A stretch of DNA of 64,000 bases from an uncultured Candidatus Saccharibacteria bacterium (GCA_964405015.1 CAYOME010000002.1:68174-132173), one strand, 5' to 3'; shown: positions 1 through 64,000, counted from the stretch's first letter. Translations and numbers: made by a program. The notes: a model not told the origin generated them from the sequence alone.

Positions 1-467
1 GTACTCTTTTAAATTTACATATTGGTACTGTTGAAAGATATATAGACCTTTTAGAAAAAAACTATGTAATATTTAGATTACCACCATATTACACAAATGA
101 AAGGAAAGTACTTTCTAAACAAAACAAAATATATTTCTATGACTTAGGAATTAGAAATGCATTGATTAATAACTTTAATCCACTTAGCAAAAGAAGTGAT
201 AGAGGTGCTCTCTGGGAGAACTTCCTAATATTGGAAAGGATGAAAATGAATGCATATTCAAAGAGGTATGTATCAAAGTTCTTTTGGAGAACATACGATG
301 GTGCAGAGGTTGACTATATTGAAAAGTATGCAGATTCTCTAGAGGGATTTGAATTTAAATGGAGTAAGGTTAGGAAGGCACCAAAGAGTTGGTTAGAGTA
401 TCCAAATGCTACATACGAGCTAATTAATATCGATAATTTTAAAAAGTTTTTAAATATATCTAATTAA
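1..467 (+). CDS. AAA+ ATPase (DUF4143 C-terminal domain), 5'-partial. The frame is open from the window start and the track ORF begins at TTG 162.
   Basis: In-frame translation from base 3 gives ...TLLNLHIGTVERYIDLLEKNYVIFRLPPYYTNERKVLSKQNKIYFYDLGIRNALINNFNPLSKRSDRGALWENFLILE..., typical of the DUF4143 part of AAA_14 ATPases. No stop before the window edge. Confidence 0.55.
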   Translation, partial: TLLNLHIGTVERYIDLLEKNYVIFRLPPYYTNERKVLSKQNKIYFYDLGIRNALINNFNPLSKRSDRGALWENFLILERMKMNAYSKRYVSKFFWRTYDGAEVDYIEKYADSLEGFEFKWSKVRKAPKSWLEYPNATYELINIDNFKKFLNISN

Positions 468-486
468 AATATTTTTAAATATATAT

Positions 487-1569
487 ATGAAAGCATTAAT
501 ACTCGCAGGAGGAAGAGGAACAAGATTAAGACCCCTTACACATACAAAAAACAAACATATGTTACCCTTAGGTAATAGACCAATGATAGAGAGGATAATA
601 TTGGATGCAATAGATCTAGGAATAAAAGACATCATTATCAACATTAACAAAGGAGACAAAGAAATGCCTGAATTACTTGGAGATGGTAAAAGATTCGGAT
701 GTAAGATTTCTTACATAGAACAACCAGAACCAAATGGAATGATGTATCCAATAAAGTTAGCAGAGAAACTAATCGGTAACGAAGAGTTCCTCTTCTCAGC
801 AGGAGACAATATCCTAACAGGAGGTCTTAAACAACACTATGAGGATTTTAAAAAGAAGAAATCAGATGCTCATGTATTAGTAGTTAAAAGACCTGACTAT
901 CAAAACTTTGGAGTAGCTGTAATGAAAGATGGAAAGATTGTAAAAACAGTAGAGAAACCAAAGGAGTTTGTAAGTGATTTAGTACTCTCTGCTATATATT
1001 TCTTTACACCTGCAGTATTTAAAGCTTTTGATCATGTAAAACCAATAGATCCTAAAGGAACAGGAAAACCAGAATACTACCCACCAGTAATTAATAACTG
1101 GTTAATAGAGAATGGATATACAATGACAGCATCAGAAGTAACAGGATGGTGGAAAGATACAGGAGCACCAGAAGACCTGATACTTGCTAATAGATTAATA
1201 TTGGAAAGAGAAGTTTTAGATACTTGTGAAGGAGAGTTAGTAGACTCACATATTGAAGGTAATGTAGAGATTAAAAAGGGGGCTAAGATAAAGAATTGTA
1301 CGTTAAGAGGTCCAATCTCCATTGCAGAGAATGCTGTTGTAGAAGATTCATACATAGGACCTTTTACATCCATTGGTGCTGATAGTGTGGTTAAGAATGT
1401 AGAAATTGAAAATAGTATTCTAATGGGTAATTGTAATGTACATGATTTAGATAGGAGACTTGATAGCTGTTTAATAGGATGGAATGCGGAAGTAACTAGT
1501 AAGAGTGGCCATCCTAAAGCAGATAGGCTCTTTATAGGTGACGACTCTAAGGTAGAGATAAGTAGATAG
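487..1569 (+). CDS. Sugar-1-phosphate nucleotidyltransferase (RmlA/glucose-1-phosphate thymidylyltransferase-like) with a C-terminal left-handed beta-helix
   Basis: N-terminal MKALILAGGRGTRLRPLT...K..LP motif of the NTP_transferase family. C-terminal hexapeptide-like repeats (IEGNVEIKKGAKIKNCTLRGPISIAENAVVEDSYIGPFTSIGADSVV). 360 aa. Confidence 0.7.
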   Translation: MKALILAGGRGTRLRPLTHTKNKHMLPLGNRPMIERIILDAIDLGIKDIIININKGDKEMPELLGDGKRFGCKISYIEQPEPNGMMYPIKLAEKLIGNEEFLFSAGDNILTGGLKQHYEDFKKKKSDAHVLVVKRPDYQNFGVAVMKDGKIVKTVEKPKEFVSDLVLSAIYFFTPAVFKAFDHVKPIDPKGTGKPEYYPPVINNWLIENGYTMTASEVTGWWKDTGAPEDLILANRLILEREVLDTCEGELVDSHIEGNVEIKKGAKIKNCTLRGPISIAENAVVEDSYIGPFTSIGADSVVKNVEIENSILMGNCNVHDLDRRLDSCLIGWNAEVTSKSGHPKADRLFIGDDSKVEISR

Positions 1570-1570
1570 A

Positions 1571-2218
1571 TTAGAAATATCTACCAGAATGTTTACCATA
1601 TTGAATAATCTGATCTAATGCGGTACGAATGTTCGGGAATTCTTTTAATAGGCTTCTTTTGCACTGAATAGCCACTACAGTGCGATTACATTCAAACAAG
1701 TTCTTCATCTCTTCTACAAAAGTCCCAGTATATGCTAAATCCCAATTAACAAATTGTTTATCAAATTGCTTTATTTGTAATTCTAAATATTTAATAGGAA
1801 CAAGGAGATGGCCTGCAAAAGAATTAGCATCTTTTTCTATTTTATCGTATACAGAATTTTTGATACTCTCCATCCTCTTAAGATATTCATCCTTGTCTTT
1901 AATATCTGAGAAGAGATCCCTATGAAGAATATAGTGGCCGATTTCATGGCTAAGTGAAAACCTTAGTCGTTCTCTGCGACTATCCTGTGTGTATAGGGAT
2001 TCATCTATAACTACAACCTTATTACCCACTGTAAGAAAAGCTTCACCTCCATTTGAGAATTCAGATTCAAGTTGAGGTAAAATGTAGGGTTTAAGCTTCA
2101 GTCCTAATTCCATAATTTCTTCAACATCAATAGGGAGAGGGACTTCTTTTTTGTAGTAATCTTCTATCGTAGATAGTGCGAGATTTTTAATTTCCTCTTG
2201 GGTTCTTTGGGGGGACAC
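1571..2218 (-). CDS. ImmA/IrrE-family (DUF955) zinc metallopeptidase
   Basis: HEIGHYILH (HExxH) motif in a ~215-aa protein. Immediately downstream of and overlapping an XRE-HTH gene, the classic ImmA/ImmR arrangement. Confidence 0.6.
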   Translation of the reverse strand: MSPQRTQEEIKNLALSTIEDYYKKEVPLPIDVEEIMELGLKLKPYILPQLESEFSNGGEAFLTVGNKVVVIDESLYTQDSRRERLRFSLSHEIGHYILHRDLFSDIKDKDEYLKRMESIKNSVYDKIEKDANSFAGHLLVPIKYLELQIKQFDKQFVNWDLAYTGTFVEEMKNLFECNRTVVAIQCKRSLLKEFPNIRTALDQIIQYGKHSGRYF

Positions 2219-2651
2219 GATCTGGTGCAGTAATAAGTTTAAGTAAATCTTTTAAATCTTTCTCAGTAATTTTCTTTCCTCTCGCTTTTCGAAAAAATGC
2301 AGGTAAAATTGATAAATTGGATTGTAAATCCTGCGGTATTTCACCTCTGCTAATATCGGCTAAATCACACATATATCCATATTCTTCTGAATCGATTTTT
2401 ACACCAATTGCTTTTGCTACTTTCTTTAAGAAAAGCTTGCTCTTAGGTACTTTAAGAAGATTGTTCTCAATTTTACTTACTTGTGCAGGATCAAAATCAT
2501 ACTTTCTACAAAACTCTCTTAGGGTAAGATTTTTTGAGACTCTTTCATTGTAAAGCATCTCTCCAAATGAGGAGTAATCTTTTTTCATACTGTTTGATAT
2601 TTTTAACTTAGGCAGTTGGTACATTCTAATACAGAAGTTCTGTGTTGTCAA
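2187..2651 (-). CDS. XRE-family helix-turn-helix transcriptional regulator
   Basis: HTH_3-like segment LTLREFCRKYDFDPAQVSKIENN. 32-nt overlap with the downstream ImmA gene. Confidence 0.55.
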   Translation of the reverse strand: MTTQNFCIRMYQLPKLKISNSMKKDYSSFGEMLYNERVSKNLTLREFCRKYDFDPAQVSKIENNLLKVPKSKLFLKKVAKAIGVKIDSEEYGYMCDLADISRGEIPQDLQSNLSILPAFFRKARGKKITEKDLKDLLKLITAPDRVPPKNPRGN

Positions 2652-2699
2652 TTTATTACAACAGTGTGAACTCTCTTAGAACTTTTTGATATAATCTGT

Positions 2700-3035
2700 T
2701 TGATGAGGAAATATCAACATAAAAATCTTGCAAGTGGAGATTGGAATAAAAAATCATTCCTCGAACAAATGGCAAACATTGGTAGTGAGGTATACCGAGC
2801 TATTAACTGGAAGAACAAGGGTAATGAAGAATATGCACATATGGCATTTGTAAGATCACTTGAACTTTTTGATTTAACTAAGGATTCTAAACTAACATAC
2901 CCTCAATACAAAGAACTTTTAAGAATGAGAGAGATATGGGTAGACTTTTTCAAATATGAAAATGAATATAATTCTACCGGAGAGTCTCTTAATACATACT
3001 TTACAAACCTTACAGTTGCTTTTAAAAACAGATAA
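2700..3035 (+). CDS. Hypothetical protein (111 aa)
   Basis: ORF only. It is in the same reading frame as the RmlC ORF and separated from the conserved RmlC N-terminus by a single TAA. Confidence 0.35.
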   Translation: MMRKYQHKNLASGDWNKKSFLEQMANIGSEVYRAINWKNKGNEEYAHMAFVRSLELFDLTKDSKLTYPQYKELLRMREIWVDFFKYENEYNSTGESLNTYFTNLTVAFKNR

Positions 3036-3101
3036 CTTTTTTACTTATATATAGAATTTAAACCATTAAGTATTCCTGGATTAGTACTAATAACACCGAA
3101 T

Positions 3102-3626
3102 GTGTTTGGAGACAGTAGAGGCTTCTTTAAAGAAACATACAACAGAGAAGTATTTCAAGCAAATGGAATAGATATAGATTTTGGTGTACAGAGTAATCAT
3201 TCTAGATCTTCAAAAGGTGTGCTAAGGGGTATGCATTGGCAAAAAGAGCCATTTGCACAAGACAAATTAGTACGTGTTTCAAGGGGAAGAGTATTGGATG
3301 TAGCAGTAGACATTAGAGTAGGTTCTCCTACATTTGGTAAGTATGAAGCAGTAGAGCTTTCAGATGAAAACCACTATATATTCCTCGTACCTAAAGGTTT
3401 TGCTCATGGCTTTTTTGTATTGAGTGATATCGCTGATTTTGAATATCAGGTTAGTGCACCATACAACAAAGAAAATGAGGTGGCTCTTCTTTGGGATGAT
3501 CCAGATATCGGTATAGAATGGGGATTTAGTGAGGGAGAGCAACCACTTCTTTCTGAAAAAGATAGAGTAAATAAATTACTTAAAGATATAGATCCAGAAG
3601 ATCTTTTTAAATTTGTACATAAATAG
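3102..3626 (+). CDS. rmlC: dTDP-4-dehydrorhamnose 3,5-epimerase (RmlC). The conserved N-terminus extends in-frame upstream to ~3036 without a canonical start codon.
   Basis: VFGDSRGFFKETY...GMHWQ...RVLDVAVDIR..SPTFGKYEAVELSDEN...FLVPKGFAHGF. Cupin-type RmlC signatures. The track start is GTG 3102. Upstream in-frame residues EFKPLSIPGLVLITPN match the usual RmlC N-terminus. Confidence 0.8.
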   Translation: MFGDSRGFFKETYNREVFQANGIDIDFGVQSNHSRSSKGVLRGMHWQKEPFAQDKLVRVSRGRVLDVAVDIRVGSPTFGKYEAVELSDENHYIFLVPKGFAHGFFVLSDIADFEYQVSAPYNKENEVALLWDDPDIGIEWGFSEGEQPLLSEKDRVNKLLKDIDPEDLFKFVHK

Positions 3627-4488
3627 GATGGAAAGAATATTTGTATTTGGTTCAAGCGGTATGTTAGGAAACTACCTTTGTACACTGTTAGAAAGTAAAG
3701 GATATGAAGTAGAGAGAAATGATAGGACTTCCGGAGGGATAGATATTACTAAAGATGATGATGTAAGAACGGTAGTAAAAGATTCTGATGCAAGATTTGT
3801 AGTTAACTGTAGTGCATATACAAATGTAGAAAAGGCCGAAGAGGAAAGTGATATAGCTTTTGATGTAAATGCTAATGCTCCTAAATATATGGCACAGGCT
3901 TGTAAAGAATTTAATATTCCATTTGTTCATGTATCTACCGACTATGTATTCGGTGAAAACAAAGAGGATGGATATACGGAGGATTACAAGACCTTTAAGC
4001 CATTGAATGTATATGGTGAGTCTAAATTGGAAGGAGAAAAGGGGGTTCTAGAAGTCGGTGGTCAGGTATATATCTTTAGAACATCATGGTTGTTTGGACC
4101 TAATGCAACAAATTTCATAGAGAAGATATCTAAATATGCAAGAGAATTACCCGAATTGAAAGTAGTTACAGATGAGGTCGGTTGTCCAACATACGTAGGA
4201 GATCTTTCTAAGCATATACTTTCTGCAATACAAGGAGATATAAAACCTGATATATACCATGTGTGTAGTAGGGATATCTGTTCCAGATATGAATTTGCAA
4301 AAGAGATATTAAATATTCAAGGTATTGATACCCCAGTATTAGAATCTAAGTTAAAGGATTTTAATAGAAAGGCACAAGTACCTAATCGTTCTCAACTTCT
4401 TAATACAAAATTACCTGAAATGAGAACATGGAAAGAGATGCTTAGGGAGTATTTTGGTGTTCCGGATATTTCGGTTGTTGAAAAATAG
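3613..4488 (+). CDS. rmlD: dTDP-4-dehydrorhamnose reductase (RmlD)
   Basis: MERIFVFGSSGMLG... Rossmann N-terminus, YTNVEKAEEE, VSTDYVFGENKEDGYTEDYKTFKPLNVYGESKLEGE (YxxxK), RTSWLFG. 14-nt overlap with rmlC. Confidence 0.8.
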   Translation: MYINRMERIFVFGSSGMLGNYLCTLLESKGYEVERNDRTSGGIDITKDDDVRTVVKDSDARFVVNCSAYTNVEKAEEESDIAFDVNANAPKYMAQACKEFNIPFVHVSTDYVFGENKEDGYTEDYKTFKPLNVYGESKLEGEKGVLEVGGQVYIFRTSWLFGPNATNFIEKISKYARELPELKVVTDEVGCPTYVGDLSKHILSAIQGDIKPDIYHVCSRDICSRYEFAKEILNIQGIDTPVLESKLKDFNRKAQVPNRSQLLNTKLPEMRTWKEMLREYFGVPDISVVEK

Positions 4489-4520
4489 TGTTTTTTTTTG
4501 TACAATGAAGAGAATTACTA

Positions 4521-4573
4521 GGAGGAATACGAGCCATTGTCTATGTGACAATGTGTGTACGCCCTCCTTTTTT
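4521..4573 (+). terminator. Hairpin plus T-run, candidate intrinsic terminator for the rml transcript
   Basis: ggagg...CATTGTCtatgtGACAATG...ccctcc followed by TTTTTT. A perfect 7-bp inner stem with imperfect outer arms, between convergent rmlD (+) and the NYN gene (-). Confidence 0.4.
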
Positions 4574-5104
4574 GTACCTCAATTTGTCCTTTTCATATTG
4601 TATGTAGGTTTTGTATTGGGAAAAACCTTTTAGTAGAGAAGATTCCGATTTTGAATTAGGTATTATTATTGATTTTAATTTGTTCTCTTCCTGCAAAAAT
4701 TTGTGTAAACAAAGAAAGTCACCATCTCCGGATACAATTACTGCATTATCAAAGTTTTCATATTCTATTCTGCAGGAGTATAAGACGAGTTCTGCATCTA
4801 TATTTCCTTTAGATTTACCATCTTTGCTAATTACAGTTGGTTTAAAGATTAATTCGTAACCAGATTTTTTAAGTGAAGAATAAAGGAGCTCATTGTTTTT
4901 TAGGTAACCAATAAAAAGGAGAGCCTTCTCTACAAAGAATTTATGCTTAAGGTATATTCTAAATTTCCTAAAATCTAATTTCCAACCTCTATATATTATT
5001 TTATTACCTCTGTATATAGATTTTGATGTTCCGAGATTTAAATTCTGACTATCGATAAAAGCATAAGTTCGCTCTCTTTTTTGTGTTTTTTTCGTTTTTA
5101 TCAT
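4541..5104 (-). CDS. NYN-domain (LabA/DUF88-like) protein, putative RNase
   Basis: AFIDSQNL near the N-terminus, GNIDAEL, VIVSGDGDF. These are the conserved acidic residues of the NYN/PIN-like fold. Confidence 0.5.
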   Translation of the reverse strand: MIKTKKTQKRERTYAFIDSQNLNLGTSKSIYRGNKIIYRGWKLDFRKFRIYLKHKFFVEKALLFIGYLKNNELLYSSLKKSGYELIFKPTVISKDGKSKGNIDAELVLYSCRIEYENFDNAVIVSGDGDFLCLHKFLQEENKLKSIIIPNSKSESSLLKGFSQYKTYIQYEKDKLRYKKGGRTHIVT

Positions 5105-5213
5105 TTAAATATAGATTTTAGTATTGAGTATTCTTAGTGTAAATAGAAAAGCAAAATATAATTATTAACTTTTATCCTTGGTAAGAGATATCATCTTCTG
5201 ATAATATGTACAC

Positions 5214-6395
5214 ATGCATCTAATAGTTGACTGTACAACTACTCAAAATCAATTAAAGTACAATGGTGTAGGACAATATACTTTAAACATATTAAAAAGA
5301 TTGTTTAAATCTTCCGACTTTGATATTACACTCCTCCTTTTTGAAAAAGAATCAACTCTAGATCCATATATTAAAAAATTACCAGAGAATATTAAAGTAG
5401 AGAGAATAGGGGGGTACAAGGTATCCAACTATCTTAACCCTATATGGTATGTAACTAGGATATTACCAGCTATTAAAAAAGTTAGAAGAGAGGATAGTAT
5501 ATATTTCTGTCCTTACTTTTGGGCTGGTATTCCATCTTTACATATACCTACTGTACTAATGGTCCATGATTTCATATTACCTATATTCAATATATATTCA
5601 GAACAGAGTGTCTTTCACAATTTAATTAAAAAAATACAATATTGGGTAGAAATGTATAAGGCGAGATATTGTAAAGCGATAATTAGTAATTCTAAGTGTA
5701 CTACAAGAGATTTTAGAAAATATTTTCCTAAATATCCTAAAGAGAATATATATACAATATATTTAGATGGACAATTAGAAGAAGGTGGGGATATTAATGG
5801 ATGGGACGAATCACTTCCTAAAGATTACAAAGAGAGAGGATATTTCATATATATGGGAGGTACTCCTGCTGTTAACAAAAATTCAGAAGGTATCGTTAGA
5901 GGGTATCGGGAATTTCTAACTATGGCAAAAAATGATACTAAAGCTCCTTACCTAGTAATTGCAGGTAAAAATTTTACTAAGGAAGTAGATAGAAGGGTAA
6001 CTAAGTTTAAAGACAAAGTAGAGTGTCTAGGACTAAAAGAATATATTAAATATACAGGATTCTATGAGGATAGACATGCATTACCTTTGCTTCAGAATTC
6101 AATCTCCTTTATTCATTTATCTTTGTACGAAGGATTTGGTATAGCTTTAGTAGAAGCTATGAGATCTGGTACTCCAGTTATTGCTCATAACGGATCCTGT
6201 TATCCTGAGGTAGTTGGGGATGCAGGGATACTAGTGGATGGTAGTAATGCTAAAGAGGTAGGGGAGAGTATGTACAAAGTATATACGGAAAGAGGCTTTA
6301 GGAAGGAATTAATTGAAAAGGGGAAACAGAGGAGTAAGCTATTCTCATGGGATGATACTGTTGAAAAGACTGTAGGGGTGTTTAATAGTTTATAA
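5214..6395 (+). CDS. Glycosyltransferase family 1 (GT4-type)
   Basis: C-terminal EGFGIALVEAMRSGTPVIAHNGSCYPEVVGDAGILVD, the E-x7-E / GT1 donor-binding motif. Confidence 0.7.
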   Translation: MHLIVDCTTTQNQLKYNGVGQYTLNILKRLFKSSDFDITLLLFEKESTLDPYIKKLPENIKVERIGGYKVSNYLNPIWYVTRILPAIKKVRREDSIYFCPYFWAGIPSLHIPTVLMVHDFILPIFNIYSEQSVFHNLIKKIQYWVEMYKARYCKAIISNSKCTTRDFRKYFPKYPKENIYTIYLDGQLEEGGDINGWDESLPKDYKERGYFIYMGGTPAVNKNSEGIVRGYREFLTMAKNDTKAPYLVIAGKNFTKEVDRRVTKFKDKVECLGLKEYIKYTGFYEDRHALPLLQNSISFIHLSLYEGFGIALVEAMRSGTPVIAHNGSCYPEVVGDAGILVDGSNAKEVGESMYKVYTERGFRKELIEKGKQRSKLFSWDDTVEKTVGVFNSL

Positions 6396-6472
6396 TTTAA
6401 AATACTTTACAAAAGGCTTTCTGTTCAGTAATATACAGGCATCCGAATATCTAAATCAACAATGGTAACGAT

Positions 6473-7708
6473 ATGAATATCTTACTTGTTCCTTATTCAC
6501 ATCAGTTAGGCTCTACGCACGTATTAATATCTATTGGTAAATTTTTGAAAAGTATTGGGCATAATGTCTGGATAGGTGGTAATGGTAAATATATGTATCT
6601 CGCAGATCAAAATGGTTTGGATAGGGTAGAATTAGTAGAAATACCGATAGAAACATATAGGCAAAAAACTGATCATGGGGATATGTCATATCTTTCTGTG
6701 GAAGAAATCCGAGAATTTGTTAATGAAGAGGTAAAGTTATACAAAGAGTTAAATATTGAATTAGTTATATCTACTCTTAGACCCAGTTGTTCATTGTCTG
6801 CAAAAGTAAGTGGTATTAAGCATATCGCTTTGACGTATTCATTCTTAACACCATATTTCAAATTTTTAATTAAAACTCCAGAGTCACATGTTTTGTATAA
6901 CATAGCAAAACTTCCAGTAATTGGTCTCTTGTTTAATCTTCTATGTGTAAAACCAATATATTCACATTTAAAGAAACAATGGGCAAAGAATTATAATATT
7001 GTAGCAAGAGAGTTAATGGTAAAGGGTTTTGCAGATCTCTATGACGCATATTGTGGAGATATTACTTGGCTTTTTGATATAGAAGAGTTTGCACCTCTTA
7101 AATCAAACTCTCCTAAGACTTTAAAATTTTTAGGTCATGTTTTTAATTCTGTTACAGGTTCTGTACCAGAATGGATAGGGAAGGTTAAGACATTGAAAAA
7201 TGAAGCACACAAAGATGTAATTTTACTATCCATGGGAAGTAGTGGCACAAAATTCCCTAGAATACTAAAGGATTTAGTCGAATATTGTACAAAAAATGAT
7301 AAAGTACTTATGTCCACAAGTTGTAACCATTTAATCTCAGAGAGATATACAGATTTTGACAATATCTTTCTAACAGATTTCGCTGATATGAAATCTCTTT
7401 TGGAAGTAACAGATATTGCAATTATTCATGGTGGAAGAGGTACTATTTATGATGCTCTTACTATGAATAGGCCAAGTATAGTAATTCCTCATCAGGCTGA
7501 GCAAGAGACTAATTCTGAAAGAATTCAAGAATTAGGATTGGGTTATAAACTAAGTTTATACAACTACAAGAGAGAAGATCTTTATAAAACATTGGATGAG
7601 TATTTTAATAATAAAGAAAAAGTTCAAAAGAATGTGGATAGATTTGTAAAGAATTTTGAAAAATATGATTGGAAGAAAGTTGTAGAAGATACTATCGCAG
7701 AACTTTAA
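6473..7708 (+). CDS. GT1-family UDP-glycosyltransferase (MGT/UDPGT-like)
   Basis: IIHGGRGTIYDALTMNRPSIVIPHQAEQETNSERIQELGLG, the C-terminal UDPGT/MurG-like nucleotide-sugar binding motif. Confidence 0.6.
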   Translation: MNILLVPYSHQLGSTHVLISIGKFLKSIGHNVWIGGNGKYMYLADQNGLDRVELVEIPIETYRQKTDHGDMSYLSVEEIREFVNEEVKLYKELNIELVISTLRPSCSLSAKVSGIKHIALTYSFLTPYFKFLIKTPESHVLYNIAKLPVIGLLFNLLCVKPIYSHLKKQWAKNYNIVARELMVKGFADLYDAYCGDITWLFDIEEFAPLKSNSPKTLKFLGHVFNSVTGSVPEWIGKVKTLKNEAHKDVILLSMGSSGTKFPRILKDLVEYCTKNDKVLMSTSCNHLISERYTDFDNIFLTDFADMKSLLEVTDIAIIHGGRGTIYDALTMNRPSIVIPHQAEQETNSERIQELGLGYKLSLYNYKREDLYKTLDEYFNNKEKVQKNVDRFVKNFEKYDWKKVVEDTIAEL

Positions 7709-8538
7709 TGAAAGGCTTTATTCAAAGAATAATCAAGATTGAGAATCAGGAGTTTCGTATATATGTTAAGGAGGTAGATCCTTCATTACCATTCATACTG
7801 TTTGTTCCTGGTTTTAGATCTTTGGCAATAAATGCAGAACTTCTTCTTAATGATCTTGGAGGAAACTGTATTACCTTTGATTTCCCAGGTATAGAGTCAA
7901 ACAGTGCTATAAAGAGATTTGCCGATTTTGGATTTGCTACAGACAAGATAGTGGATTTAGTAATTGAAGAAATACTAAAAGTATATGAAGTAAAAACTTT
8001 GATTTGTGCTTCCTTAACAACCCCTTATGTCCTTTACAAGTATCACTTGAGGAAAGATATGAATATATTTCTCTTATCACCACAGTTTAAAACGTCTTTA
8101 ATTGATTATGTGCTACTTTATTATTGTAAATTTAGTTTATTATTACACAAACTACTTAAAAAGAATGTTTATAGGTATTTGGATAGGGTTTTATTAGCTA
8201 AAGTATGGATGGGAATATTAGACTCTCAGACTAGCAACCCCTATACTACTGAGATATTAAAAAAAGATTTGGAGTCATCTGTTTCGCCATGGACTGAAAA
8301 TCAATTTATAACATTCTTCAAATACAAAAAAAAGAGTGTATTATTACTTAGCGAACTTAAAGATATTTCTAATATATATATACTGATTGGAACAAAGGAT
8401 CCTATTGTTGAAGAATCAGTTATACGTTCATATGTAAATCATATTGAGAAAAAGAATATAATAATTATGGAATACAATCATATATTGGAAACAGAAGCTA
8501 CAAAAGAAATTGCTAAGTTGTATAATTCAATTATATGA
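7708..8538 (+). CDS. Hypothetical protein, possibly alpha/beta-hydrolase fold
   Basis: The track ORF starts at 7669 inside the GT gene. ATG 7708 overlaps the GT stop by 1 nt (TAATG) and is the more plausible start. Weak PFILFVPGF motif only. Confidence 0.3.
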   Translation: MKGFIQRIIKIENQEFRIYVKEVDPSLPFILFVPGFRSLAINAELLLNDLGGNCITFDFPGIESNSAIKRFADFGFATDKIVDLVIEEILKVYEVKTLICASLTTPYVLYKYHLRKDMNIFLLSPQFKTSLIDYVLLYYCKFSLLLHKLLKKNVYRYLDRVLLAKVWMGILDSQTSNPYTTEILKKDLESSVSPWTENQFITFFKYKKKSVLLLSELKDISNIYILIGTKDPIVEESVIRSYVNHIEKKNIIIMEYNHILETEATKEIAKLYNSII

Positions 8539-10709
8539 TTTTTGATATTGCAGTAATTACAGTACTATTCGTGATAGTAATAGATATTGTATTTTTGTTT
8601 CTTTTCCTTTTTGATAAAAAATTCGCAAAGATTAGGAAATTCTCTTTGGTAATATTCTCTGTAATTCTTTGGGGTGTTACTCAAATATTGGTATATATTT
8701 CTAGGGACTTAGAATATAGCTTGCTTTACGCTAAAATAGGTTATGTAACGGTATTGCTACTGGTAATATCCTTTTATTTTTTTACTGCTTCTCTAACAAA
8801 CCTTCGTTTAAAGATTGGTCCAATTATTTTTAGTGTAATATTTTTCGTTCTTAATCTCTTTACTCCTTTTTTAGTTTCTAAAGCTGAACTGATTGATGGG
8901 AAATATATAGTATTTACAAATACTGCTATTGGTCAGATTGTATTTTTATTATTAATTTTTTATTTTATCTCTGTAATATTGATATCTTTGCATAGATATT
9001 TTTATTTAGAGAGTAAAAAATTAAATGAGAAGTTTGCGATTCTTTTCCTTATCGTTTCAATTGTATTAAGTGCTTTTTTGATAATCATATTTAACATCGT
9101 TATTCCGACCTTTATTAGCGGTAATCAGATGATGTTTCCATTAATTGGATTCAATTCATCCTTAGTATTCACTTTAGCATCTGTTTATGTTTTCTCAAGA
9201 GAGTCATATTTCGGTTTCCGTTTTATTTTCTTCAAAGCTGTTATCGGTGTTGTATTAGTAGTTTTTGCATTTATTTTCGAGATGTTAATTATGTTATTAA
9301 CTAGTTCTAAGGCAAATTTGGGGGATATTAATATATTCTTAAAACTTCTTTTTATTAATATCATTTATTCAATTGTATTTTCATATGGGATATTTACTTT
9401 GATACCGAAGTACAGGAAAGCGTTTGTTAATAGGGGGATTGAACCTGATGAATATATTATGGAATTAGAGAATGAATTGATTCCTGTTAATACGATAAAT
9501 AGGGCATTGTTTACGGTTGAGAGGCATATGGAAAAGTATTTTGATATTTCTGATGTTTTCTGGATTACTCCTACAAGTGATGGTATATCAAACAAAGAAG
9601 AAATAGATTTGTTTGATAAATTTAAGGATATTAAATCTGATCCTGAAGAGCTTATTGTCGTTAGGGATACTAAGCTACGTGATGATAGTGTATTAGACAG
9701 GATGGGTGCTAATATTATTATGCCTGTGCAAACGGGGGATAAATTGTTTGGTTTTTTTGTACTGTCTACTGATAAGTCTAGACTTTTTTATGAGGAAGAG
9801 TTGAGAATTCTTAAAAAGCTTATGATTTTTATTGTTTCCTCGTTTATTAGAATTTCGCTATATACAGAAATTGAGGTATTTAATCAGACTTTAAAGCATA
9901 AGGTAAATGAACAAACAAAAGAATTACAGGTAAAGATTAAAGAATTAGAAGAGGCTAGAAAGAAAGAAGCAGATATGATTGATATCATGGGTCATGAATT
10001 AAGAACTCCTGCTACTGTAGTTAAACTTAATGCTGAGTTGTTAGAGAAATTTGTAGGTAGTAATCCTGCAGATTTTAAGAAATATTTGGATAGGATTAAA
10101 GATTCTGTACAAACAGAAATTGGATTAATAAATACACTACTTACTTCTGCTAAGTTGGAAGGTGATAAGGTTGAGATACAGGCAGGTAAGGTAGATATAA
10201 AGGCAGAAATAGATATGGCTTTGCATGGTCATGAGGTTGATTTAAAAGAGAAGGGGTTAGAGTTTGTAAATAGGGTAGATACAAATACTCCAGAAGTATA
10301 TGCAGATAAGGTAAGGGTAGTTGAGGTATTAAATAACTTAGTGAGTAACGGTATCAAGTATACAGAAAAGGGTAGTATTACAATCACTACGGAGTATGAT
10401 GACAAGTTTGTAAAGATATCGATACAAGATACAGGTAAGGGTATACCTAAAGAGAATTTAGAAAAGCTTGGTGGTAAGTTCTATAGAATTGACAATTATC
10501 TTGGTTCTGAAATTGTTAGACCAGGTGGTACTGGTTTAGGTTTGTATGTTACCTTTGGTTTAGTAAAGTTAATGGGTGGTGATATATGGGTAGAGAGCGA
10601 AGTAGGGAAGGGTAGTAAATTTACATTTACCTTACCTATATACAATGGTCAGGTTATTAAATCTTCTGATTCTAGTAACATGTTTGAAAAACTAGGATTA
10701 AAGAAATAG
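8535..10709 (+). CDS. Sensor histidine kinase with a large N-terminal polytopic membrane domain
   Basis: About 8-9 predicted TM helices. Then a coiled coil, HisKA H-box MGHELRTPATVV, and HATPase_c with N-box NGIKYT and G-boxes DTGKGI / GGTGLGLYV. No response regulator nearby. Confidence 0.75.
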   Translation: MIFDIAVITVLFVIVIDIVFLFLFLFDKKFAKIRKFSLVIFSVILWGVTQILVYISRDLEYSLLYAKIGYVTVLLLVISFYFFTASLTNLRLKIGPIIFSVIFFVLNLFTPFLVSKAELIDGKYIVFTNTAIGQIVFLLLIFYFISVILISLHRYFYLESKKLNEKFAILFLIVSIVLSAFLIIIFNIVIPTFISGNQMMFPLIGFNSSLVFTLASVYVFSRESYFGFRFIFFKAVIGVVLVVFAFIFEMLIMLLTSSKANLGDINIFLKLLFINIIYSIVFSYGIFTLIPKYRKAFVNRGIEPDEYIMELENELIPVNTINRALFTVERHMEKYFDISDVFWITPTSDGISNKEEIDLFDKFKDIKSDPEELIVVRDTKLRDDSVLDRMGANIIMPVQTGDKLFGFFVLSTDKSRLFYEEELRILKKLMIFIVSSFIRISLYTEIEVFNQTLKHKVNEQTKELQVKIKELEEARKKEADMIDIMGHELRTPATVVKLNAELLEKFVGSNPADFKKYLDRIKDSVQTEIGLINTLLTSAKLEGDKVEIQAGKVDIKAEIDMALHGHEVDLKEKGLEFVNRVDTNTPEVYADKVRVVEVLNNLVSNGIKYTEKGSITITTEYDDKFVKISIQDTGKGIPKENLEKLGGKFYRIDNYLGSEIVRPGGTGLGLYVTFGLVKLMGGDIWVESEVGKGSKFTFTLPIYNGQVIKSSDSSNMFEKLGLKK

Positions 10710-10718
10710 AATTGGGGA
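10684..10718 (+). repeat. 35-nt direct repeat, copy 1 (includes the histidine-kinase stop codon)
   Basis: ttgaaaaactaggattaaagaaatagaattgggga. A second copy at 11023-11057 has 1 mismatch. Confidence 0.8.
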
Positions 10719-10763
10719 AAGTATATTATACGATAGATACTTTTATTTTTAATCATTCTTTGT

Positions 10764-11012
10764 ATGAAGTTTGATGTTTCGATCGGAGACCAAAAGGATA
10801 GTAAAAATTATGAAATTGAGTTTTTTGTAAAAGCCACTCAGGAAGCTTCAGATAAGGATAGGGAAAAGATATATAAAATAATCCGTATTATTGACTCTCT
10901 TGGAGATGATACTGTAGACGAAACTAGTGATAAAGATTATCGATTCCAAACAGATCAAGATGAAGGTATCGATTTGTTAAATGGTGTTCTAGAAGAGAAT
11001 TTGTCACAATAG
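10764..11012 (+). CDS. Small acidic hypothetical protein (82 aa) bracketed by 35-nt direct repeats
   Basis: ORF with D/E-rich sequence. Flanked by a duplicated HK 3'-end segment. Confidence 0.4.
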   Translation: MKFDVSIGDQKDSKNYEIEFFVKATQEASDKDREKIYKIIRIIDSLGDDTVDETSDKDYRFQTDQDEGIDLLNGVLEENLSQ

Positions 11013-11022
11013 GATTTTTCAA

Positions 11023-11057
11023 TTGAAAAGCTAGGATTAAAGAAATAGAATTGGGGA
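11023..11057 (+). repeat. 35-nt direct repeat, copy 2 (a second copy of the codons for ...EKLGLKK*)
   Basis: ttgaaaagctaggattaaagaaatagaattgggga. Encodes IEKLGLKK* in frame, mimicking the kinase C-terminus. Confidence 0.8.
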
Positions 11058-12335
11058 ATGAATATTAAGGAGATATTAGTAAGTAAGTATAATAATAACA
11101 AGGAGTTGTCCTCATCCTTTCTATGGAGATTACTTCAAGTAATCAGTAAACAAGGTTCTAGTGCATTGATGTTTTTCATTGCTACTTTTTTTCTTTCTAA
11201 GCAAGAGATGGGTATATACAATTACATATCTTCTGCATTATTTCTGTTGGTTGCTTTTTCTGACTTTGGTATCTCTACTGCAACTTCTAAGTATGTAGCT
11301 CAATACAATACCTCACAGAAAGAGAAGGTGAATAGGGTATTATTTAATTCTGGATTAATAATTTTTCTTGTATCGATAGTAGTAATATTTTTTATGGTTA
11401 TCTTTGCAAAAAGATTACTTCCTGATTACTATTCATATCTCTACTATTCCTTATCTTTTGTATTAATATATCCTTTTACTTCTTTAATTGATGGAATATA
11501 TAGGGGTTTAAAGAGGTTTAAGATATTAGCTATTGTATCTATATTAAATGGATTCTTAGGTGTTCTGTTTTCATATTTCTTTGTAACTAATTGGGGATTG
11601 ATAGGGGCATTGTTAACTCAGGTATGTTTCTTTTCTACATATGTAATAGTTTTATTGGTATTAAACAAGAATATAGAATTTAAAGTAGATAAGGGAATAC
11701 TTAAGGATATTGCTAGTTATTCTGTATATTTTGGAATTGCTTCTGTAGGATATTTCCTTATATCAAAAGTAAATATCATTATCTTGGGTAATTACAATTT
11801 ACTTGAGGAGATTGCTGTATATGAGTTATTAAACAAAATATATATCATATATCTAATCCCGTTATCTGTATTAGGGCAGGTATTAGCTCCTAATATTGTG
11901 GAGATATTTACACTTAAGCAGTATACAAAGGTCATATCTCTATTTAAAAAAGTATTAGTATATTCTCTTGGATTAACAATATTGTTCATCCCTTTGTCCA
12001 TTTTGTTAACAAATATTGTGTTGCATATATTCTTCCCTGGTTATGTAAATGAAGTATTGTATGCATTACTTTTACCTGTTACTTTGACATTTGCGAAAGC
12101 TATTCCTGTTGTAGTTATCAATACCTCGATGATTACTTCTACTGGTCATGCAAGATATATGGCTGTAGAAAATGTAATAGTAGGGATTTTGAATGTTCTT
12201 TTAAATATATTTGTTGTAAGGATATATGGATATGTAGGTGTAGTATGGGTGACCATGGTATTACAAACTCTCTCTATGTCTATTTTGTATGTTGTATATT
12301 ACTTCGCTCTTCTTAAAAAGAGTAAAGGAGTGTAA
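11058..12335 (+). CDS. Polysaccharide biosynthesis protein / Wzx-like oligosaccharide flippase (MOP superfamily)
   Basis: 425 aa, ~12 TM helices. N-terminal ...LLQVISKQGSSALMFFIATFFLSKQEMGIYNYISSALFLLVAFSDFGISTATSKYVAQY, typical of the PST/Wzx family. Confidence 0.6.
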   Translation: MNIKEILVSKYNNNKELSSSFLWRLLQVISKQGSSALMFFIATFFLSKQEMGIYNYISSALFLLVAFSDFGISTATSKYVAQYNTSQKEKVNRVLFNSGLIIFLVSIVVIFFMVIFAKRLLPDYYSYLYYSLSFVLIYPFTSLIDGIYRGLKRFKILAIVSILNGFLGVLFSYFFVTNWGLIGALLTQVCFFSTYVIVLLVLNKNIEFKVDKGILKDIASYSVYFGIASVGYFLISKVNIIILGNYNLLEEIAVYELLNKIYIIYLIPLSVLGQVLAPNIVEIFTLKQYTKVISLFKKVLVYSLGLTILFIPLSILLTNIVLHIFFPGYVNEVLYALLLPVTLTFAKAIPVVVINTSMITSTGHARYMAVENVIVGILNVLLNIFVVRIYGYVGVVWVTMVLQTLSMSILYVVYYFALLKKSKGV

Positions 12336-12344
12336 AATATATAT

Positions 12345-12824
12345 ATGGAAATATTAATATATATATTAGTAGGTTTACTTTTTTTAGGTGGTATATTACT
12401 TACGGTATTTACCCTACCTGGCGTATGGTTGGTATATATTGGAGTTTTACTTCTTGCTACACTTGATAGCTTTACGGTTATTACTCCTACTCTTTTAGTT
12501 ATTCTTTTCTTACTTTCTCTTCTTTCTACCTTTGTTGACAATATTGTAATTGCTTTGGGTGCTAAGAAATTAGGTGGTTCTAACTGGGGTATGTTTGGTG
12601 CAATTGTAGGAGGTCTAGTTGGTATGATTATCGGTAGTTTTGTAGGTATGTTACTTGGTCCTTTGCTAGGAGCTACAATATTTGAGATTGTATTTGCTAA
12701 AAAAGAACTTAAAGAGGGATTTAAAGCTGGTATTGGTTCTTTTATTGGAGTCTTTGTAAGTATATTGCTTAGGTTTGTTTTTACTGTTGGTATGGCAGTA
12801 TATGCTCTAACGGTTGTGTTCTAA
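12345..12824 (+). CDS. Small integral membrane protein (DUF456-like)
   Basis: 159 aa, 4 hydrophobic segments and Gly-rich helices. Confidence 0.4.
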   Translation: MEILIYILVGLLFLGGILLTVFTLPGVWLVYIGVLLLATLDSFTVITPTLLVILFLLSLLSTFVDNIVIALGAKKLGGSNWGMFGAIVGGLVGMIIGSFVGMLLGPLLGATIFEIVFAKKELKEGFKAGIGSFIGVFVSILLRFVFTVGMAVYALTVVF

Positions 12825-13386
12825 GGTATATTTTTAATAGCCTTTCATCTTCCAAAGATACTATATATTTACCTCCTACTGAGATATTTTTGTAATTGGA
12901 TATCTGCGGATATATTTTCTCCTTTTTCTCATATTCTTTAAATTCCCCGTCCTTTGTATCGAGGATATATATTTTTTGCTCTAAGAATGAGTAAGCACTT
13001 TTTAAAATTAAAGAATCTTTTTTACAAGATATTGGTATTACAGTGGGAAAGAGATCTTGTTGAAAAATCAATTCGTTTTTTGAATTGTAAACTGAGATTG
13101 AAGTACTAAACTCCTCTGGGGAGGATATCTCCCTATGAACATATTCACATCTTAATATTTCTTTGTCATATCCATATATACAATTTGTACAATCTTCTAA
13201 TTTGTTTCTTTGTCTTGATTCAAGGTTAAATATTTCTCCTTGGTTAGGATATGAGATTAATATGTTGTTTTGAGATATCCAATATATATTTACTGGGTTA
13301 CTCTCGATAGGCAATACATATACGAAGGTAGGGACTGAGTATGTATTAAAGAGGGTCACCAACGAAAGAAATATTTTGTTAAACAT
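12781..13386 (-). CDS. Hypothetical protein with an N-terminal signal/anchor
   Basis: ORF with a hydrophobic N-terminus (MFNKIFLSLVTLFNTYSV). 3'-overlaps the preceding + gene by ~44 nt. Confidence 0.35.
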   Translation of the reverse strand: MFNKIFLSLVTLFNTYSVPTFVYVLPIESNPVNIYWISQNNILISYPNQGEIFNLESRQRNKLEDCTNCIYGYDKEILRCEYVHREISSPEEFSTSISVYNSKNELIFQQDLFPTVIPISCKKDSLILKSAYSFLEQKIYILDTKDGEFKEYEKKEKIYPQISNYKNISVGGKYIVSLEDERLLKIYLRTQPLEHILPYQQ

Positions 13387-13397
13387 ATTTAAAGAAA

Positions 13398-14834
13398 TTA
13401 AAAATTAGGATGTGGATTGTCACCACTTAATCTGTCAGGATATACATCCTTTCCAATGGTATTGATCATATTCCAATCTATATTTATATATTCAACGGGG
13501 TTTACATGAGTTGATGAAGGTACATCCTTTCTTGTTTCAAAATGTAAGTGATATCCCAAATTCTGACAATTCCATTTTCCACTGTTTCCACTAACTCCAA
13601 GAAGTTGTCCTTTTAAAACTGGATCACCTTGCTTTACATTGTAATGGTCAAGGTGAAAGTAGGTTGAATACATTCCATTCGTATGTTTAACGATTACAAA
13701 ATTGCCTCCTTGTTTACATTCTCCTCCATATTTGTCATATCCTACTTGTATTACAGTACCATCTCCCACTGAGATTACTTTGTTTAGTCTTGCTCCAAAA
13801 TCTATCCCTTTGTGCGGACATTGATATTTTGTACACCCATGCCATTGTGTTACTCCAATATATCTATCTAATGGAAATGAGAATGGTTTTTCTTGTTTAG
13901 TAATTTTCTCTAAGGAAATATCCTTCTTGAAGGAATATTCGAAATCTATCCATGCTTTTTCTTTAAAAGAGATGTACATATTAAGCAATATTGAAGGTTT
14001 CTTTTGTTCTATGGTTTCCTTGGCTATTGATGAAATGGAGAAGGTATCTTTGTTAAAAGAAAAGCCTTTGTTTCTCAGTAAATTATTTTCAAGTAGGATA
14101 TTCCCTGAATATATTGGGTATATATCTGTATATATTTCTCCTGTTTTCTTTAATTTGCATTTACCCCATGTCTTAAAATCAAAGAGATTAAATGGCTCGC
14201 ATTGAAAGAGGAAGATATTTGAAGATATCTTCTCAGCATATTTTCCTTCCACTAGAATTGATGAATATCCTTCATTCTCTATATATTCTCCCCTCGAAAT
14301 TCCGAAACCAATATTACAATCTATATGTATTACTTCATATCTCTTTTTCTTAAGTAAGTGTATCTCACATTCCTTGGGTATTTCTTCGGATATTCCTAAT
14401 ACGGATTCTTGGATATTAGGCTTAGGTATAACTTCAACGGTTTCTTTCTTCTCTTCCTTTGGTTTTGAAATGGGTTCGGGTATTTCTTCTTTTACAATTA
14501 CCACAGGAATATCATTTGGTATTTCCTGCGGAGGTGGTAAAGGGGGTTCTTCTTCTGGAGGCTCTTCTTGTGGAGGAGGGTCAAGATATACCTGGAAGAA
14601 ACCCAAGTCTAAGGTCTTGTTTTTTCCACTATCAGGATCTACCAAGCATGTCGCATATCTGTAATATATTCCCTCTTTAGGAGCTATCCATATCTGTGAT
14701 GTTTCTCTCGTTGGAAATGTAGTATATACTACCTCTTGCTCTGATACATAAAGTATTGAGCAGAGAGCATTTTCAACAGGTGCTTCCCATTGTGAATATA
14801 CTTGTGCGTTGTAATATATTGGCATTTGATCCAT
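13398..14834 (-). CDS. M23-family (LytM-type) metallopeptidase with a Pro/Glu-rich linker
   Basis: HKGIDFGA...(HxxxD), GNFVIVKH, YFHL, GNSG..TGPHLHFE-like motif (GYHLHFETR). The PPPQEEPPEEEPPLPPPQEIP linker is N-terminal to the domain. Confidence 0.7.
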   Translation of the reverse strand: MDQMPIYYNAQVYSQWEAPVENALCSILYVSEQEVVYTTFPTRETSQIWIAPKEGIYYRYATCLVDPDSGKNKTLDLGFFQVYLDPPPQEEPPEEEPPLPPPQEIPNDIPVVIVKEEIPEPISKPKEEKKETVEVIPKPNIQESVLGISEEIPKECEIHLLKKKRYEVIHIDCNIGFGISRGEYIENEGYSSILVEGKYAEKISSNIFLFQCEPFNLFDFKTWGKCKLKKTGEIYTDIYPIYSGNILLENNLLRNKGFSFNKDTFSISSIAKETIEQKKPSILLNMYISFKEKAWIDFEYSFKKDISLEKITKQEKPFSFPLDRYIGVTQWHGCTKYQCPHKGIDFGARLNKVISVGDGTVIQVGYDKYGGECKQGGNFVIVKHTNGMYSTYFHLDHYNVKQGDPVLKGQLLGVSGNSGKWNCQNLGYHLHFETRKDVPSSTHVNPVEYINIDWNMINTIGKDVYPDRLSGDNPHPNF

Positions 14835-14917
14835 GTATATATTGTTTCAAAAAGAAATGAACTAATCTTTAAATATTTGATTTGTACTAAAGTGAAATAT
14901 TGATATAATCGAGAGCG

Positions 14918-17854
14918 ATGCTAAAAATACTAGAAGGTCTTTTTGACTCAAACGAAAAACAATTAAAGAAAATTCAATTGATAGTTGATAGGGTAAGTGA
15001 ATATGAGGAAGAGATAGAGAAGCTCTCTGATGAAGAGTTACGTTCAAAGACTCAGGACTTTAGAAATATCCTTAATGTTAATTTGGAGAATGCAAGAAAA
15101 GAGTTTAATCTCCTTAATAGGGAGGAATTAAAAAGAAGGTTGGATGAGGAAAAGGGTGTGTTAAGAGAGATATTACCTGAGGCTTTTGCAGTCATTAGGG
15201 AAGCTTCAAAGAGGGTTGCGAATCACAGGCATTTTGATGTTCAAGTTATGGCTGGATATGTGCTGTTTGATAACAAGGTGGCAGAGTTGTTTACAGGTGA
15301 AGGTAAGACATTGGCTGCTAATATGCCTTTGTATTTGTATGCATTAACAGGTAGAGGTGCACACTTGGTTACTGTAAATGATTACTTAGCAAGAAGAGAT
15401 GCAGAATGGAATGGTCATATATTTAATAGCTTGGGGATGAGTGTTGCTGCTATTAACTCTGGTACTCAATATCGATATATTACAGATGAGGAAGTTTTAA
15501 AGATTAAGGGTGATGAGGGTAAGAAGTTAATTGCAGAAAGAGAAAAGAAAGCTAAAGATGCAGGTAGGCTTAAATATGATCATATGAGTGGGGTTAATCT
15601 CATTGAATGTAGTAAGAAAGAGGCATATGCATGTGATGTTGTATATGGTACGAACAATGAATATGGTTTTGATTACTTAAGGGACAATATGGTTTCTAGT
15701 TTGGATGAACGTGTTCAAGGTCCTAGATATTTCGCTATCGTTGATGAGGCTGACTCTATCTTAATTGATGAGGCTAGAACACCTTTAATCATTTCTACTA
15801 GTGCTCAAGCTTCTAATGATATGTACAAGCAATTTGCAAATATTGTTACGGCTTTGCAAAAGGAAAGACACTATACCGTAGATGAAAAGAGTAATTCTGT
15901 ATCTTTAAACGATGAGGGTATTGATGCTGTAGAAAAGGCTTTGAAGGTAAAAAATATATATGAGAATGCACAATTGGCATATCATTTAGACAATGCTTTG
16001 AAAGCAAAAGAGCTCTACAAATTGGATGATGAATATATGATTAAGGATGGTGAGGTATTAATAGTTGATGAATTTACTGGTAGAGCTTTACCTGGGAGAA
16101 GATATAGTGAGGGTTTACACCAAGCTATCGAAGCCAAAGAAGGTGTAGAGGTAAAAAGAGAGAGTAGAACAATGGCAACAATTACTTTACAGAACTACTT
16201 TAGATTGTACTCATATCTTTCTGGTATGACAGGGACTGCATTAACTGAGGCTGAAGAATTCTCCTCTATCTACAAACTCGATACTATTGTTGTTCCTACT
16301 AACAGACCTGTTGTAAGAAAGGATTACAATGATGTTGTTTACAGAACTATGATGGGTAAGTTCCAAGCTATTGTTGAAGATATTAAAGAACACAACGCTA
16401 AGGGTCAACCAGTGTTAGTAGGTACTACATCAGTAGAGAAGTCTGAGGCCCTCTCTATGCTTCTTTCTAAAGAAGGGGTTGCCCATGAAGTCTTAAATGC
16501 TAAATACCATGAGAGAGAGGCTAAGATCGTCTCAGAAGCAGGTCAAAAGGGTGCGGTTACAATTGCAACTAATATGGCTGGTAGAGGTACAGATATCGCA
16601 CTGGGAGATGGAGTTAAGGAAGCTGGTGGTTTGTATATCATTGGTTCTGAACGACATGAATCTAGAAGAATTGATAACCAGTTGAGAGGTAGAGCCGGTA
16701 GACAGGGAGATCCTGGAGAGTCAAAATTCTTCGTATCTTTCGAAGATGAACTAATGAGACTCTTTGGTGGAGAAAGAATGCAAATGATCATGACTCAGGC
16801 CGGTATGGAAGATGATATGCCAATATCAATGGGTATATTGGGTCGAACTATAGAGAATGCTCAAAAGAAGGTAGAATCTCACAACTATGATAGCCGAAAA
16901 AGACTTGTTGAATATGATGATGTATTAAATCAGCAAAGAAATATCATATATGATCTTAGAACTAAAATACTTGAGATATCCGGAGGGTTAAAGAATGTAA
17001 AAGATATCTCTTTAAAGGATGATCTTAAATTTGTATTAGGTTTGGATATTGAAAGACTTCAAGATGAACTCGACGGTTTTGGATTGACTAGAAGAGATTC
17101 TTGGAATATTGATATGCTTAATGGTTTGAAATTTTCTTTAAATCCATTAGATATTTCAATATTGAAGAAAGTCTTGGACTATGTAGATATGCTTGTTGAG
17201 TCTCAACTTAAAGATGATATGGAGATAGATAATGTGGAGGAGAGGAATTTGTATATGCAGATTAAAAATCTTCTTACAGAGGAATTGTTTGAAAAGAGTG
17301 TAAAAGATCTTTCATACAAGGATAGTGTAGAGTACTTTAGATCTTTAGATGGTATGAATATGGTAGAGATATCTAAAGAGCTTAAGAGATTGGTTGTAGT
17401 CGGATATATTGAGCATATATATGGTATTGGAGTAGAGCCTATGAGAGAACTTTCTAAGGTCTTAATACTTCAAGGTATTGATAGATTCTGGATGGAGCAT
17501 TTGGATAATATGCAAGATTTAAGAGAGGGTATATCTTTGCGTAATTTAGCACAGAGAGATCCATTAGTAGAATACAAGAATGAAGGTTTCAGATTGTTTG
17601 ATACTATGCTTGCTAGTATTGATGAAAATACTGTAAACAGATTCTTCAAGGTACGTGTTGTAAGAAACACATCTCCATTGTCTGCTCCAATTCAAGCTAA
17701 CAAAGAGGAAGTGAAGAGTATCTCTGATTCTAGACCTGGAAATGTTAGTAAGCAAAAGACTGTTAAAAAAAATCCTAAGGTTGGTAGGAATGATCCATGC
17801 CCATGTGGTAGTGGAAAAAAGTACAAGAAATGCTGTTATCCTAAGTTTGAATAG
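14918..17854 (+). CDS. secA: Preprotein translocase ATPase SecA
   Basis: GEGKTLAA Walker A, DEADSILIDEARTPLIIS, GRGTDI, and the C-terminal zinc-binding CPCGSGKKYKKCC motif. 978 aa. Confidence 0.9.
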   Translation: MLKILEGLFDSNEKQLKKIQLIVDRVSEYEEEIEKLSDEELRSKTQDFRNILNVNLENARKEFNLLNREELKRRLDEEKGVLREILPEAFAVIREASKRVANHRHFDVQVMAGYVLFDNKVAELFTGEGKTLAANMPLYLYALTGRGAHLVTVNDYLARRDAEWNGHIFNSLGMSVAAINSGTQYRYITDEEVLKIKGDEGKKLIAEREKKAKDAGRLKYDHMSGVNLIECSKKEAYACDVVYGTNNEYGFDYLRDNMVSSLDERVQGPRYFAIVDEADSILIDEARTPLIISTSAQASNDMYKQFANIVTALQKERHYTVDEKSNSVSLNDEGIDAVEKALKVKNIYENAQLAYHLDNALKAKELYKLDDEYMIKDGEVLIVDEFTGRALPGRRYSEGLHQAIEAKEGVEVKRESRTMATITLQNYFRLYSYLSGMTGTALTEAEEFSSIYKLDTIVVPTNRPVVRKDYNDVVYRTMMGKFQAIVEDIKEHNAKGQPVLVGTTSVEKSEALSMLLSKEGVAHEVLNAKYHEREAKIVSEAGQKGAVTIATNMAGRGTDIALGDGVKEAGGLYIIGSERHESRRIDNQLRGRAGRQGDPGESKFFVSFEDELMRLFGGERMQMIMTQAGMEDDMPISMGILGRTIENAQKKVESHNYDSRKRLVEYDDVLNQQRNIIYDLRTKILEISGGLKNVKDISLKDDLKFVLGLDIERLQDELDGFGLTRRDSWNIDMLNGLKFSLNPLDISILKKVLDYVDMLVESQLKDDMEIDNVEERNLYMQIKNLLTEELFEKSVKDLSYKDSVEYFRSLDGMNMVEISKELKRLVVVGYIEHIYGIGVEPMRELSKVLILQGIDRFWMEHLDNMQDLREGISLRNLAQRDPLVEYKNEGFRLFDTMLASIDENTVNRFFKVRVVRNTSPLSAPIQANKEEVKSISDSRPGNVSKQKTVKKNPKVGRNDPCPCGSGKKYKKCCYPKFE

Positions 17855-17930
17855 CTATTATTATGGGTTTCTTGACCTATATCTCTTAATTGTAATATCC
17901 TAGATTACGTAATCAGTTAAAGGTTGAAAT

Positions 17931-18425
17931 ATGTCAAAACTAGAAAATACAAAGAAGGTTGTTACTCAGAGGCAAAGTGTACATGTTGTTTTCTTCTCAT
18001 GTCCTGACTGTGGTGAAGAGACTGAACATATTCATTTCTGTCCAGATTGTTCTAAACCAATGAGGGTCATTGATGTTGTAGAAAAATTCGGAGATGAAGC
18101 AGATGAGTTCTTAAAAAAGATACAAGAGAAAGTAGAGAATGGTACTTTAAAGAAGGATGATTTCGTTAGTGTAGAAGAGGATGATGAACAACCAAATGTA
18201 ATTGTATTAACGGATGATGTTTCATTAGATGATGGTGCTTTAGTTGATGATGGTGTTGATACATTGGGAGATATCTTTCCCGATGATGATGAAGAAAAGG
18301 TTTCCTCCTCTGCCCCAGAGGGTCTTACTGATTTGGACGATATTGTCGCAGAATTAGATAAGGAAGAGGATGACGAATTCCCATTGGTTGATGATCTTGG
18401 GGATGAAGGTCTTCCAGAGCTTTAA
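17931..18425 (+). CDS. Zinc-ribbon protein with a poly-acidic C-terminal tail
   Basis: CPDCGEETEHIHFCPDCSKPM (CxxC-x10-CxxC), followed by ~100 aa of D/E-rich low complexity. Confidence 0.4.
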   Translation: MSKLENTKKVVTQRQSVHVVFFSCPDCGEETEHIHFCPDCSKPMRVIDVVEKFGDEADEFLKKIQEKVENGTLKKDDFVSVEEDDEQPNVIVLTDDVSLDDGALVDDGVDTLGDIFPDDDEEKVSSSAPEGLTDLDDIVAELDKEEDDEFPLVDDLGDEGLPEL

Positions 18426-19576
18426 TGCTTCAAAACAAATTCAAAAGGATTGCTGTTATTGCGGATCAAATGACTTCTTTTGGTGGTGCTGATAGGGAGA
18501 TGTTCTCTATGTTAAAGCTTTTTCCTAATGCTGATATATTTACGATCGCCTTTGACAAGAGTGCATATGAGGGTATCTCTCAAAATGTATATACGAGTTT
18601 TGTACAGAGAATTCCAAAACCAAAGAGTTTTTACAGACATCTTAAAATACTCTCTCCTTTAGCATATGAAAATTTCAATTTGGAAGGGTATGATCTTGTA
18701 ATTAGTATTTCTGCTGGTCCTGCAAGAGGGGTTATAACTGGGATATATCAACCCCACATAGCTATGGTTATGACACCTCCTCGTAGTCTTTGGGATCATG
18801 AATTGAATGTTAGATCTTCTAGATTAAGAAATATATACAAACCAATTTCTACTGTCTTAAATACATACATGCGTATTTGGGATTACTCAATATCCAAAAG
18901 AGTAGATTACTGGACGGCTAATTCTAAATATATAGCTTCAAAGATCAAGAAAAGATATGGGGTTAATCCTACCGTTATATATCCTGGTATTTCTAAAGAG
19001 TGTTTTGAGGATATATCTGAAAAAAGGGAAGAGGATATTAGGAGAAAATATGATTTACAAGGAGATTTTGTCTTGGTTGTTTCTCGTTTGTATGATTACA
19101 AAAGGATAGATTGGGCCATTAGATCTTGTATATCTGTTGGCAAACAACTGGTAATTGTTGGTGATGGTCCTGACATGAAATATTTAAAAAAGGTTGCAAA
19201 TGGGAATCCTTTAGTAAAGTTTTTAGGCTTTGTTAAAGATGATTCTGAGGTTCGGGTGTTTTACAAAATTTCCGATGTATTACTTTTTTGCGGTATAGAG
19301 GATTTTGGCCTAGTACCTGTAGAAGCTATGGCACAGGGTACTCCTGTGTTTGCATATGCTAGAGGTGGTGTACTTGAAACAGTTAAAAGAGTAGTATGTG
19401 GAGAGTTTTTTAATGATGAGGAGGAGTTGGTAAAATTACTTAAGAATTTTCAAAAGAGAGGGTATAATCCTAGAGAGATTGTTAAAAGGGCCAATGAATT
19501 TAGTGAAGAGAAATTTTTAGATAATCTAGAGAGATATATTTCAAAAGTATATGACACAGAAAGAAAAAAGTATTAA
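18425..19576 (+). CDS. Glycosyltransferase family 1 (GT4-type)
   Basis: EDFGLVPVEAMAQGTPVFAYARGGVLETV. Confidence 0.7.
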   Translation: MLQNKFKRIAVIADQMTSFGGADREMFSMLKLFPNADIFTIAFDKSAYEGISQNVYTSFVQRIPKPKSFYRHLKILSPLAYENFNLEGYDLVISISAGPARGVITGIYQPHIAMVMTPPRSLWDHELNVRSSRLRNIYKPISTVLNTYMRIWDYSISKRVDYWTANSKYIASKIKKRYGVNPTVIYPGISKECFEDISEKREEDIRRKYDLQGDFVLVVSRLYDYKRIDWAIRSCISVGKQLVIVGDGPDMKYLKKVANGNPLVKFLGFVKDDSEVRVFYKISDVLLFCGIEDFGLVPVEAMAQGTPVFAYARGGVLETVKRVVCGEFFNDEEELVKLLKNFQKRGYNPREIVKRANEFSEEKFLDNLERYISKVYDTERKKY

Positions 19577-20723
19577 ATACAAAATCGCTATTGTAAGTGA
19601 CCCTTTATACAAATATGGAGGTGCTGAGAAGCATTTAGGAGATATGATAAGGGCATTCCCTAACTGTACTTTGTATACGGCTTTTTGTGATAGGGAATTT
19701 GTTAAGAGATATTTCCCAAATGTTGAAATCAAGACTTCCTTTATGCAATATATTCCTGGTAAGTTTAAGTTCAGATATTTTTTACAACTTTTTCAGCCAT
19801 TGGCATACAGATCATTTAGGTTTAAAGGATATGATGCGATACTTTCCCTCTCTATCGCTTTTGCTAAATATGCAAATGGAGATATACCACATATTAATAT
19901 CTGTATGTCACCTACAAAATTCTTCTGGGAGAAAGAGGGTCGATCATTAAAGAGTAGCAATCAGCTAAAAGGTTTCAACAAAGTCCTTTTTAATATATAT
20001 TCCTTTTTCATGGATACCTTCTTGGAGGATATTTGGAAAGATTGGGATAGGAAAGCTGCACAAAAAGTAGACCGAATGATTGCAATATCTAATGTTGTTA
20101 AAAAAAGAATTAAAAAGTATTACCAAAGAGAAAGTGATGTAATATATCCTCCTGTTGAAGTGAAGGCTATTGGAGAAGTGACAAAGGTTAACAGAAAAGA
20201 GAATTGGTTTTTGTATTTAGGTCGAGTTGAAACCTACAAAGGTGTTGAGTTAGCTATTAGAGCAGCCCATGATGCAAAAGTTCCACTAAAGGTTGCTGGT
20301 GCAGGAGATGATTTAGAAAGAATGAAATCGTTGGTTAAAGAATTAAATGCAAAAGGTTTTGTTAAATTCTTGGGTTTCGTATCCGAAGAAGAAAAATTGG
20401 ATTTACTTGCGAAGGCCAAAGCTTTGATATTTCCAGTTCAAGGAGAAGACTTCGGAATTGTACCTGTAGAAGCTAATGCAGCTGGTACTCCAGTTGTTGC
20501 ATACCAGGATGGAGGAGTTACCGAAACAATATCCGATATTAATCCGAAAAGTGGTGAGTTCTTTGCTAAATATGATTACAAATCTCTTTCAAAGATATTA
20601 AAGAATTTTGACGGTAGGCAATACAAGAGTGAAAACTGTAGAAAACAAGCTAGTAACTTTGCTGTAGAAATATTTATTTACAAACTTCAAAGGTATGTCG
20701 ATGATGTTATACAGAATAGCTAA
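19551..20723 (+). CDS. Glycosyltransferase family 1 (GT4-type)
   Basis: EDFGIVPVEANAAGTPVVAYQDGGVTETI. Overlaps its neighbours, operon-like. Confidence 0.7.
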   Translation: MTQKEKSIKYKIAIVSDPLYKYGGAEKHLGDMIRAFPNCTLYTAFCDREFVKRYFPNVEIKTSFMQYIPGKFKFRYFLQLFQPLAYRSFRFKGYDAILSLSIAFAKYANGDIPHINICMSPTKFFWEKEGRSLKSSNQLKGFNKVLFNIYSFFMDTFLEDIWKDWDRKAAQKVDRMIAISNVVKKRIKKYYQRESDVIYPPVEVKAIGEVTKVNRKENWFLYLGRVETYKGVELAIRAAHDAKVPLKVAGAGDDLERMKSLVKELNAKGFVKFLGFVSEEEKLDLLAKAKALIFPVQGEDFGIVPVEANAAGTPVVAYQDGGVTETISDINPKSGEFFAKYDYKSLSKILKNFDGRQYKSENCRKQASNFAVEIFIYKLQRYVDDVIQNS

Positions 20724-21342
20724 AAGGATAATCGACTTGATTGTTTCAACTATTCTTTGGATATTAACTTCTCCCTTAATGCTTGTAATTTCTTTTTTAA
20801 TTAAAATATCAGATGGAGGGGAAATATTTGTAGGAACTCCAGTCAGATATGGCTTCGGAAAGAAATCTTTCTTTATGTACAAGTTTCGTACAATGATACC
20901 TAATGCTCATGAAAGAGCCATGAGTGAAGAAAACATTAGGGAAGAATTGTTAAGCAATCATAAGCTAGAAAAGGATAGTAGAGTAACAAGAATAGGGGGA
21001 TGGCTTCGCAATACCGATATGGATGAGCTACCTCAATTGATAAATGTAATACTTGGTCAAATGAGCATGGTTGGTCCAAGACCCTTTTACGACGAAGAGA
21101 TAAAGTATCATTTAGAGAAATATCCGAATGATATACAATATTTTAATGATATATTTAAGGCGAAACCTGGATTAACAGGAATCTGGCAAGTCTCTGGAAG
21201 AAATGAAATACCCTTTAGAAAACGATTACAAATGGAAAGCTACTACGCAACTCACCCAAATATCCTAAAAGACATCTATATACTTCTTAAAACCCCCTTT
21301 GTAATTCTCACTCGCAAAGGTGTAAAGGGAAGAAATATATAG
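20695..21342 (+). CDS. Initiating undecaprenyl-phosphate sugar phosphotransferase (bacterial sugar transferase family, WbaP/PglC-like)
   Basis: N-terminal TM helix, then MYKFRTM, MSMVGPRP and QVSGRNE motifs of PF02397. Confidence 0.7.
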   Translation: MSMMLYRIAKRIIDLIVSTILWILTSPLMLVISFLIKISDGGEIFVGTPVRYGFGKKSFFMYKFRTMIPNAHERAMSEENIREELLSNHKLEKDSRVTRIGGWLRNTDMDELPQLINVILGQMSMVGPRPFYDEEIKYHLEKYPNDIQYFNDIFKAKPGLTGIWQVSGRNEIPFRKRLQMESYYATHPNILKDIYILLKTPFVILTRKGVKGRNI

Positions 21343-21399
21343 ACCCAGGTCTGTTAATTTAGCTCATACCTAAGATAAAAGGTTAGACTAGGGTCTACC
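21340..21399 (-). repeat. Conserved intergenic element, copy A (reverse orientation): palindrome TAGAC-N4-GTCTA plus GACCTGGGT box
   Basis: The reverse complement reads GGTAGACCCTAGTCTAA-(31 nt)-CAGACCTGGGTCTA. Same spacing (46 nt) as copies B-D. Confidence 0.6.
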
Positions 21400-21405
21400 A
21401 ATGAT

Positions 21406-22020
21406 ATGCGAGATGTTGTTGTAATAATAAAATCTGTGAACTATTCCGAAGCCGATAAAGTTTTGACTGTATTTGGTCGAAATAGCGGGAAATTTACTCT
21501 TTTTGCAAGAGGTATTAGAAAGATAAATAGTAAAAACAGGGGGAATATGCAAACTCTTTGTATCAGTGATATATCTTTTCATGAAGGTAAGGGACTACCT
21601 TTGTTAATAGAATCTTCTTTTTTGTTTACACCTAACACTGATGTATTAAAGAATAGAACTGAAAATCTAAGAAGAGTATTAATCATGTTGAATAAAATTC
21701 TTGCTGAAAATGATCCTAATGTAAAAGTATTTAATATGCTGAAGAGCGTTTTAGAAAAAGATTTCAATACAGAATCAACAAATCGTTTCAGAGTTATCTT
21801 TCTAAAAGAGATGGGTTTTCTTCAAGATTTTAGTATGTGTAATATCTGTGGTGTTAACGAAGGACTCGAATATATGGATGTTTCCAGCTTTGCTCTTCTT
21901 TGTAAAAACTGTTACAGTAAGGTAGGAAAGTGTTACAGATTAGGTAAAAATCCATATACAGAAGAATTCTTTACGCAGGCTTTAGATATATATGTTAAGA
22001 GAGTAATAGAAGAGATATAG
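21406..22020 (+). CDS. recO: DNA repair protein RecO
   Basis: N-terminal OB-fold segment ...IIKSVNYSEADKVLTVFGRNSGKFTLFARG... and a C-terminal CNICG...LLCKNC zinc finger. Confidence 0.6.
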   Translation: MRDVVVIIKSVNYSEADKVLTVFGRNSGKFTLFARGIRKINSKNRGNMQTLCISDISFHEGKGLPLLIESSFLFTPNTDVLKNRTENLRRVLIMLNKILAENDPNVKVFNMLKSVLEKDFNTESTNRFRVIFLKEMGFLQDFSMCNICGVNEGLEYMDVSSFALLCKNCYSKVGKCYRLGKNPYTEEFFTQALDIYVKRVIEEI

Positions 22021-22022
22021 CT

Positions 22023-24098
22023 ATGAAATATACTGCTGCCCTAAAATATATATTTCTTTTTTTTCTTACAATCTTTTTTGTTCCAAAAGTTTTTGCACAA
22101 AATTATATTGAAATGAGTTCTGAGGGTGTAACTGTTGAAGCCAATATTAATGTAGATTTCTATTCCATTGTTAATGCAAACCCAATAACTGTAGAGATAG
22201 GGCAACCAAGTAATGTTGAGATTAGAGTTTTGTCACCTAGTGGATTGGGTATTTCTGGAAGACAGGTAGTAATTGTTTCCTCTGGATTAAATATTACTCA
22301 ACCTGTGACATTAACGAATGCGACTGGTAGGACAAATGGCTCTGTATATTCGAATGTACCTGGGACATATACAATCTGTGCTAAGGATACAACATTTGGA
22401 TATGATATTGTCATACAGAATTGTAAAACTTTGTATGTAGTGCCTGTCCCTATACCTTCTATTTTACCTGAACCCCAATATACAAAAGGTTTAAGTAATA
22501 TGGTTATGTGGAGTAGTTTAGGTAATAACTATCGATACAACGTTCAAGTAAGTGAATTCTCTGATTTCAATACAGTACTCAGTGAGTCTGGATATACAAC
22601 AAATACCTCTTTTGAATTTAATGGGCTGGAAGATGGAAAGATGTATTTTTACAGAGTTAGAGCCCAAAATGAATATGGTGGTGTAAGTAGTTGGTCTAAT
22701 ATTGTTTATAGTGTACAGGATAATGTGCCTCCAGTTATTGAAGTATTAGATCTTGGTAATGTAGGTGAGAATGATACTGTTAACTGGAGTGGAACTGATA
22801 TTGTTACTATGATCTTTAGGGTTAGTGATAACTTGCAGTTAGCTAGTGCAAAACCAATTTGTATTACCTCCTATGACATGAGCTATGTATGTACCAATGA
22901 TTACGTGCTAGAAGGAGATATTCTAACAGTTAATGTAAGGTTGGGAGATTTAGAAAGAGTATCTGGGGTATATTTGAGAGATAGCTATGAATTTTGTATA
23001 GAGGCAAGTGATACAGCTACAAATATTACAAAAATGTGTGATATTCGTATAAATATCTCACAAGGAGAGTATCCTGTCGAACCAGCAAAACCACCTGTTA
23101 TAGATAGAATTGAGAAGGGTTTAGAGGATTTAGATGTTATTTTGGATAATACTATCGGTAAATTAGATCCTACGGATCTTGATAGGGTAAGTACTACTAC
23201 ATCCATAGTTACTGCTACGTCAGCAATCGCGATTGCTGCTGGTAGTTTTGGTAGTATTCCATATTTCTTTCTTCAGTTATTCCTAAATCTACTTTCTTGG
23301 TTGGGCTTTAGGAAGGGTGTTAAACCTGTTGGTTTTGTATATGACTCAGTTACTAAAGAACCTATTTCTCAAGCCATTGTAAGAATCTTTGATGAGGAAA
23401 ACCGTATTGTATGGTCTGATGTTACTGATTCTAAGGGATATTTTAGTGCTAGCTTAAAAGATGGAAAATACAGGATTGTTGTTCGTGTTCCTGGGTATTT
23501 GTATCCTTCTAATGTTGTATTTGGTAAGGAGGATTATCCTTTAACCAATGTTTACCATGGTGAGGAGTTTACAATAACTTCAGATGATGAACCAAACTTT
23601 GCTGTTCCTTTGGATCCTCTCGAAATATCAAAATTACGAATATCTTTTGAAACAATTTGGGCTAGATTTAAATTTCTAATTAATATATTGCATGTTTTGT
23701 TGTTTGTATTTGGTCTAGTCTTTGCTTTGTATACTTATTACAATTTCCCTTCTACATTGTCCTTAATTGTATTACTTTTGTATATACCTTCTTTCTTCTT
23801 TATCTTACGATATATTTTTGTTGTTTCTGATGAATATGGAATTGTTAAAAACAAAGATGGAGAAAGGCTTGAGGGGGTAGTTGTTGGTTTGAGGGAATCT
23901 GAATTCGACAAGATTATTGCTAAAAGGGTTACTGATTCTAGGGGTAGGTATAGGTTTCTTGTAGATGAGGGCCGTTACTATATTGAAATATTAGATACTG
24001 GATACAAAGTAGAGGATATTGAGAGTGGGGATGAGGTATTAGTTAAGAAAGAGGAATTGGTTACAAGGGATATTGTATTATCAAGGATTGAAGAGTGA
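22023..24098 (+). CDS. Large surface protein with signal peptide, Fn3-like domain and a C-terminal TM + CarboxypepD_reg-like module (paralogous to the C-terminus of the 2184-aa protein)
   Basis: Signal/anchor MKYTAALKYIFLFFLTIFFVPKVFA. Fn3-like YRYNVQVSEF...YFYRVRAQNEYGGVSSWS. The C-terminal block LGFRKGVKPVGFVYDSVTKEPISQAIVRIFD...GKEDYPLTNVYHGEEF...IAKRVTDSRGRYRF is alignable to the giant protein's C-terminus. Confidence 0.6.
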   Translation: MKYTAALKYIFLFFLTIFFVPKVFAQNYIEMSSEGVTVEANINVDFYSIVNANPITVEIGQPSNVEIRVLSPSGLGISGRQVVIVSSGLNITQPVTLTNATGRTNGSVYSNVPGTYTICAKDTTFGYDIVIQNCKTLYVVPVPIPSILPEPQYTKGLSNMVMWSSLGNNYRYNVQVSEFSDFNTVLSESGYTTNTSFEFNGLEDGKMYFYRVRAQNEYGGVSSWSNIVYSVQDNVPPVIEVLDLGNVGENDTVNWSGTDIVTMIFRVSDNLQLASAKPICITSYDMSYVCTNDYVLEGDILTVNVRLGDLERVSGVYLRDSYEFCIEASDTATNITKMCDIRINISQGEYPVEPAKPPVIDRIEKGLEDLDVILDNTIGKLDPTDLDRVSTTTSIVTATSAIAIAAGSFGSIPYFFLQLFLNLLSWLGFRKGVKPVGFVYDSVTKEPISQAIVRIFDEENRIVWSDVTDSKGYFSASLKDGKYRIVVRVPGYLYPSNVVFGKEDYPLTNVYHGEEFTITSDDEPNFAVPLDPLEISKLRISFETIWARFKFLINILHVLLFVFGLVFALYTYYNFPSTLSLIVLLLYIPSFFFILRYIFVVSDEYGIVKNKDGERLEGVVVGLRESEFDKIIAKRVTDSRGRYRFLVDEGRYYIEILDTGYKVEDIESGDEVLVKKEELVTRDIVLSRIEE

Positions 24099-24150
24099 TT
24101 TGTATTGAAAAATCTTTAATCTATTGGTATTATTCTGTGTTCATTGAACT

Positions 24151-24223
24151 GGGTGTATAGCTCAATTGGTAGAGCAAACGGCTCTTAACCGTTAGGTTCA
24201 GGGTTCGAGCCCCTGTACACCCA
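24151..24223 (+). tRNA. tRNA-Lys: tRNA-Lys (anticodon CTT)
   Basis: Hand-folded cloverleaf with acceptor GGGTGTA/TACACCC, D-stem GCTC/GAGC, anticodon stem AACGG/CCGTT with loop CTCTTAA, and T-arm CAGGG-TTCGAGC-CCCTG. Discriminator A. CCA not encoded. Confidence 0.8.
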
Positions 24224-24373
24224 AAGCTAAAGCGTCTCTTGTATATCCCATAGCTATTAATTCCCCTACAAAGTCTTTATTTTAAATAGACAATTTGTTT
24301 CCAAGCTTACTAGCTTTTATAATTCTTACTGCAAAGTGGTAATATTGTTTATATAATCTCTTGAATTAAAAAC

Positions 24374-24844
24374 ATGATAGAAAACAATCGATTAAAAAGC
24401 CTTTTAAGAGAGTTTAATATAAAAGGTTATGCAGATTCAAACTCAAAATATATTGATAACGGTAAGAATGGGAAAGTTTTAAATCTTGTAATTGGTAACT
24501 ATACATATGAGGATGAATTCTACGGAGGAGAACCATATTCAGGAAATGAAACTATATGGGAAGAAGGTAAGGATATCTTTAGATGTGTGTATTGGGGGAA
24601 GGTAGCTAATGGTATCAATTTCTCTGATATTTATAGTTTCCTCAGAAAAGCATTATCAAAAGGTCCAGATGGAGAATTAGTACATAGGGGACCTAGTGAA
24701 TATGTAGAAGGTAATTTGAAGTATACAAACAGTGTAGAAGGAAATATTGAAGAGTTTAGACAAGTAGAGAAAATCTCTATGAATGAAAAAGAGGTCTATG
24801 TCGCATATTTTGTCGGTGGTAGAGTTAATGTGCAGAAGGAATAG
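24374..24844 (+). CDS. Hypothetical protein (156 aa)
   Basis: ORF only. Confidence 0.3.
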   Translation: MIENNRLKSLLREFNIKGYADSNSKYIDNGKNGKVLNLVIGNYTYEDEFYGGEPYSGNETIWEEGKDIFRCVYWGKVANGINFSDIYSFLRKALSKGPDGELVHRGPSEYVEGNLKYTNSVEGNIEEFRQVEKISMNEKEVYVAYFVGGRVNVQKE

Positions 24845-24896
24845 CTTCTGAAATCGAAATGAGAATATAATTCAGGGTATTCATATTTTAAACCTT

Positions 24897-25631
24897 TTAC
24901 TCTATCTTCTGATATCCCATTACTTCAAAATTGCCACCATCTCTTTGTATTTCCTCCATGAAGACATCAACCTCTTCCTGAGATAGGACTCCACCAGCCA
25001 TATGTTCTTCTAAAGCAGATCTCTTTTCATCAAGAAAATCAGATATCTCTATTCCAACAGGGTTATTTCTCATATATGAGTCAGAGAGAAGGAATTCGGA
25101 GACATAACAAGGTTTTAGACCATCCTTAATTTGTTCAGGAAAAAACCCGTTATCTCTACAATATGGATATGTAGCATCAAAAACAGTAGTTGCTAAATTT
25201 CTATGATCTCTGTGATTAATCCACCTTATATCCTTTGAAAAATCATTTATTATCTCGAAAGGGTTATGTGTTATTACGATATCAGGCTGAAAATCTCTTA
25301 AGTGGTATACTATTTTCCCTATATTCTCTATTGAAGCTTCAAATTCTCCATCCGGAACATCAAGATTAAAAATTTCATCTTCTTTCAAACCAAGTTTTAA
25401 TCCCGCAGAAATTTGAGAATTAAGCCTAATCTTTCTAAAATCGTTATTTGAGAAATTTCCCTCGTGCATTCCTTTATCACCATTTGTTGCAATTATGGTT
25501 CTTACTTTCTTCCCATCTTTTATTAATCTTGTAATCGTTCCTCCACATATGATTTCAGCATCATCCGGATGTGCTAACACTACTAATACTCTCTCTTTAT
25601 TCCCAAATATTTCTAAGTAAGAATCAATCAT
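24897..25631 (-). CDS. PIG-L/LmbE-family N-acetylglucosaminyl deacetylase
   Basis: VLAHPDDAEIICGGTI and ...HRDH... metal-binding motifs of the LmbE-like family. Confidence 0.65.
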   Translation of the reverse strand: MIDSYLEIFGNKERVLVVLAHPDDAEIICGGTITRLIKDGKKVRTIIATNGDKGMHEGNFSNNDFRKIRLNSQISAGLKLGLKEDEIFNLDVPDGEFEASIENIGKIVYHLRDFQPDIVITHNPFEIINDFSKDIRWINHRDHRNLATTVFDATYPYCRDNGFFPEQIKDGLKPCYVSEFLLSDSYMRNNPVGIEISDFLDEKRSALEEHMAGGVLSQEEVDVFMEEIQRDGGNFEVMGYQKIE

Positions 25632-25795
25632 TATTTCTTAAAAGAAAAATATTAATACCTGATTATATCACTTACAATTTAAAGCTTCTCTTACATATCC
25701 TATAGATGCTCAATTCCATCTTAAATGTTGTCATAATAGTAAATATTTCTCCTAGGCTTACTCTATTGTTGTCTTGTATATTTGAGATATAATAA

Positions 25796-26695
25796 ATGTA
25801 TAAATTTAGGATAGTAAAAATGGAAAATAGTAATGATCAAAAAGTAAATGGTAAAGAAATGAAAGAGAAGGAAGTAGTTAAATCACCGAAAAAGAATCTT
25901 CTACTATATATAATTCTTGGAATAGTCTCTTTCCTTTTCATTTCGTTTATATGTCTTGTAATAGTTCTTTTTGTTACTCATAAAGTGCAAATTATAAAAG
26001 ATGGAGATAACAATCCGTATACTCCAGAAATAGTTGAAGACAAGGATAAAGATGGAGTTGATGATTTACTACCAAATGATGAAAAGGGTGATGAATCTAA
26101 TGAAGAGAAGGTAGAGAATACTCCTGATGAGGTCAGTATTAAATTGGTAGATGGTAAGGAATTAGTTGTAAACATTGAAAACTCTGAATGCGATAATACA
26201 GGTTTTCAAATTATTGAGCACAATGAAAAAATGACTAGGTATGCAGATAATCAGAATATGTATTGTTCATCATGGTACGAATTAGAATATTTTGTTGATG
26301 AAAATGCAATGACGAACTACTACTCAAAAGGTACCGCAAAATATCCATTGGAAGCAGAAATAATTGAGGGTGTTACATATACGTATATTGCAAAATATGA
26401 AGGTGAGACTGAGGATGATTGGGGATATGGTCTTGCATATCAATGGTTTCCTGTAACGAAGGTTAAAGGATATGAAGCATCAAAGATTGTTAGCTATGAG
26501 AATAGATTGTACAGGGAAGCGAATATTAAGGAAGGTGCTTTGAAAACAAATCTTTGTGTCTTTAATTTGAATAAAGTAGATAACAAATTGTCTGGATATT
26601 TGGTATTTAGTGGAGCTGCCTCATATGGTAGTGAAGTTAATTACTGTAATGATCTTAGCGACATGGAGACTTTTGGTTTAAAGCTTGGTTTGTAA
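25796..26695 (+). CDS. Membrane-anchored hypothetical protein with an acidic linker
   Basis: N-terminal TM LLLYIILGIVSFLFISFICLVIVLFV, then a D/E/K-rich segment. Confidence 0.35.
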   Translation: MYKFRIVKMENSNDQKVNGKEMKEKEVVKSPKKNLLLYIILGIVSFLFISFICLVIVLFVTHKVQIIKDGDNNPYTPEIVEDKDKDGVDDLLPNDEKGDESNEEKVENTPDEVSIKLVDGKELVVNIENSECDNTGFQIIEHNEKMTRYADNQNMYCSSWYELEYFVDENAMTNYYSKGTAKYPLEAEIIEGVTYTYIAKYEGETEDDWGYGLAYQWFPVTKVKGYEASKIVSYENRLYREANIKEGALKTNLCVFNLNKVDNKLSGYLVFSGAASYGSEVNYCNDLSDMETFGLKLGL

Positions 26696-26747
26696 GACTT
26701 GTAGTATGTAAAATATGTGTAAAATCTTTTCTTGAAAAGGATATCTT

Positions 26748-28346
26748 CTATACAGGCTTAGACATGTACATTCCAGTTTCATTAAAACCTCTCTTTTTAT
26801 AATATTGTTTAGTTCCGATAGCAGTAATTACGGAAATCTTTTTAAATCCTTCATCTTTGCTTATTTCTTGAGCTTTCTCTATCATTTTCTTACCCAAACC
26901 AAGATGTTGAGATTCTCCAGAGCTTTCATCCCCAATATTTACTAAAGAACCATATACATGTACCTCCCTTATTATTGCATGTCCATTAATCTCATCAATA
27001 TATGAATCTTTAAGAGGTAATGAAAGTCTTAAAAATGAACAGATCTTGTCTGATGTTTTAGTTTTGTATGAAATGAAATATTCATCTGAAACTGTAGTAT
27101 GGTAATTGAGTATCTCTAATTCTAAATCCTCCCATGTCACTCTCTCATCCTTTATTTCTCTACTTCGGATATCTTGAATACTTAGACCTAAACGTTTAAT
27201 TTCCCTCTCTGCTATTTCTCTAAAATTAGTAGACTTATTTCCATCCACTATCTCATTTGAAGGAATATCTCTTACAATCCTGGTTAGTCTTGTATATCTA
27301 GGTGTATTAGGAAGGATATTTACAAACAAATTCATTAATTCATCTTTAGAATACGGCTTGTATTTACCTTCTCTGTAATATTTCTCAAGCAAAGTATTAG
27401 ATATTATCGAAGTAGGGTAGATCTTTAATTCATCTGGAGAATATTCTTTATTCCAAAGCATATTAAAATCCAAAATATCTTTTTCCACTGATGAACCATA
27501 TAGATTGGGCATCCAATGAGCATGAATTTTAAAACCAGCAAGTCTTAACAATTCAAATGCTTTTTTGGTTTCGGTAGTGCTATGACCCCTTCTATTAAGT
27601 TCTAAGATTTTGTCATCTAAACTCTGTATCCCTATTTGAATCTTAGTAGCACCCAACTTTCTTAACCTAATGACTTCTTCAGGTGTAATGTAATCAGGTC
27701 TAGTTTCTAGAACTAATCCTACATTTCTACATACCGTTGTTTCATTGTATTTTTGGACTTCAAGAAGTTGTTCCCAAGAAATATCATTAATCCCTTCCTC
27801 ATTTTTTTCAAAAGAGGAATCACCAAAGCTATTCATAGCATCAAAACATCTCTTTACAAACCAAATGATGTATGATTCGGGGTAGAAGGAACAAGTACCA
27901 CCTAAAATTATCAACTCAACCTTGTCAGTATTATGACCAATATTTTGCAATGCCTTTATACGATTGTATGTTTGGTAGAATGGATCAAAATCATTTTTAA
28001 AAGCCCTCTGAGCCCCTGGTTCACTAGCTATATATGATTTAGGCATACTTGGGTCATTAGGGCAGAATATACAGTTCCCAGGACACCCAAAGGGCTTCAT
28101 GAGTACCGTAACAGTAGCCACTCCAGATTGAGTTCTAACAGGTTTCATCCTGATTCTCTCCTCAATATCCTTGTTTAGAGTAATCTCCCCATCATTAACC
28201 AACACTCTATATGCTTCTACCAGTTCATCATGTCTATATAACCCTTTCCCATCCTTTGGAAAACGCTTAAGAATACCCTGAAGAGAATTCTCCCTCCAAA
28301 ACCTCGTACCCTCAATCTCTTTGAAAATCTTTTTAAAATCATCCAT
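26748..28346 (-). CDS. elp3: Elp3-like tRNA-modifying radical-SAM / GNAT acetyltransferase
   Basis: PFGCPGNCIFCPN radical-SAM cluster motif after an N-terminal basic region. C-terminal GNAT domain (...HLGLGKKMIEKAQEISKDEGFKKISVITAIGTKQYYKKRGF). 532 aa, the size and architecture of archaeal/eukaryotic Elp3. Confidence 0.75.
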   Translation of the reverse strand: MDDFKKIFKEIEGTRFWRENSLQGILKRFPKDGKGLYRHDELVEAYRVLVNDGEITLNKDIEERIRMKPVRTQSGVATVTVLMKPFGCPGNCIFCPNDPSMPKSYIASEPGAQRAFKNDFDPFYQTYNRIKALQNIGHNTDKVELIILGGTCSFYPESYIIWFVKRCFDAMNSFGDSSFEKNEEGINDISWEQLLEVQKYNETTVCRNVGLVLETRPDYITPEEVIRLRKLGATKIQIGIQSLDDKILELNRRGHSTTETKKAFELLRLAGFKIHAHWMPNLYGSSVEKDILDFNMLWNKEYSPDELKIYPTSIISNTLLEKYYREGKYKPYSKDELMNLFVNILPNTPRYTRLTRIVRDIPSNEIVDGNKSTNFREIAEREIKRLGLSIQDIRSREIKDERVTWEDLELEILNYHTTVSDEYFISYKTKTSDKICSFLRLSLPLKDSYIDEINGHAIIREVHVYGSLVNIGDESSGESQHLGLGKKMIEKAQEISKDEGFKKISVITAIGTKQYYKKRGFNETGMYMSKPV

Positions 28347-28359
28347 ACCCGAATTATAT

Positions 28360-28420
28360 GGTAAACCCTAGTCTAATAGAAGGGGGTGTGGGAAAGGGTT
28401 AACCTACTGACCTGGGTATG
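28360..28420 (+). repeat. Conserved intergenic element, copy B
   Basis: GGTAAACCCTAGTCTAA-(32 nt)-CTGACCTGGGTATG. The GACCTGGGTA box also supplies the last codons (TYPGQ*) of the flavoprotein gene on the opposite strand. Confidence 0.6.
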
Positions 28421-29648
28421 TTTTTTGCATCCTTGCAGATATTACTCCGGTACTCCAGCAGATCTGAAGGTTGTACCCACCTGTTGGGCCGTAAACATCA
28501 ATAATTTCCCCTGCGAAGTAAAGATTTGGGACAAGTTTAGATTGCAAAGTCTTAGGATCTATTTCTTTTATATCTACTCCTCCCGCAGTTACAATCGCTT
28601 TATCCCACGACCCTATCTCTTTTACCGCTATTCTAAAATCCTTTAACAGCATGAGAATCTTTTTCCTTTCATCTTTGTTAATCTCAAAACCCTGTCTAGA
28701 AGAAGGTATTTGAGTTAATTCTATTACGGTTGGAATTAATGAAGAGGGTAAGAAACTTTTTAAAATGCTTCTCAAATTCTTCTTACTGTTGACCTTTAAC
28801 TCTTCTTGCAATCTTGAATCTAATTCTTCTAATGAAATTGCTGGTTTAAAATCTATACTCATCCAAACATCTCCCTTTTCTAATGCATCCCCAACTATTC
28901 GTGACATATCAATTACAATGGGACCACTTAAACCTTCATGAGTAAAAAGTGCTTCTCCAAATTTGCTTACAATTCTTTTCTCATTTTGTAATGCTGTGAT
29001 TCTTACATACTTCAATGACAAACCTGCAAGATCTTTTACCCAGTTTTCTTTACAAACGATGGGAACTAGAGCTGGTTTCGGTTCAATTATTGTGTGTCCT
29101 ACACTTTTTGCTAATGAATATCCATCACCATTTGATCCGGTTTCTGGATATGATTTTCCACCAGTAGCTAATATATATCTTTTTGCTTTAAATTCACCCT
29201 TGTAAGTGTTTACCGAAACAATTTCTCCATTCTCAATTTTGAAATTTAAAACAGAAGTATTAGGAAGAATATGCTCATTAAGTAGATTCATGAATGAATA
29301 TACTATATCCAAAGCCTTGTCACTTTTTGGAAAAACTCTTTTACCCCTTTCTACCTTTAACGGTACTTTCAATATATCTTCAAAGTAAATAAGCGTATCT
29401 TCTACAGAAAATCTTGAAAAAGCACCATACAAGAATTTTCCATTCCTTTGATATTTTGAGACAAGATCATCCAAATCAAGATTGTAATTTGTTACATTGC
29501 ATCGACCTTTCCCTGTTATCAAGATCTTTTTACCTGGACGTGGGTTCCTTTCAATTATCAAAAATGAAAGACCTTGTCTTAAACATTCTACACCAGCAAT
29601 TAAACCAGCCGCACCACCACCGATAATTATGACATCAAATTCCTTCAT
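28404..29648 (-). CDS. FAD-dependent oxidoreductase, HI0933/BaiN-like flavoprotein family
   Basis: MKEFDVIIIGGGAAGLIAG dinucleotide-binding N-terminus. ...ITGKGRCNVTN is diagnostic of the HI0933-like family. GEIIDVYGPTGGYNLQ near the C-terminus. Confidence 0.65.
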   Translation of the reverse strand: MKEFDVIIIGGGAAGLIAGVECLRQGLSFLIIERNPRPGKKILITGKGRCNVTNYNLDLDDLVSKYQRNGKFLYGAFSRFSVEDTLIYFEDILKVPLKVERGKRVFPKSDKALDIVYSFMNLLNEHILPNTSVLNFKIENGEIVSVNTYKGEFKAKRYILATGGKSYPETGSNGDGYSLAKSVGHTIIEPKPALVPIVCKENWVKDLAGLSLKYVRITALQNEKRIVSKFGEALFTHEGLSGPIVIDMSRIVGDALEKGDVWMSIDFKPAISLEELDSRLQEELKVNSKKNLRSILKSFLPSSLIPTVIELTQIPSSRQGFEINKDERKKILMLLKDFRIAVKEIGSWDKAIVTAGGVDIKEIDPKTLQSKLVPNLYFAGEIIDVYGPTGGYNLQICWSTGVISARMQKTYPGQ

Positions 29649-29664
29649 ATATGCCCATTATACA

Positions 29665-29725
29665 GTAGACTAGAGTCTACTAGAATGGCTATGTTGCAAG
29701 GTGGGAGCGGTGACCTGGGTATGGT
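29665..29725 (+). repeat. Conserved intergenic element, copy C
   Basis: AGTAGACTAGAGTCTAC-(31 nt)-GTGACCTGGGTATGG between the divergent flavoprotein and ndk genes. Confidence 0.6.
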
Positions 29726-29753
29726 AAAATATGTAATTAATTTGAGGTATTGT

Positions 29754-30356
29754 ATGGTAATGATATCTAAGAATAAAGAGAAGTCTTTAGTAGTTTTTAA
29801 ACCTGATGTAGTTCAGAGGCAAATAGTTGGAGAATTAATCTCAAGGTTTGAAAGAAAAGGTTTCAAGATCGTGGGAATGAAAATGCTTGTTCCAAGCAGG
29901 GAACTCGTTGGTAAGCACTATGAAGATAAGAAGGAATACCTAATTGAGACTGGGGAAAAAGCAAAGAAAGGAGCTATTGCAAGAGGTGAGGATGTAAGTA
30001 ATTGGGACTCATTAACTAGGGAACAATGGATCCGGGAATCAAATATTAACTATCTTACTTGTGGTCCAGTTATTGCCCTTGTTCTCGAGGGGTTTGGAGT
30101 TGTAGCTGGAGTAAGGAAAATGTTGGGTAGCACTAGTCCTGCAGATGGAGATGTTGGAACAATTAGAGCGGATTTTTCTCTTGATTCTTTCGCATTGGCT
30201 GATGAACAAGGGAGGGTAACTAGAAGCATGGTTCATGCATCAGATAGTGTGGAGAATGCAGAAAAAGAAATAGGGCTTTGGTTTAATGCTACTGAAATTT
30301 CAGAATATGAAACCGCAGCAGAAAAGATATTCTATGATGTAGGGTGGAGTAATTAA
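29754..30356 (+). CDS. ndk: Nucleoside diphosphate kinase with a ~55-aa internal insertion
   Basis: SLVVFKPDVVQRQIVGELISRFERKGFKIVGMKM and a C-terminal ...NMVHASDSVENAEKEIGLWF (catalytic His). The track ORF starts at 29685, but that extension lies inside the repeat element. ATG 29754/29760 is the likelier start. Confidence 0.7.
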   Translation: MVMISKNKEKSLVVFKPDVVQRQIVGELISRFERKGFKIVGMKMLVPSRELVGKHYEDKKEYLIETGEKAKKGAIARGEDVSNWDSLTREQWIRESNINYLTCGPVIALVLEGFGVVAGVRKMLGSTSPADGDVGTIRADFSLDSFALADEQGRVTRSMVHASDSVENAEKEIGLWFNATEISEYETAAEKIFYDVGWSN

Positions 30357-31006
30357 AGCTTAAGAATATCTTCTACAATTAATCGTTTTTTCTCACTCAA
30401 ATTAGAATCTTTCTTTTCGATCTCTACTTCCTGAATAGAGATTTCTCCATCAAAAAATTTCTTTAATCTTTCGAAATCTTTCTCGAGAATATCTTTCAAT
30501 GTAGGATTGTAAAGTGCTACGGCAGGATGATACATTGCAAAAACTGGGATACCTGTACTATGTTTATATACCTGCCCATGAGCAGAAGATATTTTTAAAT
30601 CAGGAACAAACCTCTCAAGTGCATGTTTCCCAAGTGTAATGATAATCTTTGGTTTAATGAATAGAAGTTCAGCATTAAGCCATGTTCTACAAGCATCTTT
30701 TTCTTCAGGTAAGGGTTCTCTATTAGCAGGGGGTCTGTATTTAACAATATTTGTTACATACACATCCTCTCTTGAATATTTAACAATCTTTAGTAAGCTA
30801 TCAAGTAATTTCCCTGCAGCTCCTACAAAAGGTCTTCCTTCTTTATCCTCATTCATGCCAGGTGCTTCTCCAACAAAAACTATACCTGATTTTGGTATCT
30901 TCAATTCATATACAGGTTGTGTAGCAATATGCTTTAGTTTACAGCTGTTATGTAATGAAAAATATTCATGTATTTCTTTTAAACTATTAAAATCTTCAAT
31001 CCTCAT
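30353..31006 (-). CDS. Uracil-DNA glycosylase, family 4
   Basis: GIVFVGEAPGMNEDKEGRPFVGAAGKLL (GEAPG motif) and ...HPAVAL region. 4-nt overlap with ndk on the opposite strand. Confidence 0.7.
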   Translation of the reverse strand: MRIEDFNSLKEIHEYFSLHNSCKLKHIATQPVYELKIPKSGIVFVGEAPGMNEDKEGRPFVGAAGKLLDSLLKIVKYSREDVYVTNIVKYRPPANREPLPEEKDACRTWLNAELLFIKPKIIITLGKHALERFVPDLKISSAHGQVYKHSTGIPVFAMYHPAVALYNPTLKDILEKDFERLKKFFDGEISIQEVEIEKKDSNLSEKKRLIVEDILKL

Positions 31007-31061
31007 ATCATCATTATATCAACGAATGAAGAATTCCATACTATATACATTGGAAATTGAT

Positions 31062-34000
31062 TTACGCTCTTTCTACTTTAAGTCTAGTATTTATATATAT
31101 CTTACCCTTTGATTTGATAGTTGTCTTACCATCAATGATCCTAATGCTGTTATCAGCACTTTCAATTGCAAAATTACCGCTCTCATTGAGATCAAATGAA
31201 TATCTACCTTTTTCATCAGTGATTCTCTTTGCAACAATTTTTTCAAAATCTTTATCCTTAAGAACTAATGTAATGTTTGAAGCTGGAGTACCATTTGGAT
31301 ATGTTACTTTACCTAGTTTTTTACCCCTTCCACTAATACTTTTTATCAAGACAAAGACTGTAGGAATATACAAAAGAAGAAGTACTAGGTTAATGAGGTT
31401 TGATTCTTTGTTGTAGACATATATAGCAATGGTTAGGCCAAGTAGGAAGATTGCACAGTTAAGCAAAGGTAATATTAAGGATATCCCACTTCTTAAGACT
31501 GTTAATATTTTCTTTGTAGCTATATCTTCTTCAGGATCTAAAGGTATTACAATGTTTATTTCATTTTCTACTAATCGAACTTTTTCTCCATGGTAAACAT
31601 TTGAGAAAGGATAGTCTTCTTTTCCAAGGATTAATCTTGAAGGGAATTTGAAATCCCTTTTCTTAATATCAAGTATGTAATCCCCTGTATTTAGACCGAG
31701 ACGGAATTTACCTTGTCCGTCAGTAACGCTTGTATCTACTAATTTCTGGGAGAGATCATATACCCTAACGATAGCTTGTTGAAGGGGAGCTCTCGTAATA
31801 GAATCATATATATATCCAGCTGGTAATCTCTTCCTTCTAAATCCCAATGTACTTAATATATTTACAAATATTTGAGATATGGAATATCCTAATTGACCAA
31901 TATTTCCGAATATCGAGGCAAAACCAACAGATACTGTTACGGCTGTAGTCGTTGCAGCCACTGTTGTTAAATCTTCAGTCTGAATGTTTCCCAATGGCGT
32001 GTCATTTAAAGAATCTAAGGCTTTTGTTAAGGCACCTTCTACAGATTCTGTAATGTTCTTGAAAAGATTTGCACTGCTTGATGGAATATTCACTATTTCT
32101 TTTGATATCTCTTCTCCTTGTCCACCAGTACCACTTAGACCATCTGCGATCCAATACATAACCCCAGAGATACTAGCTTGAGATACGGTGACATTAGAAC
32201 CCTCAACTTCTTTTTTCTGAGGGAAATTACCAGTGTAAAGTATTCCATTTGGACAATCTTTGTTTACCTCTTCTAAGGAAATTGCTTCTGGACATATTCT
32301 AAATGCATTATCATTATCCTTTTTGATAACGTAGAGGGTAAATTTATCAGTTAATCCATGGGATTCATTTATCTTTACAACACTCTTACCCTCTTTAGGG
32401 GATGATTTAATTATTGCATTACTCCAATCTCTGTTGTCAGTGAATGAAATAGGGAGATCAGCAATTATATATTCTTCAGTAAGAACCCTTATCTTCTGTA
32501 CTCCAGTTTGTGCACCTTCCAGACTACTTACATCAATATCTGTATTGTCTAAAAGTATTGTGGATATATCTTCTGGTTTGTTTACAATGATAGAATATGT
32601 TTTCCCTGTATTACTCTCAATGTAGTTAGTTTCTACATTTGCTGAGTTAATAGCTTTAGCTCTAAAGGAATATTCAACACCTGGTTGGAGATTTCTAAAT
32701 ATTACTCCACTTGTATTGCCCCAAGAGGCATAGCTCCCCCAAACAGGAGTATCTACTAATGATTGAGTAGAGTAATCAAGATATTTTCCAGATATTTTAT
32801 CCTGTATTGCAAATTTAGTTGCGGTAGGGTTTAGGTTCCTATCAAACTTTATCCTTCCGGATGTACCTCCAACAATTTCAAAGGTTAAATCTTTTGGTGT
32901 ATTAGCCCATGTTGTAACTGAGATATCTTCTGACCAAGAAGAGTAGACCTCTTCGGAATTAATACTCCTTACTCTAAAATTGTATGTAGTATTTGGTGGT
33001 AAGGTATTTAGTTTAAATACCTGAGATATCCTTTCGTCAGTATGTATCACTGCAGTATTTGTAAGTGTTCCATCATTAGTAATATTCCCATTTGTATTTA
33101 TGTCTACTATTTGGTATCTGGTATTAGAAGGGTTATTATTTTTGTTTACAACTACCTCTATTGAAGAAGAGCTTATAACTCTAGCCGAAAGGGTTGTTGC
33201 ATTGGAAAGGGTATATGTACTTACAACTTGAGAACATTCAGTTTCAATATTGTTAATATTTTTTGCTTTTACACAGAATGAATATTGAGTATTAGGAGTG
33301 AGACCTTGAAGAGTAATACCTGTATTTCCCCCTATTTCTTCATATGTTTTCCAAAGAATTTCAGAAGAGAGTGTATTTGTTGAAGGTGTAACATATTTTC
33401 CACTCTTTGTTTCGGTAAGAGTATATAGAGTTGTATTTATATTTCCTTGGTTGTTAACTACAATTTTTAATGTTGTAGTATCAATTGCTTCAACAGATAC
33501 AATACTTGGTGCTTTTACTAAGGTTGTAAATGTTACTTCATTACTAAAGTTTGTATCCACTAAATCAATATTCTGAGCTTTGGCTCTAAATACGTATGTG
33601 CTGTTTGGAATTAAACCATATATTCTTTTACCTTCAAGTGAACCTAATTGAGTGTATGTGGAATAGTGGGGGGATTCTTGCAACAACTGTGTCTCGGAGT
33701 TAAAGTAAAGACCTGTATTTTTCTCCTCGATCAAATATTTTGTAGAAGAAGAGTTGTTTAAAGGATCTATTTGAATGTTTACACTCTCAGCATCAAAATC
33801 TTCTGATGTAATCTCTATTAAGGAAGGTACCTCTGCAAAGGTAGATGCAGAAACGGTATTAGAGAATGCACTCTCTGCAAGATTGTTGTAAATCTTGAAC
33901 TTTCTTACATATGTTGTATTTGGAATTAGTGAGTCTTCAGTACATGAAGTAATATCACTTCCTAAACATGTTTTAATCAAATCTCCATTTTCATTGTATA

Positions 34001-37000
34001 CCTTAATTCCTAATACTGAATCTGTATATGCAGAAATATTCCAAGTTATTTGATTCTTTGAATCAACTGTAGGAGTTAATGCCGATATTGATGACAGAGA
34101 AGATGTAGATGAAACGGTTGAGGAGTATGCAGTTTCAATATTTTCTGTATTTCTACCTTTTACTCTAAAGGTATATGTTGTACCCGATTGTAATCCCGTG
34201 ACTGTAATGGAAGGTGTAGCTCCTTCTAAATGCCCCCAGAAAGCAGTAGGTACCAATTCCCCTGTCGTTAGATTTACGTACATTCCTGTAAAAGTTTCTT
34301 GTATTAGTAATTCTGTTAGATTAGGGTTTGTCTCTTTATCAATACCTACAGTCATTTGTGTACTCCCAATTGTATTTACTGAAGAAATACTAGGTACTAC
34401 TGCTAGAGTATATGCATTTACTTCTGAAGAATATGCTGATTCCTCACCTGCGAAGTTTCTTGATTTTACTCTAAAGGTATATTGGGTATTTGGAGAAAGA
34501 TTAATAGCGACATCAGTAGTACTTTGTATCCAATCTTGAATTCCATTACTACAATTAATACTTACGCATTCAAAGAATATTCCAGAATCGCCAGAGGAGA
34601 GATTGTTTACTCCTGTACCACTTAAAGAAATCGATGTTGTTGAGAGTGGTCCTGCATTTAATACAGGTACTGAAGAATGTGTATATATTGTTAAATCAAA
34701 GGAATATGCTGTCTCCACCTGATCATTGTTTCTCGCTTTTACCCTAAATGTATATCCCGTATTGTTAGAAAGGCTTGTTACATTCGCAATGTTTGTTGTT
34801 GTCCAGGTATTAATATTTGTATCACATGAACCTTCACAATCGAAGTAAAGTTCTCCACCATTTACTGGTTGAGGTGCAGATATTGTAATCGAGTTTGATG
34901 TCTTTGTTCCTTGATATTGGATCTCTGGTACAGAGATTAATGTGTAAACAGAATCTGAATTTGATGCTTGGCTTTCAGCCTCTGAGTTGTAAGCTTTAAC
35001 ATATCGAGTATATTGTTTGTTTTCTAAAAGACCAGTCTCATCACAATATGTGAGGTTTTCTCCAACACATGTTTTAACAAGATTGTTTTCCTCATCATAT
35101 ATTCTAATACCATCTTCTCCATTCGCATTATCTGTAAATGACCACCGAATTGATGTAGTTGAAAGACCAGTACCTGAGAGGGTAGTAGGTGATACTGGAA
35201 TATCTAATGTTCTAAATGTATTTGTCGAAGACCAATTACTTACTGATCCACTACTATCCCAGAAGCGAATTCTCCAGTAGTAGGTTGTACCATTTGTAGT
35301 TATTGCTGTTCCAGCATATGGTATTTCTGGTGATCTTGAATTGCTTGGTATTGGTGTTACTGCAGTTTGATTTGAATCCCACATTACGGTACCAGTGAAT
35401 GTTGCATTACTGTTTACCTCTATCTCGTAATATGTTGCAGTATCTCCAGTATCAGAGTCATTAAAGATTGCACTAAATTCAGGAGTAATATCTGTAACTC
35501 TAGTTGGATTGGTTAATCCTTCAGTTTGAAGAGAAGTAGGTAGTCCTGGGGTGGTGTTCATACCAAAACTGCTAGTAGTAGACCAATCAGAAACAGTTCC
35601 ACTGTTATCCCAGAACCTAATTCTCCAGTAGTAAGTAATACCATTTAATGTAAGAGTAGTACCTGCGTATGATATATCTGAACTTCTAGCTCCAATGGCT
35701 ATTGGTGTAATTGCAGTTTGGTTGGAGTCCCACATGACAGTACCTGTAAATGTGTTGTTAGTATTAACCTCTATTTCGTAGTATGTTGCAGTATCTCCAG
35801 TATCAGAGTCATTAAAGATTGCACTAAATTCAGGAGTAGTATCTGTAACTCTAGTAGGATTGGTTAATCCCTCAGTTTGTAGAGAAGTAGGTAGTCCTGG
35901 GGTCGTATTCATCCTAAATGTTGCAGTAGAGGACCATCCTCCAACAGTTCCATAGCTATCAGTAAATCTAATTCTCCAGTAGTAAGTAGTACCGCTTAAT
36001 GTAAGAGCTGTTCCTGCATATGTAACAGCAGGAATTTGAGATCCAGAAGCAACTGGAGTGGAAGCAACTTGTCCTGTATCCCACATTATTGTGCCTGTGA
36101 AAGTGTTGTTGGTATTAACCTCAATTTCATAGTATGCCATATTATCGCTATCAGGATCAGAGTAGGTTGCCTTAAAATCGGGAGTGATATCTGTTAATCG
36201 AGTAGGGTTTGTTAGATCATTTACCAGAAGTGCCGAAGGTGTCGTAGGAGCTGTATTCATTTGGAAAGTTGATACAGTAGACCATGCTCCTACAGTTCCA
36301 TAGTTATCAGTAAATCTAATTCTCCAGTAGTAAGTAGTACCGCTTAATGTAAGTGCAGTACCTGCATATGAAATATCTGAACTTCTTGTCCCAATAGCTA
36401 TAGCTGTCATTGAAACTTGTCCAGTATCCCACATAACGGTACCCGTAAAGGTATTGTTAGTATTAACTTCAATTTCATAGTAGGTTGCAGTATTCCCTGA
36501 ATTGGGATCATTAAAAATAGCACTAAATTCTGGAGTAGTATCAGTTACTCCAACAGGATTTGTAGCACCTTCAGTTAGAAGAGATGTAGGAGCTGTTGGT
36601 GCTGTATTCATTGTAAAATTCGCAACTGCAGACCAAGTTCCTACTGCCCCATTATTATCCCAGAACCGAATTCTCCAGTAGTAAGTAGTACCGTTTAAAG
36701 TAAGAGCAGTACCAGCATATGAGATATCAGGACTTCTTGCTCCGATTGCTGTTGCGCTCATCGCTACTTGTCCAGAATCCCACATAACGGTACCAGTAAA
36801 GGTATTGTTGGTATTTACTTCTATTTCGTAGTAAGTGCCTGTATTTCCTGCGTTCCCATCATTAAAGATTGCACTAAATTCTGGAGTAGTATCAGTTACT
36901 CCAACAGGATTTGTAGCACCTTCGGCTAGAAGAGATGTAGGAGCTGTTGGTGCTGTATTTAATACTACAAAGTTTGCAGTAAACGAACCATCGGCAGTTA

Positions 37001-37616
37001 CATTTGTGTTTGTTCTTGGATTTGCTGTAGAGCCATCACTCCATTGGGAAAAAGCGTAACCTCCATTTGGTACTGCGGTTACTGCTGTACCACTACTACC
37101 TCTACAAATTGATTGAGAGGTAGTACCCGAAAGAGTACCTCCAGTACCTGCTGTGTATGTTAGTGTATATCTAAGAAGGTAGTATGTAAGCGTAGTTGTT
37201 CCACATTCCCCACAGTCATCATATCTTGTACATGAAGCAGTTGTCGTAGAGCAGCTTGTATTGGTTGCTGTATATCCAGTAGGTGTTACCGGAGTACAAC
37301 TATCACAAGCACCACAATCAGGCTCACAGTTATCACAGCAGTATCCTTGACCAGCATAGAATTCTGAAGAGTAACAATTATCGGCACCTTCATATCTACA
37401 TCCTCCAGGTCCAGTACATACTCCTAATGGTGAATTATACTCACATCCACTCGGACAAGTTTGTGCCTCTATTGGTGAGGATTTCGGAGTAACAAGAAAA
37501 ATGCTTAAAAAAGTTGCAACAAAAAGTACAAAAAGTGTAAATATGAAAAGAAAATTCTTCTTATTTTTAGTTCGAACTCTAATCATTATTTTTGTTACTT
37601 CCTTTTTTTCTTTCAC
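31062..37616 (-). CDS. Giant cell-surface protein (2184 aa): N-terminal anchor, Cys-rich module, >12 Fn3-like domains including 5 near-identical tandem copies, C-terminal TM + CarboxypepD_reg-like module
   Basis: N-terminal TM FLFIFTLFVLFVATFLSIFLV. A 20-Cys segment (CPSGCEYNSPLGVCTGPGGCRYEGADNCY...CCDNCEPDCGACDSCT). Repeated ...TYYWRIRF.D..G.VG.WS... Fn3 signature. C-terminal LGFRRKRLPAGYIYDSITRAPLQQAIVRVYD...GKEDYPFSNVYHGE...IVAKRITDEKGRYSF. Confidence 0.75.
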   Translation of the reverse strand: MKEKKEVTKIMIRVRTKNKKNFLFIFTLFVLFVATFLSIFLVTPKSSPIEAQTCPSGCEYNSPLGVCTGPGGCRYEGADNCYSSEFYAGQGYCCDNCEPDCGACDSCTPVTPTGYTATNTSCSTTTASCTRYDDCGECGTTTLTYYLLRYTLTYTAGTGGTLSGTTSQSICRGSSGTAVTAVPNGGYAFSQWSDGSTANPRTNTNVTADGSFTANFVVLNTAPTAPTSLLAEGATNPVGVTDTTPEFSAIFNDGNAGNTGTYYEIEVNTNNTFTGTVMWDSGQVAMSATAIGARSPDISYAGTALTLNGTTYYWRIRFWDNNGAVGTWSAVANFTMNTAPTAPTSLLTEGATNPVGVTDTTPEFSAIFNDPNSGNTATYYEIEVNTNNTFTGTVMWDTGQVSMTAIAIGTRSSDISYAGTALTLSGTTYYWRIRFTDNYGTVGAWSTVSTFQMNTAPTTPSALLVNDLTNPTRLTDITPDFKATYSDPDSDNMAYYEIEVNTNNTFTGTIMWDTGQVASTPVASGSQIPAVTYAGTALTLSGTTYYWRIRFTDSYGTVGGWSSTATFRMNTTPGLPTSLQTEGLTNPTRVTDTTPEFSAIFNDSDTGDTATYYEIEVNTNNTFTGTVMWDSNQTAITPIAIGARSSDISYAGTTLTLNGITYYWRIRFWDNSGTVSDWSTTSSFGMNTTPGLPTSLQTEGLTNPTRVTDITPEFSAIFNDSDTGDTATYYEIEVNSNATFTGTVMWDSNQTAVTPIPSNSRSPEIPYAGTAITTNGTTYYWRIRFWDSSGSVSNWSSTNTFRTLDIPVSPTTLSGTGLSTTSIRWSFTDNANGEDGIRIYDEENNLVKTCVGENLTYCDETGLLENKQYTRYVKAYNSEAESQASNSDSVYTLISVPEIQYQGTKTSNSITISAPQPVNGGELYFDCEGSCDTNINTWTTTNIANVTSLSNNTGYTFRVKARNNDQVETAYSFDLTIYTHSSVPVLNAGPLSTTSISLSGTGVNNLSSGDSGIFFECVSINCSNGIQDWIQSTTDVAINLSPNTQYTFRVKSRNFAGEESAYSSEVNAYTLAVVPSISSVNTIGSTQMTVGIDKETNPNLTELLIQETFTGMYVNLTTGELVPTAFWGHLEGATPSITVTGLQSGTTYTFRVKGRNTENIETAYSSTVSSTSSLSSISALTPTVDSKNQITWNISAYTDSVLGIKVYNENGDLIKTCLGSDITSCTEDSLIPNTTYVRKFKIYNNLAESAFSNTVSASTFAEVPSLIEITSEDFDAESVNIQIDPLNNSSSTKYLIEEKNTGLYFNSETQLLQESPHYSTYTQLGSLEGKRIYGLIPNSTYVFRAKAQNIDLVDTNFSNEVTFTTLVKAPSIVSVEAIDTTTLKIVVNNQGNINTTLYTLTETKSGKYVTPSTNTLSSEILWKTYEEIGGNTGITLQGLTPNTQYSFCVKAKNINNIETECSQVVSTYTLSNATTLSARVISSSSIEVVVNKNNNPSNTRYQIVDINTNGNITNDGTLTNTAVIHTDERISQVFKLNTLPPNTTYNFRVRSINSEEVYSSWSEDISVTTWANTPKDLTFEIVGGTSGRIKFDRNLNPTATKFAIQDKISGKYLDYSTQSLVDTPVWGSYASWGNTSGVIFRNLQPGVEYSFRAKAINSANVETNYIESNTGKTYSIIVNKPEDISTILLDNTDIDVSSLEGAQTGVQKIRVLTEEYIIADLPISFTDNRDWSNAIIKSSPKEGKSVVKINESHGLTDKFTLYVIKKDNDNAFRICPEAISLEEVNKDCPNGILYTGNFPQKKEVEGSNVTVSQASISGVMYWIADGLSGTGGQGEEISKEIVNIPSSSANLFKNITESVEGALTKALDSLNDTPLGNIQTEDLTTVAATTTAVTVSVGFASIFGNIGQLGYSISQIFVNILSTLGFRRKRLPAGYIYDSITRAPLQQAIVRVYDLSQKLVDTSVTDGQGKFRLGLNTGDYILDIKKRDFKFPSRLILGKEDYPFSNVYHGEKVRLVENEINIVIPLDPEEDIATKKILTVLRSGISLILPLLNCAIFLLGLTIAIYVYNKESNLINLVLLLLYIPTVFVLIKSISGRGKKLGKVTYPNGTPASNITLVLKDKDFEKIVAKRITDEKGRYSFDLNESGNFAIESADNSIRIIDGKTTIKSKGKIYINTRLKVERA
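35200..36960 (-). repeat. Five tandem ~349-351-bp near-identical repeats (116-117-aa Fn3 units) inside the giant gene
   Basis: The recurring DNA block ccagaaNNNaattctccagtagtaagtaNtacc appears at ~35272, 35621, 35971, 36321 and 36668. Protein units begin NTAPTAPTSLL / NTTPGLPTSLQ and end ...TYYWRIRF(W/T)D..G.V..WS....F.M. Confidence 0.85.
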
Positions 37617-38226
37617 TGTATGATCCTAAAAACCAACCCCCAAGAAGGAGCGCAGGAATCAATATTATTAAAAATATATATTTAATCTCGAATTTCTCAT
37701 CATCTACTTTCTGCTCATCATCTAAAGTGATCTTTGCATTCTCATCCTTAACTACAGAAAGTGCAAACAAATCTTCAATATCTTTTTCTCCAACCTTAAT
37801 CTTTATTTCATGGCTCCTCTCTTCTAAATTCTGAATACTAAAAAGTACAAACCAATTACCATTTTCATCAACAGTTGCAGAATACTCCTGATCTAATATA
37901 TATATTGAGATATTATCATTAGGATTACCAATTCCTGAGATTTTAACGGTATCTTGATTGTGAACTTCAATATCTCCATCTTCATTTAACTCTGCTTCCT
38001 CGTTATTTATTGCAACGTAATCCAAATTGGGATGCCTAGTAAATGCATCCTCTTCTGCAAGAAGTGGATTTACATTTAAAATGAGTAAAAATGCTGTAAT
38101 TATTAGAGAGAAGGAGCTTTTTATTATTTTTTGCATGAATATATTTATAAAATATATAGCTTGAATGTGGATTGGTACAACCCTTTCCACTACTAATATT
38201 AAAGCAGAATTGATTAAAGCTATCAA
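37579..38226 (-). CDS. Secreted/anchored hypothetical protein (N-terminal signal, C-terminal TM)
   Basis: SFSLIITAFLLILNVNPLLA signal-like segment and C-terminal IFLIILIPALLLGGWFLGSY helix. Immediately upstream of the giant surface-protein gene. Confidence 0.4.
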   Translation of the reverse strand: MIALINSALILVVERVVPIHIQAIYFINIFMQKIIKSSFSLIITAFLLILNVNPLLAEEDAFTRHPNLDYVAINNEEAELNEDGDIEVHNQDTVKISGIGNPNDNISIYILDQEYSATVDENGNWFVLFSIQNLEERSHEIKIKVGEKDIEDLFALSVVKDENAKITLDDEQKVDDEKFEIKYIFLIILIPALLLGGWFLGSYSERKKGSNKNND

Positions 38227-38259
38227 TGATATTTATCACCTAGGAACTATGAGACACTA

Positions 38260-38322
38260 GGTAGACCCTAGTCTACTGGAATGCTGTCGTGTAGGGCTAT
38301 TTCTAGTGACCTGGGTACATGT
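38260..38322 (+). repeat. Conserved intergenic element, copy D
   Basis: GGTAGACCCTAGTCTAC-(31 nt)-GTGACCTGGGTACATG between the DEAD-box helicase and the secreted-protein gene. Confidence 0.6.
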
Positions 38323-38417
38323 GGAATGTTGAAAGTAATAGAAAATACCCTTAAAAAGTCTTGTAAACTATTTAAGGGTACTTCTCGTGGTTTAATATAA
38401 TCCGTAATTGCTTCCGT

Positions 38418-39644
38418 TTAAATAAACGTTAAAGCATATCCTTTTTTACCAGCTCTTCCAGTTCTACCAATTCTATGAATGTAATCATCATAGTTTTCTG
38501 GAATATCATAATTAATGACATGTGTAATATTGTTTACATCCAAACCTCTAGATGCAACATCTGTAGCAATTAATATATTAATCTGATCCTTTTTAAAAGC
38601 ATCAATGATTCTAGATCTTTGAGCCTGTCTTTTGTCACCATGTAAGGCATTAACCCTTACACCATTGTCATACAATTTCTTAGAAAGAGTTTCTGCTTCT
38701 CTCTTAGTTCTTGTAAATATTAACACCTTCTTGAAGTCATCTTTCTTAATATATTCAGAAAGAACTCCAAATTTGTTTTCACCTTCTTTTAATCTGATAA
38801 CATCTTGGTCAACATTCTTACCAGGGGCCTGTTTTTCAACTTCAATTCTTACAGGATTTTTTAGCAATGAATTCGCAATCTCTTCAGATTTCCTGTTCAT
38901 TGTTGCTGAGAAGAAAAGGGACTGTCTATCTTCGTTTAATCTAGAAGTTATATACCTTATATCGTCAATGAATCCCATATCTAACATTCTATCTACTTCA
39001 TCTAATATGACATTGTTTATATCCTTAAGGTATATAGCTCCACGATCTGAAATGTCTTTTAATCTGCCAGGGGTCGCTATTACAAATGAAGGGTCTCTTC
39101 TAAGTATTCCAATCTGTGCACCAATACTGTTACCACCTATTACTAATACAGATCTAAGACCTGTATTCCTAGCTAATTGCATAAATTCATCTTGAATTTG
39201 CATAGCTAATTCTCTAGTAGGTACTACAATCAAGAATCTTTGAGATCTATCCTGTACACCCTTGTTAATCATTGGAATTAAGAAAGCTGCAGTTTTACCT
39301 GAGCCTGTACTTGCCATTCCTAGAATATCTCTACCCTCTAAGATCTTTGGAATTGCTTCGTATTGAATCTTAGTTGGACTAGTATACTTTTTGAAAGTAA
39401 TATTCTTTTTAAGCTCTTTTACCAAATCAAACTCTAAGAGATTATGATCTAATACATAGATACTTGGAAGATCTTCGTATACAGCTTTTGCTATTAACTG
39501 ATTAACATTGATCTTACTACCTCTCCTATTATATCCACCACCTCTTCTGCTATTGCTATATGAGGAGCTTCTATATGAAGGTCTTCTTCTATTTCTATTG
39601 TAACGGTCATTTTGACCGTAATTATTTCTGGAATTGTTTTCCAT
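38418..39644 (-). CDS. DEAD-box ATP-dependent RNA helicase with an N-terminal R/S/N/G-rich tail
   Basis: Q-motif region, AxTGSGKTAAF (motif I), VLDEVDRMLDMGF (DEVD, motif II), SAT, HRIGRTGRAG (motif VI). N-terminal NRNRRRPSYRSSSYSNSRRGGGYNRRG. Confidence 0.85.
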   Translation of the reverse strand: MENNSRNNYGQNDRYNRNRRRPSYRSSSYSNSRRGGGYNRRGSKINVNQLIAKAVYEDLPSIYVLDHNLLEFDLVKELKKNITFKKYTSPTKIQYEAIPKILEGRDILGMASTGSGKTAAFLIPMINKGVQDRSQRFLIVVPTRELAMQIQDEFMQLARNTGLRSVLVIGGNSIGAQIGILRRDPSFVIATPGRLKDISDRGAIYLKDINNVILDEVDRMLDMGFIDDIRYITSRLNEDRQSLFFSATMNRKSEEIANSLLKNPVRIEVEKQAPGKNVDQDVIRLKEGENKFGVLSEYIKKDDFKKVLIFTRTKREAETLSKKLYDNGVRVNALHGDKRQAQRSRIIDAFKKDQINILIATDVASRGLDVNNITHVINYDIPENYDDYIHRIGRTGRAGKKGYALTFI

Positions 39645-39781
39645 ATAAGTAAATATTTAATTTTATTTTCAGTTCATATAGAGGTAACCGAAAATAAAAA
39701 TATTTAACCTTATGGATTGGGGCGATTATTTCGTTTAAATCTACATCAAACAAGAAGCTATTATATCACAAGATTATATTT

Positions 39782-40165
39782 TTAGCTAATTGTGCCATTC
39801 TCATCACCTTCATTATCTTCCAAATCTCCAAATTCTTTGACTACTTGATCCAGAATCGTTTCTATTCTCTCTTCTTGAGTTAGAATCTGATCTTTAGTAT
39901 CTTCTTGAAGTTGGAGGTATCTTTCTGCTTGAGCCTTTAGGGTCTCAACTGGTACACCACAGCTTTTAGCGTTTTGCTCTAAAGCAAGATCTCTATCTTC
40001 TTCTTTGGTTATACCCTTTTTATACAATTCAAGTACCCTCGCAACAACAGCAATCATGTTCCTTCTTTGTTCAGTTTGATTCCTTCTTCCAACATGTAGC
40101 CCTGGCTTATCTTCGTTAGGTGTCCAGTCCTGTCTATTTTCTCCATCTGCTATATAAAATGGCAT
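39782..40165 (-). CDS. Hypothetical acidic protein (127 aa)
   Basis: ORF only. Confidence 0.3.
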   Translation of the reverse strand: MPFYIADGENRQDWTPNEDKPGLHVGRRNQTEQRRNMIAVVARVLELYKKGITKEEDRDLALEQNAKSCGVPVETLKAQAERYLQLQEDTKDQILTQEERIETILDQVVKEFGDLEDNEGDENGTIS

Positions 40166-40281
40166 ATTTGTTCTTTCACTTACTTTAATAAAATATATTC
40201 TACCAGTTATTCCCTAAGAATTTGTATCTTTAATAATATGCAGTGTAATATATACAGACTTAAATCGATAGAAGTAAACAT

Positions 40282-41262
40282 ATGAAGCTAATAACTGGGG
40301 CTACAGGAAGAATAGGGTATGTATTAGTAATGGAATTAAATACCAGAAAAGAAAAAGTAAAAGTATTAGTAAGAGAAGGATCGAGTAGAGAATCTTTAAA
40401 AAACTTCAATTGTGAATATGTACAGGGAGATATATTAGACACATCAAAATGGGAAGATTCATTAGAGAATGTCGACACGATATTTCATTTGGCAGGTAAC
40501 ATTAATATTTCAAGTAAGGGAGCTGACCTTACAATGGATACTAATGTACAAGGTACTAAAAACATTGTAGATATATGTCTCAAAAAAGGTATAACCCTGG
40601 TATATACATCCTCCATACATGCTCTTTCTGCACCTGCTGATGGATCATTAATTGATGAAAATACTCCATTCTGTTTAGATACTAATGAAAGAAGGGGTTC
40701 ATATGATTGTTCTAAAGCTATGGCTACAAAGTATGTACTTGAAGCTATGAAGAAGGGTTTGAAAGCTATTATCGTGCATCCAACAGGTGTAATAGGTCCA
40801 TATGATATTAGACCATCTTTCTTTGGACAGGGAATAGTTCAATTAGTTAACTCTGATATTAAACTAAGCATAGGTGGTAAGTATGACTATGTTGATGTCA
40901 GAGATGTTGTAAATGGTATGTTGACTGCTTTAGAAAAAGAGAAGTTTGGAGAAAGATATATCCTTTCAGGAGAGGTTCTAACTATGTCAGACTATGCAAA
41001 ATATTTAAGAGAATTTTCAGGTATAAAAGGTAATACTACAATTTTAGGATATGGTATTAGTATGCTGTTAGCATATATATCAACAATTGCTCAGAAAGAA
41101 TCACAGATTACTCCATATAGTGTTAAAACATTGTATAGTAATTGTAATATATCTCATCAAAAAGCAACTGAAGAGTTAGGATATGCACCTAGATCTGTAA
41201 AAGAGTCTCTTCGTGATCAATATGAGTGGTTTAAACTAAATGGATATTTTAATGCAAAGTAG
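40282..41262 (+). CDS. NAD-dependent epimerase/dehydratase (extended SDR family)
   Basis: ITGATGRIG Rossmann motif, catalytic YDCSK (YxxxK). ~326 aa. Confidence 0.65.
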   Translation: MKLITGATGRIGYVLVMELNTRKEKVKVLVREGSSRESLKNFNCEYVQGDILDTSKWEDSLENVDTIFHLAGNINISSKGADLTMDTNVQGTKNIVDICLKKGITLVYTSSIHALSAPADGSLIDENTPFCLDTNERRGSYDCSKAMATKYVLEAMKKGLKAIIVHPTGVIGPYDIRPSFFGQGIVQLVNSDIKLSIGGKYDYVDVRDVVNGMLTALEKEKFGERYILSGEVLTMSDYAKYLREFSGIKGNTTILGYGISMLLAYISTIAQKESQITPYSVKTLYSNCNISHQKATEELGYAPRSVKESLRDQYEWFKLNGYFNAK

Positions 41263-41947
41263 AATAGATATTGAAGAAGCTAAAAAGTATGTAAATGAAT
41301 CAAAGGCATTCCTTTTTGATTTTGATGGTACGTTAGCTAATTTGGATCAATTAAATGTTGATGCTTTTAGAAATGTCTTTTTGGAAAAATACTCTTTAGA
41401 GTTTACAAAAGATGACTTTATGAAATATGCATCAGGAAAGGGGACCGAGAATGGTATTAAGTCTTTCCTAGAATCGCATGGTATTAATGAATACCCAATT
41501 CAAGAGCTTAAGGAGATGTACAATATAGGTAAGAAAGAGATGTTGGAAAAAAGATTGGAGGAAGAGATCTATTTAATCCCAGGTATAGGGGAATTCTTGG
41601 ATCATTTTAAGGGTAGTGGGAAGAGAAATATCATTGTAACATCATCAAGGAAAAGACATGTAGAGAATATTCTTACGCATTTTGGAATATATGATCATTT
41701 TGAAGAGGTGTTTGATAGGTATTCTGTAGTAAGGGGTAAGCCTGATCCACAGCCTTTTGAGAGAGGTTTGGAATATCTAGGTTTAGATGCTTCTGATTGT
41801 GTAGCTTTTGAAGATTCTTTCTTTGGCTTACAATCTTCTAAAGGTGCGGGTTTGTTTACTGTCGGTATATTAAATGATGGTTGGAATAATGATTTTGTTT
41901 ATGAACTTTCAGATACTGTTGTTAAAGGGTATGCTGATTTACTTTAG
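41240..41947 (+). CDS. HAD-superfamily hydrolase (beta-phosphoglucomutase-like subfamily IA)
   Basis: AFLFDFDGTLANLD (DxDGT motif I), ...VTSS.. motif II, and the C-terminal FEDS..G region. Confidence 0.6.
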   Translation: MDILMQSRIDIEEAKKYVNESKAFLFDFDGTLANLDQLNVDAFRNVFLEKYSLEFTKDDFMKYASGKGTENGIKSFLESHGINEYPIQELKEMYNIGKKEMLEKRLEEEIYLIPGIGEFLDHFKGSGKRNIIVTSSRKRHVENILTHFGIYDHFEEVFDRYSVVRGKPDPQPFERGLEYLGLDASDCVAFEDSFFGLQSSKGAGLFTVGILNDGWNNDFVYELSDTVVKGYADLL

Positions 41948-41963
41948 TTTAATGTAAAAAGAT

Positions 41964-42593
41964 ATGGATAGGTTTGAGGCATTAAGAAAGGCTCAAGAGG
42001 GTACCTTAGAGAAGACTCCTTTTACACCTGAAGAGCAGTTAGAGCATGTCTCTAAGAGGGAGGAAGAAGATCTTTCGATGAGTGTTGAAGAGAAGAGGGC
42101 CAAGATTTTAAATATGATTCTTTTGATTTTAGTATTTGTTTTAATTGGTTTGTTTGTATATCTTTTCTTTACTGATCGGTTGTTGATAGGGATCGAAAAT
42201 CCCCTTTCTAAAAAAGAAGAAGTTGTAGTAACTCAGGAAAAGGAAGAGGTCTTAGCTGAGGAAGAAAGTTTAAAATTGTACAAGAATTCTAGAGAGGTTT
42301 TTGATTCTAATGGTAATGTTGTAGGTAATAAGGAGCTTTCTTTGAAAATATTTCCAGATTCTTTGAAATATGAGATGGAGATATTAGATTCGAAAGGTAG
42401 TGTTATAGTGGTTAAGGGTTTGTACGTAGAAGAGGGTAGTAAGATATTACTTTCTTTGGATGAGGGTGTATTAAATATGCAAGGTAGTTTAGAATTTTCA
42501 GTTTCTTCAGAGGATGGTACAGTTTTAGAATATACTGGTAGTGATTTCGGAGATACTTTACCTAAGGCAGGTGATAGGTATCTGTTGTATTAA
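41964..42593 (+). CDS. Hypothetical single-pass membrane protein
   Basis: ORF with a central TM ILNMILLILVFVLIGLFVYLFF. Confidence 0.3.
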   Translation: MDRFEALRKAQEGTLEKTPFTPEEQLEHVSKREEEDLSMSVEEKRAKILNMILLILVFVLIGLFVYLFFTDRLLIGIENPLSKKEEVVVTQEKEEVLAEEESLKLYKNSREVFDSNGNVVGNKELSLKIFPDSLKYEMEILDSKGSVIVVKGLYVEEGSKILLSLDEGVLNMQGSLEFSVSSEDGTVLEYTGSDFGDTLPKAGDRYLLY

Positions 42594-42615
42594 TTAGTAT
42601 ATTTGTTTTTATATC

Positions 42616-43047
42616 CTACTTTTTTAATATCCTGGTAGATATGTAATATGATATTGAGGATATTGAAGCCCCTAAGAAAGTACCCCAAATCATGTCAATA
42701 AGAGTAATAATAAAAGGCCAATCTTTTAATGTTGCTAGGTTAGTTAAATCATATGTAGCATATGAAAGAAGACCTAAAAGACCACCATACATGGTTGCTT
42801 TCTTTATTGATTTTTCTTTAATAGCAGGTTTAATAGCAAAGAAAACTAATCCAAATACAAAAAGTAGATAAAAAACTATTGCGGGTAACCATTTAATATC
42901 ATCACTCATAAAGGATGATAGCTGTTTAGCATAGAAATCTTTTGATATTAAACCTAACCAAACCATATCAATAGCAAAAAAGATTGGTAGAGTTATTAGA
43001 TATATTTTAAGAAACATATTAACCAAGTAACATCTTAAATAGCTCAT
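42616..43047 (-). CDS. Hypothetical integral membrane protein (143 aa; start may be M11 at 43017)
   Basis: Four hydrophobic helices. Directly follows a 59-aa membrane ORF. Confidence 0.35.
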   Translation of the reverse strand: MSYLRCYLVNMFLKIYLITLPIFFAIDMVWLGLISKDFYAKQLSSFMSDDIKWLPAIVFYLLFVFGLVFFAIKPAIKEKSIKKATMYGGLLGLLSYATYDLTNLATLKDWPFIITLIDMIWGTFLGASISSISYYISTRILKK

Positions 43048-43198
43048 ATACTAAATATGCTGGCCATACCATTGCTTTAAGTACACCGAGAGCACCCATC
43101 CAGAAAGATGTAGCTGTAGATATAAAATAGATTAATGCTCCTATTAATCCTAATCCATATACTGCATTACTCGATGCTCCATTGTATCCTTTTGACAT
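43019..43198 (-). CDS. Unlisted small membrane protein (59 aa)
   Basis: ATG...MSKGYNGASSNAVYGLGLIGALIYFISTATSFWMGALGVLKAMVWPAYLVYELFKMLLG*. Two hydrophobic helices. The stop is 2 nt before the M11 ATG of the next gene. Not in the provided track (<60 aa). Confidence 0.3.
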   Translation of the reverse strand: MSKGYNGASSNAVYGLGLIGALIYFISTATSFWMGALGVLKAMVWPAYLVYELFKMLLG

Positions 43199-43294
43199 TG
43201 TTAAATATTTTTAACTTATATATTTTAGTTTATCACTTTAAAGAAATATTGGTTAGTTTACAGACATCTATTAATATGGGAATATATTTTAATT

Positions 43295-43954
43295 ATGTTT
43301 ACCTTTATAAAAAGAGTTTTAGAGATATTGGGGCAACAATACATATTCAATGTTATATTTAACACTATTAAATTACCCTCTGCGATATTACTAATTATTG
43401 CAAATCTAATCCCTTTATTAGGTTTCCTTTTCTTGGGTTGGAATCAGTATGATATTTTAATATTGTATTGGGTGGAAAGTGTTGTAATTGGAATATACAA
43501 TTTCTTAAGAATACGTAAAGCTAAGGGGGAAGAGGAGATACCTGATAAAGTGAATAGGAGGTATTCAGTTAGTGAGGCATCTTTCTTTTTCTTCTTACAC
43601 TATGGAATCTTTATTTCTGGTCACGGATTCGCTTTAATGCAACTTGGAGCAGAGAAATCATCATTCTTTCAAGATAGGGATATTCTCGGAATATTAGCAT
43701 TCTTTGTAGCGTTAATGATTAGCCATGGTTTCTCATATTACTTTAACTATATTGGAAAAGGAGAATATTTATACAGATCGCCAGAGCGTCAAATGATTGC
43801 ACCTTATGGGAGAGTAGCTTTAATGCAAATTACCGTTGTAATAGGGGCGTTGTTATTTAAAGTATTGCCTTCTGGTACTTTCCTCCTTTTTATCTTTTTA
43901 AAGATATTTTTTGATTTGTTATTTCATGTGAGAGTTCATACACAAGAGAGTTAA
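43295..43954 (+). CDS. Hypothetical polytopic membrane protein
   Basis: 219 aa, ~6 TM segments. Confidence 0.35.
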   Translation: MFTFIKRVLEILGQQYIFNVIFNTIKLPSAILLIIANLIPLLGFLFLGWNQYDILILYWVESVVIGIYNFLRIRKAKGEEEIPDKVNRRYSVSEASFFFFLHYGIFISGHGFALMQLGAEKSSFFQDRDILGILAFFVALMISHGFSYYFNYIGKGEYLYRSPERQMIAPYGRVALMQITVVIGALLFKVLPSGTFLLFIFLKIFFDLLFHVRVHTQES

Positions 43955-44020
43955 TATTGTGCTTGTAAACTCTATCTTTTTTTTATATCCTTTACTAATT
44001 ACTATATATATCTAACTAAT

Positions 44021-45040
44021 ATGGAGAAACAAAGTATTGTATTAACGGGTATTAAACCAACAGGAGAACCACATATAGGGAATGCTGTTGGAGCTATATT
44101 TCCTGCAATAGAGAAAGTAAAGGAAATAGATGGTAGGTCATACTTCTTTCTTGCTGATTTACATGCACTAAATCAATTAAAGGATCCAGAATTACTTAAG
44201 ACATATACAAGAAGTGTAATAGCTTCATGGTTAACATGTGGTATTGATACACTACCAAATTCTTTCTTTTATAGACAGTCAGATATTCCATATGTAAGTG
44301 AAATGATGGTATTGCTCAATGGTATAACTCCAAAGAGTGAAATGAACTATGCTCATGCTTACAAAGCTATGACTCAGGAGAATGTTTCTAAGGGTTTAAG
44401 TCCAGAGAGTAATGTTAATATGGGTTTGTACTGTTACCCTATCCTAATGGCTGCTGATATCTTAATTATGGATACTAATGTCGTTCCGGTTGGTTCTGAT
44501 CAGATTCAACATATTGAAATTGCAAAAGTAATTGCCAAGAAGTTTAATTCAACCTATGGGAATGTATTAACTGTTCCTGAATATTCTGTACTTGAGGATG
44601 TTGCTAATATTCCTGGTATTGATGGTAGGAAGATGTCTAAATCTTACAACAATCAAATCCCTATGTTTGCTACAAAAGAACAATGGGAATCAATTATTAA
44701 AAAAATACCAACAGATTCTACACCATTAGGTGAGGGTATTAAGGGTGTAGAGGATACTACCATATTTAAAATATTCTCATCTATTGGTACTTCTGATGAA
44801 TCTGTGGAATTTAAGAAATCTCTTGAGAGTGGTGATATGGGATGGAGAGATGCTAAGGTATCGCTTTTAGATCTTTTAGAAAAAAGATTTGGGTCTTTAA
44901 GAGAGAAGTATGAATATTGGTTACATGCAGACAAAGAGGTAAATGAGATATTAGAAAAGGGTAAGGAAGAGGTATTACCTAAAGCTTTGCTAAAGGTATC
45001 TTCTCTTAAAGAGGTTATGGGTATTTCTCAGAGGGTTTAA
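44021..45040 (+). CDS. trpS: Tryptophan--tRNA ligase
   Basis: LTGIKPTGEPHIGN (HIGH-type), KMSKS near residue 205, ~339 aa, the class-Ic TrpRS size. Confidence 0.8.
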   Translation: MEKQSIVLTGIKPTGEPHIGNAVGAIFPAIEKVKEIDGRSYFFLADLHALNQLKDPELLKTYTRSVIASWLTCGIDTLPNSFFYRQSDIPYVSEMMVLLNGITPKSEMNYAHAYKAMTQENVSKGLSPESNVNMGLYCYPILMAADILIMDTNVVPVGSDQIQHIEIAKVIAKKFNSTYGNVLTVPEYSVLEDVANIPGIDGRKMSKSYNNQIPMFATKEQWESIIKKIPTDSTPLGEGIKGVEDTTIFKIFSSIGTSDESVEFKKSLESGDMGWRDAKVSLLDLLEKRFGSLREKYEYWLHADKEVNEILEKGKEEVLPKALLKVSSLKEVMGISQRV

Positions 45041-45079
45041 CTAAGAAGATATTTTTTCTTAATTTTATATATCCATACC

Positions 45080-45853
45080 ATGGATTACATCTCCAAATAT
45101 TACAGCAATGTATATGTCGAAGAGGGTCGGCTTTTTAAAGACAAAAAGCATATGACTGAATATATTCTTACTGTTGAATATATAAATAGATATATAAAGA
45201 GTGGAATGAAGATATTAGAAATAGGGGCAGGAACTGGTGCATATTCTCTTTCATATGCAAAGCAGGGGTATGAAGTTCATGCTTTGGAATATGTTAAAGA
45301 GAACTTAGATGTTTTAAAATCGAAGATAGAATCTAGTATGGATATTCATCCAGTATTAGGTGATGCTAGAGATCTTTCAATGTATGACGATGATACCTTT
45401 GATATGACTCTTTGCTTAGGCCCACTATATCATCTTGATGAAGAGGGACGAAAGAAATGTATAGATGAATGTTTTAGAGTAACTAAAAAGGGTGGTTTGA
45501 TATATATGGCATATATTTCTAACAATTTTACATTTGTTAAATGTGTTAAGAAATTTGATAAATATTTATTAAATGAAGATAAAGAGATAGGGGAGGATTT
45601 TGAATTAAAGGATAGTATGAATGTATTTACATTTATGTACCCAGAAGAGATGGAGGTATTGATTAAGGAGAAGGGTTTAGAAAAGGTTCATCATTTAACA
45701 ACGGATGGTATTACTAGTTTAATAGGGGAGAGAGTTAATTCTTTCTCAGATGAAGAGTTTGCAATTTGGATTGAGTATTTGAAATCTACGGCAGAAAAAG
45801 ATGATCAACTAGGATATGGAGAACATCTTTTGTATATTGCGAAGAAGAAATAG
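45080..45853 (+). CDS. Class I SAM-dependent methyltransferase
   Basis: ILEIGAGTGAYSL (motif I GxGxG) and an acidic residue at the end of beta-2 (ALEYV). Confidence 0.6.
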   Translation: MDYISKYYSNVYVEEGRLFKDKKHMTEYILTVEYINRYIKSGMKILEIGAGTGAYSLSYAKQGYEVHALEYVKENLDVLKSKIESSMDIHPVLGDARDLSMYDDDTFDMTLCLGPLYHLDEEGRKKCIDECFRVTKKGGLIYMAYISNNFTFVKCVKKFDKYLLNEDKEIGEDFELKDSMNVFTFMYPEEMEVLIKEKGLEKVHHLTTDGITSLIGERVNSFSDEEFAIWIEYLKSTAEKDDQLGYGEHLLYIAKKK

Positions 45854-45955
45854 CCACCAACGCAACCTCAAGTTTACATAATACAACTGTAAGTTGGTGG
45901 TTGCTACTTGCATTATGATAATATAATCGGACAATAAATTTAATATATTGTTCAG

Positions 45956-47314
45956 ATGAGTTTTCGTAAAAATATAGAATACCTTAGAAAAGGTAATAAT
46001 CTATCACAAGAAGATCTAGCATTTAAATTAGGAGTATCTAGACAAGCAGTCTCTAAGTGGGAATCAGGTGGTGCATATCCTGAAACAGAAAAGATGATGA
46101 AAATGTGTAGCATATTTAATTGCACATTGGATGATCTCTTAAATTCAGATTTAGAAGAAGAAAGAAAAGAAAAAGAAGGTAGATATACTTTTAGTGATAT
46201 CGTAGAGGAGTTTACGGGCTTGTTAAAGAGAACTTTTTATATGTTTGATCATATGGGTCCTAAATCTCTTTTTAAATTCTTCTTTGAGATGTTTATTCTA
46301 TTTGTACTGATCCTTATACTTCATATTCCATTTAACTATCTTTTTGAATTAGGAAACAATATCTTAATTAATATTGGTGGTACTATATCTCAACTCTTTA
46401 TCTCTTCATGGAAATTTGTGATAGAGATTGTATATATAGTTTCGGCGGTTGTTTTGTTTGTATATATATACAAAGTAAGATTCCTTGATAGGTTTGATAT
46501 TGTAAAGGAGAAAATTGAAAAGAAAGAAGTCTATGAATTTGAAGTAGAGAAGAAAGAAAATATAGAGGTTGTTAGATATGATTTTGGTATATTCTCTTTC
46601 TTTGGTAAGGTTATACTTTTCTTTATAAAATGTTTTACAATATTTGTTTCATTACCAATTGTATTCTTACTTTTTCTTTGCGTAAGTAGTTTTGTAATTG
46701 GTGGGGTATTAATCTTTAGTGGAGTGTCTTTCTTTGGATATCTTGTGGTTATACTTTCTGTAATTGGGTTTACAATTGCATTACTTAATATTCTTTACAA
46801 TTTTATTGTAAACAGGAGAAGTAATTGGAAAAGATTGTTCTATATATTCTTGATATCAATTGTTGGATTAGGATTGGGTACAGGTATTTCAGTATTAGAG
46901 TTTACAAATATGATGATCTCTTTACAGGCACCAGTAAATGTTCAGAAGAAGTATCTTGCAGAGAGTATTGATATGAGAGATGATCTAATTATTCAGAATC
47001 TTCCATATAATTCGGAATATATTATAGACAATACATTGAGTAATACTGTTAAGATTGAAGTAGGATATTACTCTACATTCTCTAATGGAGTAGATATTCA
47101 AGAAGATACTAATACTAGCGATGTATTCATATATTCTGATATTAAGGACTCTGTAAATATGAAAGATTTATACAATATCTTAGTAGGTGATTTAAGATAC
47201 AAGAGGTTATCAGACTATACAAAACTAGGCGAATTATCTGTAAAGATATATTCGAGTGAAGAGAATATTAACAAAATTAAGGAGAATGTGTTGGAAAGGG
47301 TTAATAGCTATTAA
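45956..47314 (+). CDS. XRE-family HTH regulator fused to a multi-TM membrane domain
   Basis: N-terminal LSQEDLAFKLGVSRQAVSKWESGGAYPETEKMMKMCSIFNCTLDDLL (HTH_3). Then ≥5 hydrophobic helices and a C-terminal extracytoplasmic-like domain. Confidence 0.55.
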   Translation: MSFRKNIEYLRKGNNLSQEDLAFKLGVSRQAVSKWESGGAYPETEKMMKMCSIFNCTLDDLLNSDLEEERKEKEGRYTFSDIVEEFTGLLKRTFYMFDHMGPKSLFKFFFEMFILFVLILILHIPFNYLFELGNNILINIGGTISQLFISSWKFVIEIVYIVSAVVLFVYIYKVRFLDRFDIVKEKIEKKEVYEFEVEKKENIEVVRYDFGIFSFFGKVILFFIKCFTIFVSLPIVFLLFLCVSSFVIGGVLIFSGVSFFGYLVVILSVIGFTIALLNILYNFIVNRRSNWKRLFYIFLISIVGLGLGTGISVLEFTNMMISLQAPVNVQKKYLAESIDMRDDLIIQNLPYNSEYIIDNTLSNTVKIEVGYYSTFSNGVDIQEDTNTSDVFIYSDIKDSVNMKDLYNILVGDLRYKRLSDYTKLGELSVKIYSSEENINKIKENVLERVNSY

Positions 47315-47353
47315 AAGATATTTACTAATAGGGGTGGGTAGGTAGTTGAAATA

Positions 47354-48430
47354 CTACTCACTCCTTGATAACTGACCAATCTCGTTCGATAGTGAGGGGT
47401 TATTTTTTGAAAATATTAGTAGTAATTCTTTAATATCTTTGTGTAAAGTGAAGAAAGTTGCGAACCTTTCTTGAAGATCTTTAGAGGTTCTAATTTTTTC
47501 TATATTTTTGCTGATCCAGAAATAAAGTTCAGAAATAAGGATTTTTTCAACATCATTATCACCAACGGATAGGTTTTTATTATCTGGCCAGTTATAAATC
47601 TCATCTATATTGTCCAAGACCTCTTCTATAGAATATTGGGAATTATGGTCATTATTTATTTGTATCATTTTCCAGAGAGGTCCTATATCGAAGTATTCGG
47701 CACTCTCCATATTTCCAGAAAAAGTATTTGCATGAATTGTTCCAGTAGGTATTCCTAGTTGAAGTCTTAAATTATAAACACATTCATCTAGATTTTTATG
47801 ATGAGAATATCTGCCATTCTCCCTAGTTAATGGTGTGTAATTCATTTCTAATAGATGGGAAGATACAATATCTTGAAATTTTTGATGACTCTCTTTTCTG
47901 AGATCATTTAGTTCTGCCTCTGCTTTGTTTAATTCTTGAATATCACTAGGATTAGAAATAATTTCTTCAAGTGATTTTGCTTTATCTTCAATATCATTAA
48001 TCATTTTTAACCCTACATTCTTATATCTGCTATTTGCAAACCCCTCAGGTATTGTATCTCTCCAAAGAAGGATAGAATCTATAGGTATTTTAATATCTCC
48101 ATACCAAAAAGTATCTACATGGGCTAGATTTTGAGGTAAACCATTCAAGTCTACTGTTGATTCTCCTGGCATTATGATTATTAGTTCAGGATTTGACCAT
48201 TCTCCGACCATATGATCATTTACTAGATGATTTATTGCGGTATGATTCGTTATTCTGGGTATCTCCCCATTTGTAGATCTGGCTGCACTCATTAAAATAA
48301 TCTCACCGTTTTCGTTTACTGTAACGCTTCTTATATCTTTTATTGCTTTAACAAATGCTATTTGATCCAGAGAAATAGAAGGGTCTCCTTCTTGCCATGG
48401 TTTATTTGTTTTTTCTTCTTCTAAACTCAT
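47354..48430 (-). CDS. Hypothetical protein (358 aa)
   Basis: ORF only. Tightly packed with the downstream NUDIX and kinase genes. Confidence 0.35.
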   Translation of the reverse strand: MSLEEEKTNKPWQEGDPSISLDQIAFVKAIKDIRSVTVNENGEIILMSAARSTNGEIPRITNHTAINHLVNDHMVGEWSNPELIIIMPGESTVDLNGLPQNLAHVDTFWYGDIKIPIDSILLWRDTIPEGFANSRYKNVGLKMINDIEDKAKSLEEIISNPSDIQELNKAEAELNDLRKESHQKFQDIVSSHLLEMNYTPLTRENGRYSHHKNLDECVYNLRLQLGIPTGTIHANTFSGNMESAEYFDIGPLWKMIQINNDHNSQYSIEEVLDNIDEIYNWPDNKNLSVGDNDVEKILISELYFWISKNIEKIRTSKDLQERFATFFTLHKDIKELLLIFSKNNPSLSNEIGQLSRSE

Positions 48431-48441
48431 ATCTCTTTATA

Positions 48442-48849
48442 CTAATCTCTATTAAAATACTCTGTAACTATCTTTCTACCTGTGGGTGTGAGATTGTAAT
48501 TTGAAAGGTCATCTTCTCCCCTTATTTCAACATATCCTTGTCCTTCATATATTTCTAATCCTTCTCTTTCAACATTGTTTAAAAGGAATATTTTTAGGGT
48601 TGTTTCAGATCCATCATCTTCTTGTTTTAAGAAATCTTTAAAAAAGATCAATTCTTCAGGATTAGGCTTAAGGTTAGTTTCTTCCTGTAGTTCTCGTATT
48701 GCTCCTTCTAAAGGTGTTTCATTTTTATTCATAGCTCCTCCGAATGTTGTGATACCATTTCTATTCTTAATCCCCGGTTTATTATCTCTTTGTTGTAAGA
48801 GTATGGAGTTCTCTTTTGTAACTAGTATTACACCTGAGTAATAGTTCAT
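48442..48849 (-). CDS. NUDIX hydrolase
   Basis: Nudix box GGAMNKNETPLEGAIRELQEETNL (GX5EX7REUXEEXGU). Confidence 0.7.
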   Translation of the reverse strand: MNYYSGVILVTKENSILLQQRDNKPGIKNRNGITTFGGAMNKNETPLEGAIRELQEETNLKPNPEELIFFKDFLKQEDDGSETTLKIFLLNNVEREGLEIYEGQGYVEIRGEDDLSNYNLTPTGRKIVTEYFNRD

Positions 48850-49788
48850 TTAATGTAATTGGTTAAACAACTTATATACGGCATGATTTTTTATTTTATG
48901 AGGTCTATTTCTAGCAACCCAATGTAGTTTTCTCACTCCAAAGATTATTGCATCGAGTTTGACTCTTTCAAGATAGTTAGAAGGTAATTGGTATATATAG
49001 TTATATCCCTTTACTAAATGGGCAAAGGAATCGCTATTAAAAGTATAAAAATGTCCAAGATCATGATATTTATTACAACCTCTTATATCTCCGAAATCAA
49101 TTATTCCTGAATACTTATTATTGTTTGAATATATATGCTCAGTACAGAAGTCTCCATGAGAAAGAAAAGAGATATTATCCTCTTCTAGCAATTTTATATT
49201 TGCTTCTAAATATTTCTTAATACTAAGTTCAATTTGGGTATCAATGATTTGCAAGTTTTTTAATTCTTCAATTCTCGACTCAAAATCTTCAAGAGCAAAA
49301 TCTAAATATGATGAATGTCTTGCTTTAAGCTGTCCTTCTTCCTCATTCTCAATATCTCCAAATCCTCCTACTTGAATACTGTTTATTTTAGCTAAGTCTT
49401 CTCCAGCCATAACAAGGATATCCTTTGTTATGCTATTGTCAGAGATTTTTTCTATTGAGTTACCTAAAATCGCTTTTTCTATGTAATATGGCAAGCCAAT
49501 TATGTTTTCTGTATTTTCTTTTGAGAATATAATTTCAGGAATATGAATATTTTTATCTAGCATTAAAGTATTTGCTTTTAGGAGACACTTTAGAGTATTT
49601 GTGTCTTCTATAATCTTTAGGTACAGATTTTCATCTTTGTAAACTAGATTAAAAACATTTGTAGAAACACCTTTCTGTATTGGAATGATTGAGAAGTTTT
49701 TGTAATGAGTTGTGAAGATCTCATTTTGAATCTTTTCAATATTTATATTCAATTTCATTGTAAATAATAGCATAAAAGTAATTCTCAT
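48850..49788 (-). CDS. Aminoglycoside/choline-kinase-like phosphotransferase (APH family)
   Basis: HGDFCTEHI (HGDxxxxN-like catalytic loop) and IIDFGD (DFG-type metal-binding motif). Confidence 0.55.
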   Translation of the reverse strand: MRITFMLLFTMKLNINIEKIQNEIFTTHYKNFSIIPIQKGVSTNVFNLVYKDENLYLKIIEDTNTLKCLLKANTLMLDKNIHIPEIIFSKENTENIIGLPYYIEKAILGNSIEKISDNSITKDILVMAGEDLAKINSIQVGGFGDIENEEEGQLKARHSSYLDFALEDFESRIEELKNLQIIDTQIELSIKKYLEANIKLLEEDNISFLSHGDFCTEHIYSNNNKYSGIIDFGDIRGCNKYHDLGHFYTFNSDSFAHLVKGYNYIYQLPSNYLERVKLDAIIFGVRKLHWVARNRPHKIKNHAVYKLFNQLH

Positions 49789-49933
49789 ATAGTGAAAGTG
49801 CAGTTAAATTACTTATTGAAAAAGTATGTAAGAAAAGAATTTAAATATCCTGTTAAAGGTTGAATAGCTTCTATTAATGTCCAAAAATAGAAATTCATGA
49901 TACGATAATTAATAACTTTGAAGATTTTTTTAT

Positions 49934-50710
49934 ATGGATAGCAATACAGAGCAAACTAACGTAAATCCAATTGTACCAAACGATGTACAACAATCCCTTA
50001 CTCATATAGAAACTAAAAAGAAGAGTTGGTTAGGTTTATATATCTCAGTATTTATCCTTTTCTTTTTGATAGGACTATTTACGTACTTACTTACGTTCCA
50101 CAAAGATGAAATACCATTCTTGAATAAAGATACCGAGATAGAAGAAAGGAATGATGATCAAGAAGTAGTTACAAACGACGAAGATATAACAGAGGAGAAA
50201 AAGGAAGAAGAAGAGGAGGAGGAAGTTGTAATAGTAGAACAGAAGGAATATATAAATGATAATTTTGGGGTACGATTATCATATCCAAAAGATTGGGTGA
50301 TTATAGAAGAAACTGAAGAGGGAGATATGGCACTTACTGTTAGAATTGGTAAGAGTAAAGATGCAACTACCAATATCTTCCTTTATCAGGTAATGCCGAC
50401 AAGTATAGATAAATGCGTATATTCTGAATCAGCATTAACAGTAACAGAAGGTCAATCATTAGAGGTATACTATGATAACTATGTATCTATAGGATCTGAT
50501 GATCAGTACCGAAGAAGTTTTGCTAAATATGGTGAAGTCGATTCCTACTTGGTTTGTAGAAAAACAGATGAAGAGTATACATTTAAAAGGGGGGGGCCAG
50601 AATTTATTACATATCACAACGTAGATGAAAATGATGTTGGAGCTTTAGCTATCCTAGATGATATATTACTTTCTTATGAATACTTTGGAGATGTGAGTAG
50701 TAAATGGTAG
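49934..50710 (+). CDS. Membrane-anchored hypothetical protein with a poly-Glu linker
   Basis: TM LGLYISVFILFFLIGLFTYLLTF. EEKKEEEEEEEVVIVEQKE. Confidence 0.35.
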   Translation: MDSNTEQTNVNPIVPNDVQQSLTHIETKKKSWLGLYISVFILFFLIGLFTYLLTFHKDEIPFLNKDTEIEERNDDQEVVTNDEDITEEKKEEEEEEEVVIVEQKEYINDNFGVRLSYPKDWVIIEETEEGDMALTVRIGKSKDATTNIFLYQVMPTSIDKCVYSESALTVTEGQSLEVYYDNYVSIGSDDQYRRSFAKYGEVDSYLVCRKTDEEYTFKRGGPEFITYHNVDENDVGALAILDDILLSYEYFGDVSSKW

Positions 50711-51555
50711 AGAAGAAACTAGCAATTATTGCTTCTGGTGGAGGTATGAAATGTAGTTATACAGCAGGTGTAGTAATTGCTCTTGCAAAAGAACTGAATA
50801 TTACCGATCCAGATATAGTTATTGCAGGATCTGGTAGTAGTGGTACTATGGCATACTATCTTGGTCGTCAATATGATTCTGTTACTAATGCATGGACTAA
50901 TCTCCTTTCAACTAAAACCTTTATTAATCCCTTACGTTTGAAAAAGATAATAGATATTGATTTCTTGGTAGATCAGGTATTTAAAGTAATAGATCCTTTG
51001 TTTGTAGATAAAGTAAAGGAATCTAAAAGTCAATTCTATATATCTACAACAGACTATGAGAACGGTAGTTTAAAATATTTCTCTAAGGATGATAACGAGG
51101 ATATCTTTGAAATGATAAGGGCATCTAAAGCTATGCCTGTTGTATACAACAAAAAGGTAAATATAGGGGAACATTCATATTGTGATAGTTTTATGTCTTC
51201 TTCTCCATATACTCATATTAAAAAGGCTATAGAATTAGGAGCTACACATATTATTGTAATTGATTGTAATGGTGGTAGAAAAAGTAAATTGCAAAGATTT
51301 GTATTTGGTATATGGGCACTCTTAAGAGGTAATACCTTTAGATCTAGCTATTATGCCAATGAGAAAGAATGTATAAATACAAGTTATGGTAGTGGTATTA
51401 ATATGGTTAACATTCATCCAAGAAAGAAATTGAAACTGGGTACATTAGAAAACAGTAAGAAAGAGTTATTCAAGACCTTTTATATGGGATACAATGATTG
51501 TAAAGAAGATACGAATCTTAGATCTCTGTTGAGTGATTATTTAGTTTCAAAGTAA
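50704..51555 (+). CDS. Patatin-like phospholipase domain protein (tentative)
   Basis: IASGGGMKCSYTAGVV (GGGxK/R oxyanion motif), AGSGSSGT near the expected GxSxG position, and a later ID.NGG. Confidence 0.4.
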   Translation: MVEKKLAIIASGGGMKCSYTAGVVIALAKELNITDPDIVIAGSGSSGTMAYYLGRQYDSVTNAWTNLLSTKTFINPLRLKKIIDIDFLVDQVFKVIDPLFVDKVKESKSQFYISTTDYENGSLKYFSKDDNEDIFEMIRASKAMPVVYNKKVNIGEHSYCDSFMSSSPYTHIKKAIELGATHIIVIDCNGGRKSKLQRFVFGIWALLRGNTFRSSYYANEKECINTSYGSGINMVNIHPRKKLKLGTLENSKKELFKTFYMGYNDCKEDTNLRSLLSDYLVSK

Positions 51556-51598
51556 ACAGTAATTGACAATCAAGAAGATATAAAACTATACTAAAGTT

Positions 51599-52135
51599 AT
51601 GAAAAAGAAAGCCAATATTTCAAAGAAAAAATTGTTAATGGGTGTTGTTATAACTATTTTTTTAGTTATTTTCTCTGCATATTTATATGTAATAAATAAA
51701 CCTAGTTGTGATGATAGATCATATGATGATGGATGGGAATGTAGGTACCCTGAGTATCTTCCTTTTATGCCAATAAGTAAAGATATTCAATACAAGATAA
51801 AATGTACAAAAGAAGGTGGAGAGTATAAGAGTATGGTTGTTACAGATTTCCTTTATTCTGGAAGTCCATATAAACCTGAAAATGGTCCACTTTTTTATTG
51901 TATGATTGATTACTCAGATTACGGTAAATCATGTAGTTCTAGTGAAGAATGTAAAGGTGGTTGTGAATATCTTGGAGAGGTTCCTTCTACTTGTAATAGC
52001 CAGGATGGTAAGTTATATACTTGTACTGAAAATGTTGTAGGTACATGTACTAAGGGTCGTGAGGATGGCCATAATGGTAGAAAGATAGTAGATGGTAATA
52101 CTATTCTTCAAACAGAGTTAGGGATAATTAATTAG
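51599..52135 (+). CDS. Secreted Cys-rich hypothetical protein
   Basis: Signal-anchor MGVVITIFLVIFSAYLYVI. 12 Cys in the mature part. Confidence 0.35.
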   Translation: MKKKANISKKKLLMGVVITIFLVIFSAYLYVINKPSCDDRSYDDGWECRYPEYLPFMPISKDIQYKIKCTKEGGEYKSMVVTDFLYSGSPYKPENGPLFYCMIDYSDYGKSCSSSEECKGGCEYLGEVPSTCNSQDGKLYTCTENVVGTCTKGREDGHNGRKIVDGNTILQTELGIIN

Positions 52136-52217
52136 ATTTAAATATGTCTCAAACTATTGATAAATTAGTGTGGATAGATCTTTTGCTTTCCTAACAGAGA
52201 AAATAATTCAATTCGGT

Positions 52218-52508
52218 TTATTCCTTTTTCCTCCTCAGTGCGTATTTATTAAACAGGTATATAGCTATACCTGGTATTATTAATGCTTTGATAACCATAA
52301 TTGCAATACTGATAAAGGTTGCACTAAAAATTTCTGAATCAATTCTTTGACCAAACATAAAGTAACAGAAGCAATCGCACAAGAGACCTTCTGGGCAGGA
52401 TGGACAAGCACAAAGGGTTGCTGTAGGTTCTGGGACTATTAAAAAAAGGATAAACCATATTAATATAGAGATTAATACCTTAAGAGATATCCTAGCTATG
52501 TTTTTCAT
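52218..52508 (-). CDS. Small membrane protein with a Cys cluster
   Basis: Two TM helices flanking LCACPSCPEGLLCDCFCYF. Confidence 0.3.
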   Translation of the reverse strand: MKNIARISLKVLISILIWFILFLIVPEPTATLCACPSCPEGLLCDCFCYFMFGQRIDSEIFSATFISIAIMVIKALIIPGIAIYLFNKYALRRKKE

Positions 52509-52935
52509 ACTTACCTTTCTTAATATTAAGTAATTCAGTATCCCAATTTAATACTGTAATAGTTGTTTGTAATACTCCTGCAAAAGATACCCAAAGTAAA
52601 TATGGAATTTGCATATATGCTACCCATGGATAGTAGGGGAATATAGCAACCATGATCCATATTAGTGTAATTAGTAGTAGTAATATATCGATAGCTGCTA
52701 ATAGGTTACTTTTGAGTACCCATTGTATTGGTGAAAAGAGAATATTAAAAATGATATTTAGTACAAATGGTAATACTAAAATAGTATCTAGTTCTCCCTT
52801 ATATACTTTGAAAAATCCATATCCAAAGGATATAAATATTAAGATGTAAAGAAAAGACCATACTGGTCCAAATAGTGAAGATGGTGGTGCCCATGATGGT
52901 TTAATAGTTTTTGAATACCATTTTTTTGAATCCAT
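52492..52935 (-). CDS. TspO/MBR-family tryptophan-rich sensory protein
   Basis: IKPSWAPPSSLFGPVWSFLYILI and the 5-TM layout typical of TspO. Confidence 0.6.
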   Translation of the reverse strand: MDSKKWYSKTIKPSWAPPSSLFGPVWSFLYILIFISFGYGFFKVYKGELDTILVLPFVLNIIFNILFSPIQWVLKSNLLAAIDILLLLITLIWIMVAIFPYYPWVAYMQIPYLLWVSFAGVLQTTITVLNWDTELLNIKKGKYEKHS

Positions 52936-52941
52936 TGCTTC

Positions 52942-53853
52942 CTAAAATATTTTGTTAAATACCGTAGTAAATATAATAATCGTTAATATGAAAAGAACAA
53001 TAATAGCTAATATGATGGTATTTCGGAGATACTCTTTTGACATTTTTGAAATATACCCATAGAAATTATTACGATAGTCTTTTTCAATAGCAAAAATACA
53101 ACCGGAGAATTTTAAAGGAAGTAACTCTTTGTTCTTACTCCATTTGCCTACAACCCAACCATATATACCGTAGGGAATATACCTTTCATTGTAAGTATTA
53201 TTCAGAAATAGTTCTTGAGAGAAGTTAACTACCTTATTATGTGTAGAAAAGGAATTGAGTTTATTAAAACTTTGTAAAAGATATTCCGATGAAATATCAC
53301 TTGCTTGTAAAGAATTGCTCTTTTCTTGAAGGATGTAATTGTAGAAATGTGATAAATTATGTGTCTTGGGATTGTACGTATTCTCTGGGAAGTAAGTAAT
53401 CGATAGTAATCCATTCATAGGTATCGATTCCCCTGACGGATTTATTGTTGCTGGTATTTGTTGGGCACCTCCCGCTACTAGATTATTTCCGTATGTATAA
53501 GCGACGGTTCTCTGTTTTGTTATTGGTGAATATACGAAATTGTTTTTATCTTGTGCCTCAATGGTACCTTCCAAACAAACAATCTCGTTATTCTTAAAGA
53601 ATTGAACTCTATTTCTGGCATTTAAATATGCTTTCTTAGTTTTAGAAATTTCAAATATTGCGAATATATTTTCTTTTAGAATGTAGAGGATTGTAGAGAG
53701 TATGAAGTTACCTATTAATATCATAAATACCGTAGAAAAGATTTGCATATTAAACGGATCTTTACTGTTTTCTAATGAAAGATACACTAGTAACGCTGTG
53801 GATAGTACGTAATAGATAAAAAAAAGTGTCTTGTTTCTTATTAAATCAATCAT
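52942..53853 (-). CDS. Hypothetical membrane protein. The track ORF extends to 54081, but ATG 53853 (MIDLIRNK...) avoids overlap with the 53936 + gene.
   Basis: The long track ORF overlaps the convergent/divergent + ORF by 146 nt. An internal Met is followed by TM helices. Confidence 0.35.
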   Translation of the reverse strand: MIDLIRNKTLFFIYYVLSTALLVYLSLENSKDPFNMQIFSTVFMILIGNFILSTILYILKENIFAIFEISKTKKAYLNARNRVQFFKNNEIVCLEGTIEAQDKNNFVYSPITKQRTVAYTYGNNLVAGGAQQIPATINPSGESIPMNGLLSITYFPENTYNPKTHNLSHFYNYILQEKSNSLQASDISSEYLLQSFNKLNSFSTHNKVVNFSQELFLNNTYNERYIPYGIYGWVVGKWSKNKELLPLKFSGCIFAIEKDYRNNFYGYISKMSKEYLRNTIILAIIVLFILTIIIFTTVFNKIF

Positions 53854-53935
53854 AATCAATTCTAGAATATCTATATGGTTATAACAAGAATAATCTCTGA
53901 TATAATACATAGTAACTAAAATTGTATTAATAAAT

Positions 53936-54772
53936 ATGAACAAAACCCTCAAATACATTATATTCTTTTTAATATTTGTATTAATTGGTGTTGGGGTATT
54001 TCTCATAGTTAAGAATATGGGTAATGATGATAAGAAGGAGAATGGTGATGATGTTAATACCGTAGTATCTGATGATTCCAAATTAGAATACCTTTTAGAA
54101 GGATATCCTATTGATGAGGTACCTTTGTATAAGTTGACAGAGGTTAGTTCTAGTAAATATATAATTAACTTTGATCCTAAGAATACCTCGTATTTTGATC
54201 ATACTAATTTTGCATATTACAATGTAGTTTTGTATACACAAGCATCACAATCTGAATTCTTAGAATATTACAAAAATCTTTTCGACGAAGAGATAGTAGA
54301 TGAATATCCTATGCCTGATATGGTGAAAGGAACTATTGGTAAGTATAGGGTAACTGCTGCTCACTATGATTCATATGATACCGGATATATTCAGGTATAT
54401 CTTCCTAATAGTGAATTTACTAAAGAAAATAAATATTTTGATAAATATCCAGATTTGTTTGAGATGGATAATATGTTTGTAGAACACGAGAATTCATATG
54501 GTTTACTTAATCAAGTAGGGGGCCAAACAGAATATACAAAATATTTTACTGTACTTAATAGCGGGGATCAGAATAATGATGGTTTAGATGATGTGGATGA
54601 ATTTGGAGTATTAATATCTAAATATCAAGATCTTTATAATGGTAAAGATGAATATACGTATGATACAAATACTGGATATATGAAATGGAAAGAGGATGGA
54701 TATTCTGTTACTGTAAGTTTCTCAAGAGATCATGGAAGGATATATCTTAATATGAGGGGTAGTATTATTTAA
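53936..54772 (+). CDS. Signal-anchored hypothetical protein
   Basis: MNKTLKYIIFFLIFVLIGVGVFLIV N-terminal anchor. Confidence 0.4.
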   Translation: MNKTLKYIIFFLIFVLIGVGVFLIVKNMGNDDKKENGDDVNTVVSDDSKLEYLLEGYPIDEVPLYKLTEVSSSKYIINFDPKNTSYFDHTNFAYYNVVLYTQASQSEFLEYYKNLFDEEIVDEYPMPDMVKGTIGKYRVTAAHYDSYDTGYIQVYLPNSEFTKENKYFDKYPDLFEMDNMFVEHENSYGLLNQVGGQTEYTKYFTVLNSGDQNNDGLDDVDEFGVLISKYQDLYNGKDEYTYDTNTGYMKWKEDGYSVTVSFSRDHGRIYLNMRGSII

Positions 54773-54951
54773 GATATTCCTTTATCTTGTTGTATTGACC
54801 CTTGGTTAGAAATATTCTATGTATATTCTTGTCTTGGGTTTCTCCTGTAAGAGTAGCTGTATTGGATATTCCCCAATTCACTATCTTTAAAGTAGTTTTG
54901 TTTAGATCTATATAGTAATACTGTTTTTCTTTGTTCATATTATTAATATTC

Positions 54952-55206
54952 TTAAATATATGATTTCTTCCTATGAGGACATCCTGCCCAACAACAGGGT
55001 CTTCTTTTTCCTTCTAGTAGTTCATCACACAGTCTTTGAATTCTTTTAACTCTTGTTTCATCCTTTTTCGCTGATATTATCCAACATATGAATTCATTTT
55101 TTGCTAATGGTGTTAGATCTTCCCAAAGTAATTTAATATTTGGAGTAGAGTCTAATGCTAAAGAGAGATCTTTAGGAGTTTTATGAGGTAATTGATTATC
55201 AATCAT
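54952..55206 (-). CDS. YdeI/OmpD-associated-family small protein
   Basis: LLWEDLTPLAKNEFICWIISAKKDETRVKRIQRLCDEL resembles the PF13376-type domain. Confidence 0.45.
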   Translation of the reverse strand: MIDNQLPHKTPKDLSLALDSTPNIKLLWEDLTPLAKNEFICWIISAKKDETRVKRIQRLCDELLEGKRRPCCWAGCPHRKKSYI

Positions 55207-55208
55207 TG

Positions 55209-55973
55209 TTATTTACAGATCTCATTTTCAGAGATCATATTAAACTTCTTTGTTTCGGTACTATACATAAATATGCCGAGTTGATCCTTATCACATACTC
55301 CTTTTATTATATTGTTTATATTCTCTGTTTCACTAGCATCTCCTCCTAAACCATATTCATGAGTTTTAAATATCAATGTAGATCTACTATCTTCTCCATA
55401 TACATTTAAGTTATCTATCTCTACAGGAGATTCGACACCCCACATTAGATTCATTGTTTCTTTAACAATATCTATTTCATAGAGATGGCCATATGAATAT
55501 ACAACAAAGGTATTATCTATTAAGTAATCAATCCTGTTATTGTATATCTCCCGCTTTGTACTCTCTATCTCTTCACTATCAAACTTCTCACTATTACTAT
55601 CTAATATGCTATACAATTTTGTCTTTAGGAATTGATTACAAGCTACATGTTTTTCAGTCCTATTACCAAACATTATTCCATATTGTAAATGATATCTAGA
55701 AGAATCTTTATTAACTGATTCTTGTATTTCAATATAGTTACATTCAACGATTTCTTCTGTTTCTTCAGGGGCATTTCCATCTTCATCACTCTTAATTATC
55801 TCTCCATCAGTATCATCAGATTTAGGATCATTTTGTACTATCTGGTTACAATCTTTGTTTAAATTTGAGAAATACAAATATCCGAATGTTGTAGAAACAG
55901 AGAGTAGGAGAAATATACATATGTATATTAATATCCACTTAGTTGATATATTTGTTTTTTCTTTTGTATCCAT
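55209..55973 (-). CDS. Membrane-anchored hypothetical protein
   Basis: N-terminal TM WILIYICIFLLLSVSTTFGYLYF. Confidence 0.35.
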   Translation of the reverse strand: MDTKEKTNISTKWILIYICIFLLLSVSTTFGYLYFSNLNKDCNQIVQNDPKSDDTDGEIIKSDEDGNAPEETEEIVECNYIEIQESVNKDSSRYHLQYGIMFGNRTEKHVACNQFLKTKLYSILDSNSEKFDSEEIESTKREIYNNRIDYLIDNTFVVYSYGHLYEIDIVKETMNLMWGVESPVEIDNLNVYGEDSRSTLIFKTHEYGLGGDASETENINNIIKGVCDKDQLGIFMYSTETKKFNMISENEICK

Positions 55974-56008
55974 ATATTTATAGAAAGAAATTAATTTTAT
56001 TAAAGATA

Positions 56009-56542
56009 CTATTCTTCCTTAGTATCTTTTACTTTCTTCTTAGCTACAGACTTTTTAACAACAGGCTTCTTAAGAGTATCAAGTGTAATTATGATCTCAT
56101 CTAATTTTGCAATTATCAATTCTAATTGCTCATTCTGTTTGTTACTTCCGCCACTGTTATTACTTCTCTCATGTGTGTTACCTCTTTTCTCAAAACAGCT
56201 ACTACAGTAAATAGGTTTATCTGAGCTTGGGTTGAAAGGTACTTTACACTCTTTACCACAATCATCGCATATGGCAGAAAACATTTGTTTCTCTCCTCTA
56301 TCCCTATCTCTAGAATCGCCATAGCTTCTTCTACTGTTATCTCTTCTTTCATATCTATTTGAATTACCACTACCCTGTTTTTCAAAACAGTTACTACAAT
56401 ATATTGGTTTATCTCCTGATGGTCTGAATGGTACTTGGCAATCTTTACCACATTGGTCACATACCGCTGGATACATTTCAGTTCTTCTTCCAGAATCTCT
56501 TCCTCCTGATCTACTATTACTATTTCTATCAAATCTTCCCAT
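56009..56542 (-). CDS. Tandem double zinc-ribbon protein with RS/RD-rich linkers
   Basis: Two copies of C-x2-CGK-x-C-x-VPF-x-PS-x-DKPIYCS-x-CFEK separated by NSNRYERRDNSRRSYGDSRDRDRGEK. The 56122..56532 antisense-frame ORF in the track is spurious. Confidence 0.5.
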   Translation of the reverse strand: MGRFDRNSNSRSGGRDSGRRTEMYPAVCDQCGKDCQVPFRPSGDKPIYCSNCFEKQGSGNSNRYERRDNSRRSYGDSRDRDRGEKQMFSAICDDCGKECKVPFNPSSDKPIYCSSCFEKRGNTHERSNNSGGSNKQNEQLELIIAKLDEIIITLDTLKKPVVKKSVAKKKVKDTKEE

Positions 56543-56761
56543 TTTTTATTAACTAATATTAATACTGCTATTCACTCTATATTATTTAGGTAGAGATAAC
56601 AAGGAAATAGGATGGTTATTGTAGTAGGTGGTGGTATCTTGTTGGAACATACCCAATTAATGATAGGATAATTAAAAGTAGATTTCGTAATCAGATTATT
56701 ACAAAGAATTTCTTTAATAAATATTACATACGTTTTTATGTATTTGTTATAATCACACATT

Positions 56762-57673
56762 ATGAAATCAAAGTTATCAGGTTATCTGTTTGTATTCCTA
56801 TCTGTATTTATTTACGGACTTTATGGAATATATACAAGACATATTGCAGGAACATTTGGAGCTTTTAATATTCAGTTTTTCAGAGAAGGATTAACAGCTT
56901 TGATAATTCTTGTATTAACACTCTTGGGATTATCAAAATGGGGAAAGATACAAATAGAAGATATAAAATATCTAATTCTTCTTGGAGTTGTATCAACAAT
57001 TAGCAATGTCTGTATGTATTATGTTTATCAACTACTTCCATTAGGAATAGCATCATTTACTACCTATGCTTCAATAATTGTAATTAGTTTGATAATGGGA
57101 ATTATTATCTTTAAAGAGAAACTAAACTTGATAAATAGCATTTCTTTGATATTGGCAGTACTTGGATTACTCATTATGTTTCAGATACAAACTGGTGATT
57201 TGAATATTTGGGGTATAGTTGCAGGATTGGGATTTGGTTTTCTAATTTCTTCATTTGCAACTTTAACTAAGAAGCTAAAAGGGGACTATGGCCCATTGCA
57301 AGTGTATATGATTGCAGCAACAATAACATCTATTTCTTCACTTTTTATCTCACTGTTATTCAAAGAAAAGTTCCCAGTTATGGAATTTAGTTCGGTTTGG
57401 ATTTGGGTTGTAGTATTTGCTATCTCTGCTGCTCTTGCTAATGGTTTGTATATTTTAGGATTACAACAGAAGATTGAAATATCAATTGCCAGTATTATTA
57501 TGCCAATGGAGAGTGTAACTGCAGCTGTAACGGGATTAATATTTTTTCAGGAGAAAATGGGAGTAAGAAGTATATTAGGAGCAGTAATCATTCTTATTGC
57601 ATCAATAATTCCGCAGGTAGTTGAATTGATAAAAGAAAAGAGACTAAAAAATAGTATGAAGATGTCTGAATAA
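56762..57673 (+). CDS. EamA/DMT-superfamily transporter
   Basis: 10 TM helices in two 5-TM halves. Confidence 0.55.
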   Translation: MKSKLSGYLFVFLSVFIYGLYGIYTRHIAGTFGAFNIQFFREGLTALIILVLTLLGLSKWGKIQIEDIKYLILLGVVSTISNVCMYYVYQLLPLGIASFTTYASIIVISLIMGIIIFKEKLNLINSISLILAVLGLLIMFQIQTGDLNIWGIVAGLGFGFLISSFATLTKKLKGDYGPLQVYMIAATITSISSLFISLLFKEKFPVMEFSSVWIWVVVFAISAALANGLYILGLQQKIEISIASIIMPMESVTAAVTGLIFFQEKMGVRSILGAVIILIASIIPQVVELIKEKRLKNSMKMSE

Positions 57674-57762
57674 GAACTTATTCTCATCTTCAGCTTCGAC
57701 TAGTAGATATTTATGTTTTTCATCTATGAAATTACTTCTAGAGATATTGTGATCTTCTACTA

Positions 57763-58986
57763 CTATTCTAACATTCCTAATATCTCATCTCCTATTTCTT
57801 TGTTGAATCCAGAATATGCTTCTCCTCCTACAAATATAATAGGGTAGTAACCATATGTATCAGAAATTCCTTCACTTTTTGAAATACTACCCTTGTAGGC
57901 ATTAAGTTGAGTTCCAAAATCAGTATCTGTATTAAGATGTTCTTCATATTTAATGTTGTTCTTCTCAAAGAATTCTTCCATTTCTAAACACATTGGGCCA
58001 GTACCATTGTGGAAAACAACTACAGTGGTATCTGCTGTATTGGTAATACCGGAATCTCCCTCTATGAGGTCTTCTACCTTACAAGGGTTGGTAACATTCT
58101 CTTCTTCTTCATATGATATTGCAGGCCTAATCTTTTCTGGAGTATATGGAGCATTCTTGTTTACTGGTATCTGCCACATAGGCATCTCTTTATCTACAGT
58201 ACCGAAGGTATCAAGATCTACCCAATCTACTTCGTAGTTCTCCCACAATCTATGCCACATATCATTCCATCTTTCTTTGTAACCACCTATATATGTATGT
58301 GATACTGCCATGAACTTCTCGTTTTGTATGGCTCTCTTGTACTGTGTTTCCATATCTTCTGGTGAACCATTTCTTTCATAGAAGCTGTAATCACAGAAAC
58401 TGCCATATTTAAATTCTGGTACATCGATATTTGATACAGAAATGATTTTTACATCATATTCCTTTGGCTTGTATATTGTTGTGGCCAATTCTGTTGTACC
58501 TCTTGCTGTAATATATTCTATACCTAATTCTTGTGCTACTTTTACGGTATTTTCATCAGATGCCATATATCGTGAACTAATTACTCTTGGTGTTACTCCT
58601 AGATATGTTTGTGCATTTGTAATCATTTCTGAGATAATTTGGTATTGTTGATCATATGACATTCCCCAAAATGCTTCAGGATCATATGATGGAGCTAATT
58701 CTACAACTCCTGTCTTTAGTATTTCTTTCAATACATCTGAATGCTTCTCTATGAAGCTACCACTTACCATTAGTAAACCCTTTACATCTCTTTCTTTCAT
58801 ATCATTTACCATATTGACTAAACCATCAGTATTTTGAAATTCGATAAGGAGCATCATGGCTCGTGGAGTAGGGATCTCCTCTTGTACATCTCTACAGGCA
58901 TATTTGTTTACAATGAAATATTCTCCTGTAAGAAGGAGTAAAATACCTACTAATATGGAAAATATGATGAATGGTTTTTTATTCAT
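57763..58986 (-). CDS. Signal-anchored hypothetical protein (possible polysaccharide-deacetylase-like N-domain plus thioredoxin-fold-like C-domain)
   Basis: N-terminal TM. The C-terminal VVVFHNGTGPMCLEMEEFFEKNNIKYEE resembles a glutaredoxin-like fold with a single Cys. Weak. Confidence 0.3.
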   Translation of the reverse strand: MNKKPFIIFSILVGILLLLTGEYFIVNKYACRDVQEEIPTPRAMMLLIEFQNTDGLVNMVNDMKERDVKGLLMVSGSFIEKHSDVLKEILKTGVVELAPSYDPEAFWGMSYDQQYQIISEMITNAQTYLGVTPRVISSRYMASDENTVKVAQELGIEYITARGTTELATTIYKPKEYDVKIISVSNIDVPEFKYGSFCDYSFYERNGSPEDMETQYKRAIQNEKFMAVSHTYIGGYKERWNDMWHRLWENYEVDWVDLDTFGTVDKEMPMWQIPVNKNAPYTPEKIRPAISYEEEENVTNPCKVEDLIEGDSGITNTADTTVVVFHNGTGPMCLEMEEFFEKNNIKYEEHLNTDTDFGTQLNAYKGSISKSEGISDTYGYYPIIFVGGEAYSGFNKEIGDEILGMLE

Positions 58987-58987
58987 C

Positions 58988-59302
58988 TTAGAGGGTTAAT
59001 AATTTAAAAAGTTTTTTTAAAATTTCCTTTTTTGATTCTTCCAAATGGTATATGACATGTTGTCCATTCTTGATGCTAGATATATATCTCAAGTCTTGTA
59101 ATTTTTTAAGGTGGTGAGATATTAAGTTATGTTTTAATTCCAAATGTTTGACCATTTGGCAAACGCAGGTATCTTTTTTGAGTAGAAGATTTAGTATTTG
59201 AATACGGTTCGAAACTAATAGATTTCTAACTTCATTAATGTTTTCTTCCTTGATATATTTCAACATATATTGAAATATATCTTTTCTTAAAATATCAGTC
59301 AA
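58988..59302 (-). CDS. ArsR/SmtB-family transcriptional regulator
   Basis: CVCQMVKHLELKHNLISHHLKKLQDLRYIS (HTH with a Cys pair). Confidence 0.5.
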   Translation of the reverse strand: MTDILRKDIFQYMLKYIKEENINEVRNLLVSNRIQILNLLLKKDTCVCQMVKHLELKHNLISHHLKKLQDLRYISSIKNGQHVIYHLEESKKEILKKLFKLLTL

Positions 59303-59312
59303 TATTTAAACA

Positions 59313-59594
59313 CTATGACTCTCTTTTAGTTATTGATATTGCGTAACCGTTAACTAAAGCCTCTGTGATTTTTTGCATAACAAAAGTAAGATCTCTTTGA
59401 TATTGGCTTTGAGAGATACCCATCATTTGAGCTGCTTTTTCTTGATCAATATTTTCTATGTATCTTAATCTTAGTGTCTCTAACTCTTCATCTGTAATAT
59501 TTACTTCTTGAAGGTCTCTTAGGGGTATCCCTCTCGGCTTGAAGTAATTATTGCTAAATTGTATTCCTAGTCTTCTTCTGAATCTCGGTCTCAT
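59313..59594 (-). CDS. DUF134 (UPF0251) DNA-binding-like protein
   Basis: With start MRPRFRRRLGIQFSNNYFKPRGIPLRDLQEVNITDEELETLRLRYIENIDQEKAAQMMGISQSQYQRDL... this matches the M-RPRK-RR...FKP.G.P....V.LT.EE.EALRL.D...Q..AA..MGVS..T..R.L pattern. The track start at 59654 overlaps the upstream gene. Confidence 0.55.
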   Translation of the reverse strand: MRPRFRRRLGIQFSNNYFKPRGIPLRDLQEVNITDEELETLRLRYIENIDQEKAAQMMGISQSQYQRDLTFVMQKITEALVNGYAISITKRES

Positions 59595-59596
59595 AT

Positions 59597-59812
59597 TTAA
59601 CAATACTCTCCTTTTAGTTGTGTACCACATTTGGGGCATACTTTCTTTGTACAAGGTATTCCTCTTGTATGTGGTTCTGTATATCCACAGTTAGGACATT
59701 TACAGATTTGTGAACCACCTTGTCTTTTTCCTCTTGATCTAGGAAGAAAGCCTAATCTTCTTCCAGTCATTGGGCCTTGACCTAATGGTCCAGTATTGTC
59801 TAAGTTTGGCAT
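59597..59812 (-). CDS. DUF5320-like small protein (GTGP-x-G-x-GP-x-TGRG N-terminus + C-terminal zinc ribbon)
   Basis: MPNLDNTGPLGQGPMTGRRLGF...CKCPNCG...CPKCG. Confidence 0.5.
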   Translation of the reverse strand: MPNLDNTGPLGQGPMTGRRLGFLPRSRGKRQGGSQICKCPNCGYTEPHTRGIPCTKKVCPKCGTQLKGEYC

Positions 59813-59987
59813 AAGGATATAAATAAAAATTTATTAATGGGTATATACCCATAACTAAGTATATATCAGTTATTAATTTAATGTCAAGATCTATTAGTAG
59901 GTAGGATATGTTGGTGACTGATTCTTTAAAAATTATAATATGGAGATTTTAAGTGATGAAATATTTAGTTTCTGATATCATTCGTAT

Positions 59988-60557
59988 ATGTATGAAGCAA
60001 ATGAATTAACTATTAAAGAGAATGAAGTAGAAAAATACCTATCTTCAGGTTTACAGACTAATATATCCCCTGAAATACAAAAAATAGCTTCTGAGATTAA
60101 AGGGGCAGTTCTTGAAAAAGTACAAAAAATCCTTGAATTTGGTCCAACACTAGTAGAGGTAAGGGAATATGACAAGAATATTTTTAGAAAAAGAACAGGT
60201 GAGGAGATTATTAGGGAGAGATACATTACTGGATGTACAGACGCAGTATTAGCCTTTATCGTAATATCTAGAGCAAGTGGTATACCTACTAAATATGTAG
60301 AAACTATAGATGTTGGATGGCTTAAAAGCGGCGGAGATACAATAGATGGACATGTATATGCTCAGGTTTATGATTACTTACAAGATGAATGGGTATGGGT
60401 AGATCCAATGTTTGGGGAAATTGGTAAATCTCCAACAGAGAAGCAGAGGGTTGTATTTGGTGAAGGTCTTGATTCTTGGGATTTAGGAATTAAAGATGAG
60501 AATAGCCTAAGGAGTAAGTTCGAAGAATTTAGAAATCAGTTTAATTTGCAATTATAG
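59988..60557 (+). CDS. Transglutaminase-like cysteine-peptidase-fold protein
   Basis: Cys-His-Asp triad context ITGCTDAVLAF ... GHVYAQVYD ... WVWVDP. Confidence 0.5.
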   Translation: MYEANELTIKENEVEKYLSSGLQTNISPEIQKIASEIKGAVLEKVQKILEFGPTLVEVREYDKNIFRKRTGEEIIRERYITGCTDAVLAFIVISRASGIPTKYVETIDVGWLKSGGDTIDGHVYAQVYDYLQDEWVWVDPMFGEIGKSPTEKQRVVFGEGLDSWDLGIKDENSLRSKFEEFRNQFNLQL

Positions 60558-60758
60558 ATTCTCAAATATTACTGAATATTTGTATGTCTTTAGTTCCTCT
60601 CGTAATTCTTTTTTCTTTAGATAATTATCACTATCTACTAATTCATTTCTAACAAGATTGTCCGCAATATGAAGAACTGCACTAGAGGGAATATTGAAAT
60701 AATTTGATACAGCAAAGAATGTCTATGTTTCCATTTCTACACCTAAATATCCATCCAT
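60555..60758 (-). pseudogene. Remnant of a nucleoside phosphorylase (PNP/MTAP/MTA-nucleosidase family) C-terminus with an in-frame TAG
   Basis: Minus-strand translation MDGYLGVEMET*TFFAVSNYFNIPSSAVLHIADNLVRNELVDSD... matches the ...GVEMEAAA..FAV......P...I..ISD.V... C-terminal motif of the PNP_UDP_1 family. An AGGAGG sits upstream of the ATG, a stop falls where Ala is expected, and the N-terminal ~150 aa of the enzyme are missing. Confidence 0.5.
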
Positions 60759-60950
60759 AGTATCCAGCTATTCCTCCTATTATTAAATATTCTCAGATTG
60801 GAATATTCCTGAATAGATTGTTTAAAATAGGTGTTGAGAGAATATTATGAAAATGGAGGATATATGGATCTGGAACCAAAATGAAATAATAAAATAAAAG
60901 GGGAAGAGATATTCTTCCCCAGTTCTTTTCCATTTATTAAAATTTGTGAA

Positions 60951-61280
60951 TTACTTCACAACAACAGTCATGTTACCTAAATCATAAGATTTAAGATAGT
61001 CTCCTCCAAGATATTGGGTAAAAATATCGCGTAAATAATTAACTCCAGCTCCCCGAAGTTCTTGATCAGGTAATAATGCTGAATCAAATAACAAATCTAC
61101 AGCTATATCACTTCCTCCACCTGTTCTTACTTTAAGTTGAATAAATGCTGAGTTTTTATCAGCAATCTTTTTACAAGCTTCTACTAATTGAATTTTGGAT
61201 ATGTAATCCGTTGAGAATTTAATAGTTCCAGAATAATAATCTGGTTTTAAATTCTCCTCTAATATGTTTGGTTTTTTCAT
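60951..61280 (-). CDS. Hypothetical protein (109 aa)
   Basis: ORF only, downstream of the SUKH-like gene. Confidence 0.3.
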   Translation of the reverse strand: MKKPNILEENLKPDYYSGTIKFSTDYISKIQLVEACKKIADKNSAFIQLKVRTGGGSDIAVDLLFDSALLPDQELRGAGVNYLRDIFTQYLGGDYLKSYDLGNMTVVVK

Positions 61281-61331
61281 TGAATTAAAAAATAAAAATT
61301 AAAAGATAAAATGGAAAAGCTATATATTATA

Positions 61332-61745
61332 TCATTCTTTAATTATATCCTCGATCTCTTTCTTAATTTCATCAAATCGTTGTTTAAGAGTATTCTCATC
61401 ATTAGCAAAAATCTTTAATGATCCATCTTCATGATTATAAAGATAAACCTTTCCATCTTTGTTTGTATTCAAGGTTAAGCAATATAGATCTTCATTAGCT
61501 ATGATGACATGATTCTCTGGTAGATATTCCTTCCACTCTCTATTTTCCTTTACAACATCATCTTGAGTATGGAATATATCTTCTTTATCTAATACGGAAA
61601 AGAATCTATATCCTCCTATATAGAAACCATTTTTTTCTTTAAGATATTCTCGTATTAATGATGGATATTCAATATTTAAAATAGTTTCGGCATTTGTAAT
61701 AGACTGATCATTGGTAATTACTTTCTTTGGAAATTTAGTACCCAT
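61332..61745 (-). CDS. SMI1/KNR4 (SUKH-1) family protein, putative immunity protein
   Basis: ...YPSLIREYLKEKNGFYIGGYRFFSV... and ...IIANEDLYCLTLNTNKDGKVYLYNHEDGSLKIFANDENTLKQ, typical of the SUKH-1 fold pattern. Confidence 0.5.
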   Translation of the reverse strand: MGTKFPKKVITNDQSITNAETILNIEYPSLIREYLKEKNGFYIGGYRFFSVLDKEDIFHTQDDVVKENREWKEYLPENHVIIANEDLYCLTLNTNKDGKVYLYNHEDGSLKIFANDENTLKQRFDEIKKEIEDIIKE

Positions 61746-61874
61746 TTAAAATATATTACTTATTTTATATTGTAATTATACCAGTTTTAAATATTCAAAT
61801 ATAAATGGAAGGTCATGTTGAATATGGAAGGCCTGTGAGTCTGGTACCTATGTAAAATGGGAATTTGGGAGGAA

Positions 61875-62882
61875 CTATCTTAGAATATAGAAGCTATTTT
61901 TTGTACTACCCTGTTTCTCTAAATAACCCTTTGAAACAAGACCATCTAAAAGATTAAAAGCTTGTTGTCTAGAAATATTTAAATCTTTAGAAACATCCGA
62001 AGAAGTAATCTCTTTGTATTTCTTTATTAATTCCAATACATCGTTTTCTCTCTTTGTGGGTCTCATATCAAAAGAAATATTTATTAAACCTTCCTTTATC
62101 TTAGCTAATGCAGATTGTAAAGAATATTTAACACCATCTGTAAAATACTCTAACCATTCTGTTTTATCTCCGCTATCTGCAGAGTGTAAAGAGTCAGAGT
62201 ACTGAATCCTATCTATATCATAGTAGTCATCAAGTATGAAATACTTATTTATCTTGTATCCAAGCTTATCTAACAAAAGAGTTGTAGTTAATCTACAAGC
62301 TCTACCATTACCATCAACGAATGGATGGATATATACAAATTCATGATGATATATTCCTGCTTTAAGTATTGGTAGCTCTTGTGATGTATTTGTCCAATCC
62401 ATTAGTTCTTCTAGTAGTTTTGTTATTTCTTTCCTAGTATGTTTAGGTGGTTCATGTTTTATAACAATATTACCATCTTGGGCAGGATTACCAACTACAA
62501 CTTTTCTATTTCTAATCTCACCTCCTATTTGATTTTCCACTCCTTGCAAAAGCTGTTTGTGAATCTTTAGTAGGGTATCTATATCTAAGGTGTCATATTC
62601 TTTCCCTACCTGTTTTAGAATATCAAAATAGTTCTTTACTTCTTTTTCATCTCTATTCGCAGGTACTCTACCACCTAGTATTAAGTTAGTAACTTCTTCT
62701 TGAGATAGTGGGTTACCTTCAATACTGTTTGAAGAGAATGAAGATTTAACTAGATTGTGTTTTTCTAAGTTAAGAAGTAATTGCTTTGGAACTACTTGTG
62801 ATTCTAATTGACCGTAGAGTCTTTCAATAGAGGAAATATTTTCTAAGAGTTTTTTACTTAGTTTGTATTTTGTATTTACCAT
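61875..62882 (-). CDS. Fic-family protein (class II, N-terminal inhibitory motif), putative AMPylase
   Basis: Fic motif HPFVDGNGRACR (HPFx[DE]GNGR). N-terminal SSNSIEGN fits the [ST]xxxE[GN] inhibitory helix. C-terminal winged-helix-like segment. Confidence 0.75.
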   Translation of the reverse strand: MVNTKYKLSKKLLENISSIERLYGQLESQVVPKQLLLNLEKHNLVKSSFSSNSIEGNPLSQEEVTNLILGGRVPANRDEKEVKNYFDILKQVGKEYDTLDIDTLLKIHKQLLQGVENQIGGEIRNRKVVVGNPAQDGNIVIKHEPPKHTRKEITKLLEELMDWTNTSQELPILKAGIYHHEFVYIHPFVDGNGRACRLTTTLLLDKLGYKINKYFILDDYYDIDRIQYSDSLHSADSGDKTEWLEYFTDGVKYSLQSALAKIKEGLINISFDMRPTKRENDVLELIKKYKEITSSDVSKDLNISRQQAFNLLDGLVSKGYLEKQGSTKNSFYILR

Positions 62883-63077
62883 AACCTATTATTATATGGA
62901 TATGTAAAATAATTGTCAAGGTATTTGACAAGGTAATTGTAAAGATGGGAGGTTATTATCAACTTTCATACACGGGAGCTTACTTTTGGGACTTTTACTT
63001 TTTAAGGTCAAAATAACTCAATTCCCCATAAGGATTTTTAAGCATAAAAAACGAGTCTTGTTGGAACATGTTGAAAT

Positions 63078-63106
63078 TGGCGGGGTGGACGGGACTCGAA
63101 CGAGAC
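63078..63106 (-). other. tRNA 3'-end-like remnant (T-loop + acceptor 3' strand + CCA) at the composition boundary. Possible integration-site scar.
   Basis: The minus strand reads ...G-TTCGAGT-CCCGT-CCACCCC-G-CCA, a canonical T-loop, 7-nt acceptor strand, discriminator and CCA. No complementary 5' acceptor (GGGGTGG) or T-stem partner upstream, so it is not a complete tRNA. GC content rises from here to the window end. Confidence 0.3.
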
Positions 63107-63257
63107 AAGAATAAATGCAAGCAAGTAAAGGGTTTCTTGGTAACATGGTTCGAACATCGTTCCATAAGTGGAACGAATAATTGAAAAGAAATTCAAAGTA
63201 TTAATTTTAATAAAGCTTACTGATGAAAGATATCTTTTGGATAGGGGAAATCTCAAA

Positions 63258-63294
63258 GGGGAATGCCTGGTTTGGAAGCCATATGGCATCCCCC
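63258..63294 (-). terminator. Candidate intrinsic terminator after the 68-aa peptide gene
   Basis: GGGGAATGCC-(17 nt)-GGCATCCCCC, a 9-bp GC-rich stem with one mismatch. On the minus strand it is followed by TTTGAGATTT, 10 nt after the stop codon. Confidence 0.45.
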
Positions 63295-63303
63295 TTCTTG
63301 ATC

Positions 63304-63510
63304 TTATAACTGGTCGAAAGGTTCAACGATTTTCGCGTCGAGTAGCTCTTGTAGAAATTCATCGGTATCCACCTCTTCGGAGGAATTTGTTAAGTTCAGG
63401 AATCGGTTGTATTCCTCCTCTTGAAGACAGGTTATGCCTTCTGAACTTTCGATGACTCCACCAAACGCTTCTCCGCGATGCTTGACTCCTTGAACGATTT
63501 TAACTTTCAT
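63304..63510 (-). CDS. Small acidic protein (68 aa) translationally coupled to the radical-SAM/SPASM gene. Either a PqqD-like RRE/chaperone or a precursor peptide.
   Basis: The ATG sits 1 nt after the maturase TAA, with GAGGAG 4 nt upstream. Sequence MKVKIVQGVKHRGEAFGGVIESSEGITCLQEEEYNRFLNLTNSSEEVDTDEFLQELLDAKIVEPFDQL. The C-terminal DEFLQELLDAKIV resembles the PqqD-family helix. Confidence 0.5.
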   Translation of the reverse strand: MKVKIVQGVKHRGEAFGGVIESSEGITCLQEEEYNRFLNLTNSSEEVDTDEFLQELLDAKIVEPFDQL

Positions 63511-63511
63511 C

Positions 63512-64000
63512 TTACTCCTCCATTAATGGATCTAAACCGGTCTCTTTGCCAGTATAGCTCAAGGCTGATGCCCTGCATCCACCATGACAGTAAGAGACAA
63601 GCTCACAGCTTCGGCACGTCGTCGGAGTATTCCGAAACTCTCTAATCCTAATTAGCTCTGGAGCGTTCTGCCAGATTTGGAAAAGATTATCTCGGAGAAT
63701 GTTCCCCACGACGGTTGGTAGTTCCACGCACGGCCTGAGGTCTCCATTGGGAGATACTACAATCTGTGAGATAGCAGCATCGCAGGAGTTAGCAATCAGG
63801 ACCGGTCTTTCAGGGTCTTCTTCGGGTAATACACAATAAGGCATACCTCCTGTCATACCAACGTCAATAACGCTCGAGAGATCTTGGAGTTGTTCGTAAA
63901 CTCGATTCAGATCAACTCGATTACAGACGAGGTTGTTTCGGGAAGCTTCTCCACAGTAGGAGACAATCCCTACCGAGAAGTACTGCACGCCAAGTTCCGC
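63512..64000 (-). CDS. Radical-SAM enzyme, C-terminal SPASM/twitch domain (peptide-modifying maturase family), 5'-partial at the window edge
   Basis: GMPYCVLPEE...ANSCDAAISQIVVSPNGDLRPCVE...CRSCELVSYCHGGCRA (C-x2-C-x5-C-x3-C). The frame is open to the last base of the window. ~48% GC versus ~30% for the rest. Confidence 0.65.
   Translation of the reverse strand, partial: AELGVQYFSVGIVSYCGEASRNNLVCNRVDLNRVYEQLQDLSSVIDVGMTGGMPYCVLPEEDPERPVLIANSCDAAISQIVVSPNGDLRPCVELPTVVGNILRDNLFQIWQNAPELIRIREFRNTPTTCRSCELVSYCHGGCRASALSYTGKETGLDPLMEE

Follow-up and report, generated by a model that had tools for sequence, protein, structure and literature searches.

The 2.9-kb patch analyzed here is probably one part of a cassette array and not a single system. 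It lies within a 64,000-nt stretch of DNA (hereafter the window) whose host is a Candidatus Dojkabacteria bacterium (CPR), and it is made up of four separate small cassettes, of which one holds a SoFic-type Fic gene, one a SUKH gene and its small companion, one a disrupted nucleoside-phosphorylase gene and one a transglutaminase-like gene. Ca. Dojkabacteria carry a row of one- or two-gene units, split by co-oriented repeats, behind a tRNA-Asp(GTC) gene or, in some genomes, a tRNA-Ser(GCT) gene. We found no published description of this tRNA-anchored cassette-array layout, and we consider the array, rather than Fic or SUKH, to be the interesting part of the region. The features are listed below by position in the window.

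56581..56650, minus: possible distal decayed repeat copy R4 (ATGTTCCAACAAGAT...), weak evidence
57763..59812, minus: four-gene block of polysaccharide deacetylase, ArsR, DUF134 and DUF5320 genes (Pfam assignments)
59988..60557, plus: transglutaminase-like single-gene cassette, 189 aa (Pfam Transglut_core 2.7e-8)
60560..60755, minus: 3' remnant of a gene of the nucleoside phosphorylase family PNP_UDP_1, interrupted by an in-frame stop (tblastn)
60829..60877, minus: decayed repeat copy R3, resembling a tRNA 3' end, GGTTCCAGATCCATATATCCTCCA... (nhmmer E 0.1 in a 9-kb search)
60900..60920, minus: intrinsic terminator hairpin closing the SUKH + 109-aa unit, GGGGAAGAATATCTCTTCCCC then TTTTATTTTA
60951-61280, minus: conserved small protein, 109 aa, ferredoxin-like beta-alpha-beta-beta-alpha-beta fold (AlphaFold2 model)
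61332-61745, minus: SUKH / SMI1-KNR4 immunity-type protein, 137 aa (three SUKH Pfam families)
61805..61848, minus: decayed repeat copy R2, between Fic and SUKH
61875-62882, minus: SoFic-type class II Fic AMP-transferase with C-terminal winged helix, 335 aa
62891..62931, minus: Fic promoter, TTGACA-17-TATAAT, with the palindrome TTGTCAA-N5-TTGACAA over the -35 box
62964..63101, minus: full repeat copy R1, a tRNA-Asp 3' end (TTCGAGTCCCGTCCACCCCGCCA) plus ~113 nt of conserved downstream sequence, without the tRNA 5' part (nhmmer E 6e-35)
63102..63179, minus: 'left arm' of the repeat, with an imperfect inverted copy of the T-loop segment
63304..64000, minus: neighbouring cassette of a radical SAM/SPASM gene, which runs off the window, and a 68-aa gene

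Read along the minus strand, the radical SAM/SPASM cassette is followed by R1, Fic, R2, the SUKH + 109-aa operon with its terminator, R3, the truncated PNP gene, the transglutaminase-like gene (antisense) and the four-gene block. The G+C content of the patch (28-34%) is no different from that of the genome (32.7%). An independent assembly, L001 (99.87% identity), confirmed the adjacency of Fic and SUKH and, together with locus L003, backs the order of Fic, SUKH, the 109-aa gene and the PNP fragment. The syntenic relative L023 keeps the tRNA-Asp gene, Fic and the four-gene block (80% nucleotide identity, L023 13261-15328), the latter flanked on both sides by repeat copies (11149-11283 and 15436-15531). 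The slot filled in the window by SUKH, the 109-aa gene, the PNP fragment and the transglutaminase-like gene is taken in L023 by a different gene. Among distant relatives the region lacks synteny. On this sequence comparison, the accessory status proposed in a preliminary description of the patch is supported, and the patch is variable. The start given there for the islet (59978) belongs to a spurious antisense ORF, and a 46-aa ORF at 60793-60933 was also rejected as a gene, being a mere translation across the terminator and repeat.

The repeat is directional and about 140 nt long, or about 220 nt where the left arm is present, and it opens with the last 25 nt of tRNA-Asp. Neither ARAGORN nor Rfam called a tRNA at R1. 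Its sequence shares homology with the 3' end and flanking DNA of complete tRNA-Asp genes from L006, L023, L026 and L035, and these genes overlap repeat positions 1-25. The ~78-nt left arm precedes 10 distinct internal repeat copies beside different genes, and RNAalifold predicted it to pair with the first repeat box. The other copies in the window are weak by nhmmer and shuffle test. R2 aligned to the repeat consensus with a local score of 30 (shuffle mean 17.9, reached by 1/500 shuffles), and homology between this region and L025 continues into the recognised repeat copy of that locus (window 61814 = L025 4226). R3 scored 39 (shuffle mean 18.1, reached by 0/500 shuffles), and window 60840-60894 is 75% identical to an L025 repeat copy (E 7e-5). 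R4, one mismatch from the core 12-mer, had an nhmmer E of 0.22 and a score of 31 (shuffle mean 18.6, reached by 2/500 shuffles). One strong and three weak copies thus lie in the last 7.5 kb of the window and none in the other 56 kb. Only partial tRNA copies are visible within the window; the genome's own tRNA-Asp lies beyond its end.

We examined the arrays in a metagenome set selected by the repeat and independent of the loci selected by Fic; all data are assembled metagenomes, a kind of data prone to errors at repeats. The repeat-selected set held 163 copies on 77 contigs, co-oriented in 47/47 multi-copy contigs. Full tRNAs carried 25 copies (18 tRNA-Asp and 7 tRNA-Ser), and about 110 copies retaining the first box were internal, all of them co-oriented. 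At the array head, tRNA-Asp is flanked by thioredoxin, GGDEF, TsaD and TsaE genes. Start-to-start spacing of the repeats had a median of about 1.1 kb, and 59/86 intervals contained exactly one ORF. The 122 ORFs between repeats fell into 86 clusters with diverse content, including NUDIX, methyltransferase, SDR and HD proteins. Relative to the repeats, 49 of these genes were co-oriented and 73 antisense, orientation being constant within each gene family. Fic (8/8), transglutaminase-like (6/6) and PNP (4/4) genes recurred between repeats in a single orientation matching that in the window, and in the Fic-selected loci 68/68 repeat copies were co-oriented with Fic. Homology breakpoints between loci fall at repeats. 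The first 25 nt of the repeat occur in two discrete versions, a tRNA-type found on tRNAs and at some internal sites, and an alternative found at internal sites only (64 copies), as attB- and attP-derived junctions would give.

The two genes at the far end of the patch fit this pattern. As the preliminary description had it, the nucleoside-phosphorylase gene is truncated and contains a stop: the fragment corresponds to residues 188-254, the 3' third, of an intact 259-aa protein in L025 (54% identity, local tblastn E 1e-25; PNP_UDP_1 7.5e-24 for the intact protein), with one in-frame stop, and does not hold the intact catalytic domain of about 230-260 aa. By its sequence it is a pseudogene remnant of a PNP_UDP_1 family member, so that the local gene decay noted earlier is true of one gene. 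Its homology to intact copies in L090, L125 and L129 (75.6% nucleotide identity) breaks off at 60755/60756, and the 5' two-thirds were probably lost beside R3. The intact copies are repeat-flanked cassettes co-oriented with the repeats. The adjoining transglutaminase-like protein also proved real, on the plus strand. Its nucleotide homology is confined to 59973-60538, and homologues with 57-69% identity are single genes between repeat copies on six repeat-selected metagenome contigs, antisense to the repeats in each, as in the window.

The units of these arrays are most likely gained, lost and swapped by directional recombination at tRNA-derived sites. A recombinase encoded elsewhere might insert them one after another by att-type site-specific integration, or else the repeats might act as portable homology for homologous exchange. 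A different explanation is that the repeats are ordinary intergenic elements (REP/MITE-like, tRNA-derived dispersed, regulatory or terminator elements) and that ordinary gain and loss of genes, not a cassette mechanism, accounts for the differences between genomes. Repeat copies in L029 do enclose housekeeping genes (LysRS, AspRS and LD-carboxypeptidase), and the cargo elsewhere includes UppS and a ClpB-like gene; therefore, not everything between repeats need be mobile. Also in keeping with this explanation, the window and the arrays yielded neither an integrase nor another recombinase (about 100 loci; Pfam summary and motif scans). The motif scans gave only an Xer-like gene in L030, close to a tRNA cluster, and, in L091, a large serine recombinase by tRNA-Val; the box II scan detected no tyrosine recombinase in any array. 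No IMG/VR viral contig was found to carry the repeat, which showed no strong conserved secondary structure and matched no known RNA family. A genome-wide polarity of the repeats might also yield local co-orientation. However, ordinary elements are an unlikely explanation given the clustering of copies in the window's last 7.5 kb, clusters that start at full tRNA-Asp or tRNA-Ser genes, a repeat orientation that is independent of the flanking gene overall yet fixed per gene family, the coincidence of homology breakpoints with repeats and the two discrete junction types.

The cassette-array reading must also be weighed against the possibility that the junction at ~63055-63101 is an assembly join across the repeat, chimeric between array positions or strains, in which case the high-G+C radical SAM cassette would be only apparently adjacent to Fic. 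Six independent Logan contigs from six assemblies end at 63055/63072, inside R1, and the Fic contig L001 begins at 62931. G+C rises from 31% to 47% at the junction (43-49% in the radical SAM/SPASM and 68-aa cassette), and no second assembly spans it. Nevertheless, L013 carries a 100% identical radical SAM cassette between repeat copies in low-G+C Dojkabacteria-type DNA (30-34%), and the high-G+C cassette therefore belongs to such arrays. We regard a chimeric join as improbable, and it would in any case leave Fic, SUKH, the 109-aa gene and the PNP fragment unaffected.

Within the array, the Fic gene and a consensus promoter of its own make up a discrete unit of 1.1 kb. Its product scored 1.6e-20 against Pfam Fic (PF02661; 74 bits, cut-off 24), with the HxFx[DE]GNGRxxR-pattern motif HPFVDGNGRACR at residues 186-197 (62327..62292) and weak winged-helix matches (TrmB/MarR) at residues 280-330. 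Its inhibitory motif SSNSIEGN (residues 50-57, 62735..62712) had already been taken as a class II mark. Residues 51-57, SNSIEGN, align with TVAIEGN of FICD homologues and SLAIEN of 4RGL, and the same polypeptide carries the [ST]xxxE[GN] motif ahead of its Fic core, bearing out that assignment. The PADLOC SoFic model PDLC03963 matched residues 10-333 (9.8e-50; model positions 23-350 of 361), which leaves no room for a delivery domain. Against the NCBIfam SoFic equivalog model NF046030 the protein scored 47.2 bits, far under the equivalog-level cut-off of 550. A class I Fic toxin-antitoxin pair (VbhT/VbhA, FicT/FicA) or Doc/Phd was rejected because the inhibitory motif lies in cis; the VbhT model gave 27.5 bits (cut-off 800).

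Orthologues of the Fic protein with 82-93% identity occur at about 30 other loci, in at least three unrelated neighbourhoods, and the wider lineage extends across the CPR (53-62% identity across Microgenomates-type phyla). Nucleotide homology of ~85% in 20+ loci covers only window 61814/61875..62939/62951; it stops 0-60 nt past the stop codon in every relative and reaches 60-70 nt upstream of the ATG. Because it ends at the stop codon, the compared Fic loci have no conserved small flanking ORF that might encode a separate antitoxin or AS1-like protein. The promoter, the sole 12/12 match within 59800-63300, is kept in all Fic loci, and the inverted repeat at 62913-62931 over its -35 box may be an operator. 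The winged helix would probably act at this palindrome, making Fic auto-regulated. From its family membership, we infer an AMP-transferase restrained by its own N-terminal Glu-containing helix, probably SoFic-like in mediating abortive-infection-type defence or stress-triggered AMPylation. Phage protection and toxicity via AMPylation are known only for the E. coli and Shewanella SoFic proteins (PMC12249575).

The SUKH and 109-aa genes travel as a separate unit. The pattern match of the 137-aa protein to SMI1/KNR4 was upheld by profile searches, in which it exceeded the gathering cut-offs of SUKH_5 (7.8e-14, 52.1 bits against 27), SMI1_KNR4 (1.4e-12, 48.7 bits against 25.4) and SUKH_6 (1.9e-11, 44.9 bits against 27); it had no PADLOC match. 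In L003 the whole unit, with its own upstream region and terminator hairpin, is 95.8% identical and stands behind an unrelated HExxH gene, the SUKH protein being 93% identical. L003 and the window share only 61859..60888, a segment that starts near R2 and ends 11 nt short of R3. We rejected L003, the only circular-looking contig, as a circular element, since two paralogous HExxH genes sharing a 25-mer can explain its appearance. A further SUKH homologue, P0002 (46% identity), directly follows an HNH nuclease gene in L002, and no SUKH gene was found in the other fetched loci. From its family, the SUKH protein would be an orphan immunity protein protecting against toxins that come from outside, nucleases or others. 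The 109-aa ORF, once described as an orphan, is a real gene and is not strictly an orphan: its family has 21 cluster representatives at E<=1e-3, and a 98% identical copy occurs in another sample. Its AlphaFold2 model (pLDDT 93) gave weak, generic PDB fold matches (TM about 0.5), and housekeeping genes, with no SUKH gene among them, surround its homologue P0125.

The presence of two conflict-type families, the SoFic defence model and SUKH, agrees with the earlier suggestion of a toxin/immunity or defence patch; their pairing does not hold up. It is very doubtful that Fic belongs with SUKH, and perhaps the 109-aa protein, to a toxin/immunity or toxin/antitoxin module in which SUKH neutralises the Fic AMP-transferase, on the model of Imm-SUKH against Tox-DOC polymorphic toxins or of the small AS1 against E. 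coli Sofic. The two genes do lie on the same strand in toxin-then-immunity order, 129 nt apart and with no terminator predicted ahead of 60900, and L001 confirms that they are adjacent; Imm-SUKH is on record among the immunity proteins of secreted Tox-DOC toxins (PMC3482391); and a downstream antitoxin has been reported for one SoFic protein (PMC12249575). However, SUKH genes occur in none of 19 species-level Fic loci and none of 8 repeat-selected metagenome Fic loci, the Fic cassette homology ends at the stop codon, the remnant R2 separates the two genes, and the SUKH unit or its homologue follows HExxH and HNH genes elsewhere. Fic moreover has its own inhibitory helix, and its 335 aa, fully covered by the SoFic model, include no N-terminal secretion or trafficking module and show no conserved immunity pairing of the polymorphic-toxin kind. 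Since Imm-SUKH is known for Tox-DOC and no terminator lies between the genes, a local functional link is unlikely rather than impossible; the two would be neighbours through cassette shuffling, without partnership.

Among known systems, the Fic protein matches at full length the class II single-gene anti-phage SoFic (PADLOC PDLC03963; Shewanella oneidensis SoFic and E. coli EcSofic), sharing the N-terminal inhibitory helix [ST]xxxE[GN], the HPFxDGNGRxxR motif, the C-terminal winged-helix domain and the occurrence as a stand-alone gene in variable genomic contexts. It differs in its distance from the NCBIfam equivalog (47 bits, cut-off 550), in having no conserved small downstream AS1-like gene and in belonging to a CPR-wide lineage. 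The SUKH protein falls within SUKH_5, SUKH-1 and SUKH_6 and resembles SUKH immunity proteins, including orphan immunity genes (PMC3113570, PMC3482391, PMC12247911), in being small, cytoplasmic and located in a variable region, with a homologue right after an HNH nuclease gene. Unlike these, it adjoins no toxin with a secretion or trafficking domain in the window, and it is paired with the 109-aa ferredoxin-like protein, whose family is otherwise not linked to SUKH.

The array itself shares with chromosomal integrons its mostly single-gene ~1-kb units, directional repeats (60-150+ nt) whose ends are conserved and whose middle varies, very diverse cargo and an orientation fixed per cassette type. 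In contrast to integrons, the array head is a tRNA gene by housekeeping genes with no intI, the repeats open with the 3' end of a tRNA and show no clear RYYYAAC/GTTRRRY termini, and the cassettes have their own promoters and lie in either orientation. The repeat boxes are conserved and include short inverted segments (box B versus box C; left arm versus box A), without clear attC ends. Compared with the tycheposon islands of Prochlorococcus (bioRxiv 10.1101/2020.12.28.424599), the array units are smaller (about 1 kb, mostly one gene) and lack a replication module or an element-encoded integrase (none in about 100 array loci), and the repeat, at ~140-220 nt with conserved boxes well past the tRNA, exceeds the roughly 40-nt att site. 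The likeness lies in a full tRNA at one end with scattered direct repeats of its 3' part, the layout of tRNA-anchored islands and that found in the repeat-selected set, and in the decay of older copies, a varied cargo of adaptive or defence genes and a host whose genome is streamlined.

All genes that the preliminary description listed for the 2.9-kb islet running from the Fic gene to the transglutaminase-like gene were reproduced by ORF listing and profile searches. These genes are ordinary members of known families, and the novelty is in the array that holds them, in which short units are delimited by directional, tRNA-derived repeats (R1 is a full copy and R2 and R3 are decayed ones). The units in the window follow one another in this order:

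63304-64000, minus strand: cassette of a radical SAM/SPASM gene and a 68-aa ORF (G+C 43-49%)
63179..62964, minus strand: left arm and full repeat R1
61875-62882, minus strand: Fic gene (335 aa; Pfam Fic, 1.6e-20), after R1 and preceded by its promoter
61848..61805, minus strand: decayed copy R2 (score reached by 1 of 500 shuffles)
61332-61745, minus strand: SUKH gene, after R2 (137 aa; above the curated cut-offs of SUKH_5, SMI1_KNR4 and SUKH_6)
60951-61280, minus strand: 109-aa ORF (no match in Pfam, NCBIfam or PADLOC), followed by a terminator
60877..60829, minus strand: decayed copy R3 (score reached by 0 of 500 shuffles; matches the repeat of the related locus L025, E 7e-5)
after R3: ~70 nt without detected homology
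60755..60560, minus strand: 3' remnant of a PNP gene, reading DGYLGVEMET*TFFAVSNYFNIPSSAVLHIADNLV..., with an in-frame stop
59988-60557, plus strand: transglutaminase-like gene (Transglut_core, 2.7e-8), convergent with the PNP remnant
after the transglutaminase-like gene: four-gene block of DUF5320, DUF134, ArsR and deacetylase
56650..56581, minus strand: possible further repeat remnant

The minus strand carries TTCGAGTCCCGTCCACCCCGCCA roughly 200 nt before the Fic gene; this is the 3' end of a tRNA from T-loop to CCA without the 5' part. R1 shares this 3' end and its downstream sequence with a full tRNA-Asp(GTC) in four related loci (L006, L023, L026 and L035); the tRNA-Asp of the present genome lies beyond the end of the window, not within it. 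At 63077-63300, neither ARAGORN nor Rfam (at gathering and E-value thresholds) detected a tRNA, a tmRNA or any other known RNA. Rfam likewise gave nothing for the stretch that follows tRNA-Asp in relatives, where GCCTGGTGG and TTCGAAG motifs had hinted at a 5S rRNA or another RNA. A conserved RNA structure of the repeat was also rejected (RNAalifold gave just -0.45 kcal/mol over the 138-nt core); a modest hairpin is predicted for its left arm/box A.

We used an nhmmer model of the 138-nt unit to locate repeats in loci selected by their Fic gene, and all 68 copies found (68/68) were co-oriented with Fic. A second set was drawn by scanning a metagenome collection with CCGCCA-N10-GTTCCAACAAGAC and then with nhmmer, Fic playing no part in the choice. 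It contained 163 copies on 77 contigs with a median start-to-start spacing of ~1.1 kb, and on all 47 multi-copy contigs (47/47) the copies were co-oriented. Full tRNAs carry 25 of these 163 copies, 18 on tRNA-Asp and seven on tRNA-Ser(GCT), and the latter indicate that at least two tRNA genes anchor arrays. The tRNA-Ser(GCT)-borne copies are in L086, L088, L115 and other metagenome loci.

The first 25 nt of the repeat occur in two discrete versions. The true tRNA end is present on tRNAs and at 22 internal sites, and the alternative version, GGTTCCAGACGTGTATGTCCCGCCA, is present at 64 sites, none of them on a tRNA. Conserved sequence upstream of repeat copies includes a 78-nt left arm (63179..63102 in the window). 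This arm of ~78 nt precedes internal tRNA-type copies, namely that of the window (63102-63179) and 10 more, in L013, L015, L093, L097, L115, L136, L157, L159 and L162. Within it, GGAACGGTGTTCGAAC is an inexact inverted copy of the T-loop part of the repeat, which lies ~47 nt away, and the two together might form a hairpin recombination site.

The content between repeats differs among genomes, all of the sequences compared being metagenome assemblies. Contigs related to the window derive from assemblies of activated sludge, fermentation and AnMBR samples, and SRR8925765, SRR8925775 and SRR8925805 are read sets related to it. The order in L023, a syntenic relative, is tRNA-Asp, repeat, S51-peptidase cassette, repeat, Fic, repeat, an unrelated 578-aa gene, the four-gene block and another repeat. 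Fic and the four-gene block are therefore common to L023 and the window, and the SUKH, 109-aa, PNP and transglutaminase-like genes vary by presence or absence. The cassette of the radical SAM/SPASM gene and the 68-aa ORF is compact and compositionally foreign (G+C 43-49% versus 32% for the genome), and in L013 it sits between repeats within DNA of 30-34% G+C. In that contig (2091-3351) the radical SAM/SPASM gene encodes 350 aa and the ORF that follows it is acidic, and the two may be a peptide-maturase pair. Because six contigs terminate inside R1, the adjacency of the radical SAM gene to Fic is known from the window assembly alone; the radical SAM gene of L025, considered as backing for it and rejected, is a 24% paralogue.

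Exactly one ORF was present in 59 of the 86 repeat intervals of the repeat-selected set, and its 122 interval ORFs fell into 86 clusters. The cargo includes NUDIX proteins, methyltransferases, SDR, HD, histidine phosphatase, hydrolases, S51 peptidase, nucleoside deoxyribosyltransferase, RuBisCO large subunit and UppS, among others. Between repeats of this set we also found Fic eight times, the transglutaminase-like gene six times and intact PNP four times. The same genes reappear at different positions in arrays with their orientation fixed: Fic and PNP are co-oriented with the repeats and the transglutaminase-like gene is antisense to them, and the window agrees in all three cases (3/3). Class I LysRS, AspRS, LD-carboxypeptidase and ABC ATPase genes lie between two repeat copies in L029 (11542-19938), so repeats can enclose housekeeping-type genes. 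An AbiEii-family toxin gene with an upstream partner lies between repeats a few kb upstream of Fic in both L009 (4173-5643) and L029 (285-1671), and defence-type cargo thus recurs in arrays.

Units of this kind would move through recombination at the repeats, and serial att-type integration would fit the strict polarity, the anchoring at tRNAs and the existence of two types of junction. The main alternative is homologous exchange, in which the repeats act as portable homology. Three observations weigh against the model of recombination or integration: no recombinase was found in the window or the arrays (Pfam on 30 array ORFs and on 82 cassette representatives, and motif scans for tyrosine and serine recombinases), two scans of IMG/VR gave no match to the repeat on viral contigs, and the genes between the copies in L029 are of the housekeeping type. 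A large serine recombinase-like ORF of 602 aa (motif LYIRVSTEEQ), the sole such gene seen near an array, abuts tRNA-Val and tRNA-Leu in L091 (7733-9541); the tRNA-Asp that anchors the array is 3.2 kb downstream of it.

The Fic gene is of SoFic type, stands alone and is conserved widely among CPR bacteria. A scan with one genome per species found it at 82-92% identity in ~19 species-level Dojkabacteria or Patescibacteria MAGs and at 53-62% in other CPR lineages (Daviesbacteria, Woesebacteria, Collierbacteria, Gottesmanbacteria and others); the closest proteins (88-92% identity) carry the NCBI name Candidatus Dojkabacteria. Its motifs are SSNSIEGN (residues 50-57) and HPFVDGNGRACR (residues 186-197), and in comparison with solved structures SNSIEGN aligns with the inhibitory-helix motifs of FICD (TVAIEGN) and 4RGL, so that the arrangement is that of class II, with the inhibitory helix in the same protein. 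The PADLOC SoFic model spans residues 10-333 (9.8e-50), which leaves no space for a delivery domain; against the NCBIfam equivalog of S. oneidensis SoFic the protein falls short (47 bits versus 550). Class II Fic proteins of SoFic type are reported to be a single-gene anti-phage system acting through AMPylation, and one E. coli example has a 47-aa antitoxin, AS1, encoded downstream (PMC12249575). No conserved AS1-like gene was found beside Fic across more than 20 homologous loci. Nucleotide homology of the Fic unit (~85%, more than 20 loci) is confined to the gene with 60-70 nt before it and 0-60 nt after it, and Fic occurs in at least three unrelated neighbourhoods. The upstream stretch contains the sole perfect TTGACA-17-TATAAT promoter match of the region, with a perfect palindrome (TTGTCAA-N5-TTGACAA) lying across its -35 box. 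Weak winged-helix matches (TrmB/MarR) lie at residues 280-330 of Fic, and we infer that the palindrome is an operator for Fic's own winged helix.

The SUKH gene has few close relatives. One homologue (93% identity) is on contig L003. The match of this contig to the window is confined to 61859..60888 (95.8% identity), which takes in SUKH with its upstream region, the 109-aa gene and the terminator hairpin; beyond it the two sequences differ. Where the window has Fic, L003 has a 211-aa HExxH protein that is 67% identical to the product of a gene two cassettes away in L013. L003 (1757 nt, SRR8925765) has an identical 25-mer at both ends, inside the gene for the HExxH protein, and would close to a 1732-nt circle bearing the HExxH, SUKH and 109-aa genes, be it a real circle, a tandem array or an artefact. 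We rejected it as an excised circular cassette; the end overlap lies in a segment common to two HExxH paralogues, and the circle could therefore be an assembly artefact. Another SUKH homologue (46%), in the related MAG locus L002, stands immediately behind a gene for an HNH nuclease, as is classical for SUKH (PMC3113570). In L002 (2707-3971; GCA_964592675.1) the HNH nuclease and SUKH genes come directly after tRNA-Gln(CTG), which the called HNH ORF overlaps, and so are another conflict pair next to a tRNA.

The preliminary description read the islet as a toxin/immunity or defence patch with local gene decay. The adjacency of Fic and SUKH is reproduced in L001 (99.87% identity), which supports it independently, and a pairing was kept as a rival because the immunity proteins catalogued for secreted Tox-DOC toxins include Imm-SUKH (PMC3482391) and no terminator separates the genes; it is nevertheless very unlikely, since tblastn and a three-sequence HMM found no SUKH gene in the other fetched loci (among them 19 species-level Fic loci, ~14 of which extend at least 1.2 kb downstream, and eight Fic loci of the metagenome set) and the SUKH unit of L003 stands behind the HExxH gene. 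PADLOC gave no match for the SUKH, 109-aa or transglutaminase-like proteins. The accessory and partly decayed character of the region did hold, given the four genes that vary relative to L023 and the in-frame stop in the PNP fragment. The earlier reading is thus partly supported: the islet is accessory, partly decayed and conflict-flavoured and is not a Fic/SUKH toxin/immunity unit, and the toxin/immunity annotation that Fic beside SUKH invites is tempting but wrong here. Composition gives no evidence that the islet is foreign, its G+C of 28-34% equalling that of the genome (32.7%).

An exhaustive HMMER search found 21 representatives of the 109-aa family at E<=1e-3, mostly of 103-118 aa. One of them, P0132, is a giant protein of 2099 aa that contains the domain four times, so the domain is also found in repeated form. 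AlphaFold2 confidently predicts a ferredoxin-like beta-alpha-beta-beta-alpha-beta fold (pLDDT 93). No PDB sequence matches the protein, and the fold was rejected as a guide to function, the PDB structural matches being just generic ferredoxin-like ones (TM ~0.5). A 38% homologue lies in a housekeeping neighbourhood without a nearby SUKH gene. A related genome has an intact PNP homologue of 259 aa (L025:5376-6155; PNP_UDP_1, 7.5e-24), of which the window keeps only residues 188-254, and nucleotide homology to other intact PNP copies ends at 60755/6.

By its gene content the window is bacterial: among its products are SecA, histidine kinases, a peptidase of the M23 family and an Elp3 of bacterial type. 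The Elp3 homologue (26748-28346) is a radical SAM/GNAT tRNA-modification enzyme (TIGR01211, 9.8e-150) near tRNA-Lys(CTT) at 24150-24224. In L009 and L011, Fic is followed a few kb downstream by the same set of NDK, UDG, Elp3-like, NYN and tRNA-Lys genes as the window has. Just past the last putative repeat remnant, 56009-56542 encodes a 177-aa protein with two treble-clef zinc-finger repeats (zf_Tbcl_2, 6.6e-35) and arginine/serine-rich linkers, and a 2184-aa ORF occupies 31062-37616 on the minus strand.

CPR bacteria have tiny genomes for which, to our knowledge, descriptions of classical mobile elements are few. An array of single-gene cassettes anchored at a tRNA, as seen here in 77 metagenome contigs and ~20 species-level genomes, would account for the way in which flexible genes, among them those for defence, immunity and small metabolic 'housecleaning' enzymes, are kept and exchanged. 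We consider it plausible, if somewhat short of probable, that Ca. Dojkabacteria and perhaps other CPR bacteria possess an integron-like capture system of ~1-kb promoter-bearing cassettes inserted serially and in fixed orientation, with insertion sites of ~140-220 nt formed by the tRNA-Asp or tRNA-Ser 3' end and downstream flank, a recombinase acting in trans and encoded off the array, and a cargo of Fic, transglutaminase-like, PNP, SUKH and dozens of small enzymes. If so, integron-like capture would be a dedicated platform for flexible genes in genome-reduced symbionts. Repeats break assemblies, and the flexible genes of these organisms are therefore probably under-represented in MAGs; the repeat itself offers a sequence handle with which to find this pool in metagenomes and to hunt for the recombinase. 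No account of integrons or comparable elements in Dojkabacteria, Patescibacteria or CPR was found in the literature searched, which does not in itself prove novelty. The array is a new form of tRNA-anchored or integron-like gene capture, none having been found described in this lineage. Read as the product of serial integration, it would resemble the Prochlorococcus islands with their scattered partial tRNAs (bioRxiv 10.1101/2020.12.28.424599).
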